Source: an uncultured Desulfobacter sp.
GTDB taxonomy: Bacteria > Desulfobacterota > Desulfobacteria > Desulfobacterales > Desulfobacteraceae
Assembly: GCA_963665095.1 (NCBI GenBank)
Contig: OY762069.1
Location: 4,256,001 to 4,320,000 of the forward strand
Length of the DNA stretch: 64,000 bases
Direction: 5' to 3'
Below the pieces are notes generated by a model. It saw only the letters and a list, made by a program, of their open reading frames with translations, searched no databases and was not told the DNA's origin. Below are positions 1-64,000 of the stretch, one piece after another; position 1 is the first letter of the stretch, and every line of letters begins with the position of its first letter. The translations under genes and the position numbers were made by a program.

Positions 1-309
1 AAACCGCACCTGTCCGAGTTTTGCCGCTTCAGCCACGGCGAAGTCCATCTGTTCATCCACGGTGAGATCACAGGGGATAAAGGTCATTCGCCCGCCAAGG
101 TCTTCGCAAAGTTTTCGGGTCTCTTCACCTGCCTTTTCATTATAATCCAGCCCCGCCACGGTGAGCTTATTAGCGGCAGCGGCCACGGCAGTTGCCCGGC
201 CGATGCCGGAGCCCGCGCCGGTCACGATACATACCGTATCCGGTGTGAAAAGGTCATCTTTTATAATCAGAATCTCATCAGCGGTAATGACCGGTTCATT
301 GATATCCAT
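1..309 (-). CDS. SDR family oxidoreductase, 5' part only (possible 3-hydroxybutyrate dehydrogenase)
   Basis: Not in ORF track. Manual translation from ATG at 309: MDINEPVITADEILIIKDDLFTPDTVCIVTGAGSGIGRATAVAAAA...IPCDLT, with the TGxGxGIG motif; runs off the window. Confidence 0.85.
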   Translation of the reverse strand, partial: MDINEPVITADEILIIKDDLFTPDTVCIVTGAGSGIGRATAVAAAANKLTVAGLDYNEKAGEETRKLCEDLGGRMTFIPCDLTVDEQMDFAVAEAAKLGQVRF

Positions 310-354
310 AATCGGGTCCTTTCGTGTCTGTTTTGTTAAAACGCCTGGTTACCG

Positions 355-2301
355 CTACGAAGACAACGCATCCAGATCTCTGTAATAATCCAGAGCTTCC
401 GGATTTTTCAGGGCATCTGTATTCTTCACCGGGCGGCCGTGGATCACGTTTCTTACGGCCAGCTCCACCTTTTTCATGTTCAGGGTATAGGGGATATCGG
501 GGACGGCGATAATCTTCGCCGGCACATGCCGGGGAGAGGCATTGCTGCGGATATCAGACCGGATTTTGGCTTTCAGTGCTTCGTCTAACACAATTCCGTC
601 GGGCAGTTTAACAAAAAGGAGCACCCGGACATCGTTTTCCCAGTTCTGCCCCACAACCACAGAGTCCTCGATTTCAGGCATCTGCTCCAGACGCCGGTAG
701 ATCTCGGCAGTGCCTATGCGCACCCCGCCCGGATTCAGCGTGGCATCGGACCGGCCATAGATAATCACTCCGCCTCTCTCCGTAATTTCAATAAAGTCCC
801 CATGGGTCCACACCCCGGGATATACATCAAAATAGGCAGAATGATACCGGGAGCCGTCTTCATCCCCCCAGAATTTCACCGGCATGGATGGAAAGGCCTT
901 TTCACAAACCAGTTCACCCTGCTCGCCGATCAGGGGCTTGCCATCGGGATCGTAGGCGGCGACTTTCATGCCAAGCCCCCTGCACTGGAGTTCGCCTGCG
1001 TACACAGGATCCAGGGGGTTACCCAGGGCAAAGCAACCGTTGAGATCAGAACCGCCGGAAATGGAGGAGAGCTGCATGTCGCCCTTGATCTCCCGGTAGA
1101 TAAAATCAAAATCCTCGGCTGACAGAGGAGAGCCTGTGGACAACAGGGAGCGAAGGGATGACAGATCAAAATCCCTGCCCGGCAGAACCCCTGCGTTTCG
1201 CAAGGCTGCGATATATCCGGCAGAGGTTCCGAATATGGAGATCTTCTCCTCTTCAGCCATGCGCCACAGGGCATCAGGTCCCGGATGGAAGGGATTGCCG
1301 TCGTAAAGCACCAGGGTGGCCCCCAGGGACAGCCCGCAGGTGAGCCAGTTCCACATCATCCACCCGCAGGTGGTAAAGTAAAACAGGGTGTCCTCCCGCC
1401 TGAGATCGGTATGCAGTTTCAGCTCCTTCATCTGGTGGACCAGGACCCCGCCGGCACTTTGCACCATGCACTTGGGAAGGCCAGTGGTGCCGGAGGAGTA
1501 CATGATGTAAAGGGGATGCTCAAAGGGCAGCTGCGTAAAGATCATCTCCTGGTTGTCCAGACCAAAATCCTCATAGGCAACCGCTTTGGGAAGACCTGAA
1601 ATATCCGGAGACTCCGAAATATAGGGTACCACCACCAGCTTTTCTATGGACGGAATCTGTTCCATGATGCCGGCCACCCGCTCCAGGCATGACAGGGGCT
1701 TGCCCTTGAAGAAATACCCGTCTGCCGCAACCAGTACTTTGGGCTGGATCTGTCCGAACCGGTCCATGATGCCTTTGATGCCGAAATCCGGAGAACAGGA
1801 TGACCAGAGCGCGCCAATGCTGGTGGCCGCCAGCATGAAAATAATGGTTTCAGGCATGTTGGGCATGAAGCCGGTCACCCGGTCACCTGGTTTAAGTCCC
1901 ATATCTCTTAAGGCTGCCGCCACAGACGCTGTTTTCTCATAGAGTTCCGCATAGCTCAGGGTCTGCCGGACCTTATCTTCACCGCGAAAAATAAGTGCTG
2001 TCTCATTGTCCCGGTACCTGAGCAGATTTTCAGCAAAGTTCAGCCTGGCACCTTCAAACCAGCGGGCCCCGGGCATCTTGTTTTCGTCATCCACCACCCG
2101 GGTGTAGGATTTTGAGTAATGAATACCCTCTTCCTTCCAGATCTCTGTCCAGAAATCGGAAACATTTTCCACAGACCAGGTATAAAGGTCGCTGTACTCT
2201 TTCAGGCTCAGATTGCGGGAAGCATTGACCCGCTGCATGAACCGATACATATTTGAGGCCTCCCGGCGCTGGGACGAGGGGGTCCATAAAAGTCGTGACA
2301 T
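355..2301 (-). CDS. Acetoacetate--CoA ligase
   Basis: 648 aa; WFEGARLNFAENLL, YSSGTTGLPK, TTCGWMMWNW, SISGGSD, GRSDATLNPGGVRIGTAEIY typical of acetoacetyl-CoA synthetases. Confidence 0.93.
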   Translation of the reverse strand: MSRLLWTPSSQRREASNMYRFMQRVNASRNLSLKEYSDLYTWSVENVSDFWTEIWKEEGIHYSKSYTRVVDDENKMPGARWFEGARLNFAENLLRYRDNETALIFRGEDKVRQTLSYAELYEKTASVAAALRDMGLKPGDRVTGFMPNMPETIIFMLAATSIGALWSSCSPDFGIKGIMDRFGQIQPKVLVAADGYFFKGKPLSCLERVAGIMEQIPSIEKLVVVPYISESPDISGLPKAVAYEDFGLDNQEMIFTQLPFEHPLYIMYSSGTTGLPKCMVQSAGGVLVHQMKELKLHTDLRREDTLFYFTTCGWMMWNWLTCGLSLGATLVLYDGNPFHPGPDALWRMAEEEKISIFGTSAGYIAALRNAGVLPGRDFDLSSLRSLLSTGSPLSAEDFDFIYREIKGDMQLSSISGGSDLNGCFALGNPLDPVYAGELQCRGLGMKVAAYDPDGKPLIGEQGELVCEKAFPSMPVKFWGDEDGSRYHSAYFDVYPGVWTHGDFIEITERGGVIIYGRSDATLNPGGVRIGTAEIYRRLEQMPEIEDSVVVGQNWENDVRVLLFVKLPDGIVLDEALKAKIRSDIRSNASPRHVPAKIIAVPDIPYTLNMKKVELAVRNVIHGRPVKNTDALKNPEALDYYRDLDALSS

Positions 2302-2374
2302 GACGCTTTCTCCTTTTTACTTGAATTGTTGCAGGACAATCCTGTCAGGCATCCTGCTATGTACATTATCCGGA

Positions 2375-3709
2375 CTAATCCACCATAACCGAAGGCAGCC
2401 ACATTACCGCTTCCGGAAACACCGCACAAAGTATGAGCCCGATCATCATCAGCGTTACAAAGGGAACTATGCCCCGGTAAACATGGGCCAGTTTCACCCC
2501 GGGGGGCGCCACGCCCTTGATATAAAAGAGCGCATACCCAAAGGGCGGGGTTAAAAATGACGCCTGAAGATTGACCGCAATCATTACTACAAACCAGACC
2601 ATATCAAATCCAAGGTCTTTGGCAATGGGAAGAAACAATGGAAAACAGATCAACACGATGCCGATCCAGTCGATGAACATGCCCAAAAGAAAAACAATGG
2701 CCATCATTACCCAGAATACACCCCACTTGCCAAAGCCTAATCCCAGAACAAACCCGGTGACCACATCGCCGCCCCCAACCCCCAGGAAGACACCGGTAAA
2801 ACAGGTGGCGCCGCAGAGCAGGAATATGACCATGGTGTTGATACGAACCGTATTGATGGCTGCGTTTTTAAGTACTTCCCAGGAAAATTTCCCGTAAACA
2901 ACCACCATGAGAAAGGCAATGAACGCCCCCACACCGGATGCTTCCGTGGGCGTGGCAATGCCGGTGAAAATACTTCCCAGAACACCTAAGACCAGGATCA
3001 TGGGCGGGACTAAAGACTTCATCACCATGAAAAAAATCTGGGTCTTGGAAACCTCTGAGGCTTCCTCTTTGCTGATGGGAGGGCCCAGGTCCGGATTTTT
3101 CCAGCACCGGATAAAAATATAGGCCACGTACAGGACTGAAAGAATCATTCCGGGAAACACGGCTCCGGCAAACAGCTTGCCCACCGAAATCGTGGCCTGG
3201 TTGGCCATGACCACCAGCATGATGCTGGGTGGAATCAGAATTCCCAGGGTCCCGGAGGCGGAGATGGCCCCGCAGCTCAGCTCCTTCTGATAACCGTATT
3301 CGATCATCATGGGCAGTGCCAGAAGTCCCATGGTCACAATGGAGGCGCCCACAATGCCGGTACAGGCGGCAAACAGGGTGGAAACAATGACCACCGTGAG
3401 GCCTATCCCGCCGGGCATGGGGCCTAACAGATAGCGCATGGCCCGGAACAGCTCTCCTGCCACCCCGGACGAGTCCAGAAGCTGGGCCATGAAAACAAAG
3501 AGTGGTATGGCCAGCAGGACATAGTTGTCCATTACCCCCCAGATGCGGTTCATAAAAAGATAGAAGATAGACGGCCCCCAGCCGATATACCCGAACACAA
3601 CGGCAAGGCCGCCTAACACAAATGCCAGGGGATGCCCCATGAACAGGCCGATCAACAGGCCTGCGAACATCAGAATCGTTAACCACTCCGGACTGATATC
3701 AAACATCAT
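2375..3709 (-). CDS. dctM: TRAP transporter large permease
   Basis: 444 aa hydrophobic; LLAIPLFVFM, GTLGILIPPSI, GIATPTEAS, FLTPPFG. Confidence 0.93.
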   Translation of the reverse strand: MMFDISPEWLTILMFAGLLIGLFMGHPLAFVLGGLAVVFGYIGWGPSIFYLFMNRIWGVMDNYVLLAIPLFVFMAQLLDSSGVAGELFRAMRYLLGPMPGGIGLTVVIVSTLFAACTGIVGASIVTMGLLALPMMIEYGYQKELSCGAISASGTLGILIPPSIMLVVMANQATISVGKLFAGAVFPGMILSVLYVAYIFIRCWKNPDLGPPISKEEASEVSKTQIFFMVMKSLVPPMILVLGVLGSIFTGIATPTEASGVGAFIAFLMVVVYGKFSWEVLKNAAINTVRINTMVIFLLCGATCFTGVFLGVGGGDVVTGFVLGLGFGKWGVFWVMMAIVFLLGMFIDWIGIVLICFPLFLPIAKDLGFDMVWFVVMIAVNLQASFLTPPFGYALFYIKGVAPPGVKLAHVYRGIVPFVTLMMIGLILCAVFPEAVMWLPSVMVD

Positions 3710-4214
3710 CCCACTCCTTGATTATGAAGATCTCCTTGATTACCTGGGATATTCCCTGGAGCAGCAGCAGCCCAAAGGTTACCACAATCACTGTTTTCAC
3801 AGGGTAAAGGGGCGGCGCAAACACACTCCAGGTATGTTCCTTCATCTTCCATGATGTGGCGGCAAAAATGTACCCCTGCCAGATCCCCACAATGCAGAAC
3901 GGGAAATAGAAAATCAGGTAGGAAATAATTGATAACACAGCCTGCTTTTTTTTAGACAACACCTGGGTAAACACATCCACTGACACATGGGACCCGTACA
4001 GCAGGCCATATGCCGCCACCAGCATAAAATGAACAGCATAGATCTGTTTCAGGGTCTCAAAACTCCAGATCGTAGGCGATCCAAATCCCCGCCTCAGGAT
4101 AACTTCCATCACCGTGAGCAGCACCAGCGGAACAATGAGCCAGGCAAAAAGCCTGCCGATCCAGTCATTCAGCCCGTCCACGGCCCGCCGGACTCTTAAC
4201 AGCGCGTTCTTCAA
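3699..4214 (-). CDS. dctQ: TRAP transporter small permease
   Basis: About 4 TM segments, HVSVD motif, lies between dctP and dctM; TTG start at 4214 chosen from AAGGAGG RBS at 4220-4226. Confidence 0.88.
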   Translation of the reverse strand: MKNALLRVRRAVDGLNDWIGRLFAWLIVPLVLLTVMEVILRRGFGSPTIWSFETLKQIYAVHFMLVAAYGLLYGSHVSVDVFTQVLSKKKQAVLSIISYLIFYFPFCIVGIWQGYIFAATSWKMKEHTWSVFAPPLYPVKTVIVVTFGLLLLQGISQVIKEIFIIKEWDDV

Positions 4215-4355
4215 AGTCACCTCCTTGCGGCACTTTAATTCCCTATGCCGCGCTTCAAGCAAATTGACATGATTACCTATGAATACAGCAGTCCCCAGAT
4301 TCTGCCCGCAGGCAGTTACTCACACGCCTGCAGGCGCTTATAATAAAGTTCCGGG

Positions 4356-4427
4356 GTTTGGGCCAGAAGCTGCCCAGATGCAAAATTTTCTGCAACGCCG
4401 CAGGTGGGCGGCTTCTGGTTCAAACCC
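4356..4427 (+). repeat. Structured MITE/REP-like repeat family A, internally deleted copy
   Basis: GTTTGGGCCAGAAGCTGCCCAGATGCAA...CAACGCCGCAGGTGGGCGGCTTCTGGTTCAAAC; homologous to 8491-8634 and 36005-36156; abuts dctP stop. Confidence 0.8.
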
Positions 4428-5506
4428 TATTTAATGTCCGGGTAGGAGGCTGGATTGTATCCAAACCCAAATGGGCCTTCCATCTGGCGCCATTTGGCAA
4501 ATTTTTTCCGGAATTCAATCTGGGACTGGATGGATTTTTTAAACAGCGGCTCTTTGGCGGCAATCTCTTCGGTGTGCTTGTCGATAAGCGTCTGAACGCG
4601 GGCCAGATCCTCTTCAGGATAGGAATTGATCTCAATGCCCTTGTCTACGAATTTCTGGGTATATTCGATAACGTCATAGTATTGTTTGCACAAAAACTCC
4701 AGGGTGGCAACCTTGGCGGCATAGCTAATGGTCTGCTTAAGATCGTCAGGCAGTTCCTCCCATGCCTTTTTGTTGATCATTACGCCCATGACCGATGCCG
4801 GCTGATGCCATCCGGGGACTGCCCAGTATTTGGTAACTTCGGCAAAACCCATGCCCCAGTCAGATGAAGGGCTTGAAAATTCACAGGCATCAATGGTGCC
4901 TTTCTGCATGGCCTGGTAGATTTCCTGACCGGCCATGGCCACCTGGGCGGCCTGAAGGTCTTCCAGCAGATGCCCCTGGGTTTTTCCGGACATACGGATT
5001 TTCATTCCCTTAAGATCGTCCAGGCTTTTGATGGGTTTGTTACTGCGGATGCCACACTCCATGGGGGTGACCCCGGTAACCAGATAGTGCATGCCGAACT
5101 TGCCGTAGGCTTCCTGGTAAATGCCCAGTCCGCCGGCACTGTAAATCCAGAGCATGTAATCCATGGGGGTAAGTCCCATGGGGTAGGAGCCCAGGGAGTC
5201 AAACACCCGGTCTTTGCCGGCCCAGTAGTTGGGCCAGTCGCCGGCTGCCTGGATAGTTCCCTTGCTTACAGCATCAAACACCTCATAGGAGGGCATAAGG
5301 GTTCCGCCCGTGAAAAACTGGATTTTAAGCCGGCCTTCGCAAAGGTGGTTCACTGCCTTTACAAAGGCCTGGTCCGCCTCTATCAGGGAAATTGACGGGG
5401 GCCAGGTGGAAGTCATTTTCCACCGGATCACTTTGGCTGAAAGCGGGCTGGCTGCCCAGATTGTTAAAATCCCTGCCAGAACCAGAATAGACGTAATCTT
5501 CTTCAT
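4427..5506 (-). CDS. dctP: TRAP substrate-binding protein (monocarboxylate/keto-acid type)
   Basis: Signal peptide, RWKMTSTWP, DLKGMKIR, PGWHQP. Confidence 0.92.
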   Translation of the reverse strand: MKKITSILVLAGILTIWAASPLSAKVIRWKMTSTWPPSISLIEADQAFVKAVNHLCEGRLKIQFFTGGTLMPSYEVFDAVSKGTIQAAGDWPNYWAGKDRVFDSLGSYPMGLTPMDYMLWIYSAGGLGIYQEAYGKFGMHYLVTGVTPMECGIRSNKPIKSLDDLKGMKIRMSGKTQGHLLEDLQAAQVAMAGQEIYQAMQKGTIDACEFSSPSSDWGMGFAEVTKYWAVPGWHQPASVMGVMINKKAWEELPDDLKQTISYAAKVATLEFLCKQYYDVIEYTQKFVDKGIEINSYPEEDLARVQTLIDKHTEEIAAKEPLFKKSIQSQIEFRKKFAKWRQMEGPFGFGYNPASYPDIK

Positions 5507-5602
5507 CCCATGCTCTCCTTAATTTAATGTTATGTGTTAAATGCACCGGTACCGGGAAAGGTGCCGGAGAATCTCTTTGTCGAAGGTGCAGCTCCCTGAT
5601 TT

Positions 5603-5618
5603 AGCAAATGACATGCCA
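5603..5618 (-). promoter_or_regulatory. Sigma54 -24/-12 promoter of the dctPQM-ligase-SDR operon
   Basis: Minus strand TGGCATGTCATTTGCT = GG-N10-GC, about 100 bp upstream of dctP and next to an enhancer-binding protein gene. Confidence 0.85.
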
Positions 5619-5706
5619 GAAGGTACAGCTCCCTCCTGAACGCCCTGAAATAGAAAGGCTTTTATTCTATAAATCAAATTCAGACTTTGGAATGACCTCT
5701 AAAATG

Positions 5707-5724
5707 TGTAGCCACAACGCGACA
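5707..5724. promoter_or_regulatory. Putative enhancer (UAS) for the sigma54 activator
   Basis: TGTAGCCACAACGCGACA = TGT-N12-ACA, about 90 bp upstream of the -24 box. Confidence 0.55.
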
Positions 5725-5777
5725 GATGCTGCCCAATCGAAGTCATGAGAAAGCGGGGTCAGGCAGAAAGCATGGAC

Positions 5778-7190
5778 TTATAAATTCGCATTCAGCGGCA
5801 GGGCGTATTTTCGAATTTTTTTATATAAGCTGGTTCTGTGAATCCCTAAAAGCTTGGCAGCTTTACTTTTATTATAGTCACAGGATTCAAGGGCTGCCAG
5901 AATGGCATCCCGTTCGGTGCGGGTCTGCAAATCCTGAAGCTTCCCATGCCCCCCCGAAGGCCGGACAACAGCTGCTGTCACCGTGTCAGGCAGATCCCAT
6001 TCCCGGATCTTTTTCCCGTCAAACTGACTGAAGGCCTGTTCCAGGGCATTGACCAGCTCCCGGACATTCCCCGGCCAGGTGTGATTCTCCAGAAGTGCCA
6101 TGGCCCCTGGCAGAAGCGTTGGAACAGGGTGCCCGGCCTGGCGGGCAATTTCCCTGAGCAGGTATTTCGCCAGAAGAGAAATATCACCGTTTCTGTCCCG
6201 CAGAGGAGGCAGATTCAAAGAGATTACGTTAAGACGATAAAACAGGTCGTTCCTGAACCGGCCTTGGTTCATACGCCGGCCCAGGTCTTGGTTTGTGGCG
6301 GCAATAACCCTGAAATCGCATTTAATGACCCGGGTACCGCCCACACGTTCAACCGCTTTTTCTTCCAGGACCCGCAGTAGTTTAGCCTGCATACTGACGG
6401 GCATATCCCCGATCTCATCCAGGAAAATCGTGCCCTGATGGGCCAGCTCAAACTTGCCTGGTTTACCGCGGTTACCGGCCCCTGTATACGCGCCGGGATC
6501 ATAGCCGAAAAGCTCGGATTCCAGAAGATTTTCAGGAATGGCCGCACAATTGATTTTAACAAAAGGGTAGTTTTTTCGAACGCTGTGGTTATGGATAGCA
6601 TGGGCGAAAAACTCTTTTCCCGTACCGCTTTCACCGCTGATGAGCACCGGAAACGCATTGGCGGATGCCCGCCGGGCCTGGGACCGGACCCTGACCATGG
6701 GGTCACTTTCCCCAATAATGCTGTCAAAGGTATACCGGGCTGTATGGCCGCTGTGGCTTTCGTGACGGTTGGCGGCACCGTCCAGGGCCTCCACCGTTCT
6801 TGCCAGATGGGTGACCTTGTTCAGGTCGCTGAACAGAACCCTGCCAAATACGGCAATCACCCTGTCGTAACGTTTCACCGGGATCCGTTCGACCATAATA
6901 TTCACCCCGCGCAGGTTCTGGATCTGGTTGAGCTCTGAGATACCGGTCTGTCCCACCACGTGCATCCGAGAGTTATCAATCACCTCGGTACAGTGCCGGC
7001 CCACCTGAACTTCAGGATCCACTTCAAGGAACTGTCCATAGGAAGAGTTCAGATAGAGGATGTAGCCATCGGGATCTGTGATGATAATGCCGTTTTCCGT
7101 ACTGTCGAAAATCCGAAGAAACAGATCAACCTGCTGCCTGAAATCATCGGACCCATCACCTAAACCTGCCATGCCTGTATATGAATGCAT
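5778..7190 (-). CDS. Sigma54-dependent transcriptional activator (PAS-AAA+-Fis HTH)
   Basis: GESGTGKE, ESELFG, GAYTGA, FLDEIG, WPGNVREL, NKSKAAKLLGIHRTSLYKK; N-terminal PAS; ATG at 7190 follows an RBS. Confidence 0.95.
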   Translation of the reverse strand: MHSYTGMAGLGDGSDDFRQQVDLFLRIFDSTENGIIITDPDGYILYLNSSYGQFLEVDPEVQVGRHCTEVIDNSRMHVVGQTGISELNQIQNLRGVNIMVERIPVKRYDRVIAVFGRVLFSDLNKVTHLARTVEALDGAANRHESHSGHTARYTFDSIIGESDPMVRVRSQARRASANAFPVLISGESGTGKEFFAHAIHNHSVRKNYPFVKINCAAIPENLLESELFGYDPGAYTGAGNRGKPGKFELAHQGTIFLDEIGDMPVSMQAKLLRVLEEKAVERVGGTRVIKCDFRVIAATNQDLGRRMNQGRFRNDLFYRLNVISLNLPPLRDRNGDISLLAKYLLREIARQAGHPVPTLLPGAMALLENHTWPGNVRELVNALEQAFSQFDGKKIREWDLPDTVTAAVVRPSGGHGKLQDLQTRTERDAILAALESCDYNKSKAAKLLGIHRTSLYKKIRKYALPLNANL

Positions 7191-7413
7191 ATCCCCCTCT
7201 TTATACAATCAGCTACATGTTGACGATTTACTACAATCCTTTAGAACAGACTGGACAGCGATGTCAATAATTTTAGAAGGATAAGCCTGATCCGGGATAA
7301 CCGGTATTAATTTTTCCGGTTTCGGGAAGGCAGATTGAAATATCCACTGCGGGGATATGCGCTGTCATGGGCTGTTGCGAATGAAAACCTTTGCTGAAGT
7401 GGATCTTTATGGA

Positions 7414-8409
7414 CTACCTGGAAAGTGCTCCGGGATTGACAATATGCGGGACCCGGCCGGTGGTATAAAACGCGATGATATTTTCCGCTGCCATCCGGGA
7501 CATCTTGTCCCTGGCTTCCCGGGTGGCAGAACCTATATGGGGAAGGACACAGACATTATCCATGGAAAGCAGGGGGTGTTTGCGATCCATGGGTTCAGGA
7601 TCAGTGACATCAAGGCCTGTACCCCAGATGAGCTGTTCGTCAAGGGCCCGGACAAGGTCATCCTGGTTATGCACCGGTCCTCTGGCCGTGTTGATGAACA
7701 ACGCGTCCCGCTTCATTTTCTTAAAGGCTTCGTAGTTGAAAATTCCTTGGGTTTCAGGGCTGAGTACGCTGTGTACCGAGATCACATCGCTTTGTTCCAG
7801 AAGGGTGTTAAAATCCACCCGCCGGGCCCCTGCTTTCTCTTCGGCTTCAGGATGAACGCTGCGGCTGTGGTAGATCACGTCCATATTGTATGCGCCTTTG
7901 CACTTCATGGCCATGTTCAAACCGATACGGCCCATGCCGAAAACGCCCAGGGTCTTGTTATCAAGCTCCATGCCAAGGTTGGCGCAGGGGACAAAAGTGC
8001 CCCACTCTCCGTTGAGGATGATTTTATGGTTAAAAAACATCTTCCTTGCCGTGGCTATCATGAGGCCAAAGGAAATATCGGCGGTGGCTTCGGTCATGGC
8101 CCCGGGGGTGTACCCCACAGGAATCCCGGCCTTCGTGGCAGCAGAGATATCAATATTGTCATATCCCACGGCAAACTGGGAAATGATGTCCAGATGGGCG
8201 TTGGCCTTTATATAATCCGCATCAATTTTCTCAGTGAGGGTACAGAAAAGTGCGTTGAAATGCCTGGTCTCAGCCTTCAACTGGGCCGGGGTCATGGGCG
8301 CTTCCCTTTCCCAGAGGGTCAGCTTGAATCCTTTTTCCACAAGCATATGAAGCCCGGAGGTTGGAAACTCCCGGGTAACCAGTACTTTTACATCTCTGGG
8401 GTCTTTCAT
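7414..8409 (-). CDS. D-2-hydroxyacid dehydrogenase (glyoxylate/hydroxypyruvate reductase-like)
   Basis: AVGYDNID, GMGRIG, INTARG, LDVTDPEP, PHIGSAT. Confidence 0.93.
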   Translation of the reverse strand: MKDPRDVKVLVTREFPTSGLHMLVEKGFKLTLWEREAPMTPAQLKAETRHFNALFCTLTEKIDADYIKANAHLDIISQFAVGYDNIDISAATKAGIPVGYTPGAMTEATADISFGLMIATARKMFFNHKIILNGEWGTFVPCANLGMELDNKTLGVFGMGRIGLNMAMKCKGAYNMDVIYHSRSVHPEAEEKAGARRVDFNTLLEQSDVISVHSVLSPETQGIFNYEAFKKMKRDALFINTARGPVHNQDDLVRALDEQLIWGTGLDVTDPEPMDRKHPLLSMDNVCVLPHIGSATREARDKMSRMAAENIIAFYTTGRVPHIVNPGALSR

Positions 8410-8490
8410 GGGGTGTGTCCTGCGTATACTTTCTCTTGCGGTAAATCTTGAGGTTCTTGCTCAAAGTAATCTTCATTCAAACACTGCTCA

Positions 8491-8634
8491 GTGCCCGAAC
8501 AGGATTTTCAGTTTGGACGAGAAGTTGCCCAGATGCAAGGCACAGGAAAATTTGTAACCGGAGCAACCCTTTCGGTTGTGAGGATTACAAATTTTCCTGT
8601 AACGCCGCAGGTGGGTGACTTGTCGTTCAAACAT
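8491..8634 (+). repeat. Structured MITE/REP-like repeat family A, full copy
   Basis: Long nested hairpin 8511-8632; imperfect terminal inverted ends; followed by TA of the yjbQ stop codon. Confidence 0.85.
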
Positions 8635-9026
8635 TACCTGCCAATGACGGTTACATTAATTTTCCTGGTTCTGGGGCCATCAAACTCGCAGAAAAAAATA
8701 CTCTGCCAGGTACCCAGAACCAGATGACCGTTTTCCAGGGCAATGGTTTCAGACGGCCCGAAAAGACTGACTTTTATGTGGGCTGCTGAGTTACCCTCCA
8801 TGTGTTTAAAGTTGTCGTCAAAAGGAATCACCTTGTTGATACAGGATAAAATATCCACAGGCACTGCCGGATCTGCGTTTTCATTAACGGTCACCGCCCC
8901 TGTGGTGTGCATGGAAAACACGTGCACAAGGCCGTCCATAATACCCGACTGGTTCACAAGCTCCTGAACCTGGGAGGTGATATCCATCATCTGGGTCCGG
9001 GACCCTGTCTGAATTGAAAACCGCAT
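8634..9026 (-). CDS. yjbQ: YjbQ/UPF0047 family protein
   Basis: HTTGAVTVNENADP, HMEGNSAAHIK, LGTWQSIFFCEFDGPR. Confidence 0.92.
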   Translation of the reverse strand: MRFSIQTGSRTQMMDITSQVQELVNQSGIMDGLVHVFSMHTTGAVTVNENADPAVPVDILSCINKVIPFDDNFKHMEGNSAAHIKVSLFGPSETIALENGHLVLGTWQSIFFCEFDGPRTRKINVTVIGR

Positions 9027-9061
9027 CAGATGATTCCTTTCACGTAAAGACTAAAAAGCCG

Positions 9062-11065
9062 CTATAACTCCAAAGCCTGCTTTACTATGTTCTCCACAGA
9101 AAAACCAAACTCCTTGAGCACGGTGCCGCCCGGGGCAGATGCGCCAAACCGGTCAATGCTGACAATTTGGCCCTTTTCACCGGCATACTTTTCCCATCCC
9201 ATGGAGATGCCGGCCTCAACCACCAGTCGTTTGGTGACCGCAGGCGGCAGGATTCTCTCCTTATAGGCAGGAAGCGCCTTATCAAACAGTTCCCAGGAGA
9301 GCAAAGAGACCACACTGGCCTTGATGTTGTGCTCTTTTTCCAGAATTTCTGCGGCAGCCACGCTGATATGGACTTCCGAACCCGTGGCAATAATCAGCAT
9401 ATCCGGGCTGCTACCCGCACGCCTGACCGTATATCCGCCCCAGACCATATCCCCATCTGACTGGGACTGGTCCAGGGTGGGCAGTTTCTGGCGGGAAAGA
9501 ATCAGGGCTGAGGGGCTGTCCATGGTGGTGAGGGCTTTTTTCCAGGCCAGGGCTGTCTCATTGGCATCAGCAGGACGGATAACGGTGAGCCCGGGGATGG
9601 CCCGCAGGGCAGCCACATGCTCAACAGGCTGATGGGTGGGACCGTCTTCCCCTACAGCCACGGAATCATGGGTGAACACGTAGATCATGGGCAGTTTCAT
9701 CAGTGCCGCCACCCGGATGGCCGGACGCATGTAATCGGCAAATACCAGAAAGGTGCCGCCAAAGGGGCGAACCCCGCCATGCAGGTACATACCGCTCATG
9801 ATGGCCCCCATGGCATGTTCCCGGATACCGAAACGGATATTTCTGCCGGACCATGCCCCATTCTGAAACTCCTCGGCGCAGTTCATGTAAGTTTTATTGG
9901 AAGGGGCCAGATCCGCAGACCCGCCCACCAGGGCCGGCAGGTTGGGAGCAATGGCATTGAGGATCTTACCGGAGGCCGCCCGCGTGGCAACAGCGCCCTC
10001 TTCAGGCTTGAACTCAGGAATATCCTTTTCCCAGCCCTGGGTCAGAAACCCTGATACAGCATCCACAAAGAGGTTGGCTTCTTCCGGATACAGGGTTTTA
10101 TACGCCCCGAACTCACCCTTCCAGGACGCTTCAAACTGTTGTCCAAAGGCCACAGCCTTGCGGGTATTTTCCAGAACTGCCTCTGGCACATGAAAATCCT
10201 TATCCTCAGGCAGGCCGTAGAATTTTTTTACCAGTTTGATCTCCTCTTCTCCCAGGGGTGAGCCATGGGCATCAGGGGAATCCTGTTTGTTGGGGCTGCC
10301 ATAGGCAATATGGGTGGAGACTTTGATGAGAGAGGGGCGTCCCACTGCATCTTTGGCTGCCAGGATCGCCTTTTCAATGGCGCACAGATCGTTGCCGTCC
10401 GCCACCTCCACCACATGCCAGTTCATGGCCTCGAATTTGGCTTTGGTGTTTTCAGTGAATGTGATACCGGTTTTACCTTCTATGGTAATGCCGTTGTCGT
10501 CATAGATAAGGATCAGACGGCCAAGTCCCAGATGCCCTGCCAGGGAAATTGACTCCAGGGCCACACCCTCCATAAGATCACCATCACCGCAGACCGCATA
10601 GGTATAATGGTTAATCAGCGGGTGCTCTTCGGTATTAAAGCGGCCAGCCAGATGGCGTTCCGCCATGGCCATGCCCACAGCATTGGCAACTCCCTGGCCA
10701 AGGGGGCCTGTGGTGGTTTCCACCCCCGGGGTATGCCCGAATTCAGGGTGGCCCGGGGTTTTTGAACCCCACTGCCTAAAATTTTTCAGATCATCCAGCT
10801 CAAGTCCGTAACCAAACAGGTACAAAAGCGCATACAGCAGAGAAGAGGCGTGGCCGCCGGACAGAACAAACCGGTCCCGGTCCACCCAGGAGGGATTCAC
10901 AGGATTGTGTTTTAAAAAATGCTTGAATACGACATAGGCGGCAGGGGCAAGGCCCATGGGAGCGCCTGGATGGCCGGAGTTGGCTTTTTGGACCATGTCC
11001 ATGCACAACGCACGGATGGTATTGACGGTAAGCTGGTCTTGGGTGTTGTTTTCGGCTTCAGCCAT
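9062..11065 (-). CDS. tkt: Transketolase
   Basis: [41 protein letters not shown]. Confidence 0.98.
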
Positions 11066-11087
11066 GAATATTTCTCCTGTAATAAAA

Positions 11088-11957
11088 TTATAAAGCTCTC
11101 ATATGTTCGGGTTTTAAAGGAATTTTTCCGTCAAGGGCCTGTGATATCAGCGCCAGTGTTCTTTCCTTGTCCCTGGGAAGGCGTGCCCGTATAGGCAGGT
11201 AGTTTGAAGCATGGTTGGCGTGGAAAAGGCCGTCGGTCAGGTTGGTAGCGGCAATCATGGCGCCCAGCTCCGTCAGCATCTCCTCAGCACCCGGCAGCTC
11301 AAACGCGCCTTTTTCATACTGGTCATGAAGTTCGGTACCGGGTATAAGCATCAGACTTAACGCCCCGACAAAATCAGGGTCCATGGCAGAAAGCACCCGG
11401 CCGGTTTCCCGGGCATGGTCCAAGGAACCCTTTCGGCCGCCAAGCCCGAGCAGGACGGTAACGGACACTTTGATATCCGCCTTTTTAAGCTTTTTCCCCA
11501 TGGCTATCATTTTTTCAGCATCCGCGCCCTTATGAATCGCCTCAAGCACCTTGTCATCCCCGGACTCAAGCCCCATGTAGGCAATTTTAAGCCCAAGCTT
11601 GCGAAGCTGTGCCAGCTCCTCATCGGTTTTCATCTTGATACTTTTGGTATTGGCGTAAACGCCCACCCGCTCCACCCAGGGCAGCCGGTCCCGGACCCTT
11701 TCAAGGATGGGAACCAGGCGCCTCATGGGAATGATCAGGGCATCCCCGTCACACAGGAACAGGCGGTTCTGGCGCCGGCAGTATTTATGCGCAAACTCAA
11801 TATCCTCAAAAATGACATCATCCTTTTTAATATTGAACCGTTTGCCTCGAAAGGTCCCGCAAAAGGTGCATTTATTATGGGAGCAGCCCAATGTGACCTG
11901 GAGCAGTATACTGTCCGCCTCGCTGGGAGGCCTTATAACCATACCTTCGTAGTGCAT
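11088..11957 (-). CDS. Radical SAM protein, function unknown
   Basis: [19 protein letters not shown]ys motif, YMGLESG, NHASNY. Confidence 0.85.
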
Positions 11958-12235
11958 TGCGTATCCCCTTAAAAATTTAAGCCATTATATTTATCAGGTA
12001 TGATTTAAAAATTCAATGTATCAACCACTCCGAAGATCCCTCAACTGGGAAAAAAGAGGAACGTCAGTCCCGGACAGGGTTCTGTGTAGGGATTCGCTAC
12101 GACAAGCACCAGGCAGGAGGAATTTCCCATCCGGTACTGGTTTATCGGCGGCACCCTGGCTGACCGCCAGAAACGCAGGATTTTGAGGTTTTGCTGGAAG
12201 TTTTTCGATGGAATTACGGCAAGACAGCAGACAAG

Positions 12236-12463
12236 TTACAGGCGATTTTCCTGCAACCCGGACCGATACTCTTCGTAGGAAGGGATATCCAGACCCGGCC
12301 CGCCCGATGGGTATCCTTCTTTTAATGCCTGCTCCTGGGTGCTCATGTCATAAATCGCCCGGTAAAAATTGTCTGCCGTCATTAAATGTTTGTTTGTACA
12401 GCCTGCAGCAAAAAGCAGAAGGGCGGATATAAGACAGATTTTTAAAACAACGGGCATGTGCAT
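12236..12463 (-). CDS. Small putative lipoprotein
   Basis: Hydrophobic stretch ending LLFAAG-C; AAGGAGG RBS upstream. Confidence 0.6.
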   Translation of the reverse strand: MHMPVVLKICLISALLLFAAGCTNKHLMTADNFYRAIYDMSTQEQALKEGYPSGGPGLDIPSYEEYRSGLQENRL

Positions 12464-12565
12464 GTCGGGCCTCCTTTATGGATGGTCTTATGGCCTTAAA
12501 ATACTGCGCAACACGCCTCTGGTCAAGCTCTTATCCGGGACATGCCCACACCTTTTAACACCCCA

Positions 12566-13684
12566 TTACGCCAGAAACCAGTCCACGGGCCGCCGCAGGC
12601 TCACAGGGTCCGGATATTTGTTCACATATCCCACCCGGAGCATGAACTGCGGGATCATGTCCGCATCATGATGCTTTTTGATGGTGGTTTTGCCATGGGC
12701 CTCCTCCAGGGTCTGGGTCATGGGATGGATGGCAATCATCCGTTCTCTGGCCAGAAGGGCCATACGCTGGAAACGCCGGCCCGAGGCAATGAGGTCAGAG
12801 ACACTGGTTCCTTCACTGGTAATTACCAACCATCCGGCGCCTTCCTTTGACTGGGCGGCGGCCTTCTCAATGGCTTTTTCCCTGAACATCCTGCCTGTCA
12901 CATCCTCAGGGTTCATGAAATGGCGGGAGAAAAACCCTGCAAGACCTGTAATCTCCATGCCGTCCGGGGTCAGCCCGTCCCGGCACTTTATCACATCCCG
13001 GTCCGACAACCGGGTCCACAATCTGGCTTCTTCCATGGCCGCATCATTTTCAAACTGGATTTTAAAATTCTTTGCTGCTGCCCGGGCCATCTGTTGACCA
13101 TGACGGCTTCCTGCCGGGAAATAATAAAGCCGGTTGTCCGCAGCCTTTGAAAATGCTTTTAAATCCTCAGACTGCAACTGTTGGGAAAGCATGTGACTTT
13201 TTACAGTACGCCGGGACGACAGCCGTTCAAGGGGGATGTCGGCAGGCCTGGCTGAAACCAGGGATACCCTGGCAATATCAGCAGAAAACATGTCATGAGC
13301 CAGTATCTCCATCTCTGCTCGAAAACCGGCGGCAGCTGCAGCCTGGGACAGATTTTCAATAAAAGCACCCAGGGCCAGCATCACCTCCCGGTTCTCCTTG
13401 TCCACCACAGAAAGCCTTCGCCGGCTGTCCGCCCCGATTACCCACTCCCGGTCCGACAGACACCGGACATACCAGGGCTGGCTGTTGTGGCCGCTGGGGG
13501 CCAGAGAGGCATAATATAGGATTTGCCGGCTTTCCGGACTTAAGCCACTTTTAAAGGATTTAGACGCATCCTTTTCCATGAGCTCAGCCCTCAGATTCCG
13601 GGAACAGGCCGGCAGGGCAATGCCTCCACCGGCTGCCGCCAGTGTCACAGTAATACCTTTTGCCATAAATTCTCTTCGGTTCAT
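12566..13684 (-). CDS. Tat-exported Acg-type/nitroreductase-family FMN-binding protein
   Basis: MNRREFM twin-arginine signal, LPAC possible lipobox, LAPSGHNSQPW, C-terminal PQFMLRVGY...SLRRP. Confidence 0.82.
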   Translation of the reverse strand: MNRREFMAKGITVTLAAAGGGIALPACSRNLRAELMEKDASKSFKSGLSPESRQILYYASLAPSGHNSQPWYVRCLSDREWVIGADSRRRLSVVDKENREVMLALGAFIENLSQAAAAAGFRAEMEILAHDMFSADIARVSLVSARPADIPLERLSSRRTVKSHMLSQQLQSEDLKAFSKAADNRLYYFPAGSRHGQQMARAAAKNFKIQFENDAAMEEARLWTRLSDRDVIKCRDGLTPDGMEITGLAGFFSRHFMNPEDVTGRMFREKAIEKAAAQSKEGAGWLVITSEGTSVSDLIASGRRFQRMALLARERMIAIHPMTQTLEEAHGKTTIKKHHDADMIPQFMLRVGYVNKYPDPVSLRRPVDWFLA

Positions 13685-13696
13685 GATTCCCTCCAT

Positions 13697-13712
13697 GTCA
13701 CTTATTGGTGAC
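13697..13712. promoter_or_regulatory. Putative TetR operator 1
   Basis: GTCAC-TTATTG-GTGAC palindrome just upstream of the nitroreductase gene; same motif upstream of tetR. Confidence 0.6.
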
Positions 13713-13730
13713 TTTTTAAGCCAAAAAAAT

Positions 13731-14363
13731 TTATCCCCGGTTTCTTACCAGGAACCCCTTGATCATATCATCAATGCTGCTTTGTATCCGCTGCCATCCT
13801 TCGTCCTGGTCAAGACGGATACCTCCGTATATGTCAATGTGTCCTGCTCTTACGGCCAGATAGCTTAACGCCGCCCCCACCAGCATAACCATGGCCTGCA
13901 AATCCCCTTTATCCCGGTCCTTTGAAAAAAACATGGAGAAAAACTCCATGATGCGCCGTTCTCTGACCTCTTCCAGGGACCGCGTCAGCTCGTTTTGCTC
14001 CACCATTTCCCAGGCCATGATCGCCAGGGTCAAAGGCCGCTTGCGGATTCCTTCAATAAAGTTGCCTGCCATCCCGGAAAGCCGCTGGTCAAGGGGGAGG
14101 TCTGCAAAGACCTGGATGTCGCCACCGGCAAGTTCCAAAGTGGAGGGCCAGAAATCCCCCTCATTGCCAAAGGCGGCAATGAGCCCTGGAAGCCCCTCAA
14201 AATACCGGTAAATCAGCTTTTTATCCACCCCTGCTTCCCGGGCTACAGCATTGATACCAATGCCTTTAAACCCCTCCCGGGCCAGCAGACTCCCCACAGC
14301 AGCAATGAGCCTGCGGCTGGTGATTTGCCTGTCACGAATTTTTACAGGTTCTTTTTTTACCAT
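13731..14363 (-). CDS. TetR/AcrR family regulator
   Basis: GFKGIGINAVAREAGVDKKLIYRYF HTH. Confidence 0.93.
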   Translation of the reverse strand: MVKKEPVKIRDRQITSRRLIAAVGSLLAREGFKGIGINAVAREAGVDKKLIYRYFEGLPGLIAAFGNEGDFWPSTLELAGGDIQVFADLPLDQRLSGMAGNFIEGIRKRPLTLAIMAWEMVEQNELTRSLEEVRERRIMEFFSMFFSKDRDKGDLQAMVMLVGAALSYLAVRAGHIDIYGGIRLDQDEGWQRIQSSIDDMIKGFLVRNRG

Positions 14364-14373
14364 AGTCACTCAT

Positions 14374-14389
14374 ATCACCAGATGGTGAC
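14374..14389. promoter_or_regulatory. Putative TetR operator 2 (autoregulation)
   Basis: aTCACCA-GA-TGGTGAc palindrome just downstream of a minus-strand TTGACT hexamer. Confidence 0.65.
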
Positions 14390-14684
14390 ATAAGTCAAAT
14401 TAAAAACTGTCTGATAAATTACTTACCGAAGAGAGCACCACCACGCTATGCAGACCTATTTCCCGACAGCCCGGAATTGATGACCTCAAGACCAGTCATC
14501 TCCGCCAACCGGGTCGGATAATCCTCTCCTTCATACTTAAGTCCATTCATTTCGGGGTTTCCCCTATAATATCAATAGAAAAGATTGTCCTTTTGCTTTC
14601 ATCTTAAAAAAAGTCACGCTATTCTATCGGATCGACTATCATACGATTGGTAAACCAGGCACCCGAAAGGAGGCGGCACAAAGC

Positions 14685-15602
14685 ATGAGCATATCGTATC
14701 CTGGTTCTGCCAATGTGATTTACAATGGCATAGGCCTGACGCTGCTGGCCACCTTTTGTATCGTTTTGATGAACACCTGCGCCAAAATGGTCAGCACGGG
14801 GTACGGCGCGGTGGAGATGATTTTTTACCGGGGAATCGTGGCGCTGGCACTGCTGGTACCCTACATGCTGGCCACCCAGCCCATGACCGTTTTCAAAACC
14901 CGCCGCATTGGCGCCCATGTCTATCGCTCCGTGATCGGCAACATCGGTGTGGGCCTGGTTTTCCAGGCATACGCGCTTCTGCCTATGGCCAACACCACGG
15001 CCCTTTTGTTTGCCGCGCCATTGTTTGTGACTGCGTTATCTCCCTTGCTCCTAAAGGAGCGGGTGGATGCAGGACGATGGGCCGCCGTTGTGGTGGGGTT
15101 CGCGGGAATTCTTCTGATTGCCAGGCCATCAGCAGGCCTTCTATCCGATCCGGTGTCCTTGGTGGGACTGGGCGCCGCATTATGCATTGCCCTGGTGGAT
15201 ATGGCCCTGCGCAATCTGGGCAGCTCCGAGAATCCGCTGACAACTGTGTTTTACTTTATTCTTGGCGGCGTGCTTCTTTCAGCGCCATATGCGCTCCCCC
15301 GCTTCCATCTTCCCCAGGACCATCTGCTTTCCTGGCTGCTGGGCATTGGCGTATTCGCGGCCATCCAGCAGGTGGCTAAAACAGCTGCATTTCGACATTG
15401 CGAAGCTTCTTTTCTGGCACCTTACAGCTATTCGTCCATGGTCTGGGCGATTCTGTTCGGCTGGCTGCTGTGGGGAGAGGTGCTCACGCTGTCGGTAATC
15501 CTGGGTACCGCGGTGGTGATCGCCAGCAACCTGTTTATTCTTCGAAGAGCCCGGCGTCATGGGTACAAACCAGCCCTCCGGCGACCTGGAAAGTCAGATT
15601 GA
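14685..15602 (+). CDS. DMT/EamA family transporter
   Basis: 305 aa, about 10 TM, two EamA repeats (LLKERV...GFAGILLIARP; LLWGE). Confidence 0.9.
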   Translation: MSISYPGSANVIYNGIGLTLLATFCIVLMNTCAKMVSTGYGAVEMIFYRGIVALALLVPYMLATQPMTVFKTRRIGAHVYRSVIGNIGVGLVFQAYALLPMANTTALLFAAPLFVTALSPLLLKERVDAGRWAAVVVGFAGILLIARPSAGLLSDPVSLVGLGAALCIALVDMALRNLGSSENPLTTVFYFILGGVLLSAPYALPRFHLPQDHLLSWLLGIGVFAAIQQVAKTAAFRHCEASFLAPYSYSSMVWAILFGWLLWGEVLTLSVILGTAVVIASNLFILRRARRHGYKPALRRPGKSD

Positions 15603-15871
15603 AAAGAAATAGGCTGGTTGGCAAGGGGACCATAGGTCCAGGGGGCATTTCACTTACGCGCGACAGCCGTAAAACAAAGCCCCATTTTTTCTTGATTGAA
15701 AGACTATAAAAGCTTATTATTCTTTTTTAAAACCTATGAATTTTCGAACTTTATCGTAATAAATTAAGTGTGTCCGTAAATAGAGCCGGACAAGGAAAAC
15801 TGATCAAGCATTCATAATTTGGCAGAGTTTTCCCCTTCACAATCTTATCTTTAATATGAGAGGAAAGCCAA

Positions 15872-17197
15872 ATGGGACATATAGTAGACACATCTATTGA
15901 CCGGTTAATTAAAATTGTTCAAGAGGGTGGCAGTGTCAGAACCGGTATTGATATCTACAACTCAAAAAAAGAAAAAATCATTGAAAGGACAAGCATCATC
16001 AAAGATGCTGATATTCTGTTGAAATTGAAGGGGGATGGAATTCACATGCTGCCCATCAGCCGTCAGTTGGGAGGCGGCACCTGGGATAAGGATGGCGTGG
16101 AATTAAAGCTTACGCATAAGGTTAGCGCCCCGCCGGTTGCAGAAGCCCAGCCCCAGCCAACAGAACTGCCAAGCGTAGACAAAAAAATAGAAAAAATCAA
16201 TCAAATCAAAGAAGAGGCTGCGGTCAAGTTTGAGAAGGCCAAGGAGAATATAAAAAAGGTCATCTTAGATATTAAAAATACGGGTGGAGAGTTTGACTAT
16301 AACCAGGTGGAAGATACTGTTACAGAGTTACTGGATTTCATGAATACCGAGGAGAGCGCGTTTTCCCTGTTAACCCGTGAAATATTCAGTTACGACGACT
16401 ATCTTTATAACCATTGCATCAATGTGTGTACCATCGGCACTCCGGTAATCAAGCATTTCATTGATCATTACGGAGAACAGTTCGGGATGACCGACCCGGA
16501 AAAAATTAAAGATATTTCCATTGGCTATTTTATGCACGATGCAGGGAAAGTTCTGGTCCCCGACGAGATATTAAATAAAAAAGGCCCGTTGACGGATGAA
16601 GAATTTGAAGTCGTAAAAACCCATTCATATAAACTGGGTATGCAGGTCCTGGAAAAAAATCACCTCGAGAACCCCTTTATCGTTGATTCTGTGAGATGGC
16701 ACCATGCCCTTATGTTTAGGGATGAAGGCCGGTGTTACCCCAATGATGTGCAGCCAGAAGCGATTCCTCCTTATGTGAAAGTCTGCAAGTTAGCCGATAT
16801 CTATGATGCCCTGACATCTGTCAGGTGCTATAAAAAAGCGTTTAATCCCATCGAAGTGGTCACGGATCTATTTGGCAAATATTCAAAAAAAAGCAAGCTT
16901 GTAAAAAAGGTGCTGCTTTCTTTCGTCAGTGTGGTGGGAATATACCCCCCGGGAAGTGTGGTTTTTTTGACCAACGGCCAGATGGCCTATCTGATTGATG
17001 CCAAAGGCCCCATCGTATTGATTTTCAGTAATGAGCAAGGGGTGCCGTTGAAACGTCAACCAGACCCCATGGACCTTTCAGATCCCAAGCATGAGGCCGC
17101 AGGACTGGCAATTGATCATAAGCGCCCCATGGCCACGCCGGTGGATGTGTATAATAAGCTTCCCACAGACTTAAGAGAGATGATTTTTTCCAAATAG
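15872..17197 (+). CDS. HD-GYP-type phosphodiesterase (GYP reads CYP)
   Basis: YNHCINV, HDAGK, ILNKKGPLTDEEF, HH, ADIYDALTSVRCYKK, GIYPPGS. Confidence 0.85.
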   Translation: MGHIVDTSIDRLIKIVQEGGSVRTGIDIYNSKKEKIIERTSIIKDADILLKLKGDGIHMLPISRQLGGGTWDKDGVELKLTHKVSAPPVAEAQPQPTELPSVDKKIEKINQIKEEAAVKFEKAKENIKKVILDIKNTGGEFDYNQVEDTVTELLDFMNTEESAFSLLTREIFSYDDYLYNHCINVCTIGTPVIKHFIDHYGEQFGMTDPEKIKDISIGYFMHDAGKVLVPDEILNKKGPLTDEEFEVVKTHSYKLGMQVLEKNHLENPFIVDSVRWHHALMFRDEGRCYPNDVQPEAIPPYVKVCKLADIYDALTSVRCYKKAFNPIEVVTDLFGKYSKKSKLVKKVLLSFVSVVGIYPPGSVVFLTNGQMAYLIDAKGPIVLIFSNEQGVPLKRQPDPMDLSDPKHEAAGLAIDHKRPMATPVDVYNKLPTDLREMIFSK

Positions 17198-17356
17198 GCA
17201 CCCAGCGATCTTTATCCATTGTAAACCGCTTGCTGCAAACCCGGTATTCCGTATCTTCCGGCAGCTATCCGGCAGATACGGATTGCCTGATCGTTTTGTC
17301 CCTGCCGCAGGTAAATGCCTGCCAGTCTGACAACGAGATACAGGTAAATCATCCCC

Positions 17357-17426
17357 TGAAATAATTGGGGTCAGAGTAAAATTAAATTGCGCGCAATTTA
17401 ATTTTACTCTGACCCCAATTATTTCA
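17357..17426. repeat. Perfect 70-bp palindrome, repeat family B
   Basis: TGAAATAATTGGGGTCAGAGTAAAATTAAATTGCG followed by its exact reverse complement; second copy at 34632-34688. Confidence 0.92.
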
Positions 17427-17473
17427 TTTATTTTGCTATTTCGCCTGCCGGCTCTGTGGTATGAATATTTGCT

Positions 17474-18511
17474 ATGGAAGAGATGATAGATATACTTGGT
17501 CTGCCTCTGGACCGCCTGGAACAGGTTATGCGGAAAAGGTACGGCAAAGGACCTTTCCATGCCCATGCCCTGTACCGGGAAGTGTTTAAAAAAGGCGGGG
17601 CAGATATTGGGACCGCCCCGGAATTCAAAGCGTCCCCCAAGCTGTGGACCGCACTGAAAAAAGAGATAGTTCTGGCTCCGGGCCAGGTGGAAAAATCTAT
17701 TGAAGACGAGGAGCTGGTCAAATTCATTACCCGGCTGGCCGACGGACTGACCATTGAATCCGTGGTGATCCCCATGACCCGGCATAACACCTTGTGCATA
17801 TCCAGCCAGGTGGGGTGCAAAATGGGGTGCAAATTCTGCCAGACCGCCCGCATGGGGTTCAAACGCAGCCTGTCTGCCGCAGAAATTGTGGGCCAGGTGT
17901 TCAATGCCCGGTTCTGCCTGGGTCATGACATAAAAAATGTTGTTTTTATGGGCATGGGGGAACCCTTTGACAATTTTGACGAGGTAATGACGGCCGTCAG
18001 GGTACTCAACAGCCAGAAGGGATGCGACATTGCACTGCGTCACATGACCATCTCCACCTGCGGTGTGTCACCGGGAATTGAGCGTCTGGCCGGGATGCAT
18101 CTGCACAATATCCGCCTGGCAGTTTCCATCAATGCCCCTGATGATCTAACCCGCTCCACCCTGATGCCTGTAAACCGGCGCTGGCCCCTGGCTGAATTAA
18201 AAAAGAGCCTTTCCGCATATCCATTGCCCCCGAGGGGCGTCTTCCTATTTGAATACATTCTCATAAAAGGGGTTAATGACTCAAAGGCCCATGCCGAAAA
18301 GCTGGCCCGGTTCATCCATCCCTTGCCCGTGCGCCTGAACCTTATTCCCTACAACCCAGTGACAGGCTTTGACCACCAGAGTCCCAGTGATGAGCAGATG
18401 CATGAGTTTGCACAGATTCTTACCGATAAAGGGGTGTTTGTAATCAAGAGATGGAGCAAGGGCCGGTCCGTCAGCGCAGGATGTGGCCAGCTTGGTACCC
18501 CACCGGGGTAA
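17474..18511 (+). CDS. rlmN: RlmN-family radical SAM RNA methyltransferase
   Basis: LCISSQVGCKMGCKFC, MGMGEP, EYILIKGVND, NLIPYN, GCGQL. Confidence 0.88.
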   Translation: MEEMIDILGLPLDRLEQVMRKRYGKGPFHAHALYREVFKKGGADIGTAPEFKASPKLWTALKKEIVLAPGQVEKSIEDEELVKFITRLADGLTIESVVIPMTRHNTLCISSQVGCKMGCKFCQTARMGFKRSLSAAEIVGQVFNARFCLGHDIKNVVFMGMGEPFDNFDEVMTAVRVLNSQKGCDIALRHMTISTCGVSPGIERLAGMHLHNIRLAVSINAPDDLTRSTLMPVNRRWPLAELKKSLSAYPLPPRGVFLFEYILIKGVNDSKAHAEKLARFIHPLPVRLNLIPYNPVTGFDHQSPSDEQMHEFAQILTDKGVFVIKRWSKGRSVSAGCGQLGTPPG

Positions 18512-18626
18512 TCAAATTATTGCGATTATGTAACTTAGTCGCCCATAGCCAGCCTGTTGACAAGCTACGGATTTTATGAGATAAGTTGCTCTTCCACACC
18601 CCACAAAAGGAGTAAAAGTTAGGGAG

Positions 18627-19661
18627 ATGAATTATACCGAATCCAGCCCCCAGGCTGGAGAATTTTTAAGATTGACCTTAGGCTTTCTGGCCAAGTACAA
18701 CCTTGCAGCAACCCCTGTGAATTATACCGTATGGTATGAGTACGCATCCGGAAAAAATCAAAAATTAAAGCAGGCTATTGAAAGAATCATTGAAAACAAC
18801 CTGCCCCTGAATAACAAACGGGTAGAGGCCCTTTACCAGAAATTCATTTCTGACGGAGACAGGGTGGTTATCTCACGGCTTTTGACCAAGCTGAATCTGA
18901 TGCTGCGTGAGATCAGCACCCATGTGATAGAAACTGAAGGAGACCTGTCTACCCATGGACAGGCCCTTGACAGTCTGGCCGTTCAAATGAAAGATGTCCA
19001 TGACTATGACGGCGTAAAAGGCATCATCGACCAGCTGCTGGATACTACTAAAGCCATTATCAAGTCCGGTTCCCGGCTTCAGACCCGGATGAAAGTGTCA
19101 TCTGAGGACCTTAAGCAGCTCCACAGGGAACTTGAAATATCCCAACAGGAAGCACGGACAGATGCCCTGACCGGCCTTACCAATCGCAGGGGACTTGAAA
19201 AAAGGCTCGAACTGGAGCGCATCAGGGCCCGGCAGAACAACGCATTTTTCAGCGTCATCATGATTGATATTGACCACTTTAAAACTGTAAACGATACATT
19301 CGGCCATCTTGTGGGCGACAGCCTGCTAAAAGGCTTCGCCGCTGTGCTTACCAGCCAGGTGCGGCGAAAGGATCTTGCCACAAGATACGGGGGGGAAGAA
19401 TTTCTGATCATCCTGCCTGAAACGGATGTTGAGGGGGCCTATGCTGTGGCGGAAAAAATCAGGTCTACGCTGAGCACAAAAGAGTGGACCATTAAGGAAA
19501 CCGGCAAACGCATCGGTCAGATTAAGGCATCCATGGGGATTTCCCAATATAGTCTGACGGAAACCGGCAATCAGGTCATTAACCGGGCGGATGAAGCCCT
19601 GTACCATGCCAAATCCACAGGGCGGGACCGGATTGTTATCCATTCGGAGTTAAGAGAATAA
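18627..19661 (+). CDS. Diguanylate cyclase
   Basis: DALTGLTNRR, DIDHFKTVNDTFGH, RxxD I-site (RRKD), GGEEF. Confidence 0.95.
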   Translation: MNYTESSPQAGEFLRLTLGFLAKYNLAATPVNYTVWYEYASGKNQKLKQAIERIIENNLPLNNKRVEALYQKFISDGDRVVISRLLTKLNLMLREISTHVIETEGDLSTHGQALDSLAVQMKDVHDYDGVKGIIDQLLDTTKAIIKSGSRLQTRMKVSSEDLKQLHRELEISQQEARTDALTGLTNRRGLEKRLELERIRARQNNAFFSVIMIDIDHFKTVNDTFGHLVGDSLLKGFAAVLTSQVRRKDLATRYGGEEFLIILPETDVEGAYAVAEKIRSTLSTKEWTIKETGKRIGQIKASMGISQYSLTETGNQVINRADEALYHAKSTGRDRIVIHSELRE

Positions 19662-19692
19662 TGCCTTAAAATTATCCGACAACAACCCATTG

Positions 19693-19729
19693 AAGAGGAG
19701 TTAGCCAAAGGTTAACTCCTCTTTTTTTT
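19693..19729 (+). terminator. Rho-independent terminator
   Basis: AAGAGGAGTTAGCC-AAA-GGTTAACTCCTCTT plus T run after the GGDEF gene. Confidence 0.85.
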
Positions 19730-19807
19730 GGCTCAGGGTATGGACCGGCCAGGAACAACAGCACCACTGAAAAACGCCTTGACATCTAAAAACAACCATG
19801 CCTAATA

Positions 19808-19822
19808 GAGAACAGTGTTCTC
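19808..19822. promoter_or_regulatory. Putative operator upstream of the acyl-CoA ligase operon
   Basis: GAGAACA-G-TGTTCTC palindrome downstream of TTGACA (19779-19784). Confidence 0.55.
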
Positions 19823-19863
19823 ATTGTTTTTACAGAAAAAACATTAAATTTTTAGGAGGAATT

Positions 19864-21369
19864 ATGGAAATCAATCTTGGGGTTCTGTTTTCCAACCGGG
19901 CATTTTTAAGTCCTGATCTTGAAGCGTGTGTGGGGCCGGGATACCGTTACACCTACAGGGAGATGAATCAGCGGATTAACCAGTTTGCATCGTTTTTGTC
20001 CCGGGCAGGATTTAAAAAAGGGGACCGCATCGCCATTCTGGCCAAAAATGGAGAACAGGTGGTGACCACCCTGTTTGGGGCTGCCAAGATTGGGGTGATA
20101 ACTGCCGTGCTTAACTTCCGGCTGGCGCCGGCAGAGCTTTCCTATATCCTCAATGACTGCGGGGCAAAGCTTCTGGTCTATGGCCAGGATTTTTCAGCTG
20201 TGGCAGATGCACTGAAATCGGGAACCGTTCTTAAACATTTTGTGTGCATCGGCACTGAATCCGTTGATCCCTGCTTTGATGCACTTCTCAGTGACCAGGA
20301 CGTCAGCGAACCCGCTCCTGCGGGTTTCGCCGAGGATCCGGCAGTTCTCATGTACACCTCCGGGACCACCGGCCATCCCAAGGGCGTGGTGATCACCCAT
20401 GAAAACTGCTTCCGGGCCGCAGTGGGCCTTGTTCACTCCCTGGACTGGGCTTATAAATACCGGTATCTGGCAGTGGCCCCGCTGTTTCACATTGGGGGAC
20501 TCGCTCCGGTGTTTGCCAACGTCCATGTGGGTTGCACCATGGTATTTATGCCGGACTTCGACCCGGCCGCAGCCTGGGATGTCATTGAAAAGGAAAAAAT
20601 CAATTTTGCCATGACCGTTCCGGTGATGCTCCAGTTCATGGCCATGATTCCCGGCACTGAGAACCGGGACCTCTCCGTGCTGAAACACTTTATCTGCGGC
20701 GGCGCGCCCGTGCCGGCCTCCCTGATCCTGGCCTATGCGGAAAAATCCATTGATGTATACCAGGTATACGGCGCCACCGAATACACCGGGGCCATCACCT
20801 TCTGGACCCGGGATATGGGCATGGACTATGTCAGCACCATGGGCAAGGCCGTATTCCATGGTAACATCCGCATCATAGACCCTATATCAGACCAGGAATG
20901 CCCTGCCGGCGAGGTAGGGGAAATCTGGCTGGCCGGCCCCCAGGTCTTCAAGGAGTACTGGAATAATCACAATGCCACCCAGGAGGCTCTTGCCGGGGAA
21001 TGGTACCGTACAGGGGACCTTGGCAGCATGGATGAGTCAGGGTTCCTCACTGTCGTGGACCGGCTAAAGGATATGATCATCAGCGGTGGGGAAAACATCT
21101 ATCCGGCTGAGATCGAAGCCGTCCTTATTCAGCATCCCGGCGTGGCCGATGCCGCAGTGGTGGGAAAACCTGATCCCAAATGGGGAGAAGTTCCCGTGGC
21201 ATTTATTGCAAAAGCCCAAGGCCAGGATCCGGACTCTGCCGGGATCATTGAATTCTGCCGGGGGCACCTGGCAGGTTTCAAGTGCGTCAAGGAGGTACAC
21301 ATCGTTGATGCCATTCCCAGAAATACTTTAGGCAAAGTATTAAAAAGATCCCTCAAGGAACAGATTTAA
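19864..21369 (+). CDS. Long-chain acyl-CoA ligase (ANL family)
   Basis: YTSGTTGHPKG, YGATE, TGDLG, DRLKDMIISGGENIYPAEIE; AGGAGGA RBS before ATG 19864. Confidence 0.93.
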   Translation: MEINLGVLFSNRAFLSPDLEACVGPGYRYTYREMNQRINQFASFLSRAGFKKGDRIAILAKNGEQVVTTLFGAAKIGVITAVLNFRLAPAELSYILNDCGAKLLVYGQDFSAVADALKSGTVLKHFVCIGTESVDPCFDALLSDQDVSEPAPAGFAEDPAVLMYTSGTTGHPKGVVITHENCFRAAVGLVHSLDWAYKYRYLAVAPLFHIGGLAPVFANVHVGCTMVFMPDFDPAAAWDVIEKEKINFAMTVPVMLQFMAMIPGTENRDLSVLKHFICGGAPVPASLILAYAEKSIDVYQVYGATEYTGAITFWTRDMGMDYVSTMGKAVFHGNIRIIDPISDQECPAGEVGEIWLAGPQVFKEYWNNHNATQEALAGEWYRTGDLGSMDESGFLTVVDRLKDMIISGGENIYPAEIEAVLIQHPGVADAAVVGKPDPKWGEVPVAFIAKAQGQDPDSAGIIEFCRGHLAGFKCVKEVHIVDAIPRNTLGKVLKRSLKEQI

Positions 21370-21381
21370 AGGAGAAAAAAA

Positions 21382-22977
21382 TTGTCATTACCTGATCCCA
21401 ATAACGCATACTCATTTGATGATTTTCTAACATGGCGCAGCCAGGCTGATTTTTATGATTCTGATCCCTTTTTCCAGCAGGTAATCCGCCATTATGCCCC
21501 GGACCAGTGGGAAGCGCTGGACCTGGCCGCCAAAGAGATCTCTGCCAAAGTCTCCTTTGAGTGGAAAAAATGGTCTGAAGAGGCGGCTGTGCCTGAAAAA
21601 AGACCCTATATCACGCACTATGACGGCCACAATCACCGGATTGACCGCATTGTACGGCCCATGGAGACCCTGGCCCTGGAAAAGGCGGTTTTTGGCGAAA
21701 AACTATTTTCAGCAAACACTCCGGCATTTGAAAAATTAGTCAAGCTCTACCTGATCTACCAGCTGGGAGAGGCCTGTATCTCGTGCCCTATGACCTGCAC
21801 TGAAGGTATGGTGGCGCTTCTGGACTATTATGCCGACACCGATGAGCTGAAGGCCATTCTTGCCCATTGCAAGGAGGGCATTGACGGAGATATCGCCGTG
21901 GGCGCCCAGTACCTGTCTGAAATTCAGGGGGGCTCGGATGTGCCGGCCAACCTGGTGGAGGCTGTGGAGACTGACGGGGTATGGCGGCTCTACGGGGATA
22001 AGTTCTTCTGTTCCGCCACCCATGCCGACTATTCTGTGGTCACGGCCAAGCCTAAGGGTTCAGAAAAGGTAGCCGTATTCATCGTTCCCTCCTGGATGCC
22101 GGGAAACAAGGAAAAGGAGATCCGGAACGGCTGCACCATCAACCGGATCAAATGGAAGATGGGCACCTCCGAGCTTACCACGGCAGAGATTTCCTATGAC
22201 GGTGCCATTGCCTATCCTGTAGGGCCCCTGGAAAAGGGTCTTGCCAATGTAGTGGGTATCGTTCTGACCTATTCCCGGCTCACCGTGGGCATCTCGTCAG
22301 CTGCCTTCATGGCCCGGGCCTGCCGGGAAGCCACGGCCTACAGCAGAAAACGCACCGCGTTCGGACTTGCCATCGGCGACTTTCCCCTGGTCAAGGAACA
22401 GATCGACCAGATGACCCGGTTTTCACGCCGGACCATTGCCGCCACCTTCAAGCTCTACCGGGATTTCCTGGAACTGGACGGCGGGCTGAAAAAAGGGCTG
22501 AACGCGGACGAGCCCCTTGAAATGAAGATGAAAAGGTTCAACATCAGGGAACTGGTCATGCTCCAGAAAATCACCTCTGCCTGGGACTGCACCGACATTG
22601 TGCGCATGGGCATGTCCATATTCGGCGGCCACGGCGTCATGGAAGATTTCTCAGCACTTCCCCGCCTGTTCCGGGATGCCGCTATCAATGAGCTGTGGGA
22701 GGGCCCCAGAAACGTGTTGCTCACCCAGATGCACCGGGATTTCCAGCGGGCAGCATCCTGGTATCCCCCTGCCCGGGTGGTGGGCTCTTTACTTGCAGAC
22801 GCGGCACCATCCGTACGTGAACCCCTTGAAAAAGAGGCTGAGGAACTCGTGGCCCACCCCAACCTGTTCGGGCCGGATGACTTGACCCGGGAGGTGTGCC
22901 GCCGGTGGGACAGGTTCTGCCATGATCTCACCCATGCGTACCAGGACCAGGCCATGGCAGAGATTGAAGACACATAG
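21382..22977 (+). CDS. Acyl-CoA dehydrogenase, AidB-like
   Basis: SCPMTCT, AQYLSEIQGGSD, GDKFFCS, KMGT, FGGHGVMEDF, WEGPRNV; TTG start after AAGGAG. Confidence 0.88.
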   Translation: MSLPDPNNAYSFDDFLTWRSQADFYDSDPFFQQVIRHYAPDQWEALDLAAKEISAKVSFEWKKWSEEAAVPEKRPYITHYDGHNHRIDRIVRPMETLALEKAVFGEKLFSANTPAFEKLVKLYLIYQLGEACISCPMTCTEGMVALLDYYADTDELKAILAHCKEGIDGDIAVGAQYLSEIQGGSDVPANLVEAVETDGVWRLYGDKFFCSATHADYSVVTAKPKGSEKVAVFIVPSWMPGNKEKEIRNGCTINRIKWKMGTSELTTAEISYDGAIAYPVGPLEKGLANVVGIVLTYSRLTVGISSAAFMARACREATAYSRKRTAFGLAIGDFPLVKEQIDQMTRFSRRTIAATFKLYRDFLELDGGLKKGLNADEPLEMKMKRFNIRELVMLQKITSAWDCTDIVRMGMSIFGGHGVMEDFSALPRLFRDAAINELWEGPRNVLLTQMHRDFQRAASWYPPARVVGSLLADAAPSVREPLEKEAEELVAHPNLFGPDDLTREVCRRWDRFCHDLTHAYQDQAMAEIEDT

Positions 22978-23055
22978 GCAGGGAAATCAGGGCTTGAGAG
23001 GATGGAATAATTTTTGTTAAGATAACAGACTCAATAAAAAGCCATTGGATGCCCC

Positions 23056-23673
23056 ATGCCCACAAAAAAAACACCATTAGCCAGGCTCAGAGAAAAAGAA
23101 CGTAAAGCCCGGCAGAACCTGATTGTAAATGCTGCAGAACGGCTTTTTTCAGTCAAGCCCTTCCCTAAAGTCAGTATGAGGGATATTGCCGATGAAGCCG
23201 GCATATCCCTGTCTTCCATCTATCGATACTTCCCGGACCAGGAGTCCCTGTTTCTTGAGGCCCTGGTCCGGGGCGCCAATAAAATCAACCGGCAGCTGGA
23301 TCTGCTGATCCGGGAGGAGGGCACGGATGTGGAACAGGTGGCCCATGCCTTTATCAATTTTCTTTTGGAAAACGATCCCTATTTCCGGATGATGACCCAC
23401 TTCATGCTGGACGGGGTTTTGAACCCCTCTTCCGTGACGCGTCTGAACCAGATTGAACGGGCACTTCTGGACCAGTTCAACTCTTTTTTCAACCGGATCA
23501 ATCCTGAAAAAAACAACCGCATCACCGCCCATGCCTTTTTTGCCGCCCTGAACGGCATCCTGATCACTTACCGGAACTACCCGGGCCGGGAGATCACAGA
23601 CATCCACAAACACATGAAACAGCTGGCCTCGGTCATGGCCGCCATGTTTGCTCAAACTGTCTCCCAGGACTGA
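23056..23673 (+). CDS. TetR/AcrR family regulator
   Basis: VSMRDIADEAGISLSSIYRYFPD HTH. Confidence 0.92.
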   Translation: MPTKKTPLARLREKERKARQNLIVNAAERLFSVKPFPKVSMRDIADEAGISLSSIYRYFPDQESLFLEALVRGANKINRQLDLLIREEGTDVEQVAHAFINFLLENDPYFRMMTHFMLDGVLNPSSVTRLNQIERALLDQFNSFFNRINPEKNNRITAHAFFAALNGILITYRNYPGREITDIHKHMKQLASVMAAMFAQTVSQD

Positions 23674-23676
23674 TCT

Positions 23677-25545
23677 TTAATGGATGGGTTTTGTCAGGTC
23701 TATGCTGATGGCATAGGCCCCACCCTCCAGCTTGGCGGTCAGCGGGTACTCACCCTTTTCAAACACCTTGAGCATGGCCCGGTTGGAAGACAGAACATCC
23801 GCCGTCATCTTCACGGCCCCGCGCTCCTTGGCCAGACGGGTGAGCATCTTGAACAGGAAGGAGGCAATGCCGAATCCCTGGTACTCCTCGTCCACAACAA
23901 AGGCAATGTCCATATACGGTTTGTCCGGATACTTGGCAATTCTTGCCTCGGCAATGATGGTCTGGTTGCCCGGCTCGCCCACAAGGCCCACCACAGACAA
24001 TACCTCCCGGTAGTCCACATTGACATAAGCCTGCATCTTGGCATGGGGCATGGATTTAATGGGTGAAAAATACCGGTAGTAGATGGCTTTATCGCTGAAC
24101 CTGTAAAAAAGCCGGCGCATCTGCTCTTCATCCGAGGGTTTAATGGCCCTGAACCGGACCTGGAGATTCTCCTTAAAGGTCTGGATGGTTTCAATCTCTT
24201 TGGGATAAAAATGGGCAGAATCGGCAATGAACATCTGATCCTGGTAGAGCAGATTTTCCATCTTTCCACCGTCCACCAGGCCTGGCCGGTCTTCGGGATG
24301 GGCGATTTCAATCAGGGCCTGGGCCCGTTCCCTTAACGTTCTGCCTTTGATGTGCGCCACCCCGTATTCCGTAACCACCAGGTCAATGGACTCGGGCAGG
24401 CTGAGCAGGTCCGGGGTATCGTCGAGAAAGAGCCGGATGTTGGCCACACCGTCCCGGTTCCGGCTGGGCAGGGCCACAATGGTATATCCGCCCCGGGACA
24501 GCTCCGCCCCGTTCAGAATGTCTGCAATCTGACCAGGGCCTGCAGAGATATTGGCTGAACTGGAATGCAGGGCCACCCGGCCGGAAAGATCCACCCGCCG
24601 CACTGGAAGGATCATGACAAACTTGTTGTTGCGCCCGATCTGCAACGGATTAAATACCTTGTCAATTCCCTGGAACTCCACCATGGGATTTTTATTAAGC
24701 CACTCCATGAGCTTTTTGGAACCCAGGGCGTAGGTGGTCAGGGACCGGCCCCTGAACATGCCCTTTTCACGGTTGGTCACAGCACCGCTTTCCGCCAGTT
24801 CCATCATGGCATCGGTGAAAAACGGGGTGTGAATGCCCAGGTCTTTCTTCTTTGCCAGGTACCGGGGCAATGCTTCGTAAATGGGGCCATAGGTAAAGGC
24901 AACACAGGAACCGTCCGCAATAACGGATGCCGCATTTTCAGCAATCTTTTCAAACACCGGCGCCACAGGATACCTGGGGAAATAAAAGGGCGGCACCTGG
25001 GCCTCCACCAGCATGTCGAATTCGTCGATATGCACAAAGGTATCCCCAAGGGTAAAAGGAATGTGTTCATTAATCTCCGCCACCACAAGTTTGGCATGCT
25101 TCATGGCCTGCCGGGACACATCCACGCCAAGTCCAAGGCTGCAGTACCCGCTGTCATTGGGCGGGGTGATCTGGATAAAGGCCACGTCAATGGGGATCAG
25201 ACCGTCCCTCATGAGCCATGGCACGGTGGAGAACCGGGCAGGAATCAGGTCCACCCGGCCGGCAGTAATGGCCTTGGCAGAGACCCACCCGGAAAAAAAG
25301 GTTTTCAGCCGGTATCGATGGGACTCAAGCGCCTTGTAAGAGACAGCATCCCCGAAACTGAGCAGCTGAATCAGGGTGAGGTCTTCCAGGCTGTAGCCTT
25401 CAGCGCTCATGAGCGCGTTCACAAGGGTTCTTGGCTCCGCTGTACCCGTGGCAATGAAAATATTCATGCCCGGATCAATTTTGCTTAATACTTTGTCAGT
25501 GGTGACGCAGCAGCTTTTCCATGACGGAATCTTTTTTTTAAACAT
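23677..25545 (-). CDS. Acetyl-CoA hydrolase/transferase fused to C-terminal GNAT domain
   Basis: DVAFIQITPP..GYCSLG, VVTEYGVA, ERAQALIEIAHP; then RAIKPSDE, VDEEYQGFGIA. Confidence 0.88.
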   Translation of the reverse strand: MFKKKIPSWKSCCVTTDKVLSKIDPGMNIFIATGTAEPRTLVNALMSAEGYSLEDLTLIQLLSFGDAVSYKALESHRYRLKTFFSGWVSAKAITAGRVDLIPARFSTVPWLMRDGLIPIDVAFIQITPPNDSGYCSLGLGVDVSRQAMKHAKLVVAEINEHIPFTLGDTFVHIDEFDMLVEAQVPPFYFPRYPVAPVFEKIAENAASVIADGSCVAFTYGPIYEALPRYLAKKKDLGIHTPFFTDAMMELAESGAVTNREKGMFRGRSLTTYALGSKKLMEWLNKNPMVEFQGIDKVFNPLQIGRNNKFVMILPVRRVDLSGRVALHSSSANISAGPGQIADILNGAELSRGGYTIVALPSRNRDGVANIRLFLDDTPDLLSLPESIDLVVTEYGVAHIKGRTLRERAQALIEIAHPEDRPGLVDGGKMENLLYQDQMFIADSAHFYPKEIETIQTFKENLQVRFRAIKPSDEEQMRRLFYRFSDKAIYYRYFSPIKSMPHAKMQAYVNVDYREVLSVVGLVGEPGNQTIIAEARIAKYPDKPYMDIAFVVDEEYQGFGIASFLFKMLTRLAKERGAVKMTADVLSSNRAMLKVFEKGEYPLTAKLEGGAYAISIDLTKPIH

Positions 25546-25553
25546 AATTATAT

Positions 25554-27290
25554 CTATCTTTTTAGTTTTTTAATGTTATCCCTGGCAAATTCAATGGTCG
25601 GGTCTATCTCCAGTGCCATTTCGTAAAATTTGATAGCCAGAGCGGTGTCCCCAAGTTCCCTGTGGCAGGAGCCCATATTGGCATAGTTGATGGCAAGGCT
25701 GGGGTCCACATCCAGGGCCTTCTCAAAATATTCAATGGCGGTTTTAAACTCTTTTTTCATAAAACAGCATGCCCCGGCAGTGTTTAGAATGTCCGGGCGC
25801 TGGGGGTCTGCATCAAGCCCCGTCCGGCAGGTCTTAATGGCGGTGTCATACTGCCCCAGATCTTTCTGGGCCGCAGCCATGTGGGAACAGATATCCGGCA
25901 GGTTGCGCCGGGCAGGCCCCCGGTCCAGGGCGGCCTGGAACTGCTCTACGGCCTCTTCGCCATCAGACAGAGCGGAAAGCATCAGCCCTTTGTAAAAGCT
26001 GGTGTAATATTTTCCCGGGCTTACACTTTCCAGTTCTTCCAGCTGGTCAAGGGCCATAATGGGGTGGGAATTTTCCGTGATCAGCCTGGCAGAAAACATG
26101 CCTACGCTGGCCTCATCTGCCCGCTCCCTGAAATGTGCGCCGGGCATGATGGTATAAAAGGCCGGGATATCAAGGCCGGGGTGGGTGGTACGGATGGTCA
26201 GCAGATGAAATCCGCGGTCGGAAAGGATTCGAATCAGGTTCTCCACCTCCACCCGGATATTGCCGGCCGAAAGGTCTGGCAGATCTGAAGCATTGACCAT
26301 GGCCTCCGGATGGATGATATAGTCGGCAGCCTGAATATCTGTAAACTTGGGGAGCCCGGATGCCACATAGTTCGTGCCCGAATTAAAATCCCCTGCCAGC
26401 TGCGCCACCTCGGTCAGGGCGCGTCCCATGGCCTTTTCCGGATTGGGTGCGGTGCCGGCAGTCCAGACAATCTCACTCATGGCAGGAAAGGTGGAAGGAT
26501 CCCAGGCCAGGACGGCAATGGTGGGAATACCCGTGTCAAGGGAAAGGTCGCTGGCATAGACCTTGATTCCCTGGCTCTCGTATTTGGAAAGCAGCTCCCT
26601 GACCAGAGGATCCTGAAAAGAGTCCAGACAGATACCCGGGACTTTCAGCTTGTTCCGGGAAACCAGCGAGCAGACATGACGTTCCACAAGTTCACAGATC
26701 CCCTGGGTCAATGCCTCTTCCGTACAGTTTCCGGCACTGGGTCCGTTAAACTCGTTGATCATGTAAAACCAGTTAAACGGAACATTCACCTCTTTTTTCT
26801 CAGTCAGGTCATAGCCTTTGGTCCACTGCAGGGGCAGACGGTCGAAAACAGGCTTTACCTTTAAGGCATCTGCCTCATCATCATGAACCGACCTGGTAAT
26901 CAGGGCGTAGTCCAGGGCGTCCTCCCCAAGCTCTTTGGGGGTGGCATAAAAAAAATTTTTGTCATCGGCCGCAAAGGAAAAAAAGCTGAACCGCTCCACC
27001 AGCTCCATCACCGCACTGGCTTCAGACTGTTCCGGGGTACCGCCTTTCCCCATCTGCTTGGTGGTACCGGTCACCTTCCTGGCGTCCGCACCGCATTCGC
27101 TGTAAAAAACCGGGATATCCAGACGCCCGTTGTCAATGCGCCGGGTCCGGCTTAAAATATCCAGCTCCAGGGCATCTGCCTTTTCCCTGAAGCGCCTGAC
27201 AGTTTCCGCCGGCGGTATGATTTTGTCCTGGTCAAAGGTGTAATTTTTCGGGGCGTCTTCAAATTTTATTTCATAACCCATGGGGTCCAA
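25554..27290 (-). CDS. YcaO-family protein with C-terminal TPR repeats
   Basis: GKGGTPEQSEASAVMELVER, NGPSAGN..EEALTQGICELVER, RALTEVAQ; TPR helices (AIEYFEKALDVDP, YEMALEIDP). Confidence 0.9.
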   Translation of the reverse strand: MDPMGYEIKFEDAPKNYTFDQDKIIPPAETVRRFREKADALELDILSRTRRIDNGRLDIPVFYSECGADARKVTGTTKQMGKGGTPEQSEASAVMELVERFSFFSFAADDKNFFYATPKELGEDALDYALITRSVHDDEADALKVKPVFDRLPLQWTKGYDLTEKKEVNVPFNWFYMINEFNGPSAGNCTEEALTQGICELVERHVCSLVSRNKLKVPGICLDSFQDPLVRELLSKYESQGIKVYASDLSLDTGIPTIAVLAWDPSTFPAMSEIVWTAGTAPNPEKAMGRALTEVAQLAGDFNSGTNYVASGLPKFTDIQAADYIIHPEAMVNASDLPDLSAGNIRVEVENLIRILSDRGFHLLTIRTTHPGLDIPAFYTIMPGAHFRERADEASVGMFSARLITENSHPIMALDQLEELESVSPGKYYTSFYKGLMLSALSDGEEAVEQFQAALDRGPARRNLPDICSHMAAAQKDLGQYDTAIKTCRTGLDADPQRPDILNTAGACCFMKKEFKTAIEYFEKALDVDPSLAINYANMGSCHRELGDTALAIKFYEMALEIDPTIEFARDNIKKLKR

Positions 27291-27516
27291 TGCCTTTCAT
27301 TCGTATGTGTCCGGCAACAAAATGCCGTGTTATAAAAAAGGCCTCACCATATCATGAATTGTTCCGAATTTCACCATGATACAGCTTGTTTAAGCTTACT
27401 TTTTCTTATACTTTTTTGCGATTCCGGCACACTATCAGCAAAATTTTGCACACCAGTGCTCTGAAAAACATTTATTGGGGTTCAGGCGCCATCGTCTGAC
27501 AGCCTAAGATCTAAAT

Positions 27517-28593
27517 TTAAGATTGAACCAAAGCCATAAACTTAAGGTTGGCCCGGGGAAACGGAAATTGACGGAGCTGGGACTTCCTGACCCATTTGTA
27601 ATCAATGGGACCGTTGAGATTTACCCGACCGGACACATAATCGCAGAAGAACACATCCATTTCAATTTTAAAATGGGTGTAGGCATGAAAAACCCGTGTT
27701 AAAAATTCAAGGTTGCTGATTTCAATGCCGGTCTCTTCCCGGATTTCCCGGATGCATGCCTGTTCTGCAGTTTCTTTAGGTTCCACCTTGCCTCCGGGGA
27801 ATTCCCATAAACCGCCCAGAAGACCATCCATTTTTCTCCGTGTTATCAGAACGCGGCCGTTTTTCTGCACAACCCCCACAGCAATGTGAACAACAGGCAC
27901 TTTTTTCCTTTTCACACGCACGGGGAAAAGATCGGTCTGTCCGTTTTTATATGCGCGGCAGTCCTGGTTCAGCGGGCAGGTGCCGCACCCCGGGGTACCG
28001 GGTGTGCAGACCAGCGCGCCAAGCTCCATCACCGACTGGTTAAAGGTGCCCGGATCTTTGTCATACAAAAGCTGGGTCGCAATTTTTTTATAAACTTTGT
28101 GGGAGGCACTGTGATTTACCGGAGAGTCAATACAAAAAAGCCGTGCCAGCACGCGCTTGACATTGCCGTCCACCACAGCATGGCAATGACCTCTGGCAAT
28201 GCTGAGAACGGCTGAAGCAATATAATCCCCTACCCCGGGCAGACTGAGAAACCCGTCATACGCCTCCGGGATTCTGCCTGCCATGTCCTGCACCACCACA
28301 TTGGCGGCCTTATGGAGATTCCTGGCCCGGGCGTAGTATCCCAACCCCTCCCAGGCCTTAAGCACGGTTTCAAGGTCGGCCGTTGCCAGCGCATGCACAT
28401 CAGGCCAGGCATCCATGAATTTCAGATAGTAGGGGATCACAGTTTTAACCTGTGTCTGCTGGAGCATTACCTCAGAGACCCAGATGCGGTAAAGGGAGTT
28501 ATCCTGTCGCCAGGGAAGGACTCTTTTATTGTCATGGTACCAGGCCATTAAGGCGGCCTGTACTCTTTTTATTGTCTGGGAACTTAAGTTCAT
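27517..28593 (-). CDS. mutY: A/G-specific adenine glycosylase with C-terminal Nudix domain
   Basis: WVSEVMLQQTQV, GLGYYARARNL, LPGVG, VDGNVKRV, 4-Cys cluster motif, Nudix box. Confidence 0.96.
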   Translation of the reverse strand: MNLSSQTIKRVQAALMAWYHDNKRVLPWRQDNSLYRIWVSEVMLQQTQVKTVIPYYLKFMDAWPDVHALATADLETVLKAWEGLGYYARARNLHKAANVVVQDMAGRIPEAYDGFLSLPGVGDYIASAVLSIARGHCHAVVDGNVKRVLARLFCIDSPVNHSASHKVYKKIATQLLYDKDPGTFNQSVMELGALVCTPGTPGCGTCPLNQDCRAYKNGQTDLFPVRVKRKKVPVVHIAVGVVQKNGRVLITRRKMDGLLGGLWEFPGGKVEPKETAEQACIREIREETGIEISNLEFLTRVFHAYTHFKIEMDVFFCDYVSGRVNLNGPIDYKWVRKSQLRQFPFPRANLKFMALVQS

Positions 28594-28639
28594 GACCAAC
28601 ATTCAATCTGCTGCGGATGCGCAGGCGTTTCAATGGTTA

Positions 28640-30661
28640 TCAGGTTTTCCTTTTCCCCGGATTAAAGCGTTTGACCCGGGATCTGAACCGGGACGAGGCA
28701 GATTCAGGACAGGCTTTTTTATACCGGATAGAGATATACAGGTCCATCATATCCTGAAGCTCCTCAGCCATATCCGGTCTTTTTTTTATGCAGGACCGGA
28801 AAAAATCACAAGGGCCCTGGCCCGCTCCTCTTTCAAGCCCCTCTCGGGAAAGCTTTTTCAATAATTTCTGAAACGCCTCTGCCACAGGATCCCGGACTTT
28901 TCTGCGACCTGTAACAAGCCATCCCATAACCAAAGAAAATATCAGTATCCCGCCAAGGGTACTCCCCCCCAGCAGCAGGCCCGGGGAAATCTGCTTCAAC
29001 AAGCCGGCGGCCTTAAGCCAGGCCCGCTGCTCCAGGGCGGAATATCCTGTAAACCAGGCCTCCCACTCCAGGTTCAGGGCCTGAACCGCAAACTTGATCC
29101 GGGACAGCAGGGGCAGCGTACCCCTGTCAGCGATGTTGCCCATGGCGGATCCGTCCGGATTGGTGGTGATCCGCTCCGGGGCCACCACACTGGTCGGATC
29201 CACCCGGACCCAGCCGGCACTCTGGTCAAAATATTCCACCCAGGCATGGGCATAGGAGAGCCGGACAATGAGAAAGCCGCCAAAGGGATTGAACTCGCCG
29301 CCAAGGTAACCGCCCACCACCCTGGCCGGCACGCCGGCATGGTTAAGCAGAAAGGCAAGCGCCCCGGCAAAATGCTCACAATACCCTTTCCGTGTTGAAA
29401 AAAGAAAATCATCCATGGGATGATTCCCCAGAAGAGGCGGGGTCTTGATATAGGAAAAGCCCTGGTACCGAAAAAACGCCAGTGCTGCCTCAACCGTCTG
29501 TTTAACAGAGTCTGAAGAACGGCTGAACTCCTGTGCCAGCTGAACAGCTTTGGGGTTCATGGGGCCGTTTCCGGCAATGATCTGCCGGTTCAAAAGCGCT
29601 GCACCGGCAGAATCTGACACCTCTTCAATAGAGCCTCCGTGGGCAGAAAGGCGCGAAATTGCCCGGTACCGGCCTTTTTTGCCCATCCGTTTTAAAGAGA
29701 CAAGGGTGCTGTCTTCTCTTTTAACAGCCCAGGGCGGCCCCTCCAATGGCCGGTCCAGGGCCGGCAGTCTCTGGCCACCGTGTTCGGCCAGAATAATGGT
29801 CTGAACAATATCTCCTTGTTTTCTGTCCCCGCTTTTCCCCGGGACTGATCGTGTCTGGCGGGGCCATGGCCCTTTGACCGGGCGCCAGGCCCTGCCGTCA
29901 AAGGTCTGAAACACAATGGTCCGCCAGTAAAGCTGATCCGGCCGGGGTGGCTGAGGGTCGAAAAGAGCCATGAAAGCCGGATCCTGATTTTCCGACAGCT
30001 TGCTGACACTGCCGGGGGCAAGGGTTTCGGACAGTCCTGTTTGGGCGGTGGCAGGATTTTTTAAGCCGAACAGACTGTCGGGAAGACGGGGAAAAATCAG
30101 AAAAAGGACAGCGGCAAGGGGAACAGCCTGGGCCAGGATGGTACCGGCCAGACGGCGGCAGCGGGTATTGTCAAATTCCGGGGCATTGATGCTGATCAGC
30201 GCTGTGGTGGTAACAAATACACAAAAAAGCATATACACCATCACCCAAAGGCTTTCAGACCTGAAAAGGGAGGTGATGATAATAAAATAGGTCAACAGCA
30301 GGGTGATCATCCGGTGGCGGTGGGTGGGCATCTCAAATGGCTTTATGGCCGCCATGAGCGCCATCAGACCCACAAAGCCATCTGCACCGATGCGCATCCT
30401 GAAGGTCATCATAAGTCCGAATACCCCCAGGAAAGCCAGAAAATGCCGGACCGGGGCATTGGGCAGGGGCCATCTGGTCCTAAGCACCAGCAGCCGGTAT
30501 CCCCACATGACAAGGCACCAGACAGTTATCCACAAAGGCAGACCTGGCACATGGGGCGCAATGGCCGTGATCAGGGCAAGGATAATAAGAAAGGTCTGCC
30601 TGTTTTCACCAGGGGCGCCAGAGCGTTCCCCGGCCAGAGCTGTGCCGGCTGCGCTATCCAT
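28640..30661 (-). CDS. DUF3488/transglutaminase-like membrane protein (TgpA family)
   Basis: N-terminal TMs, LFLIFPRL, GYCEHFA, HAWVE, WVRVDPT (Cys-His-Asp); start uncertain. Confidence 0.9.
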   Translation of the reverse strand: MDSAAGTALAGERSGAPGENRQTFLIILALITAIAPHVPGLPLWITVWCLVMWGYRLLVLRTRWPLPNAPVRHFLAFLGVFGLMMTFRMRIGADGFVGLMALMAAIKPFEMPTHRHRMITLLLTYFIIITSLFRSESLWVMVYMLFCVFVTTTALISINAPEFDNTRCRRLAGTILAQAVPLAAVLFLIFPRLPDSLFGLKNPATAQTGLSETLAPGSVSKLSENQDPAFMALFDPQPPRPDQLYWRTIVFQTFDGRAWRPVKGPWPRQTRSVPGKSGDRKQGDIVQTIILAEHGGQRLPALDRPLEGPPWAVKREDSTLVSLKRMGKKGRYRAISRLSAHGGSIEEVSDSAGAALLNRQIIAGNGPMNPKAVQLAQEFSRSSDSVKQTVEAALAFFRYQGFSYIKTPPLLGNHPMDDFLFSTRKGYCEHFAGALAFLLNHAGVPARVVGGYLGGEFNPFGGFLIVRLSYAHAWVEYFDQSAGWVRVDPTSVVAPERITTNPDGSAMGNIADRGTLPLLSRIKFAVQALNLEWEAWFTGYSALEQRAWLKAAGLLKQISPGLLLGGSTLGGILIFSLVMGWLVTGRRKVRDPVAEAFQKLLKKLSREGLERGAGQGPCDFFRSCIKKRPDMAEELQDMMDLYISIRYKKACPESASSRFRSRVKRFNPGKRKT

Positions 30662-31592
30662 CACCAAACAGGGCCAGGGACTCAAGGCACTGGTAAAAAT
30701 GCCGGTCCCCTTTTCCGGGTTCATGAAAAATACCCTCTTTCAGCCGCAGACCGTAGAATATTCCGGCACGCCGCGCATCAATAAGGGCCTGGCATAAAAT
30801 GGAGAGCTTTGCCTCCATCCCTCCTGTTTTAATGAGATCCAGATCAAGCAGCACCTGCTGGCCGGCGTCTGCACTGGAAAAATTCTTCACGAACAGCCCC
30901 TGCCCCCTGGAATAGGTTTTCCATGCAATCCGGCCCAGGGGGCTGCCCGGGATATAGGGGTTTAATCCCTGAAAATCGTCAGGCTCGGAGCCGGCTGGAT
31001 TTTTTGCGTGACGGGTGCTGTTGTCCTGCGTGTCATCCCCCTGCCCTGACCTTCCCCGGGACAGGCGTCCTTTTAGAGGTTCCGGATAGACCAATCCACC
31101 TGCATTTAAAGGCAGGCTGGCAGACAGGCGGAACAGGCCAAAGGGATATGAAGAAAAAACCTCCAGGGTGCCCGGTTCAAAGCGGCCTCTTTTCCGGGTA
31201 TCAACCACAAGGTCTGTGCGGTGCCGGCTGTGCTGGATTTCAGTGACCGGTATATTCTTAAAAGCCATGCTTAAAGAGTGACCTGCGACAGGCTCTTTGC
31301 TCCGGCCCATGGCATCCCCCTTCAGAGGCTCTGCTTTAATCTGAAAGGGAAAAATCAAGGGCTGTCCGGCAAATACGCCCTGGACATCCAGAAGGGCAAC
31401 ATCAAGTCCCAGAAGATTTCGAAACGAGTGGAACAACGAGATAAACGTCATGCTGCCCAGAAGAAACACCAGGGCAAACCCGGCATTGTTGTTGTAGTTG
31501 ATTGAGCCAAGCAGCATTGCAATGAGAATGGTGAGGAAAAGCAGGCCCTGACCTGTGGGGCGAAAGGAGAGATGGGACCTTTCAACCCGCAT
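30654..31592 (-). CDS. DUF58 family protein
   Basis: GSINYNNN, YPFGLF, LVYPEP, DFQGLNPYIPG..RIAWK; standard moxR-DUF58-tgpA order. Confidence 0.88.
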   Translation of the reverse strand: MRVERSHLSFRPTGQGLLFLTILIAMLLGSINYNNNAGFALVFLLGSMTFISLFHSFRNLLGLDVALLDVQGVFAGQPLIFPFQIKAEPLKGDAMGRSKEPVAGHSLSMAFKNIPVTEIQHSRHRTDLVVDTRKRGRFEPGTLEVFSSYPFGLFRLSASLPLNAGGLVYPEPLKGRLSRGRSGQGDDTQDNSTRHAKNPAGSEPDDFQGLNPYIPGSPLGRIAWKTYSRGQGLFVKNFSSADAGQQVLLDLDLIKTGGMEAKLSILCQALIDARRAGIFYGLRLKEGIFHEPGKGDRHFYQCLESLALFGDG

Positions 31593-32509
31593 TACAAAGG
31601 CACCTGTACCTGTTGAAACGCGGCTGTGATTTCTGCCGGGGAACAGTGGCCAGTCCCCTGAACCGGCGAAAGCCTGTGGCCGGCTACCCAGGGCAGGATG
31701 TGCTGAAGGTCTTCGGGCAGGGTGTGGTCCCGGCCACTGATGCGGGCCCAGGCCCGGGATGCTCTAAGCAGGGAAAGTCCTGCCCGGGGGGAGAGACCAA
31801 TCTCAAACCGGCCCGACGTCCTTGAAAAATCCAGGATATCCTGCAGGTAGGCCAGAAAATGATCCGAGGCATGGACCTGCTCGACTTCTTTCTGGATCTC
31901 CAGCACCTGGTCCGGGGTGAGGTAACGCGCATCCGCCTTTATTACCGGCGGCCTGTACTGGCCTTTAAGGATGCGATTTTCTGCCTCCCGGTCCGGATAT
32001 CCAAGGCTGATACGCATCAGAAACCGGTCCATCTGGGACTCTGGCAGCGGAAAGGTACCGGCCTGTTCCAGAGGATTCTGGGTGGCTATAACAAAAAACG
32101 GGGCGTTCAGGGGCCGGGTCTGGCCTTCCACGGTGACCTGGCCCTCTTCCATGGCTTCCAGGAGCGCACTCTGACTTTTGGGGGTGGCCCGGTTGATTTC
32201 ATCGGCCAGAAATACCTGGGTAAAAATGGGGCCGGAGTGAAAGGCAAACCCGCCTGTGTTTCTGTCAAACACCGAAACGCCGAGAATATCCCCGGGCAAA
32301 AGATCCGAGGTGAACTGCATGCGTTTGAAATCCAGCCCCATCTCAGCAGCCAGGGCCTTGGCCAGGGTGGTTTTGCCAATACCCGGAAAATCTTCAATCA
32401 AAAGATGTCCCTGGGCAAAAAAGCAGGCAAGGGCCAGGCGGATCTCGGATTCTTTTCCCAGAATTACCCGGGAAAGCCGGCCCACCATTTGTTCAATCGT
32501 GTCTGGCAT
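31592..32509 (-). CDS. MoxR family AAA+ ATPase
   Basis: PGIGKTT, QFTSDLLPGD, ADEINRA, ATQNP, LPESQMDRF. Confidence 0.95.
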   Translation of the reverse strand: MPDTIEQMVGRLSRVILGKESEIRLALACFFAQGHLLIEDFPGIGKTTLAKALAAEMGLDFKRMQFTSDLLPGDILGVSVFDRNTGGFAFHSGPIFTQVFLADEINRATPKSQSALLEAMEEGQVTVEGQTRPLNAPFFVIATQNPLEQAGTFPLPESQMDRFLMRISLGYPDREAENRILKGQYRPPVIKADARYLTPDQVLEIQKEVEQVHASDHFLAYLQDILDFSRTSGRFEIGLSPRAGLSLLRASRAWARISGRDHTLPEDLQHILPWVAGHRLSPVQGTGHCSPAEITAAFQQVQVPL

Positions 32510-32515
32510 AGCCTT

Positions 32516-34057
32516 CTATTTTACTTTTCCTTTTTTCCAATTTCTGATCAGATTGATGAATGTCCGGGTGGCGGTTCCGGATGGCCCTTTGGGGATATAT
32601 GCCTTTTTGGTAAAATCCCATGCTGTCCCGGCAATGTCCAGGTGGGCCCAGGGGGTTTTCCCCACAAAATTGGAGAGATATGCGGCTGCTGTTATGGTGC
32701 CGGCCGGACGGCCACCGGTGTTTTTGATGTCTGCCACGTCCGATTCAATCTGCTTTTCATAATTTTTATTCAACGGCAGACGCCAGACCGGTTCCCCGGC
32801 CAGGCTGCCGGCAGTCTCAACCGCTTTGACCAGGGCGTCGTTATTTGACACAACCCCTGTATAGTGGTGGCCAAGGCCGATGATTACCGCACCGGTGAGG
32901 GTGGCGGCATCAAGTACGCAGGTGGGTTTATAGGTTTCAATACCATAGGCCAGGGCATCGCCCAGGATGAGCCGGCCTTCGGCATCGGTGTTGACCACCT
33001 CGCTGGTCACCCCGTTGTAATGGCGGATGATGTCCCCCGGGTGCAGGGCTTTGGAACCGGACATATTGTCCGTGGCAGGGACAATGGCCACCACTCCCAC
33101 ATCAGGCTTCTCAATGGCCACAGCCTGCATGGCGCACATGACTGCGGCCCCGCCGCACATGTCGTATTTCATCTCCTCCATGCCGGCGGACGGTTTGATG
33201 CTGATGCCCCCGGAATCAAAGGTCAGGCCCTTGCCCACAAGAAGAATCGTTTCTCCGGCACCTTCCGGCAGATACTCCAAAATCACCATGCGCGGCGGCA
33301 CATAGGAGCCCTGGTTCACTGCCAGAAGACCTCCCATGCCCATCTTCTCCATATCTTTCTTCTCCAGACAACGGTAGCCCAGACCGGTGTCCGCAGCCAG
33401 TTGTTTGGCATAGGAGGCAAAATCGGCAGAGGTCCAGTTGTTGCCCGGCTCATTGGCCATGTCCCTTGCCGTGCACGCTGAAAAACTGGCGGTTTTGGCA
33501 CTCTCAACCCCCTGGCGTACGATCTTAAGATTGTCTTTGCAGACAAATTTCAAGGCGCCCAGGCCAGGGTAGTCGGTCTTCTTTCTGGTACTTTCCTTAT
33601 ATTTTTCGAACCGGTAATCACCAAGGATAATCCCTTCGGCCAGTGCACCGGCAGCCTCTCCCAGGTCAGCCACACCAGGGGAGAGAAGCTTTGGCTCAGG
33701 CAGACAGATAACCGCATCTTTGGCTTTGACTTTTGCGCATACCTTTGCAACCTGTCCCCCGGCTTCCCTGAGCGTGTCAAGGGCCGTACCTTTGTCCTTT
33801 TCCTTGTTCACAGCCCCTGTGCCGATAACCAGCACCCGTAACGCATTAATTTTTGAACGGGAGGGCGGATAAAACAGCAGCTCTTCGCCAGCCTTGCCGG
33901 AAAAGTCCTTCAGGTCAAAAGCGGCTTTCACCTGGCTCTGAACTTTAGCGTCGCAAAGAGGCGCTTTCCCCTTTGACTCAACAGCCAGATATACCAGAAG
34001 ATCGGTTTTAATTGTTTCAGCAGCTTTGGTAATGGTAGTGATACGGTCTTTTTTCAT
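32516..34057 (-). CDS. pepA: Leucyl aminopeptidase (M17)
   Basis: GKGLTFDSGG, MKYDMCG, NTDAEGRL, ATLTGA, HLDIAG. Confidence 0.96.
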   Translation of the reverse strand: MKKDRITTITKAAETIKTDLLVYLAVESKGKAPLCDAKVQSQVKAAFDLKDFSGKAGEELLFYPPSRSKINALRVLVIGTGAVNKEKDKGTALDTLREAGGQVAKVCAKVKAKDAVICLPEPKLLSPGVADLGEAAGALAEGIILGDYRFEKYKESTRKKTDYPGLGALKFVCKDNLKIVRQGVESAKTASFSACTARDMANEPGNNWTSADFASYAKQLAADTGLGYRCLEKKDMEKMGMGGLLAVNQGSYVPPRMVILEYLPEGAGETILLVGKGLTFDSGGISIKPSAGMEEMKYDMCGGAAVMCAMQAVAIEKPDVGVVAIVPATDNMSGSKALHPGDIIRHYNGVTSEVVNTDAEGRLILGDALAYGIETYKPTCVLDAATLTGAVIIGLGHHYTGVVSNNDALVKAVETAGSLAGEPVWRLPLNKNYEKQIESDVADIKNTGGRPAGTITAAAYLSNFVGKTPWAHLDIAGTAWDFTKKAYIPKGPSGTATRTFINLIRNWKKGKVK

Positions 34058-34595
34058 ATGACACCTTTTCCCTGGATTTTAAAAGAGACAAACTAAATAA
34101 TGATTCCTGATATTTACCACAAAACAGCCCTTGGATAAAAGCCGAATAATTGGGGTCAGCATACCCCATTGCTTTTACCAGAGGCTGTCTGGAGCGGACA
34201 AAAATACCGCTGCCCCTGCCGATTTCTCTGTCCTGGTCATTATAGACAACCGCTTCGGATATAAACTGGGTTTTGTTTTGGTTCACCACCGTCCCCACGG
34301 CCCGCATCTGTCCGCCGGACACCGGTCTGGTCAGGTAGGTGGTGAAAGAGGTAGTCAAAACAAAAAATTCTTTTTCATATGAACTGGCGGCAAAAAAGGC
34401 GGCATCATCAAGCAGTTTAAAATAAACTGAGCCATGAACCGCCCTGGCTGCATGGAAAAATTTTTCGCTTAAGTTAATGGTAATCTCTGCCCGGCCTAAA
34501 CTCACCACCATGGTGGGACGGTACATCTCATTAATAGGGCCTGCCGCATACATGCGCTCCAGTGCCCGGAAATGGTCTGTTTCAGAAAAAGCCAT
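34017..34595 (-). CDS. PaaI/hotdog thioesterase with apparent C-terminal read-through
   Basis: VHGSVYFKLLDDAAFFAA; tail after AMGY looks non-conserved and overlaps the pepA start. Confidence 0.8.
   Translation of the reverse strand: MAFSETDHFRALERMYAAGPINEMYRPTMVVSLGRAEITINLSEKFFHAARAVHGSVYFKLLDDAAFFAASSYEKEFFVLTTSFTTYLTRPVSGGQMRAVGTVVNQNKTQFISEAVVYNDQDREIGRGSGIFVRSRQPLVKAMGYADPNYSAFIQGLFCGKYQESLFSLSLLKSREKVSYEKRPYHYHYQSC
34145..34159. repeat. Half copy of repeat family B
   Basis: AATAATTGGGGTCAG, identical to the arms of the two palindromes. Confidence 0.6.
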
Positions 34596-34631
34596 AAGAC
34601 CTCTCAATCAACTGTTAATATTAAATTATTG

Positions 34632-34688
34632 AAATAATTGGGGTCAGAGTAAAATTAAAATTTAATTTTACTCTGACCCCAATTATTT
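34632..34688. repeat. 57-bp palindrome, repeat family B
   Basis: 28-bp perfect arms with 1-nt centre; includes the stop codon of the upstream Fe-S gene. Confidence 0.92.
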
Positions 34689-35978
34689 GGTTTTTTCCGC
34701 GTAAAGCTCTATGGGATGGCGGACCCGGATATTGGAACCGGCCTTTGCCAGCATGTCGGAGAGTTGCATCATGCAGGCCGGGCAGCCTGTGGCCACGGTG
34801 GTGCATCCGGTCTCCGCAATGGACTGCTGTTTGAGCCGGCCTATGGCACTTGATAACTCATAATGGTAAATGTTGAAACTGCCCCCCATACCGCAGCATC
34901 TGTCTGGTTCCGCCATCTCCACAAGCCTGCACCCTGCGGCCCGGATGACCTGGCGGGGCTGGGAAACCACGCCAAGTGATTTTTTCAGATGACAGGGGTC
35001 ATGGTAAGTAACGGTTTCTCCATGATCTTTTTGTGACCCTTCCGCTGGTTGCAGGCCTGCGTAATCCACCAGAAAAGCGCTGATGTCAAAAGTTTTCCTG
35101 GACAGAGCCTCAAGCTTTGCCTTTACCCCTGAAGACGGATTCGGGTAAACAGCGGGCCACAAATTTTTTATGGTAGCGGTGCAGGTGGCACAGGCTGTAA
35201 CCAGGACATCGAAGTTTCTTTCGTCAAAAATGGCCCGGTTATGTTCCACCAGGCGTTTGAAAGACGACATATCACCGGACGCCAGAGCGGGGATTCCGCA
35301 GCATCCCTGGTTGGCGGGAATGATCAGCCCTATATTGTGATGCTGCAGGACTTTAACACAAGCCCGCGCAATTCCTGGAAACACTTTATCAATAAGACAT
35401 CCGGTAAAAAACGCTGCTTTTAAATTTTTTCCGGGAAGGAAAAGTAGGGGCGCTTTTATCTCTTTGTGAAAAGAATTCGAAGCCAGAGGTACAAAATGAC
35501 GATCGTTAAGAAGTGGGGAGACCAGTCTGGCGCAGGACGTGCCCTGGGCATTGGCTTCGTCCCTGACAAACAGCCCCTGGAACCGGCCGGCCCATTCCGT
35601 AACCCGGTCAAAGAGGCGGGGGCTTGCCAGCATTTTTCTGAAGATCAATTTCTTCACCGGGGAGAGGGCGGTGTATTCAGCCAGAATAGCCCTGGCCCTG
35701 ATGAAAATCTCCACGGCGTTGACCCCGGACGGACAGTTGGCAGCACAGGACCCGCATAAAAGACACCGGTTCAGGCGTTCGTCCACACCCTGGGCGTCAG
35801 AAAACATATTCTCCATCAGCCCTGCAAGAAGCCTGATTTTCCCCCTTGCCACATCCGCTTCCCTGCGGGTCTGTTTAAAAAGAGGACACACAGACTGGCA
35901 CATCCCGCAGGAGACACAAATGCCAAGCTGTTTTTCAAGCGCCCTGACCCGGTCTGCCAGATCCTTCATATCCGCCAT
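34683..35978 (-). CDS. GlcF-like Fe-S/CCG-domain oxidoreductase subunit
   Basis: Two CxxCxxCxxxCP motifs, CCG x2, YHDPCHL. Confidence 0.88.
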   Translation of the reverse strand: MADMKDLADRVRALEKQLGICVSCGMCQSVCPLFKQTRREADVARGKIRLLAGLMENMFSDAQGVDERLNRCLLCGSCAANCPSGVNAVEIFIRARAILAEYTALSPVKKLIFRKMLASPRLFDRVTEWAGRFQGLFVRDEANAQGTSCARLVSPLLNDRHFVPLASNSFHKEIKAPLLFLPGKNLKAAFFTGCLIDKVFPGIARACVKVLQHHNIGLIIPANQGCCGIPALASGDMSSFKRLVEHNRAIFDERNFDVLVTACATCTATIKNLWPAVYPNPSSGVKAKLEALSRKTFDISAFLVDYAGLQPAEGSQKDHGETVTYHDPCHLKKSLGVVSQPRQVIRAAGCRLVEMAEPDRCCGMGGSFNIYHYELSSAIGRLKQQSIAETGCTTVATGCPACMMQLSDMLAKAGSNIRVRHPIELYAEKTK

Positions 35979-36004
35979 ATATATCAGCCTTTTTTGCTAT
36001 CTTC

Positions 36005-36156
36005 GTGTTTGAACGAAAAGTCACCCACCTGCGGCGTTGCTGCACAAAGCTGCAATCCTCACGTACTGAAGTACGCTCCGGTTGCAGCTTTGCTTGCGCC
36101 TTGCATCTGGGCAACTTTTCGTCCAAACACCAAACAAGGGGTTTTCGTTCAGGCAC
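36005..36156 (-). repeat. Structured MITE/REP-like repeat family A, full copy in reverse orientation
   Basis: Ends GTGTTTGAACGAAAA / TTTTCGTTCAGGCAC(TA); reverse complement aligns with 8491-8634. Confidence 0.85.
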
Positions 36157-36330
36157 TATCTTATTTTGCTGTTTTCAGCAGCACCATCTGCCGCCGGCCA
36201 AAAATTCAGCATACATTTCCGTCCTGTAAATATCAATCCTGGTCTGGTCCTCATTTCCCACTTATGGTAGTTTACTTTCTGTTATTTTACCGGGCTGCCG
36301 AATGTGCCAAAGGCTCACAGGATGGAAGAT

Positions 36331-36921
36331 ATGAAAGAAAGTACTCCGATTAAGACCTTTACTGATAATGCAACGCTTGTGTCTGCGAGAGTTTATCTGC
36401 AACAGACCCTGGACAGTGCATTTGAAAAAGCGGTGGAGCTGTGTGCCGGCAAACCGAAGCTTCAGCCCCAGATGCCACCCGTCCCGGCTTCAAGGGATAA
36501 AATAATGGCGGCCCCGAATTTGAACGAAGAGCTGTTTGGACTGCTGGCTGACAAATGCACCCGGACCGGTGGCATCGCCCTGATCCGGGACGAACTGCGC
36601 AATTACCCCGGCGGTATTGACATGGGAGTGACCATCATGGATTTCGGCATTGCAGAGACCGGCACCCTGGTGCTGGACGGCAGGTTCGAAGAGACCCGGC
36701 TTGCCACCATGCTGTCTGAATGGCATGTCGCCATATTGTTCACCTCAAAAATCCGGGAATCAGTCGCAGGCATGACAGATGAACTCAATGCCCTGATTGA
36801 GGAAACCGGTGCATACACCACCTTTATCACCGGGGCCAGCCGGACTGCGGACATAGAACGGGTACTGGCCATCGGGGTTCACGGACCTCTGGAACTGCAC
36901 ATCATTCTGGTGGAGGAATAA
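36331..36921 (+). CDS. LUD-domain lactate utilisation protein (LutC/LldG)
   Basis: GIAETGTL, ITGASRTADIE..GVHGP. Confidence 0.9.
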   Translation: MKESTPIKTFTDNATLVSARVYLQQTLDSAFEKAVELCAGKPKLQPQMPPVPASRDKIMAAPNLNEELFGLLADKCTRTGGIALIRDELRNYPGGIDMGVTIMDFGIAETGTLVLDGRFEETRLATMLSEWHVAILFTSKIRESVAGMTDELNALIEETGAYTTFITGASRTADIERVLAIGVHGPLELHIILVEE

Positions 36922-36924
36922 GCC

Positions 36925-39078
36925 ATGCCCCCCCCAAAAAACAAAAAATCAGGTGAAAGTTTAAAAGCATACAAAGGCCGTGTGGATTCAGCGATCCACA
37001 ACACCTTCCTGCGCCAGGCCATGGACAAATTTGCCGTGGCTTACCCGGACTCCAGAGCAAAGGCCTTTGCCGGCATGGATGATAAGGCATTAATTCGTAT
37101 TGTGACCGATATCAAGGCGGATGCCGTCCAAAGAAATGAGGAGCTCCTGGCAGCCTTTACAAAAAAAGCTGAAAGCAAGGGCATCCATGTGCACCTGGCA
37201 AAAACCGCTGAGGACGCCAACCGCATCATTGCAGACATTGCTGAAAAAACCGGTTCCCGGCATATTGTAAAATCCAAATCCATGACGGCAGAAGAGATCC
37301 ACCTCAACAAATACCTGGAAACCAGAAACATGGAGGTGGTGGAAACCGATCTTGGGGAGTGGATTGTCCAGCTGCGCAAAGAAGGGCCCTCTCATATGGT
37401 CATGCCCGCCATCCACCTTTCCAGGTTCCAGGTGGCGGACCTGTTTTCAGATGTAACCGGCACTGCCCAGGAGAGCGACATTGAAAAACTGGTCAAGGTG
37501 GCCAGAAAGGAGCTGCGGGAAAAATTTGTCCAGGCGGACATGGGGATAACAGGTGCCAATTTTGTGCTGGCAGACACCGGCACCATCGGCATTGTCACCA
37601 ACGAGGGCAATGCCCGGCTGGTCTCCACGCTGCCTAAAGTTCATGTGGCCCTGGCAGGCATTGACAAGCTTCTGCCCGGCATCAAAGAAGCCCTGGCCGT
37701 CAATAAGGTCCTGCCCAGAAACGCCACGGGCCAGGCCATTACATCCTATGTCACCTGGATCACAGGGCCGTCTGAATGCACCACCTGTGATAGCGGCAAA
37801 CGGGAGATGCATGTGGTCCTGCTGGATAACGGCCGAAGCGCCATTGCCAAAGATGTGGTTTTCTCACAAATCCTGCAGTGCGTCAGATGCGGGGCCTGTG
37901 CCAATGTCTGTCCGGTCTACCGGATGGTGGGAGGCCACCAGCTCGGCCATATCTACATCGGGGCCATCGGCCTGATCACCACCTATTTTTTCCATGGCCG
38001 GGAGCATGCCAGACACCTGGTCAAAAACTGCACCAACTGCGGGGCGTGCAGGGAAGTCTGTGCTGCAGGTATTGACCTGCCCAATCTCATCAAAGATGTC
38101 CACGCCAGAATACAGGACGAAGAGGGGCATCCGCTCCAAAGCATTCTGCTGGGCCAGGTGTTGAAAAGCAGAAAGCTCTTCCACAGCCTTCTGCGGGTGG
38201 CCCAAATGGCCCAGGGCCCCATGACCCGTAAGGAAAAAGGGGCGGTCTATCTGCGCCACCTGCCCATGATTTTTTCAGACCAGAATTTCCGGCGGCTGCC
38301 TGCCATTGCAAAAACCCCGTTCAGGGACAGATTTGCAAAGCAGCACAGGACATCTGCCCCACCCGGATTTAAAGTGGCCCTGTTTTCAGGGTGTGTTCAG
38401 GATTTTGTTTATCCTGAACATCTTGAAGCCGCCATGAAGGGATTTGTCCAGGTGGGTGCCAGAGTTTCCTTTCCCATGGCGCAGACATGCTGTGGCCTGC
38501 CCGCTGTAAGCATGGGCGAAAAAGCTGCGGCCAGGGATGTGGCCCTGCAAAACATTGATGCCTTTTACAATGAGGAGGCAGATTACATTGTCACCTTGTG
38601 CGCCTCCTGCGCCTCCCATCTGAAGCACGGGGTGCCCAGGCTGGTAAAAGATTATGCCCCGGACAAGGCGGCCGCATTTGCGGACAAGGTCATGACCTTC
38701 AGCCAGTTCATGGCCCATGTGGCCGGACTGAAGCCCCGGCCCGGAAGCGGGCGAAAGACAGCATTTCATTCCCCCTGCCACCTGTGCCGGGGATTAGGGG
38801 AAAAAACAGGGCCCTGCAAATTAATAGAAGCGGCAGGAAACACCTACGTGGCCACAGCGGAAGAAGAGACCTGCTGCGGTTTTGGCGGCAGCTTTTCAGC
38901 CAGCTATCCGGAAGTATCTAATGAAATCTTAACCCGCAAGCTGGATGATGTGGAAAAAAGTGGCGCAGCCCTGCTTGTCACTGAATGCCCGGGATGTGTG
39001 CTTCAACTGCGGGGAGGCACCCTGGAGCAGGGACGCGGCTTGGAAGTGCGTCACCTGGCTGAAATGCTATTCCCTTGA
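36925..39078 (+). CDS. L-lactate dehydrogenase large subunit (LutB-LutA fusion, LldH/LdhH type)
   Basis: KSKSMTAEE, ETDLGE, PSHMVMPAIH, NEGNARL, two ferredoxin motifs, two CCG domains. Confidence 0.9.
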   Translation: MPPPKNKKSGESLKAYKGRVDSAIHNTFLRQAMDKFAVAYPDSRAKAFAGMDDKALIRIVTDIKADAVQRNEELLAAFTKKAESKGIHVHLAKTAEDANRIIADIAEKTGSRHIVKSKSMTAEEIHLNKYLETRNMEVVETDLGEWIVQLRKEGPSHMVMPAIHLSRFQVADLFSDVTGTAQESDIEKLVKVARKELREKFVQADMGITGANFVLADTGTIGIVTNEGNARLVSTLPKVHVALAGIDKLLPGIKEALAVNKVLPRNATGQAITSYVTWITGPSECTTCDSGKREMHVVLLDNGRSAIAKDVVFSQILQCVRCGACANVCPVYRMVGGHQLGHIYIGAIGLITTYFFHGREHARHLVKNCTNCGACREVCAAGIDLPNLIKDVHARIQDEEGHPLQSILLGQVLKSRKLFHSLLRVAQMAQGPMTRKEKGAVYLRHLPMIFSDQNFRRLPAIAKTPFRDRFAKQHRTSAPPGFKVALFSGCVQDFVYPEHLEAAMKGFVQVGARVSFPMAQTCCGLPAVSMGEKAAARDVALQNIDAFYNEEADYIVTLCASCASHLKHGVPRLVKDYAPDKAAAFADKVMTFSQFMAHVAGLKPRPGSGRKTAFHSPCHLCRGLGEKTGPCKLIEAAGNTYVATAEEETCCGFGGSFSASYPEVSNEILTRKLDDVEKSGAALLVTECPGCVLQLRGGTLEQGRGLEVRHLAEMLFP

Positions 39079-39201
39079 TAAAAGCAGTGAAAATTTTCAA
39101 AACTGTACAAGCAGCTGTGTATAAACTATAAGGGCAAATGCTTTGATATCTTTGGTGTAACCGAAGAGGTGAAGCTATATATTTTAAAGGAGAATACAGG
39201 T

Positions 39202-40092
39202 ATGCGCAAAGGCATTATACTGGCAGGCGGTTCAGGCACCAGATTATATCCTTTGACACTTTCAGTGAGCAAACAACTCATGCCGGTGTATGACAAGCCT
39301 ATGATCTATTATCCCTTGTCGACCCTGATGCTGGCCGGCATACATGACATACTGATCATTACAACCCCCCATGACGCGGATCAGTTTAAAAAAGTGCTTA
39401 AGGACGGATCCCAGTGGGGTATCCGGCTGTCATATGAGATCCAGCCATCTCCCAACGGCTTGGCCGAAGCGTTTATCATCGCAGAACAATTCATCGGAAC
39501 AGACCCGGTGACCCTGATTCTGGGAGACAATATTTTTTACGGAGAAGGCCTTTCCAAAAGGCTGCAACGGATTGCGCAAAGCCAGTCCGGCGCTACAGTT
39601 TTCGGGTATTATGTCAAGGATCCCGAACGGTACGGTGTCGTGGAATTTGATGAGAAGGACAAAGTCATCAGCATCGAGGAAAAACCGGAACGTCCGAAAT
39701 CGAACTATGCTGTGACAGGTCTGTATTTTTATGACAACAAGGTGGTAGATATTGCAAAGCAGCTGACACCATCCGCCAGGGGTGAACTGGAAATCACCGA
39801 CGTCAATAAAATCTATCTGGAAAGAGAAGAGCTGACTGTGGAAAGATTCAGCCGGGGCACTGCCTGGCTGGATACCGGAACCCATGAATCGCTTCTGGAT
39901 GCAGGTATTTTTATCAGGGTGGTTGGAGAACGGCAGGATCTTAAAATAGCCTGCCTTGAAGAGATTGCCTTCAGAATGAACCTGATCGACATTGAACAGT
40001 TGCAGGAAGCTGCCTTTTCCATGAAAAAAAATGGATATGGAAAATACCTTATGAATATCGTTCAGCGAAAAAAGGATCAAAATGAAAATTAA
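39202..40092 (+). CDS. rmlA: Glucose-1-phosphate thymidylyltransferase
   Basis: [36 protein letters not shown]. Confidence 0.97.
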
Positions 40093-40630
40093 CAGGCTCG
40101 AAATCCCGGATGTGGTTCTCATGGAACCAGCTGTATTTGGGGATAACAGGGGTTTTTTTATGGAAACCTTCCGGGACAGTTACTTCAAAGAGAACATCGC
40201 AAACCTTACCTTTGTCCAGGACAACCACAGCCAGTCCACCCGGGGAATTCTAAGGGGCCTGCATTACCAGATTGAGCAGGCCCAGGGAAAGCTGGTCCGG
40301 GTCATTTCAGGTGAAGTGTTTGATGTGGCCGTGGACATAAGAAAAAATTCCGCCACCTTTGGTCAGTGGGTGGGAGAAACGCTCTCCGTGAACAACAGAA
40401 AAATGCTCTGGATTCCCCCGGGATTTGCCCATGGATTTTATGTCCTCAGTGAAACAGCGGAATTTGTCTATAAATGTACGGATTACTACGCGCCGGAGCA
40501 TGAGCGGTCCATCCGCTGGGATGATCCGGACATCGGCATCCAGTGGCCAATCGTTCCCGGATCTTCTCCGATTCTCTCCGAAAAGGATGAACAGGCAGAC
40601 AGCTTTAAAAAGGCCCAGGTGTACCCATGA
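40082..40630 (+). CDS. rmlC: dTDP-4-dehydrorhamnose 3,5-epimerase
   Basis: [21 protein letters not shown]. Confidence 0.97.
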
Positions 40631-41490
40631 ACGTTTTGATCATTGGTTCCGGCGGACAATTGGGATGGGAACTTCAGCGGACCTGTCCCAAAGGCATTGG
40701 CATAGAAGCGGTGGATTTCCCGGAGATTGATCTTTTAAACCCTTCCAGCATTCGGCAATGCATCTCCCGCTCCTCTGCGGACTGGATTATCAATGCCGCA
40801 GCATACACGGCAGTAGACCCGGCGGAATCAGACCAAAAGGCTGCCTTCCGGATCAACCACGAGGCCGTATCAGACATTGCCACCCTTGCAGATGAAAAAA
40901 AAATCAGACTGGTCCATATTTCAACGGACTACGTGTTCAGCGGAAACCACTACAAACCCCTGCAGCCAGATGACCCGGTTGATCCCCAATCGGTATACGG
41001 CATGTCCAAATGGCAGGGGGAAGAGGCGGTCCGGAAAATCCTGAAAGAAAATACCCTGATCATCCGCACAGCATGGCTCTACTCCTCCCACGGCAAAAAC
41101 TTTGTTAAAACCATGCTCAACCTGATGTCAGCCGGAAAAGATCTCAATGTCATTGATGAGCAGGTGGGAACACCCACCTGGGCCTGGGGGCTGGCCCAGG
41201 CAGTCTGGGCATCCATAAAAAACTCCCTTTGCGGCACCTTCCACTGGACAGATGCAGGTGTTGCCTCCTGGTATGACTTTGCCGTGGCCATTCAGGAAGA
41301 AGGGATTGCCATGGGTCTTCTTGAACAGCCGGCAATCATTACCCCTGTGGACTCAAGCCGGTTCCCAACGGCGGCTGAAAGGCCTTACTACAGCATCCTG
41401 GATAAGAGGTCCTTCTGGCAGGCCACAAAGATAACGCCGATACACTGGCGACAACAGCTTCGATCCATGCTGGAAGAGATGAAACAATGA
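40627..41490 (+). CDS. rmlD: dTDP-4-dehydrorhamnose reductase
   Basis: GSGGQLG, NAAAYTAVD, STDYVF, YGMSK. Confidence 0.96.
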   Translation: MNVLIIGSGGQLGWELQRTCPKGIGIEAVDFPEIDLLNPSSIRQCISRSSADWIINAAAYTAVDPAESDQKAAFRINHEAVSDIATLADEKKIRLVHISTDYVFSGNHYKPLQPDDPVDPQSVYGMSKWQGEEAVRKILKENTLIIRTAWLYSSHGKNFVKTMLNLMSAGKDLNVIDEQVGTPTWAWGLAQAVWASIKNSLCGTFHWTDAGVASWYDFAVAIQEEGIAMGLLEQPAIITPVDSSRFPTAAERPYYSILDKRSFWQATKITPIHWRQQLRSMLEEMKQ

Positions 41491-42560
41491 AAACACTTCT
41501 TGTAACAGGCGGAGCCGGTTTCATCGGCACCAACTTTGTATACTACTGGCTGGACAAATACCCCGAAGACCGCGTGATTGTGCTGGATGCCCTGACCTAT
41601 GCCGGCAACCTGGACAACCTGACCGAGGCGCGCCGGAACCCAAAGTGTGAATTCGTCCATGGCGACATCCTGGACCAGCCCCTTGTGGAAGACCTTCTCA
41701 CCCGGCACAGCATTGACACCATTGTCCACTTTGCCGCTGAATCACATGTGGACAGGTCCATATCCGGTCCGGACGCCTTTATCCAGACCAACATCCTCGG
41801 CACCCACAGCCTGCTCAAAGCAGCCAAAAAGATCTGGCTGGACAACGGCGTAAAGCCTCACCGCTTCCACCATATTTCAACAGACGAAGTATACGGTACC
41901 CTGAAGCCGGATGACCCGGCCTTTGCCGAGACCACGCCCTACGCACCCAACTCGCCCTACGCAGCCAGCAAGGCATCATCCGACCACCTGGTGCGGGCCT
42001 ACCACGAAACCTACGGCCTTGAGGTCACCACTTCCAACTGCTCCAACAACTACGGTCCGTTCCAGTTCCCGGAAAAACTGATCCCCCTGATGATCACCAA
42101 CATCCTGAACAACAGACCCATCCCGGTCTACGGTGACGGCATGCAGATCCGCGACTGGCTCTATGTGGACGACCACAACCTGGGCGTAGACCTGATCCTT
42201 AACAAAGGCGAAATCGGAGAAACCTACAACATCGGCGGCAACAACGAACAGGTCAACCTGGACATCGTGAACCTGGTATGCACAGTCCTTGACGATCTGT
42301 TCAAAACAGATATTACCCTATCAGACAGATTTCCCCTGGCACCTCCGGCCAAAGGATCTCTGTGTAAGACACTGATCACCCATGTAACCGACCGGGCAGG
42401 CCACGATCGTCGCTACGCCATAAATCCGGATAAAATATCTTCAGACCTTGGATACCATCCGGCCTTCACCTTTGAATCTGGCATCCGGAAAACCATTGCC
42501 TGGTATCTGGACCATGAGGTATGGTGGACCAGCATATTGGAGTCTAATGCCTTCAAGTAA
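41487..42560 (+). CDS. rmlB: dTDP-glucose 4,6-dehydratase
   Basis: GGAGFIG, HFAAESHVDRSI, STDEVYG, YAASK, GHDRRYA. Confidence 0.97.
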   Translation: MKTLLVTGGAGFIGTNFVYYWLDKYPEDRVIVLDALTYAGNLDNLTEARRNPKCEFVHGDILDQPLVEDLLTRHSIDTIVHFAAESHVDRSISGPDAFIQTNILGTHSLLKAAKKIWLDNGVKPHRFHHISTDEVYGTLKPDDPAFAETTPYAPNSPYAASKASSDHLVRAYHETYGLEVTTSNCSNNYGPFQFPEKLIPLMITNILNNRPIPVYGDGMQIRDWLYVDDHNLGVDLILNKGEIGETYNIGGNNEQVNLDIVNLVCTVLDDLFKTDITLSDRFPLAPPAKGSLCKTLITHVTDRAGHDRRYAINPDKISSDLGYHPAFTFESGIRKTIAWYLDHEVWWTSILESNAFK

Positions 42561-42760
42561 CTATTCAGCTGAATGACAGAGCCCTTGCTGTTTTAGATCC
42601 TCTTTGGATGACTGAACATCCGGCAGGCGACCTTCAAATAGAATCCGTATCGCTTCAGTTGCTCTCATTTCATGCTTCTTGCACGTTGACAGATAACTGC
42701 GGATTCTACAGAAAATGGCAGCTCCTTGTGTTGAATGAAAGCAGCCTGTCTTTATGCTCA
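42557..42760 (-). mobile_element. IS66-family remnant: transposase C-terminus plus one terminal repeat
   Basis: GCFHSTQGAAIFCRIRSYLSTCKKH resembles IS66 transposase C-termini; end sequence GTAACTATTCAG at 42557; inner boundary approximate. Confidence 0.75.
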
Positions 42761-43000
42761 TGTCCATATACGCCACGCACAGATGAAATAAATGTTATTT
42801 TTTATCCTGTATAATCAACACTTTCTGTTAAGTAAAATCACAAAAACTCATTTTCGCTGTGAAATAATTATTGTCACTACAGGGCTTTTCATTTTGGGGC
42901 TGTTACTTTTCTGGCAGGGTTTATTTGTTGCAGAAATACGTTTATAACAATAAGTATCAGGCATCGCCCTGGAGGACAAATCAACGGGAGGGGCAGTGAT

Positions 43001-43582
43001 ATGAATGCACAACCTCAGGAAAAGACAAGAATGACGCCTGCTGAATATCTGGCGCTTGAAAGAAGCGCTATTGACAGGAAGCACGAACTTTTTAATGGTG
43101 AGATTTTTGCTATGGTTGGGGCCGGAAGGAAACACAACCGGATCAATGTGAATCTCACAAGAGAGTTAAGCGAAAATTTTAAGAAGGATAAATTCACCTG
43201 TGACCTGTTTTCCAATGATATGCGGGTAAAAATTAATGACAGCTATGCTTACCCTGACATTGTTATTTATTGCGGGGAGGCACAGTATGAGGATGATAAA
43301 TTTGATACCCTGATAAATCCGGTTGTCATCATGGAAATTCTTTCAGATTCAACAGAAGCCTTTGACAGGGGTAAAAAATTTGCCTACTACCGGGCCATTC
43401 CAACACTGGAAGAGTATATCCTTGTTTCCCAGGAGGAATATCATGTAGAGCATTACAGACGCGCGGATGCCGGTAAATGGGAATATTGTTCATACGAAGG
43501 TGTGGACCAGGTTCTAAAGATGGCATCCGTTAATTGTGAACTGCCGCTGTCCGAGATTTATCTGAATGTTGCGTTTGAATAA
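43001..43582 (+). CDS. Uma2 family (restriction-endonuclease fold) protein
   Basis: MTPAEYL, KHELFNGEIFAM, YPDIV, EILSDST..FDRGKKF..Y, EYILVSQ. Confidence 0.92.
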   Translation: MNAQPQEKTRMTPAEYLALERSAIDRKHELFNGEIFAMVGAGRKHNRINVNLTRELSENFKKDKFTCDLFSNDMRVKINDSYAYPDIVIYCGEAQYEDDKFDTLINPVVIMEILSDSTEAFDRGKKFAYYRAIPTLEEYILVSQEEYHVEHYRRADAGKWEYCSYEGVDQVLKMASVNCELPLSEIYLNVAFE

Positions 43583-43651
43583 AACACACGATGCAAATTC
43601 TGGACAGACTGTGATACACCCTGCCGAAACTGGTAGGATCAGCTGATTAAT

Positions 43652-43739
43652 ATGGACATCAAAAAATTATTGCAAAGAAAAGAAGATCGAGTTTAGAGGC
43701 GCACCAAAGTCCGGCGGATATTTTTCAGTGGAAGAATAA
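43652..43739 (+). pseudogene. Collapsed gene remnant (termini of an AlbA/ATP-binding wHTH-type protein)
   Basis: MDIKKLLQRKED then, in another frame, KIEFRGAPKSGGYFSVEE-stop. Confidence 0.5.
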
Positions 43740-43777
43740 AAAGAATACTGTATTTTTCGGTTAAAAGGAGATCATCA

Positions 43778-44599
43778 ATGACTGAGTTCGAGTTTTATCA
43801 AGTGGAAAAGAAGGATGGGGTTGCCTGGGTGTATTTGAACCGGCCGGAGAAGAAGAACGCTATGAATCCGCCGGCCTGGAGTGAGCCGGTGGGAATTTTT
43901 GAAGATCTTGATGCTGATGATGATGTCAGGGTGGTGGTGATTGCGGGAAGAGGACCGTGCTTTTCAGCAGGGATTGATCTGGTGGGCATGATGAGTGAGC
44001 TGCCGGAGATGATGAACCCGGATCAAAAAGGCGGGATTAAATGGCGGATGCTGCCTAAAATCAAAAAAATGCAGGATGCCATCTCCTGTATTGAATGGTG
44101 TAAGAAGCCAGTGATTGCTGCGATTCACGGATATTGCATCGGGGCGGGGCTGGATATGGCCACAGCCTGTGATATCCGGCTGTGTTCGGCAGATGCACAG
44201 TTCTGTCTCAAGGAGGCGGCTGTGGGGTTTGTGGCGGATGTGGGCGTGCTGCAGCGGATTCCGTTGATTGTAGGCCAGGGACATGCCCGGGAGCTGGCGT
44301 TTTCCGCCAAAACCATCACTGCGGAACGGGCCCGGCAGATCCTGCTGGTCAATGACGTATTTGACACACCGGAAGCGCTTTTTGAAGGGGCGCAGGCCCT
44401 GGCGCTGGAGATAGCAGGCAACAGTCCCTTAGCGGTACAGGCGTCCAAGGATGTGCTGAATTACGGCGTGGACAAAAGCGTTGATGACGGCCTGAACTAT
44501 GTGGCATCAATGAGTGCCAATATTATTCCGTCAAATGATCTGAACGAAGCGGTAACTGCTTTCATGGAAAAACGAAAACCTGAGTTTACCGGGAAATGA
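43778..44599 (+). CDS. Enoyl-CoA hydratase/isomerase (crotonase)
   Basis: LNRPEKKNAM, FSAGIDL, KPVIAAIHGYCIGAG, ADVGVLQR. Confidence 0.94.
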   Translation: MTEFEFYQVEKKDGVAWVYLNRPEKKNAMNPPAWSEPVGIFEDLDADDDVRVVVIAGRGPCFSAGIDLVGMMSELPEMMNPDQKGGIKWRMLPKIKKMQDAISCIEWCKKPVIAAIHGYCIGAGLDMATACDIRLCSADAQFCLKEAAVGFVADVGVLQRIPLIVGQGHARELAFSAKTITAERARQILLVNDVFDTPEALFEGAQALALEIAGNSPLAVQASKDVLNYGVDKSVDDGLNYVASMSANIIPSNDLNEAVTAFMEKRKPEFTGK

Positions 44600-44605
44600 C
44601 CAGCT

Positions 44606-45081
44606 TTATTCATTGCGAATGGTAATCACTTCGGCCTTTCTGAGGATGGTACCGTCCCGGGTGTTGGTATAGCCTTTTTTAACAATTTCCAATAAGGTCC
44701 CATCCTCCCGGCCGGGATCTGGCCGGGTCTCAAGTACCTTGCACGCCTCCATAACAGCTTTGTTGCCCTCAAAGGATATTGGGGAGATACCAGCGGAATT
44801 TAAGAGCCTGGAAAGCTTTTTATGGATGGCACGAATATTTTCCCCAAGCATTCTGGCTGGTTTATCGAGGCTCTCCTTTTTTAGTTCAAGATTTTCCTCA
44901 ATCGTTTCGAAGGCATCCATAATTTCAAGCAGGCCGGAAAAACATCGTTTTCCCGCTGGTGACATGCCTCAGCCTGGCCGGCCAGATCCCGCTCACTGTT
45001 GCGTATGATTTCAACATGCACCTTTTTAATACCGGCAGCTGAATTGGTGGTTCCGAAATCAATTCCAATGGACTTTGACAT
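44606..45081 (-). pseudogene. Deletion fusion of Hsp70 N-terminus and GrpE-like C-terminus
   Basis: MSKSIGIDFGTTNS...EIIRNSE (about 30 aa) then a GrpE-like frame: LLEIMDAFE...EIVKKGY...ILRKAEVIT. Confidence 0.75.
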
Positions 45082-45245
45082 GCTGTGTATTCTGCTGTTT
45101 TTTTTGTTAAAAGATTAAGTGCCGACTATTAACAAACCGTATTGAAATTTTCAATGAGTAAAACGGCATCCGCAATTTTGTGTTGATCTTGTCAATTTGG
45201 CATTCCGCCTCACACCGAGAGACAAGACTAGAAGAAGGTTACTTT

Positions 45246-45641
45246 TTACTCCCAATCATCAAGGCGAAGGCCTGATATCCGGCTGAACTCCCTGGTATTA
45301 TGGGTTACCAGCACAGCATCATTGGCACGCGCAACCGCTGCAATCAGCATGTCATTGGGGCCGATGAGCCTACCCTGAATTTTCAGATCTGATCTGATCA
45401 GGCCATATTCATCCGCACACCGGTCATCAAAGGCAAGGCTTTGGAGCGGCGCGAAAAACATTTTCAGAACCTGCAGATTTGCATCGACCCTCAGGCTGTT
45501 CCTTGCACCAAAAAGCAATTCAGCTTTAACAATACTGCAGACGGCTATTTCTGACGGAGAGTAGTCTTGAAAATGCTGCGTAACCGATGGAGATGTTCCG
45601 TTAAGAAAGTTAATGCAAACATTGGTATCCAGCAGGTACAT
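45246..45641 (-). CDS. vapC: VapC PIN-domain toxin
   Basis: YLLDTNVCI, AELLFGA, IGPNDMLIAA, LVTHNTREF. Confidence 0.95.
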   Translation of the reverse strand: MYLLDTNVCINFLNGTSPSVTQHFQDYSPSEIAVCSIVKAELLFGARNSLRVDANLQVLKMFFAPLQSLAFDDRCADEYGLIRSDLKIQGRLIGPNDMLIAAVARANDAVLVTHNTREFSRISGLRLDDWE

Positions 45642-45866
45642 TTATTGAAGGCCTTCTCTTTGTTCAAAATTCAGCTGATCAGGCCGTACAAGGGAAGCGC
45701 CCTGCCATGATCCTGCAAGATCAAAATAGTTTTCCGGCCATTGCACGGCAGTCTCTTTTTTTACCAGATAAGCCAGATACTTTGACGTTGACAGCCCGGC
45801 CTTCTCTGCCTTTTCCTTGAACAGAAAAGCCAGGTTGTCCGGTATGTAACAATGCAGTTGGGCCAT
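45642..45866 (-). CDS. Putative antitoxin (VapB-like, RHH-type)
   Basis: 74 aa immediately upstream of vapC; GGAGG RBS; acidic/aromatic tail WPENYFDLAGSW. Confidence 0.75.
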   Translation of the reverse strand: MAQLHCYIPDNLAFLFKEKAEKAGLSTSKYLAYLVKKETAVQWPENYFDLAGSWQGASLVRPDQLNFEQREGLQ

Positions 45867-45900
45867 ACATTCCTCCAAATATATTTGTTATATTTGTCAA

Positions 45901-45929
45901 ACGATATACAATCCCGGATAAGATGTCAA
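45901..45929 (-). promoter_or_regulatory. Sigma70 promoter of vapBC
   Basis: TTGACA-N17-TATCGT on the minus strand. Confidence 0.6.
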
Positions 45930-46203
45930 GAAGCATATGTTCAAACTCAAAATTCCCGGGGCTGGTAATAAGGCCCGGGGCTGGGTCCAAAATGGCCTTT
46001 CCTGGTATCAGGGTCAAGCATTTTCCACCCCGGCATCCCTGTGGCAGGCATCTGCTATATGCCTGCTCTATACACGAACTAATGGACATGACCCTGTTTT
46101 TCATTGATCATGTTATGAATATCAGGCGGTCGTGGCAAAACACGCCGCTATGCCGAGGCCCACAAGGGCCATGCCTTTATGATGAATTTAATACATCCGG
46201 TCA

Positions 46204-46232
46204 TTGTCTTTACAAGATCTTGTTAGTATAAT
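46204..46232 (+). promoter_or_regulatory. Sigma70 promoter upstream of the AAA-nuclease pseudogene
   Basis: TTGTCT-N17-TATAAT with palindrome ACAAGATCTTGT in the spacer. Confidence 0.6.
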
Positions 46233-46280
46233 CATTTTTAATTTCGGCCTGTTGACAAAAAGTATACATTGAAAAAACAT

Positions 46281-47649
46281 ATGAAAAAGCGGCCCATCGG
46301 GATACAGACATTCTCCAATATCATAGAAAACAACTATTGCTACGTGGACAAAAAACACCCTGTCATCCACATTGATCTGGCTGAAAGTGTAATAAAATCG
46401 CCGGACCGGCTGGAGCAAAGACTTCATCGTATTCTTGCCATGCGGGCGGAACAAGCGGGCATCACCCTGACCTGTTCCCATGTGGATGACTGCCTTGAAG
46501 AGCTGATCCAAAAGCTTCACGCCGGGAAAAACACCGGGTGGTTGTTCTGGTAGATGAGTACGACAAACCCATATTAGACAATATTACCGATACAAAAACA
46601 GCAATGGAGCTCAGGGATGGACTGCGCAACTTTTATTCCGTCCTCAAGGCCCAGGGTGCCCATCTGCGATTTGTCATGCTCACCGGTGTATCAAAATTCT
46701 CAAAAGTTTCCCTTTTTTCCGGACTGAACAATCTACAGGATATCTCACTGGACAAACGGTACGGAACCCTGTGCGGTTATACACAAGAAGAACTGGAATC
46801 CGTATTCTCTGAATTCTTAACCGATGTTGACCTGAATCAGCTTAAATCATGGTACAATGGCTATTCGTTTCTTTCCGAACCCGTTTACAACCCTTTTGGC
46901 ATTCTGCTTTACCTGGACACCAGGCTGTATAAACCCTACTGGTTTGAAACAGGAACGCCCAGCTTCCTGATCCGCCTGCTGACAGAAAAAAGATGTTTAT
47001 TCCAAGCCTGGAGAACCTGGTTGCCGGAGAAGAACTCTTAGGCAGCTTTGACATCGACTTCATAGAGCCGGAAACCCTGCTTTTTCAAACCGGATATCTG
47101 ACAATAAAAGAAAAAAAGTACCTCTTTGACCAGGAATACGTTTATCTCTTAGGCTTTCCCAATCATGAGGTCAAGAAAAGCCTGACCGGATCTATTCTGC
47201 ACCTGCTCATTAATGATATCCGCCCTGTAAAAACCGGACAGACAACCCTGCTGAACATTTTAAAATCAGGCCACCTGGATAAACTGAAAGACCTGTTCCA
47301 TTCTTTTTTTGCCGCCATCCCCCATGACTGGTACCACAAAAACGATATGGCCGGATACGAAGGGTACTATTGTTCCATTGTTTACTGCTACTTCACGGCG
47401 TTAGGCCTGAATGTGAGAGCAGAAGAACCAACCAACCACGGCCGGCTGGACATGGCGGTCCTTTTTAATGGAAATACATACATCTTTGAATTCAAGGTAA
47501 ACGAACTGACAGCCCCCTCCCGGGCGATTGCCAAGATCAAAGAAAAAAAATACCATGAAAAATACACTGGCAGGGAAACCTATCTGATCGGCGTAGAATT
47601 CAGTAAACAGGACCGCAACATTACCCGGTTTGAATGGAAAAAATGTTAA
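46281..47649 (+). pseudogene. AAA-ATPase-like / PD-(D/E)XK nuclease gene, split into three frames
   Basis: PIGIQTF..YVDK; VVLVDEYDKP, LTGVSKF, YWFETGTP; LLFQTGYLT, GRLD..IFEFK; two frameshifts; Walker A segment absent. Confidence 0.88.
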
Positions 47650-47728
47650 AAACAGCCTGGGGCAATTGCGCCGGTGCTTTCTGATAATTGCTGAAGCGCT
47701 GTTTCCAGCGGATGTCATTTTCTTTCAT
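47650..47728 (-). pseudogene. N-terminal remnant of a second HEPN (HI0074-like) gene
   Basis: Manual translation MKENDIRWKQRFSNYQKAPAQLPQAV; truncated where it meets the end of the AAA gene. Confidence 0.6.
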
Positions 47729-47752
47729 TCAGAATGCCTGATTGCTTAAAGG

Positions 47753-48148
47753 CTATAACTGCCGGCTTGCTGTGAGTTGGCAAAAAACCTGTTTAATTTC
47801 GGGCAAATATATAGGGCATCGCCGGTAGATCTCAATAGACTGATCCTCATTGTACGTATGGGACAGCAAGTTTCTGGCCTTTATCATTTCAAGAAACGGC
47901 CCTTCGTTCTCAATAAGTTCAAGTGCAAACGCTTCCTTGAACACCTGTCGCGGGGAAACTGCCCGGATGCCGTGGATATCTTCCAGATAATTTTTTAAAG
48001 TTTTCCACATCAGTTCATAAGTGAATTCAAACCGTTGTATGGTTGCATCTCTGACAATCGAAGACTCCGGCTCCTGAAGCGCCTCCGAAAAACGCTGTAT
48101 TGCCTTTTCAAAATTGTCGATATTTCTATCCAGCTTATCAGCAGCCAT
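47753..48148 (-). CDS. HEPN toxin (HepT / HI0074 family)
   Basis: RDATIQRFEFTYELMWK, SPRQVFKEA, RNLLSHTY (Rx4HxY). Confidence 0.92.
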   Translation of the reverse strand: MAADKLDRNIDNFEKAIQRFSEALQEPESSIVRDATIQRFEFTYELMWKTLKNYLEDIHGIRAVSPRQVFKEAFALELIENEGPFLEMIKARNLLSHTYNEDQSIEIYRRCPIYLPEIKQVFCQLTASRQL

Positions 48149-48443
48149 GTTTGAGGTCCTGTATATGTTTCATTGCGACTGCCTTGAATTCTTCATCCAC
48201 CGAACTGAAATCAATAAAATCAATTTTCAATAGTGTGGGCAACGCTTCTATTTTTTCCTGAATCGCCAGCAAACAACCTGCGGGCATCTTTTTTTCTGAA
48301 ATGATACCGATATCAATATCCGATTTTGGGTCATGGACACCTGCAGCACGGGATCCAAACAGAAACAGCCTGTATTTTCCCTTGATTTCCCCGGCAACTA
48401 TTTCTGATACCTGCACAAGAATATCATCAACATCCATAGGCAA
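48138..48443 (-). CDS. Minimal nucleotidyltransferase antitoxin (MntA-like)
   Basis: LFGSRAAG...SDIDIG (GSx10DxD); overlaps the HEPN start. Confidence 0.9.
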   Translation of the reverse strand: MPMDVDDILVQVSEIVAGEIKGKYRLFLFGSRAAGVHDPKSDIDIGIISEKKMPAGCLLAIQEKIEALPTLLKIDFIDFSSVDEEFKAVAMKHIQDLKHGC

Positions 48444-48600
48444 AATCTTTCTTAGGCATATTTACACTCAAAAGCAGGATTCCCGAGTCAGGTGATATTG
48501 CCTGCAGATAGGTTCAGGATGCCTTTTCTCTGTCTCGGGGTCAAGCATTTTTCCCGGCGCCCTTTTGGTGTGTGTGACAGATGACTGATTCAGCCTCGAA

Positions 48601-50586
48601 CTAATGAACCCGGCCCTGTTTTTCATTGATCATTTTCTGAATATCAGGCAACCGGGCAAAACACGCCTCCATGCCACGGCGCATGAGCGCAATACCTTCA
48701 TGAAAGTCATCCCAGGCAAACGTGCTAACGTCCGGATAGAGTACAAGGTCTGCGTTTTTGACATAATCCCCTGTTGCACGGCCGTGGACAATACTGATGG
48801 TCCGGGAGATAATCTCTTTAATACCCGGGTCTTTATTTTGTGACCCGGCACCTGATGCCTCTGATTCAATGCTTACAGCGATAACCATGTCTGCGCCTTT
48901 TCTGATCAGCACATCCACCGGAACCGGGTTCAGGAGCCCTCCGTCCACCATCCAGCGGCCCTGGTGTTTGAAGGGATAAAACACGGCCGGGATGGCGATG
49001 CTGGAGCGAACGGCATCGGTAACATCGCCGGTCTCAAAAATCACTTCCTCTTCATTCAGGATGTCTACGCCCACCAGGTAGGTTGGAATCATAAGATCCA
49101 GGAAATCTGCACTATTTACAGCGTTTCTTACCAGTTGGGCCGCTTTTTTTCCCTTAAGCAGCCCTTGTTTTGGAAGGGTATAATCAAAAATTTTTCTGCG
49201 GGTGTCTGACCGAGTTTGAAACAGGTCGATGGTAGACTGCTTCAATTTCTCCACCGAGGCTGTGGCGGCATAAATCCCGCCCACCAGCGCCCCCATGCTG
49301 GTTCCGGCGATCATGTCGATGTGAATACCGGCCTCCTCCAGAACTTTCAGAACACCAATGTGGGCCCATCCCCTTGCAGCCCCGGCCCCCAGAGCAAGCC
49401 CCAGCCGGATGCCTGCGATTTCCCGGGCCACGGCCCTGGGGCCCTTTACCGGAAAACATTTATGGGTATCAATGCGGTCATTAAACGCCGGCTCGGAACG
49501 GTCCACCCAGATGCCGGGCGTTTCAGAAAGCCCCAGGCGCTGCGCAAGTTCCTGCCGTGCCACCCCTTTTTCCCCGTACAGATGGCTGACCCCGACACGG
49601 ATGCGCCCTAAAAACGCACTGCTCCCGCAAATCTGCTCAAGTTCCTGAAGCCTGGACCTGACCCCTGCGATCTTCTCTTCGGTATTATGAACGAGTAAAA
49701 ATGTCCGGTCACACAGCCGGACAAACAACCGCTCCATATCATTGAGGCAGTGGGTCAGATTGAAAAACACCACATCATAAGACTCTTTCAGGCCTGCCAT
49801 CAACGCCGGCATAATCTCAGACAACCTGTCGGAAAACCCACTCTTCAGCTGCAGCACATGAAACCCTGATCCATGCGCATACCAGTGGATATCCTCAGGC
49901 TTATAACTGCCCTCGGGCAGCACCCTGAAAAGCCCCGGGTCCGGACACCCCATCCGGGCCAGCTCATACTTGTGCATAATCCGTTCCGCTTCAAGATGAG
50001 GCTCAATCACCACCACCCGTTTCTGCGATTCATCAGAGATATGAAAGGAAACAGAATAAAGAAAATGAGACACTCCCAGCTCAGGCCCGGTGGCAGAAAC
50101 CGCATAAAAAACCGGTACCATTGCCCTGCGCCCCACACCACCCGCCTCCGTGGCCATACGCTTGGCATAATACCGGCTTAGATACAACCCAATACTTTTA
50201 TTCTTCTTAAGCAGAACCTCGAAATTCTCCCGGGTCAGGCAAAACAAAACCACATCCAGCGACGCCGTCACCGTCGCCTGCCGCTCCCCCCGGGAAAGCA
50301 ACGCCAGCTCCCCGAAAAAATCCCCCCGCTTCAACTCCTGAACAAAAAACTCCCTCCCGTCAACCTCCTTGAACACCGACACAGCACCCGACCGGATCAC
50401 ATACATGGAATCACCAGCCACGCCCTGCCGGCAAATCACGTCGCCTTTACTATAAACCACCTTGCTGAACAGCCCGGAAAGATCCCGGATCTGCTCTGCC
50501 GGCACCGACGAAAACAGCGGCACGCGCGACAGGAAATCATAGAGATCGTGTACTTTTGCTTTCATAGTAATGATTCTTTTGGGCAA
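48601..50586 (-). CDS. cNMP-binding + patatin phospholipase protein
   Basis: GDFFGELALL..RQATV; GAGAARG, GTSMG, DGG; start may be ATG 50565. Confidence 0.9.
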   Translation of the reverse strand: MPKRIITMKAKVHDLYDFLSRVPLFSSVPAEQIRDLSGLFSKVVYSKGDVICRQGVAGDSMYVIRSGAVSVFKEVDGREFFVQELKRGDFFGELALLSRGERQATVTASLDVVLFCLTRENFEVLLKKNKSIGLYLSRYYAKRMATEAGGVGRRAMVPVFYAVSATGPELGVSHFLYSVSFHISDESQKRVVVIEPHLEAERIMHKYELARMGCPDPGLFRVLPEGSYKPEDIHWYAHGSGFHVLQLKSGFSDRLSEIMPALMAGLKESYDVVFFNLTHCLNDMERLFVRLCDRTFLLVHNTEEKIAGVRSRLQELEQICGSSAFLGRIRVGVSHLYGEKGVARQELAQRLGLSETPGIWVDRSEPAFNDRIDTHKCFPVKGPRAVAREIAGIRLGLALGAGAARGWAHIGVLKVLEEAGIHIDMIAGTSMGALVGGIYAATASVEKLKQSTIDLFQTRSDTRRKIFDYTLPKQGLLKGKKAAQLVRNAVNSADFLDLMIPTYLVGVDILNEEEVIFETGDVTDAVRSSIAIPAVFYPFKHQGRWMVDGGLLNPVPVDVLIRKGADMVIAVSIESEASGAGSQNKDPGIKEIISRTISIVHGRATGDYVKNADLVLYPDVSTFAWDDFHEGIALMRRGMEACFARLPDIQKMINEKQGRVH

Positions 50587-50613
50587 CCCTATTTGTACAG
50601 CACTTGGCCACCT

Positions 50614-52623
50614 TTAGTTTATGCATTCAAGAGAATACTTTTTTAAGGACAAAATTCTTCGAATGATATCCTCTCTAAACTGGACAGCAAAAGCCCCTAA
50701 ATCTGATAAATCCATTCTTGCTCCAAAGCTGTCATAGATTTTTATTGATGTAACCGGGCGATGCCAGTCTTTCCACTTCTTATGGTTCTGCACATAACCA
50801 CCACGAACATAAAGCCTATTGCGAAAAACTTCCTGAACGTCTTTCAGCCATTTTTTCTGTTCTTTAACCTGATAGTTAGTTTTTGTTGATCGTAATAAAT
50901 AATCAAGTAATTTTTCAAAAGTCTTGATATACCTTGCATCATCTACTGCTTCTCTAAACCCTTTATGCACTAAAGTGCTCAGCGGCCCTTCATCACCTTC
51001 TCTCTGGGCCCGGGCAATTGTTATTGCATTCCCGGAAAAGGTCTGAGGGGAAAAAATATCATCTTTTGCTCTGTCTGTATGTTTCCAGATTGCCCAGTAA
51101 AAAGTGCCTTTTGCTTCATAAACCCAGGGAATAATCCCCACTGCAAAACGGGGTTTTCCTGGAGACGCATAGAAACTGAGGCCTCCGTTATATGTAAAAA
51201 GACTGCGACCAGCTTTTTTGCAGGCTTCATACTTTTCCGGTGACGGGCAGTTAGTACTCCAGACATGATGGTGGTGGGACAATTTCTTCTCATCTTCTTT
51301 ATGGTAGAACACACCAAAAGTCATCAACTCCGGTGTATTTCTCTCCACCATGGGAAAAACTTTATTATACCATTCAAGCCGTTCCGGCTTCGGCTTGTGG
51401 TCAGGCTCATCCAGAATTGCTGCCGGGATATCTCCATGCCCGCAAGCACTCATCTGGCTATAAAACTGCTTTAATGTCTGAGTTAAATAATCCTCAAAAG
51501 GAGGTGATAAATCCGTAGCTGCATATTGTGTGCGATACTTTACCTTTCTGCCATTGGTAATTACCGGCCGATTCAACAGCATAAACAACTGGTTTATAAC
51601 CTTTGGACTGTCACCCCCTAGAAATACAGTATGAGGGCCATGAAACCCCAGTTTATCAAGCATTTTAAGATAATCAACATAAGGAGAAAAATCCGCTGAT
51701 ACTTTATTATTCTCAATGCTTATCCGATTGGATGAAGTGGACCACCAGGATACCTGGGTGTGACCGTGTTCCAGAAGGTTCATGGCCTCTTTTTCATCCA
51801 CAAACGAAGAGATGTAGGCACCTCTGGCCCAGTCTAAAGCCAAGTCCAGTTCAAACGGCAGCACTGTCAACTCTATTGGGATTTCAGAAAGCAAGTCGTC
51901 CTGTTGTTTTATGATTAAATTCCCTGAATAAATGCCAGCTGCCGCAGTTTTCGGAATAAAAATATCCAGCCAGACAGCCTGACAGGTTTGCCTCCGGATA
52001 TCTATTTGGGCAAGATCAAGCAACGCCACCGGTTCCTCTTCGTACCTGAAAGGGAGATATGTTTGCTTTTGAGAAGGATCAATATCCATGTCAGCTGACA
52101 CTTGAGTCGACTGCTTTTTCCTGGTCAGGACATTGTAAACAAAATACGTTCTAATATCCGCCCCATTACTTTTTATTACAACTTTTGCATCTTTATGGAC
52201 AAGATCCGTAAGCTGAACTGAGACCCCTTTAAGCTCCGTTGAAGACCATATGCCGATCTGAGCAGACTCCCATTCATTTTTTGCCCCTTTGATTTTCAAC
52301 ACATCAAGTCTGGCTTTTTTATTTCCTGGCGGTGTAAATTTTCTGACTTTTTTAAGGATTCCGGCATTGAAAATATGCAGTGCCGGCCAGACACCTGAAC
52401 GGTCTTTCGGTTGCAGATCCGGTCTTCCAGGAAGTTCAACTCCTTGCGCCTTCAACGCCAAAACGGCCTGTTCATGACGAGTCAACGCCTCAATGGAAGC
52501 CTTTCTTTCCCACACCAGATTAAAATTGAGTTGAACCTCTGCGGCAAATACCTGCACTGAAAACAAAATAAAAAAGGGGTATAAAAAAAACCCCTTTTTT
52601 ACTGCAGCCCAATTATTTCTCAT
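50614..52623 (-). CDS. Secreted GH123/DUF4091-like putative glycoside hydrolase
   Basis: Signal peptide (..VQVFA-AE), GAKNEWESAQI, WLDIFIP...GIYSG, DEP, REAVDDARY. Confidence 0.6.
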   Translation of the reverse strand: MRNNWAAVKKGFFLYPFFILFSVQVFAAEVQLNFNLVWERKASIEALTRHEQAVLALKAQGVELPGRPDLQPKDRSGVWPALHIFNAGILKKVRKFTPPGNKKARLDVLKIKGAKNEWESAQIGIWSSTELKGVSVQLTDLVHKDAKVVIKSNGADIRTYFVYNVLTRKKQSTQVSADMDIDPSQKQTYLPFRYEEEPVALLDLAQIDIRRQTCQAVWLDIFIPKTAAAGIYSGNLIIKQQDDLLSEIPIELTVLPFELDLALDWARGAYISSFVDEKEAMNLLEHGHTQVSWWSTSSNRISIENNKVSADFSPYVDYLKMLDKLGFHGPHTVFLGGDSPKVINQLFMLLNRPVITNGRKVKYRTQYAATDLSPPFEDYLTQTLKQFYSQMSACGHGDIPAAILDEPDHKPKPERLEWYNKVFPMVERNTPELMTFGVFYHKEDEKKLSHHHHVWSTNCPSPEKYEACKKAGRSLFTYNGGLSFYASPGKPRFAVGIIPWVYEAKGTFYWAIWKHTDRAKDDIFSPQTFSGNAITIARAQREGDEGPLSTLVHKGFREAVDDARYIKTFEKLLDYLLRSTKTNYQVKEQKKWLKDVQEVFRNRLYVRGGYVQNHKKWKDWHRPVTSIKIYDSFGARMDLSDLGAFAVQFREDIIRRILSLKKYSLECIN

Positions 52624-52671
52624 TGATAAACCTCATATAAGCTGTCTCAAAATACAAATTTTGAAATAGTT

Positions 52672-55600
52672 CTATTGCACGCCGCCTTCCGGGCGATCAA
52701 TATCAGAATCCCCCTTGGTAATAAGCCAGTGGTCCGCTTGAAAAATATCTGCATGAACACTCTCATCAACACCTCCGGGATGGACCAAAAAAAACCGCTC
52801 AGGCTCACGCCTGATAAACCCGAAATATTTAAGGGCAGCTTCAAGTTTTTTATTGATGACTTCAAAGGTAATGGTGTCAAATCCCAATTTATCGCACTCT
52901 TTTCGGATCACCTCAAAAATACTTAATAAAAGTTTCTGATCGGATATTGGGCAGACCAGGTCAACCACAAACGCCCGCCTGTATTTATAAGGAGTGTGGG
53001 CTCCCGGTTCCCTGAACATGAGCACAGCAACTGCCACAATCTTATCATCTTTTATCATTTCAATCCGCTTGAAAGACTGGCCAGGCTGATCCGCATATTT
53101 CCAGTTAAGGTAGGACGCATCCCGAACCACAGCGTATTTATAATCATGACACACCTGGTCCCATAGTTGATCATGCTGGTCAGAAAACCGTTCAACTTCA
53201 CGGACGTCAAGATCAAGCAGGTTTGCCCGAGCCTTTAAATTCTTCTTATATGTCAGCATTTGCAGCCCCGCGCCAACGGCACCCGCCATCAAGGCATTCA
53301 TTTTCCCTTTCAACATATTACCCGGACGCAGAGGGTAGACATATATCTGGAGGGGAGCCACCTGCTGCCACCCCAGACTGAAGAGAATGGCACGCATCTC
53401 CTTTGTCTGGCCCAGTGACAGGCTAAAGGGCATATCCTGCCGGGTTTTCATCATAATAACAGGACCAAGACCTTTGTCCCGGCATGATTTTAAAACCATT
53501 GTATCAACACACCAGGCAGTTGGAACAATCGCACCATCCAGCCAGGCGTTAACAGGAATTGCGCCGGTGTAGGCAATGACATTGCCCGCCTCTATATAAT
53601 TCCACATCACAGGCTCAAGACCTAACCGGTCTGCAGATTCAAGATACATCCAGCGCCACCTGGGTTCCAATAAATCCTGGTCTCTATTGGGCCACGCTTT
53701 GGCAAAGAACTCCAGGATCTGTGGCTCCATTGAAGCGCTGTAGCCAACAATTCTATTTTCAATACTTTTTTGCCCGGTTAAACCCTTTTCTTGGGATACA
53801 GCCTCTGACATGCTGGTCAACAACCAGTCGGCAAGGGCAGTGATATTGGGATAATCATGGATAATCACAATATCCATCAGTCCGAATTTCTTTTTGATAC
53901 TTACAGATAATTCAGCGGCAATCAAAGAGTCCACCCCGATTTCAGTGAAATCGCCCTCTATGGAGAGATCATGACCGGTTTCATAGCCAAGCAGATGCCC
54001 GACCTCATCTGAAAGAAGTTGAATTAAAACACCCTTTCTTTTCTGGGGCTCTGTGTCCAGAAGGATCTTGCCCCATTTCGACAGCGTCCCAGTTTTAGCC
54101 GAACTCTCAGTGTCTGATCCAGGGCGACACAACGAAATCAAGGGCCTAACACGCCGGGCCTCATAAATCCCTGAAAAAATACCCCAGTCAATATCCGCAA
54201 CCACCATACCGCTTTTGTCAGCTTCAAGCAGGGTTTGAAATACTTTTATGGCGGCGTCCGGGTCAAGGGCATAGTTGCCGATCCTGGCATAGCCGGAAAT
54301 ATCTTCACTGCTTGCCATACCCCCCTGATCCCACGGGCCCCAGTTAATGCTGATACCAGGCAGCCCTTTTTTCCGCCTGAAACCAATAACCGAGTCAACA
54401 AAAGCATTGGCAGCGCTATAATGCGCCCTACTTTCCGACCCGAGTACGGAAGATATGGATGAAAAACAGACAAAGGCATCCAGGTCAAAATCACAAGCGT
54501 ACTGATGGAGCAGCCAGGTACCTTCGACCTTTGGGGTCAAAACCAGACCCAGGTCTTCAGGGCTCATGTCATCTACAGCTTTAGGAATATCAATCCCAGC
54601 CAAATGAAAAATGCCTTTCAAAGGGATTTGATCTGATGCAAGGCTTTCAAAAAACGGGGAAACTTCACTTTCCTCACCGATATCAAGGGCCACAACCTTA
54701 AGTGCGGCACCGGCCTTTTTCACAGAGGCGATAAAACCTGTCGCATCTTTGCTTTCCATTCCTTTACGGCTCGTTGTAATGATCTGCGTTGCCCCACATG
54801 ACGCCAGCCAGAGGATCACTCTGCGGCCCAGTGCGCCCAGTCCGCCTGTCACCAGGTACACCCCCTGGTCTGAAATATTCACCTTTCGGTCTGAAAGGAC
54901 TTTTTCCCTTATCAGCCGGGGCACCAGGCGTCCGGATCTATCCAGGCGAACCTGATCTTCATTGTCAGGAAAGGTTAATTCCCTGCCAAGCGCCCTGATC
55001 CCGGAATCAATGTCAAATCCGGAAGCCAGTTCAATCAGCCCGCCCCATATGCCAGGATGCTCCAGGGCAACCCCCCGGCCAAAACCCCACATAAGGGACT
55101 GAAGGGCTGCCATCTCTGTTTGCTGAGTAACAACCCATAGTTTGGGCTTTGACATATTTTCCAGAGAATGGATGGTGCGGGATAGTAATAAAAGCCGGCT
55201 CAAATATTGTTCTTCAAAGAACCGGATATCGGAAGCGCTTATATCTGCTTTATCGCACCCCTTCATTCCCCATAAAAACGCAATGCCGCTGACAGGGCCA
55301 TGGGACTTGGCGACCTCATTAAAAAGCTGAATAAAACCGTCCTGAACATCCGGTTTTATAACAAAAAGATCAGATGACGCTTTGTTGTAGCCTTTGCCAG
55401 GAATAACCTTAAAGGCACAGTGGCCTTTTTCTTTCAACTCTTTAACCAGCGCATTTCCTGTATCCTCATTGTCGGACAGAACCAGCCAGACTCCGGGCTT
55501 GTCAGAAGAGGAAAGGCTGTTTGTCTTATAAGCGCTTTCAATCCATTTAACTTTATACAGGCTGTCGGACAAATCACTCTTTCCGGCATGGCTGGCAACT

Positions 55601-58600
55601 GACTGGAATTTTGTTTTCAGCCAATAATGACCATGATGGAACTGATAACCGGGGAGATCAGCCTTATTACGATCTTCCGGATTGTAAAGCCCGGACCAGG
55701 TAAAATCAGCGCCCATGGTAAACAGGCGGGACAGGCTGCCATACATGGTCTGCCAGGCAGGCTTATTTTTTCTTAGGGAAGGCAGCCAGGCCATGTTATC
55801 AGAGGCCAGGCAAAGACTACCCATGCCAAGGAGAATTGGGTGGGGGCCGATTTCAATAAAGGTTGACACCTCTTTTTCATCCAGGGTGGCCATGGCATCC
55901 AGGAAACGAACCGCCTGTCTGACCTGGGCCTGCCAGTATTCCGGGCCAATTTTATCAATTTCCAGCATATTGCCGTCAACGCAGCTTATGACCGGAAACT
56001 GCGGTGGATTTAATTCAATGTCCGCCACAACCTTCATGTACGCTTCCAGCATCGGCTCAACCTGCGGGGAGTGGAATGCATGGGATACATTAAGGTATTT
56101 AAAGTCGATATTATCCTTTTCCAGGTCTGCAACGATTTGGTCCAGGGCATGGGCGGCCCCGGATAATACAACCTGATCAGGTCCGTTGACTGATGCAATG
56201 GAAATCTGATCTTCCTGGGCATTTATCAATGCAATGGCAGACGCTTCATCCATCCGGACAGCCGCCATCTTACCTCCGGAAGGTAAGGCCTGCATCAGCT
56301 TTCCCCTGGCATGGATCAACTTTAGCCCGTCGGAAAGGCTTAGTACGCCTGCGACCGTTAACGCAATAATTTCACCGGCGCTGTGACCGGCGGCATAATC
56401 AGGCCTGATCCCCCAGGACAGCCAGAGCTGGCTTAACGCGTACTCGATACAGAACAAGCAAAGCTGAGTATACAATGTCTGGTCAATACGGGCGGTATCC
56501 TGGCCTGCTTCATCCGGGTAAATTACCTGCATTAGCGGGCAGTCAGTCCATTCATCCAGAACAGTGACGCATTCATCCATGGCAGCCTTGAAAACAGGGC
56601 TGGTCTCATATAACTCACGGCCCATGGATACATATTGTGACCCCTGGCCTGTAAACAGGAAGGCAATCCTGCCTTTGTTTTTTCCAAAATCAGATTTACC
56701 AACCGTACACCCTGCCGGATATTCCCCTTTGGAGAACTGCTCGATACTGTTTGTCAGGGCCTCAAGATCCGGAGAGATAAACGCAACCCTGTTTCCAAAA
56801 TGACGGCGCTTAACACCTGCTGTAAAACATACATCCGCAATATCAAGGCAGGGTCTGCTTTTCAGGTAACCGGAAGTCTCTTCGGCAATCTTCATCAAAG
56901 AGGCATTGGTATCTGCAGACAGCGGGAAAAGATGCAGCGTCGGGACGGGCCCGATTTTCAGGGCAGATGCTGTCTCGTCTTTCACGCACGTTCTGCCGGG
57001 CTCTTCAAGAATCATATGCACGTTGGCCCCGCCAACACCAAAAGAACTGACACCTGCACGCCTGGGTACTTCCTGTTCCTGTCCGTCAATTGTAAAAACA
57101 GGTTTTTCCCATTCTGAAATATCACGCTGAACGTTAAAAGGGATGTCTTTAAAAGGAATTTTTGAATTTAGTTTGCCCGATGTAATACTGGGTAAAAGGC
57201 ACTTTTTTTCAAACTGCAAAAGCACCTTGATCAGACTTAACACAGCGGCTCCGGATTCCAGATGGCCGATATTGGGTTTGATTGACCCTATTGAGCAGGC
57301 ATGTCCGCATTGAATGGCATTATCCCACAGGCTCTTATTTGTGTAGGCAAGGGTCAGGCCCCTTACCTCTATAGGATCCCCTAAAGAAGTTCCTGTGCCA
57401 TGGGTCTCCACATATGATACGGTTCTTGGGTCTATACCGGCATCCCGAATACATTTGCTTATGGCCAGGGCCTGGGCACCAGGGTTGGGGGCAGTGAACC
57501 CGATGCTTCCGGTGCCGGAACTCAAGGCTGTTCCCTTTATGATGCCGTAGACATGATCCCGGTCTTTCCGGGCATCTGCCAGAGGTTTTAAAATAACAAC
57601 GCCTGCGCCCTCACCTAAAAGGACGCCATTGGAATCATCGCAGAAGGGCCGGCATCTTCCCGTGGGAGAAAGAATGCCAAGGCGTTTTAGCTGCCCAAAG
57701 CGGTTGGGGTCCAAAATCAGGTTCACACCGCCGGCAACGGCCATGCGGCACTCTTTTGCCCTTAGCGCCATGCAGGCCACGTGAACCGCTGTTCCGGAAG
57801 AGGAGCATGCCGTATCAACTGTAAAACTTGGCCCCCGAAAGCCCATAAAATGGCTCAACCTGTTGGCGATACTGAATGTTTCCCAGCTTCTGTAAAGGCT
57901 TTTGCTCTCATTGGCGGCCTGGTTGGCTCGAAATGAATAGTCACTATACATGGCACCCATATAGACGCCTGTATCTTCGGTAAAGCTTTCACCTGTATAA
58001 CCGGCATCTTCCAGGGCTTTCCAGGATGTTTCAAGAACCAACCGGGTCTGGGGGTCTGTCAGGGCAGCCTCCCTTGGCGATATTTTGAAAAACTCGGCAT
58101 CAAAACCGTCAACATCATCCATTAACCCTGCCCAGTGCTCCAGATCCCCTTCAAAGGGCTCCAGAAAAAACGGGCGGTCCGGTGTTATTTTCCGAATGGA
58201 GGAGCCTTGCCCGGAAAGAAGATTCCATAACGCCTCTTTAGTTTGTCCCCCGGAACAGGAAACGCCAATGCCGATCACTGCAATATCGTGCAAAGAAGAG
58301 GCCTCCCTCTTATCCGGAAAATCAAAAACAGGCTCATGACCGGTCTGTGCCTCGCCTTCTTTACATATTGCCTCAACAATATCTGAAACACTTCGGTGTT
58401 CAAAAAGCAGGGTGATTGGCAGCCAGGAAAATTTTTCAAAAAGCGCCACAGTAATTTCAACAATTTTAAATGAGTCACACCCCAGTTCTTCAAGGAGGTC
58501 CCCTTTTTTGACATCTGCCACCGGTATTTTCAATTCCCGGGAGAAGATGTTGTAAACCAGGTTGGACAAGCTTTCTTTATCAAGGGGTGCTAAGATTTTT

Positions 58601-60456
58601 CCGGATTCAGCTTCTTTTCCGGTCTCTCCACCTTCAACCAGTTCCGATAATGACTTCATATCGGAAAGTTCAAATGCAGCACGCTTAATCTGGGCTTCCC
58701 GGTTCCGGATGGTCTCATTCTTAAATTCGTCTGGCTTTTCATCGGTTTTGGTAACCGGTTTTTCCTCTGTCTCCTCTTTGGAAGAATGAACCAGTTCAAT
58801 CTCCATCAATTCCAGAGTAGGGATAATAGAACAGATATGACCGTCCTGCTCAACTTTGCAATACTCTTGCGGCGATGCAGATTTCAGGAACTCCCGTGCC
58901 GGGGTATTTCGCGGCGTGGGGAACACTTCCATCCGGACAGAATCAATCTTATTTTTGTCGGCAAACCGCCCCAATTCATTGAGCATGTAGTGCTCTACCC
59001 CGCGACCCAAAACCCTGCAACTGAGCAGAAAGGTATCCACGATCAGCTCCTGCCCCCGGATCTCCCCAATATAAAACCCCACAAGCCCGTAATCACCAAA
59101 ACGGTCAGAAACCCGGACTGTCTGCATGATAAAGTTATCATCAGACATCAGGGCTTTAAGCTCGCCCTCTTTTCTTCGCCGGGTGGTAAAATTAAACTGG
59201 TTGGTGCGCATGGTGAGCTGGGAGGCCCTTGGCAGGTCTTCGTCGTTAAGATCGCGCAGGTCGGTTTTTAGTTCAAGGCTTTTTAAAAAATCGCCAAAAT
59301 CAACCTTATCCTCCATGAACTCCTGGCGCTTGAGCTCTTCCTTGTACATCTGGGTTCTTTTCTGGTCGACTGCCGTGCCTTTTTTGATATCAAGCTCCCA
59401 GATATGGCATAACAGGGTATATGCCCTGTCCGGCTCCTGCGGCCATTGTATTGTCAAAACATCTGGGCAGCCGGCCTGAACCTCCGCGCACTCCACAGGG
59501 TTGTCATCAATAAAGATAAAATTGGCCAGTCCCAGATTTAATTGTGATGCCAGTTTTTTGATATTTTTCGATTTGGGCTGCCAGTTGATCATGGCAGAGA
59601 CGATGTTATCCCGGCTGAGTTTAAAGTCTTTCCGGTTATCAAATACGCTCCATACATCAAATTCTTCATTTTTGCTGCAAAGGCTGACCACCACCCCGCC
59701 CCTACTCAACTCCATGAGCTTTTCCTGTAGTGCGGTATGGGATTTTTCAAATACCACACCATCAACGCCCACCTCACCTACAACGCCTTTCCACAAGGTG
59801 TTGTCACAGTCCACCACAACCACTTTACAAATGGGCACCATTTTCCGGTAGATATTGCGCATGACCAGGGTAGCCAGGTAGTAAAAATAGGACTTCTGAT
59901 AGGGGATATGCCCTATTTTTTCCCGAAGCGGGTCATGGACCTGGTCTTCCTGTATTGAATAGGCATTATGAAAATCCGAGGCGTTAAGAATGGTTAAACC
60001 TGGGACACCTTCAAGAGCAGAAGTCAGCAACGCTTCGGTTTGAGCCAGAATACCCGGGTCGGAAAATAGGTCGTCTCCTCTTTGGACTGCAGGACAAAGC
60101 ACCAGCATGGTTTCAACTTTGCAGTGTCCCCGGTGGGTTTTCATGGCCCGGATGAATTCCCGGGCTGAATCCTCCAAAAATTTTTCAACACTCTTATCAG
60201 ACTGAATTTTAGAATTGTCAATTTCCCTGAGCCAGTCTTTTACAATCAAATAAACAACACTGACCCCATTCTGATTTGAGGATAACCCGGAGCCGGGATT
60301 AATCAGTTCCTGAAGGATCTGGTTATAAGGAGAAAGCACAATATCCGCATTAAGGCCTAACTCTTCACACCAGAATAAAAATCCAGGGGTGGCAGAGTTT
60401 ACCGTAAAATTAGCACAAATCTGTACATTTAAATCTGTTGAAGCATCTTTTTTCAT
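52672..60456 (-). CDS. Type I PKS: FkbH-like loading domain-ACP-KS-AT-KR-ACP-GNAT
   Basis: DCDNTLW, FIDDNPVE, LSCRVLGR; LGCDSF; DTACSSS/HGTGT/NIGH; GHSAG/HAFH; GGLGALG/YSAAN; IGVDSL; C-terminal VDTMVLKSCRDKGLG; no TE motif. Confidence 0.92.
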   Translation of the reverse strand: MKKDASTDLNVQICANFTVNSATPGFLFWCEELGLNADIVLSPYNQILQELINPGSGLSSNQNGVSVVYLIVKDWLREIDNSKIQSDKSVEKFLEDSAREFIRAMKTHRGHCKVETMLVLCPAVQRGDDLFSDPGILAQTEALLTSALEGVPGLTILNASDFHNAYSIQEDQVHDPLREKIGHIPYQKSYFYYLATLVMRNIYRKMVPICKVVVVDCDNTLWKGVVGEVGVDGVVFEKSHTALQEKLMELSRGGVVVSLCSKNEEFDVWSVFDNRKDFKLSRDNIVSAMINWQPKSKNIKKLASQLNLGLANFIFIDDNPVECAEVQAGCPDVLTIQWPQEPDRAYTLLCHIWELDIKKGTAVDQKRTQMYKEELKRQEFMEDKVDFGDFLKSLELKTDLRDLNDEDLPRASQLTMRTNQFNFTTRRRKEGELKALMSDDNFIMQTVRVSDRFGDYGLVGFYIGEIRGQELIVDTFLLSCRVLGRGVEHYMLNELGRFADKNKIDSVRMEVFPTPRNTPAREFLKSASPQEYCKVEQDGHICSIIPTLELMEIELVHSSKEETEEKPVTKTDEKPDEFKNETIRNREAQIKRAAFELSDMKSLSELVEGGETGKEAESGKILAPLDKESLSNLVYNIFSRELKIPVADVKKGDLLEELGCDSFKIVEITVALFEKFSWLPITLLFEHRSVSDIVEAICKEGEAQTGHEPVFDFPDKREASSLHDIAVIGIGVSCSGGQTKEALWNLLSGQGSSIRKITPDRPFFLEPFEGDLEHWAGLMDDVDGFDAEFFKISPREAALTDPQTRLVLETSWKALEDAGYTGESFTEDTGVYMGAMYSDYSFRANQAANESKSLYRSWETFSIANRLSHFMGFRGPSFTVDTACSSSGTAVHVACMALRAKECRMAVAGGVNLILDPNRFGQLKRLGILSPTGRCRPFCDDSNGVLLGEGAGVVILKPLADARKDRDHVYGIIKGTALSSGTGSIGFTAPNPGAQALAISKCIRDAGIDPRTVSYVETHGTGTSLGDPIEVRGLTLAYTNKSLWDNAIQCGHACSIGSIKPNIGHLESGAAVLSLIKVLLQFEKKCLLPSITSGKLNSKIPFKDIPFNVQRDISEWEKPVFTIDGQEQEVPRRAGVSSFGVGGANVHMILEEPGRTCVKDETASALKIGPVPTLHLFPLSADTNASLMKIAEETSGYLKSRPCLDIADVCFTAGVKRRHFGNRVAFISPDLEALTNSIEQFSKGEYPAGCTVGKSDFGKNKGRIAFLFTGQGSQYVSMGRELYETSPVFKAAMDECVTVLDEWTDCPLMQVIYPDEAGQDTARIDQTLYTQLCLFCIEYALSQLWLSWGIRPDYAAGHSAGEIIALTVAGVLSLSDGLKLIHARGKLMQALPSGGKMAAVRMDEASAIALINAQEDQISIASVNGPDQVVLSGAAHALDQIVADLEKDNIDFKYLNVSHAFHSPQVEPMLEAYMKVVADIELNPPQFPVISCVDGNMLEIDKIGPEYWQAQVRQAVRFLDAMATLDEKEVSTFIEIGPHPILLGMGSLCLASDNMAWLPSLRKNKPAWQTMYGSLSRLFTMGADFTWSGLYNPEDRNKADLPGYQFHHGHYWLKTKFQSVASHAGKSDLSDSLYKVKWIESAYKTNSLSSSDKPGVWLVLSDNEDTGNALVKELKEKGHCAFKVIPGKGYNKASSDLFVIKPDVQDGFIQLFNEVAKSHGPVSGIAFLWGMKGCDKADISASDIRFFEEQYLSRLLLLSRTIHSLENMSKPKLWVVTQQTEMAALQSLMWGFGRGVALEHPGIWGGLIELASGFDIDSGIRALGRELTFPDNEDQVRLDRSGRLVPRLIREKVLSDRKVNISDQGVYLVTGGLGALGRRVILWLASCGATQIITTSRKGMESKDATGFIASVKKAGAALKVVALDIGEESEVSPFFESLASDQIPLKGIFHLAGIDIPKAVDDMSPEDLGLVLTPKVEGTWLLHQYACDFDLDAFVCFSSISSVLGSESRAHYSAANAFVDSVIGFRRKKGLPGISINWGPWDQGGMASSEDISGYARIGNYALDPDAAIKVFQTLLEADKSGMVVADIDWGIFSGIYEARRVRPLISLCRPGSDTESSAKTGTLSKWGKILLDTEPQKRKGVLIQLLSDEVGHLLGYETGHDLSIEGDFTEIGVDSLIAAELSVSIKKKFGLMDIVIIHDYPNITALADWLLTSMSEAVSQEKGLTGQKSIENRIVGYSASMEPQILEFFAKAWPNRDQDLLEPRWRWMYLESADRLGLEPVMWNYIEAGNVIAYTGAIPVNAWLDGAIVPTAWCVDTMVLKSCRDKGLGPVIMMKTRQDMPFSLSLGQTKEMRAILFSLGWQQVAPLQIYVYPLRPGNMLKGKMNALMAGAVGAGLQMLTYKKNLKARANLLDLDVREVERFSDQHDQLWDQVCHDYKYAVVRDASYLNWKYADQPGQSFKRIEMIKDDKIVAVAVLMFREPGAHTPYKYRRAFVVDLVCPISDQKLLLSIFEVIRKECDKLGFDTITFEVINKKLEAALKYFGFIRREPERFFLVHPGGVDESVHADIFQADHWLITKGDSDIDRPEGGVQ

Positions 60457-60577
60457 TCTCTGTCCTTCACAGAAGCCTTCTATTTGATATCCCAGAGCAG
60501 AAAATCAAATGAATAGGTTTAAGCTTAATCAAATCATGAAACTTTATTGTGTTTAAATTGTTTGATTATTATTTTTT

Positions 60578-61945
60578 CTATCGTTCAAAAGCCCCAATAG
60601 TAGAAGGCTTTTTTCTAAGACTACCGCTTTTATCCTTCACGACCATGCCGGTGGGTTCATACCATGTATCGACAAACCCCGGAGTCTGAATTGCAGGGCA
60701 GCTTTCAACGGGTTTTAAATTTTTATCAACTTCCGTACGGTCTATGATCATGTTATTGGCAGCACCAAGCTTTTCAGACTGTGAAATTTCCGGCAGTTTT
60801 AAAGACCCGATCCAAAGGTTATTCATATTCAGCCAGCCGGAGTGATCCCACTTAAAGTAAGATTTGCTCCATATTTTTCTGTCAGGAGCCCAGTTAATGT
60901 CTTTTTTGTTCCCAACCATTGTACAAAAAGCCATTCTGAAATTTCGCAGTTTATCCTCTATGCGAAGCCCTGTATTGTTATCTCTTATAATGCTGTTAAT
61001 AATAATGGGATTCATCTGCATGCCTTTGGAAAAACCCCGCAATCTTACTCCAATATCAGAATCATACACCTCGCAGGAGTCAACTACTGCCTCAACACCT
61101 TCTTTTAAGTTTAGTGCCGCAGTATTGTTGATCAGCTTTGTCCGGAATCCATGAATTCGGCAGTTTACCAAAGCAATGGTTCCCCTGCTTTTCGAGACGT
61201 GTTTTGTATCAATGGCATTTTCTGAGACATAGATGCCCTTTTTATATCCCCCCATATCTTCCTCTAAAGGAGAATCCCATAAATGGGAATTAATAACCCG
61301 AAAGTTGTTCCAGCGTCCGCGGTCCACCTGGATAGCATCACCAGAGCACTGCCTTATGTCAACACGGTCAATCACTATATCTTTACCATGCTTGGTTACA
61401 ATCCCATGGGCATCAATACGCTCTCCTTCTTTATTTTGTCTTAGGATCTTGTGAATCACTGTATTTCTGACAATTGTACGGGCGCCATCTATATCAACCG
61501 CATGCTTTGTTAATCTGGTGAATTCGCAATTTTCTATTAAGAGATCATTGGCGCCCTCTTCTGGATGATCATCATCAATAGACCCTCTTAACCCCCTGAT
61601 ATTCTCCACAAACTGGCCGTCAAAAATAATACCTTTAATACTGACACCTGCTTCACGAATATGAATCATGGGGCTGCCTGATTTAATTTTCTTGGAAGCC
61701 ACAATTCTGACTTTTCCCGAATTTTTTGCATGAATGGAAACGCCGGCACTTTCAACGTAGATAGTTCTGGAAAGAATGTAGACCCCATCATTAATTATAA
61801 TCTCAGTGCCTTTCCATGCTTTTTTGCATTTAGCCGCCAGGTCATCGCCAGGATTCACCTCAATCTTTTTTGTGAAAAATGAAAAGCCTGAAAATAAAAT
61901 AAAAGAGACAAGACAGATCGTTATAATTGTTGTTTTTTTTACCAT
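60578..61945 (-). CDS. Exported right-handed beta-helix (pectin lyase-like fold) protein
   Basis: N-terminal signal/anchor, VNPGDDL..GVY start, repeated IENCEF/IDRVDI/VDSCEV strands, C-terminal IGAFE. Confidence 0.75.
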   Translation of the reverse strand: MVKKTTIITICLVSFILFSGFSFFTKKIEVNPGDDLAAKCKKAWKGTEIIINDGVYILSRTIYVESAGVSIHAKNSGKVRIVASKKIKSGSPMIHIREAGVSIKGIIFDGQFVENIRGLRGSIDDDHPEEGANDLLIENCEFTRLTKHAVDIDGARTIVRNTVIHKILRQNKEGERIDAHGIVTKHGKDIVIDRVDIRQCSGDAIQVDRGRWNNFRVINSHLWDSPLEEDMGGYKKGIYVSENAIDTKHVSKSRGTIALVNCRIHGFRTKLINNTAALNLKEGVEAVVDSCEVYDSDIGVRLRGFSKGMQMNPIIINSIIRDNNTGLRIEDKLRNFRMAFCTMVGNKKDINWAPDRKIWSKSYFKWDHSGWLNMNNLWIGSLKLPEISQSEKLGAANNMIIDRTEVDKNLKPVESCPAIQTPGFVDTWYEPTGMVVKDKSGSLRKKPSTIGAFER

Positions 61946-61965
61946 TCCTCCCCCCCCTGATTTTA

Positions 61966-64000
61966 TTATTGTTTCCCTACTTTAACCTTCAGGCTATCGT
62001 CCTGAAAAATGGCAAAGGTTGTGTTATTGATATGCACAGAACCTGATTTTTCCAGAATATCCCAGATGACATTCGGGGGGGGGCTGTCAGTAAATGGTAT
62101 CATGATGAATGCAAGTGCGCTTTGCACAGCAACAGTTTCCCACCCAACTTTCAATGACGATGCCTTTGTCCGATATCCATACCCCTTGCAGACCCAGCCT
62201 GCCGGGATTGAATCGCTGCAGAAAACCTGATCAATTCTTACAGGAGTTAAAAACTTGATCAATAAAGAGATGTTTCCATTTTTAGCCAGGAGCTCGCATT
62301 TGTCGTCATTTTTGTCAAGTTCAACATCAGGATGAAAGTTAAAGTAATTTGTAATGCTGCATTTTTCAGGAGAATTAACGATATCATTTATAATCCAGAA
62401 TTGCTTCTTTTGATAAAAGACCTCTCTTACCGAACTTGTGACCGATGAAAATTCAATTTTCCCGGAACATGAGGTAAAAGAAGGCTCATCCTGCCAGGAG
62501 ACGAGTTTAGGAGAGACCACTTTCTGCCACTTCAGACAGTCAACGTATTCCGCCTGCCTCAATCCATGAATAACAAAGGTATTATGCGCTTCTTCCTTTC
62601 TAAAATATTCGTGCCATTTACGGTCTCCAAAATATGTATAAAATCCGCCATCCACCAGAAAAGGCTTTCCATACACACAAAGATCAACGGCAAGGGCATC
62701 TGCATGCCCATGGGCTGCAGAGGGTATTGATTTATGACTTAGCCCGTGGGCAATCATACCGAAATCAAAGCACAAAAAGTTAGAAGACCTTTCCCAGGAA
62801 TCTTTGATGATCCCGTACCCGCTTTCCCTGAAAACCTTATTAACCGCGGGAAGGTCTCTTTCCTCCATTGATAAGTAGTCATTAATATCCTCGTCCCCCA
62901 AAAGCCATAAAAGCTCCTCTGCAATTCCGGTGCGCGGCTGCTTAAAGTCCCGACTGTTAAACAGCACTACAGCAATATCCTGGTAAAAAGTGAAATCCCA
63001 GGAATGTCTGGTGTTAAAATATATTGAGCGGGCATTATCGATATCCCCTTTCATGGGCAGGGTTTTATCCGGCATGTGAAGATATCTTGATATGTCAATC
63101 GCGGCCTGGATTCTTTCCATTACATGATCTGACACACTCTGATTGTTCAGGCGTTTCAACAGTATACAGGATATATAGAAACCCAACGTAAAATGATGAT
63201 AAAAGCTGGCCTGCTCAACAGTCATGCCGTCGCTGCAGAATTGCCGGTCAATTGTCTCCTCCAGAATAGACCAGCCTGTTTTTTTCCATTTTTGGGCCTC
63301 CTTCAGTTCAGGAAACTGTGATCCCACTAGAAAAAGAGCGGCGGCCTCTCCGATCAAATGGTTGTATGGGCTTGAATAATGGGATAAATGGCTGGACGTA
63401 TAATAAGCCTGTTCAAACACAGACTGCCTGATTTTAAGTATGTTTTTCTTATATCCGGAAGCGTTGCGGCACAGATTTAAGGACCATGTCCAGCTGAAAA
63501 GCCTTACAGCATGCTCAAGGGAACTGGTCCAGTTCACCCCTTTGTTGTAGGGATTGGCATCTATCCAGTCGCAGAGAACGGAAAAAACCTTTTCGGCATA
63601 AACCTCATTGCCCGTAAGAAAGTAAGCCTTGGCCAGAGGGATAAGATACTGGTGGCGGTTCACCTCCCATACAAACTTGACATCCCGGTTTTTCATTGAT
63701 GTATGGGAAAGGACATCTGCGTAAAACACTCCAGGCCATGAATCACCGCTTTCAGGATCAAGGTGCCACCCTTCTCCTTTAGGAAAGAAGACCTTCATCC
63801 CTAAAAGAGTGAGGTCTCCTTTCAGCACCTGGTCGGCTTCCTTAATAATATTGTCTTTAAAACCATATTGATGCAACAGGCTGATGCGCTTATCATAGTC
63901 GCAATCTGACAAAAAAAAGCGATCTGCATTGGCTAAATGGCTAAAGGCAGTATCGAGGAGAGGCTTTTTAGCACGAGAGAAATCGTATCGTTCCTTGACT
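61966..64000 (-). CDS. Heparinase II/III-like protein, 5' end outside window
   Basis: WEVNRHQ, NPYNKGVNW, NHLIGE, EQASFYH, HGHADAL, HNT; frame stays open from 63912 to the window edge. Confidence 0.88.
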   Translation of the reverse strand, partial: VKERYDFSRAKKPLLDTAFSHLANADRFFLSDCDYDKRISLLHQYGFKDNIIKEADQVLKGDLTLLGMKVFFPKGEGWHLDPESGDSWPGVFYADVLSHTSMKNRDVKFVWEVNRHQYLIPLAKAYFLTGNEVYAEKVFSVLCDWIDANPYNKGVNWTSSLEHAVRLFSWTWSLNLCRNASGYKKNILKIRQSVFEQAYYTSSHLSHYSSPYNHLIGEAAALFLVGSQFPELKEAQKWKKTGWSILEETIDRQFCSDGMTVEQASFYHHFTLGFYISCILLKRLNNQSVSDHVMERIQAAIDISRYLHMPDKTLPMKGDIDNARSIYFNTRHSWDFTFYQDIAVVLFNSRDFKQPRTGIAEELLWLLGDEDINDYLSMEERDLPAVNKVFRESGYGIIKDSWERSSNFLCFDFGMIAHGLSHKSIPSAAHGHADALAVDLCVYGKPFLVDGGFYTYFGDRKWHEYFRKEEAHNTFVIHGLRQAEYVDCLKWQKVVSPKLVSWQDEPSFTSCSGKIEFSSVTSSVREVFYQKKQFWIINDIVNSPEKCSITNYFNFHPDVELDKNDDKCELLAKNGNISLLIKFLTPVRIDQVFCSDSIPAGWVCKGYGYRTKASSLKVGWETVAVQSALAFIMIPFTDSPPPNVIWDILEKSGSVHINNTTFAIFQDDSLKVKVGKQ

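Follow-up and report, generated by a model that had tools for sequence, protein, structure and literature searches.

The 64,000-nt stretch of DNA analysed here (the window, from an uncultured Desulfobacter sp.) encodes a monomodular type I (cis-AT) polyketide synthase (PKS) of 2594 aa (52672..60456, minus strand) which, to judge from its sequence, is probably a self-contained glycan-decorating enzyme reaching from an FkbH loading region to a terminal GNAT. With nearly the same confidence, we propose that its product is a 3,4,5-trihydroxypentanoyl group, made from glycerate and malonate and passed to a glycan amine. The idea of the first-pass annotation, that the PKS supplies an acyl substituent for a glycan, is thereby supported at the genomic level: glycan genes lie upstream, this context recurs in 18 of 19 genomes carrying the family versus 1 of 31 control stretches, and the terminal GNAT offers a transfer step.

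Anatomy of the synthase and its neighbours

The PKS, defined by its ORF, by Pfam and NCBIfam matches and by motifs, has the domain order FkbH-ACP-KS-AT-KR-ACP-tandem GNAT with all catalytic motifs intact; KS, AT and ACP stand in a single chain with their catalytic residues, as expected of a modular cis-AT type I PKS. The long-form FkbH loading region (aa 1-560; 58777..60456, minus strand, like all domains given here) scored 299 bits against a cut-off of 146.65 for TIGR01686 and matched BF1531 (PDB 3slr, E 1.6e-20), and with its HAD motif DxDxT (D216/D218), DDNP and C-terminal Cys480 it is predicted to be a glyceryl-transferase/phosphatase. Loading of glycerate from 1,3-bisphosphoglycerate is the chemistry of the FkbH family (PMC5819245). 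There follow ACP1 (58366..58557; PF00550, Ser662) and a ketosynthase (56992..58287; PF00109, PF02801) with Cys884, His1019 and His1065 intact. The acyltransferase (55708..56661; PF00698) bears GHS with Ser1359 and the motif HAFH, which we take to be of malonyl type, while the ketoreductase (54328..54864; PF08659) keeps its NADPH motif and Tyr2013 and displays neither the LDD nor the W fingerprint. ACP2 (53821..54009; Ser2177) was recognized as the second stretch of PF00550 and by PF23297.

No release domain (TE or R) was matched in the PKS at E<=0.01-0.1, and the adjoining gene is GH123-like, with no downstream module. Neither DH nor ER gave a Pfam match, the gap between AT and KR being just 282 aa. 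A separate DH-KR gene was also considered and rejected, since the rest of the genome yielded merely generic MaoC/SDR matches and the 121-bp spacer held no remnant; likewise, the front end of MaoC-dehydratase and SDR reductase is absent from the window PKS, from the upstream spacer and, as a close homolog, from the genome.

The C-terminal tandem GNAT (aa 2233-2594; 52675..53760), the predicted transfer domain, matched Pfam weakly (E 0.008), and its sequence matched nothing significantly in the PDB, aminoglycoside 2'-N-acetyltransferases at E~0.5 not counting as evidence. Its AlphaFold (AF2) model, in contrast, reached a pLDDT of 94.9, found N-myristoyltransferase (NMT) as its nearest neighbour by Foldseek, aligned to VIA Eis2 over 304 residues (Z 22.1, rmsd 3.7) and matched GNAT clusters of the ESM Atlas at 0.97-0.98. 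The likeness to the tandem GNATs of Eis and NMT is thus one of fold (Z 20-22), whereas identity is 10-12%, and the window GNAT is joined to the end of a PKS. A DSDxD motif is conserved at the C-terminus. The FeeM family (PF21926) did not match the GNAT at E<=0.1 but did match the FeeM-like gene of congener G125; N-acyl amino acid synthases of this kind are said, in work by Craig et al. from 2011, to be linked to PEP-CTERM systems. A GNAT of Azospirillum, 24% identical, lies between deacetylase, beta-helix, ligase and flippase genes. Both the N-terminal FkbH and the C-terminal tandem GNAT, the informative parts of the protein, were lacking from the first-pass account.

Around the PKS, the previously described series of four co-oriented ORFs was confirmed, all on the minus strand with gaps of 20, 121 and 48 bp: a heparinase II/III-like protein (61966..64000, its start at window-equivalent 64086; 706 aa; Pfam Hepar_II_III_N/C), a lyase/hydrolase-like right-handed beta-helix protein (60578..61945; Pfam Beta_helix), the PKS, and a GH123-like protein with an apparent signal peptide (50614..52623; Pfam Glyco_hydro_123_N_2). 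For the last, the GH123 half of the earlier GH123/DUF4091 label holds, GH123 N-terminal models and GH123 chains of the PDB being its only matches, and DUF4091 gave no Pfam match at E<=0.01; its fold, predicted without alignment, was unusable (pLDDT 32.7). One 97%-identical contig from sequencing runs spans the junction between the PKS and this gene. Next comes a cNMP-patatin gene (48601..50586, minus strand; Pfam), conserved among congeners, which marks the downstream boundary of the exopolysaccharide (EPS) locus.

The region was correctly described as more AT-rich than the left of the window (GC 0.459 versus 0.524 in 1-42560), but the genome mean is only 0.487 and 15% of genome windows of equal size are as low; the PKS gene itself has a GC of 0.486 and the neighbouring genes 0.41-0.43. 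A scan for promoters and terminators returned counts near the shuffled level (26 vs 22.3; 25 vs 19.2). The genes rmlA, C, D and B do pass the NCBIfam cut-offs at 39169-42560, 8.05 kb away as reported. They stand on the other strand with unrelated genes between, and the 10 kb that follow the PKS in congener G007 contain none; a link is therefore unsupported, and the rml genes and the PKS locus are probably unrelated.

The exopolysaccharide locus, in the genus and across phyla

Beyond 64000, an EPS cluster continues on the strand of the PKS for about 43 kb (G000:C1 to ~4365500). It contains GT4 and GT2 glycosyltransferases (GT), two flippases, a member of the O-antigen ligase/polymerase family, deacetylases, sulfotransferases, a FemAB-like gene, an exosortase, wza/wzc export genes and a tyrosine kinase, and is interrupted by IS21 and IS4 upstream of the PKS. 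The set typical of XrtA/PEP-CTERM loci is present, namely exosortase, EpsI, XrtA deacetylase, the priming GT TIGR03013 and a PEP-CTERM protein (PF07589), with TIGR02602, TIGR02914, TIGR03006 and TIGR03013 above their cut-offs and TIGR03109 (exosortase A) at 200.4 against a cut-off of 208. With its wza/wzc/wcaJ-type genes, this is an exopolysaccharide cluster of the Wzy-dependent XrtA/PEP-CTERM kind and not a locus for O-antigen, one of the three targets named at first (capsule, EPS or O-antigen). Of the genes that had been expected past the window edge, glycosyltransferases, flippases and a polymerase/ligase were found, but the locus holds no sugar aminotransferase (four DegT-like genes lie elsewhere in the genome) and no PPTase (two elsewhere, one of them Sfp-like by eye, G000:C1:2553622). 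Two cytoplasmic-type deacetylases lie inside it.

Within the genus, the PKS sits in the variable interior of the EPS locus: among 24 congeners the exosortase occurs in 20 and the patatin in 15, as against FkbH, and with it the PKS, in 2 and the GH123-like gene in the identical 2. In congener G007 the gene order ST-Hep-PKS-GH123-patatin is kept at 59-80% identity, the beta-helix gene being missing at the equivalent position. Four congeners have the exosortase-to-patatin slot or a neighbouring one filled with other glycan genes, in G125 with a set of AMP-ligase, reductase and hexapeptide acyltransferase.

Across phyla, we collected 119 long homologs of the PKS from Planctomycetota, Acidobacteriota, Nitrospirota and Desulfobacterota, 89 of which carry an extra N-terminal front end of MaoC-dehydratase and reductase. 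A first scan left 10 of 35 PKS loci without a glycan gene in the DNA available, mostly on short contigs, yet one of them (L050) spanned 15 kb. Of 19 genomes, 18 had GT, wzx, wzy, wcaJ or exosortase genes in the 20 kb upstream, compared with 1 of 31 control stretches; for the stricter set of wzx, wzy, wcaJ or exosortase the figures were 14 of 19 and 0 of 31. The controls were picked by hand from the same genomes, and related genomes do not count as independent. This bears out the expectation that homologous PKSs lie within polysaccharide loci. When downstream DNA was added, glycan or exosortase genes appeared at all 19 loci and GTs at 17; an exosortase lies within about 30 kb of 8 family PKSs, at 2 of the 19 with no GT in that distance. 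Deacetylase-type genes are close to 11 of the 19, a DegT-type aminotransferase to just 2.

Relatives of the GNAT also exist as stand-alone genes, preceded in 23 of 24 such loci by a cassette of ADH, ligase, LuxE, LuxC, ACP and reductase; no locus examined had both the PKS and this Lux-type cassette. The co-occurring ACP, AMP-ligase, Fe-ADH, LuxE and LuxC correspond in gene family to the tetronate cassette of V. cholerae. LuxE-LuxC fusions of about 820 aa were found, none of them named from Vibrio among the 8000 candidates scored, and two Lux-cassette loci (L029, L037) showed no glycan gene.

A proposed route and the readings that compete with it

We propose the following scenario. FkbH would load glycerate onto ACP1, and KS-AT-KR would perform one malonate extension and reduction to give 3,4,5-trihydroxypentanoyl (2-deoxy-D-pentonoyl) on ACP2, from which the tandem GNAT would move the acyl group to an amine of the EPS repeat unit or of a nucleotide-sugar precursor. 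The acceptor amine would most likely come from de-N-acetylation, because the locus has two cytoplasmic-type deacetylases and no aminotransferase. In relatives with the MaoC-dehydratase and reductase front end, lactyl may be loaded instead, leading to 3,4-dihydroxypentanoyl; an FkbH module that yields D-lactate-ACP has been described (PMC7901079). In relatives that have no PKS, a tetronate-like ACP cassette may feed the same GNAT family.

The acyl group might, on the other hand, be destined not for bulk polysaccharide but for the link used in PEP-CTERM/exosortase sorting, be it a sugar, a lipid amine or the sorted protein, which we hold to be unlikely. This would agree with the exosortase found near 8 of 19 family loci, two of them without GT, with the fact that the nearest folds, Eis and NMT, use not only amino sugars but also proteins as acyl acceptors, and with the proposal of an amino-acid-modified sugar as the exosortase conjugate (PMC7468200). 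It fits poorly with the placing of the PKS in the variable interior (2 of 24 congeners, against 20 of 24 for the exosortase). Moreover, the PKS, in which no signal peptide was seen, is a protein of the cytoplasm, whereas in the established model exosortase processing is periplasmic. Slightly less likely again is a diffusible product, such as an N-(trihydroxypentanoyl) amine, 2-deoxypentonolactone or hydroxymethyl-tetronic acid, linked to EPS only genetically. In its favour are the regular use of FkbH and glyceryl-ACP for tetronate metabolites (PMC5819245), the colinearity of the DH-KR-FkbH-ACP-KS front end with the trans-AT PKS of the FR901464 producer, and a FeeM-like synthase next to the locus in G125. 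Against it, there is no TE, and the genes for tailoring, transport or regulation that a metabolite cluster would have are absent from the surroundings; the PKS stands among glycosyltransferases in 17 of 19 genomes, and the cassette that replaces it, in a mutually exclusive manner, has a known counterpart that acylates a polysaccharide.

It seems very improbable that the enzyme iterates in the manner of RkpA and WcbR, type I PKSs of capsule clusters (PMC3908369), to furnish a long acyl chain as capsule lipid anchor or carrier. NMT-like folds do accept long acyl chains, but the starter here would be a polar C3 acid, and with no DH or ER and only the short AT-KR gap no reduced lipid can be made. 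We give equally little credit to the PKS being an unrelated passenger of a hypervariable locus, as its deviating GC and the IS elements might suggest, since the synteny result (18/19 versus 1/31), with the context repeated in four phyla, largely refutes it; the order conserved in G007 also speaks against it.

Returning to the glycan-decorating enzyme, we see an about even chance that it represents a widespread, so far undescribed class of envelope assembly lines: modular type I PKSs that end in a glycan N-acyltransferase, with swappable glyceryl or lactyl loading and an alternative tetronate-like donor cassette, giving polyhydroxyacyl "serotypes" to the EPS of Planctomycetota, Acidobacteriota, Nitrospirota and sulfate reducers. 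If so, PKS genes now mined as secondary-metabolite clusters would be reassigned to cell-surface biology, a tandem GNAT acting on a glycan would be a new mode of PKS off-loading, and XrtA/PEP-CTERM exopolysaccharides would gain a specific, testable chemical mark, C5 polyhydroxyacyl substituents, which found no mention in the glycan reviews searched. A cultured carrier of the family, Rhodopirellula baltica BR-MGV (L045), makes such testing feasible.

Known systems compared

The literature searched, which comprised few subscription papers, yielded no description of an FkbH-PKS-GNAT from within a polysaccharide cluster. The trans-AT PKS of the FR901464 producer, for which a glycerate starter is reportedly described, has MaoC-DH, SDR, FkbH, ACP and KS colinear with the long form of the family at 27-51% identity, and the bryostatin PKS has another DH-KR-FkbH loading module. 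Such trans-AT PKSs consist of several modules without AT domains and produce diffusible metabolites, whereas the window PKS is devoid of DH-KR, carries its AT in cis and ends after one module. Long-form FkbH was accordingly rejected as a marker of glycan loci: it also starts this Burkholderia trans-AT PKS, so the loading cassette is not glycan-specific.

WcbR and RkpA have the domain order KS-AT-DH-ER-KR-ACP and are fully reducing. They resemble our case as type I PKS genes within capsular polysaccharide clusters (PMC3908369), but the window PKS is without DH and ER and has FkbH loading and a terminal GNAT. The 3,5-dihydroxyhexanoyl R1 of F. psychrophilum (wfpC-G) is also an ACP-bound, KS/KR-built hydroxyacyl group with predicted transfer to an amino sugar (PMC6519341). 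There, dissociated type II enzymes are at work, the acceptor is produced by a dedicated aminotransferase and a PglD-like enzyme serves as transferase, in contrast to the single polypeptide, glycerate starter and GNAT of the window and its locus without aminotransferase.

For the VimE/VimA pair of P. gingivalis, deacetylation of a surface sugar followed by its acylation by the GNAT-like VimA has been proposed (PMC7468200), a precedent for the role that we propose for the window GNAT. Finally, the wbeK-O genes of V. cholerae O1 (VC0248-VC0252) belong to the same families as the stand-alone GNAT cassettes, a likeness of family and size (ligase 475 vs 471 aa, Fe-ADH ~380 vs 374, LuxE plus LuxC ~820 vs 825). 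WbeO is a hexapeptide-repeat enzyme, whereas in the window the transferase is a tandem GNAT and the donor a type I PKS. The tetronate of V. cholerae O1 is itself a short polyhydroxy acid that N-acylates a surface polysaccharide (PMC3441752), and that target is an ABC-exported O-antigen, whereas the locus decorated here would be a Wzy-dependent EPS.

The PKS locus and the cluster beyond the window

As described in the first-pass annotation, the heparinase II/III-like, beta-helix, PKS (52672-60456) and GH123-like genes all run in the same direction on the minus strand, 20, 121 and 48 bp apart; they match the Pfam models for heparinase II/III, beta-helix, PKS and GH123 N-terminal domain, and the neighbours of the PKS are most simply polymer-processing enzymes. 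The region is indeed more AT-rich than the left of the window (GC 0.459 vs. 0.524), but, with a genome-wide mean of 0.487 and 15% of genome windows as low, this is ordinary, and the PKS gene itself has the GC of the genome mean. The rmlACDB genes were likewise confirmed by profile match, but nothing connects them with the locus. LutC/LutB-like lactate utilisation genes (36304-39078, by eye) directly precede rmlA, and an island of small accessory genes (43001-48443) lies between rmlACDB and the patatin gene; by eye, we take these to be a Uma2-like nuclease, a PIN toxin, a split AAA-ATPase/PD-(D/E)XK pair and a nucleotidyltransferase substrate-binding pair.

The glycan genes sought beyond 64000 (GT4s, GT2s, two flippases, an O-antigen-ligase-family protein, a priming GT) are present, and PPTase genes are encoded elsewhere in the genome. 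In order upstream from 64000, this strand carries a sulfotransferase, bi-domain oxidoreductase, GT4, O-antigen-ligase-family protein, membrane protein, acyltransferase-3, IS21, flippase and IS4; then GT4s, GT2s, a second sulfotransferase, the second flippase, NDP-sugar dehydrogenases, two deacetylases and a FemAB-like protein; and finally exosortase, EpsI, export protein, priming GT, tyrosine kinase, Wzz and a PEP-CTERM protein. This is an XrtA/PEP-CTERM exopolysaccharide (EPS) cluster. IS21 (istA/istB and two small ORFs, L001:11131-14193) and the IS4 transposase (L001:16111-17483; together G000:C1:4329131-4335483) flank the first flippase and interrupt the cluster upstream of the PKS; the insertions, absent from the corresponding places in the congener G007, could be polar. 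The genome holds other KS-containing clusters (G000:C1:3714285-3725868 and 4138070-4149196): one, PUFA-synthase-like by eye, includes a PPTase, and the other is a multi-KS type II cluster with a GT2.

The exosortase occurs in 20/24 congeners, the downstream cNMP-patatin gene in 15/24 (one match weak), and FkbH and the GH123-like gene together in the same 2/24. In G007 the PKS is present in the window's order (sulfotransferase, heparinase-like, PKS, GH123-like, patatin) at 59-80% identity; the middle of its cluster differs. Between exosortase and patatin, G100, G121, G125 and G136 carry 30-52 kb of other glycan genes and no PKS, including in G125 an AMP-ligase, a reductase and a hexapeptide acyltransferase. 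Because of this presence/absence and these differing contents, we regard the PKS as an optional piece of a serotype-like variable cassette. The EPS locus of another congener (L152:9143-11424) holds a distant tandem GNAT beside an aminoglycoside 3-N-acetyltransferase-family gene, a DegT aminotransferase and a flippase.

Glycan genes around PKS homologs

Contigs were of sufficient length in 19 of the 35 PKS genomes; there, the 20 kb upstream of the PKS were searched with the same phmmer query set as 31 control stretches (40 hand-picked elsewhere in the same genomes, less nine short ones). A GT, flippase, ligase/polymerase, priming GT or exosortase was found in 18/19 upstream regions vs. 1/31 controls (Fisher p 2e-11, overstated as the genomes are related), which bears out the proposed placement in glycan loci; two glycan classes were found in 12/19 vs. 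0/31 and a non-GT marker in 14/19 vs. 0/31. With downstream DNA added, a glycan/exosortase marker accompanied 19/19 loci and a GT 17/19, together with a deacetylase-type gene (11/19), exosortase (8/19), PPTase (5/19) and DegT-type aminotransferase (2/19). In a first scan, the DNA available around the PKS gave a core glycan gene at 22/35 loci, and a core or accessory one at 25/35. Locus L050 is a genuine exception, with no glycan gene within 15 kb of the PKS.

In Acidobacteriota, where many long-read MAG copies are frameshifted, the PKS adjoins an exosortase and a membrane protein of the sulfatase family, and in many cases an Sfp-type PPTase as well (L010, L011, L023, L032, L044, L063, L065, L069, upstream L083-L100). 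In Planctomycetota, members of a deacetylase-like family that Pfam does not recognise (L041:2595-3704, with relatives in 19 of the loci analysed) often lie just upstream of the PKS or of the Lux cassette discussed below; ESM Atlas places the family in polysaccharide deacetylase clusters (0.96-0.97), and it is a candidate amine-generating partner.

Architecture of the PKS and its GNAT family

The 2594-aa window PKS reads FkbH-ACP-KS-AT-KR-ACP followed by a 362-aa C-terminal domain. Its FkbH matches TIGR01686 (299 bits; PDB relative BF1531), and the motifs D216xD218xT, C480, S662, C884/H1019/H1065, GHS1359 with HAFH, Y2013 and S2177 are all intact; Pfam/NCBIfam profile search matched no DH, ER or TE. 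Pfam GNAT scores of the C-terminal domain are weak. Its AlphaFold model (95-sequence alignment, pLDDT 94.9) retrieved N-myristoyltransferases, which are tandem GNATs, in Foldseek, and Eis2 (Z 22.1, rmsd 3.7, 304 aligned) and NMT (Z 21.7) with VIA; ESM Atlas returned GNAT clusters (0.96-0.98). The domain, as modelled, matches the tandem GNAT fold. A C-terminal DSDxD, kept in all 55 fused rows and 96% of the 27 stand-alone ones, falls at the end of the structural alignment with Eis, whose C-terminus serves as base.

Close GNAT homologs occur in 2/150 other genomes of the taxonomic family, and distant ones in 25 more. Profile search at E<=1e-30 yielded 399 representatives, a number that rises to 4518 at 1e-10. 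Among long proteins only, there were 122 matches (120 listed, including the query), and all 119 other listed matches are PKSs ending in the GNAT domain: 89 begin with MaoC-dehydratase, SDR and FkbH (DH-KR forms), nine with FkbH, three have a partial front end, and in 18 FkbH is missing or incomplete; of these, roughly half are KS-start forms of ~1930 aa, and the others are fragments. The motifs are kept in 94-98 of the 98 complete forms. In a quick IQ-TREE tree (LG+G4; 82 rows, those <300 aa excluded), a branch with SH-aLRT 97 separates the 27 stand-alone rows from all others; the window protein is nested among DH-KR forms. Between P0004, which has DH-KR, and L017, which lacks it, identity is 85-97% in every domain but the first 200 aa of FkbH (63%), and this confined divergence points to a swapped front end.

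The KS-AT-KR-ACP-GNAT forms of ~1930 aa (P0013, P0015-17, P0026, P0028, P0032, P0044, P0061), seven of which make up one tree branch, are possibly second modules building longer chains; one genome may hold both KS-start P0026 and FkbH-start P0066, for each of which the longest contig is given as 2370652 bases. In Nitrospirales, a carboxyltransferase gene immediately before the PKS (L027:3-989, L031:987-2525) is a possible dedicated malonyl-CoA source. Within an exosortase/EPS cluster on an Aquisphaera giovannonii plasmid, an FkbH-ACP-thioesterase protein (L159:9953-12964; FkbH 44% identical to the window's) is a shorter version lacking KS, which may deliver glycerate alone.

Proposed donor systems and chemistry, and known pathways

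Of the 67 loci from the GTDB scan, 35 are PKS-fused, 24 carry a Lux cassette and 8 are of other kinds. In the LuxE/LuxC loci, Fe-ADH, AMP-ligase, LuxE, LuxC and a FabG-like SDR occur together in 23/24 and an ACP in 22/24, usually immediately before a stand-alone GNAT; core glycan genes are present in 16/24 and a PKS in 0/24. At the level of gene family and size, the cassette resembles the V. cholerae O1 tetronate pathway. Planctomycetaceae L029, L037 and L050 share flanking genes (DUF1549/1553 protein) around a Lux cassette in the first two and a PKS in the last; this is one genomic slot in which donor systems were directly swapped, and no glycan gene was detected at it. Since two unrelated ACP-based routes to short hydroxy acids converge on one GNAT family in glycan loci, the GNAT would be the transferase and a glycan its target, and this convergence is our strongest argument for both roles.

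FkbH-type enzymes deliver glycerate from 1,3-bisphosphoglycerate to ACP (PMC5819245). Judging from its domains, the window PKS would load glycerate on ACP, and one malonyl extension with ketoreduction would give 3,4,5-trihydroxypentanoyl-ACP2, for which the KR sequence gives no C3 stereochemistry. DH-KR-type loading would supply a lactyl starter (table in PMC7901079), and the front end of the FR901464 producer is colinear with the DH-KR form, which would then make 3,4-dihydroxypentanoyl. No signal peptide was seen in the window PKS, so the acceptor should be cytoplasmic, plausibly a nucleotide sugar or lipid-linked repeat on which a deacetylase has likely exposed the amine, along the lines suggested for VimE/VimA (PMC7468200). 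Alternatively, the PKS may work iteratively, or its product may O-acylate the acceptor. In our judgement, acylation of a glycan by the PKS-GNAT is somewhat more likely than not.

Neither ACP-made hydroxyacyl groups on surface glycans (PMC6519341; reviews PMC10609480 and PMC3210612) nor PKS genes within capsule clusters (PMC3908369) are new. The window PKS fails the domain test for RkpA/WcbR and differs in starter, polypeptide format and transferase. The accessible text of the two glycan reviews contains no "trihydroxy" or pentanoyl amide, the FkbH-PKS-GNAT architecture goes unmentioned in that of the epsSMASH preprint and in that of a review on Planctomycetota, and no description of it emerged from the literature accessible to our search. 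The association of the PKS-GNAT with glycan loci is real and non-random, and compared with these systems the PKS-GNAT would represent ACP-dependent glycan acylation in a new form.
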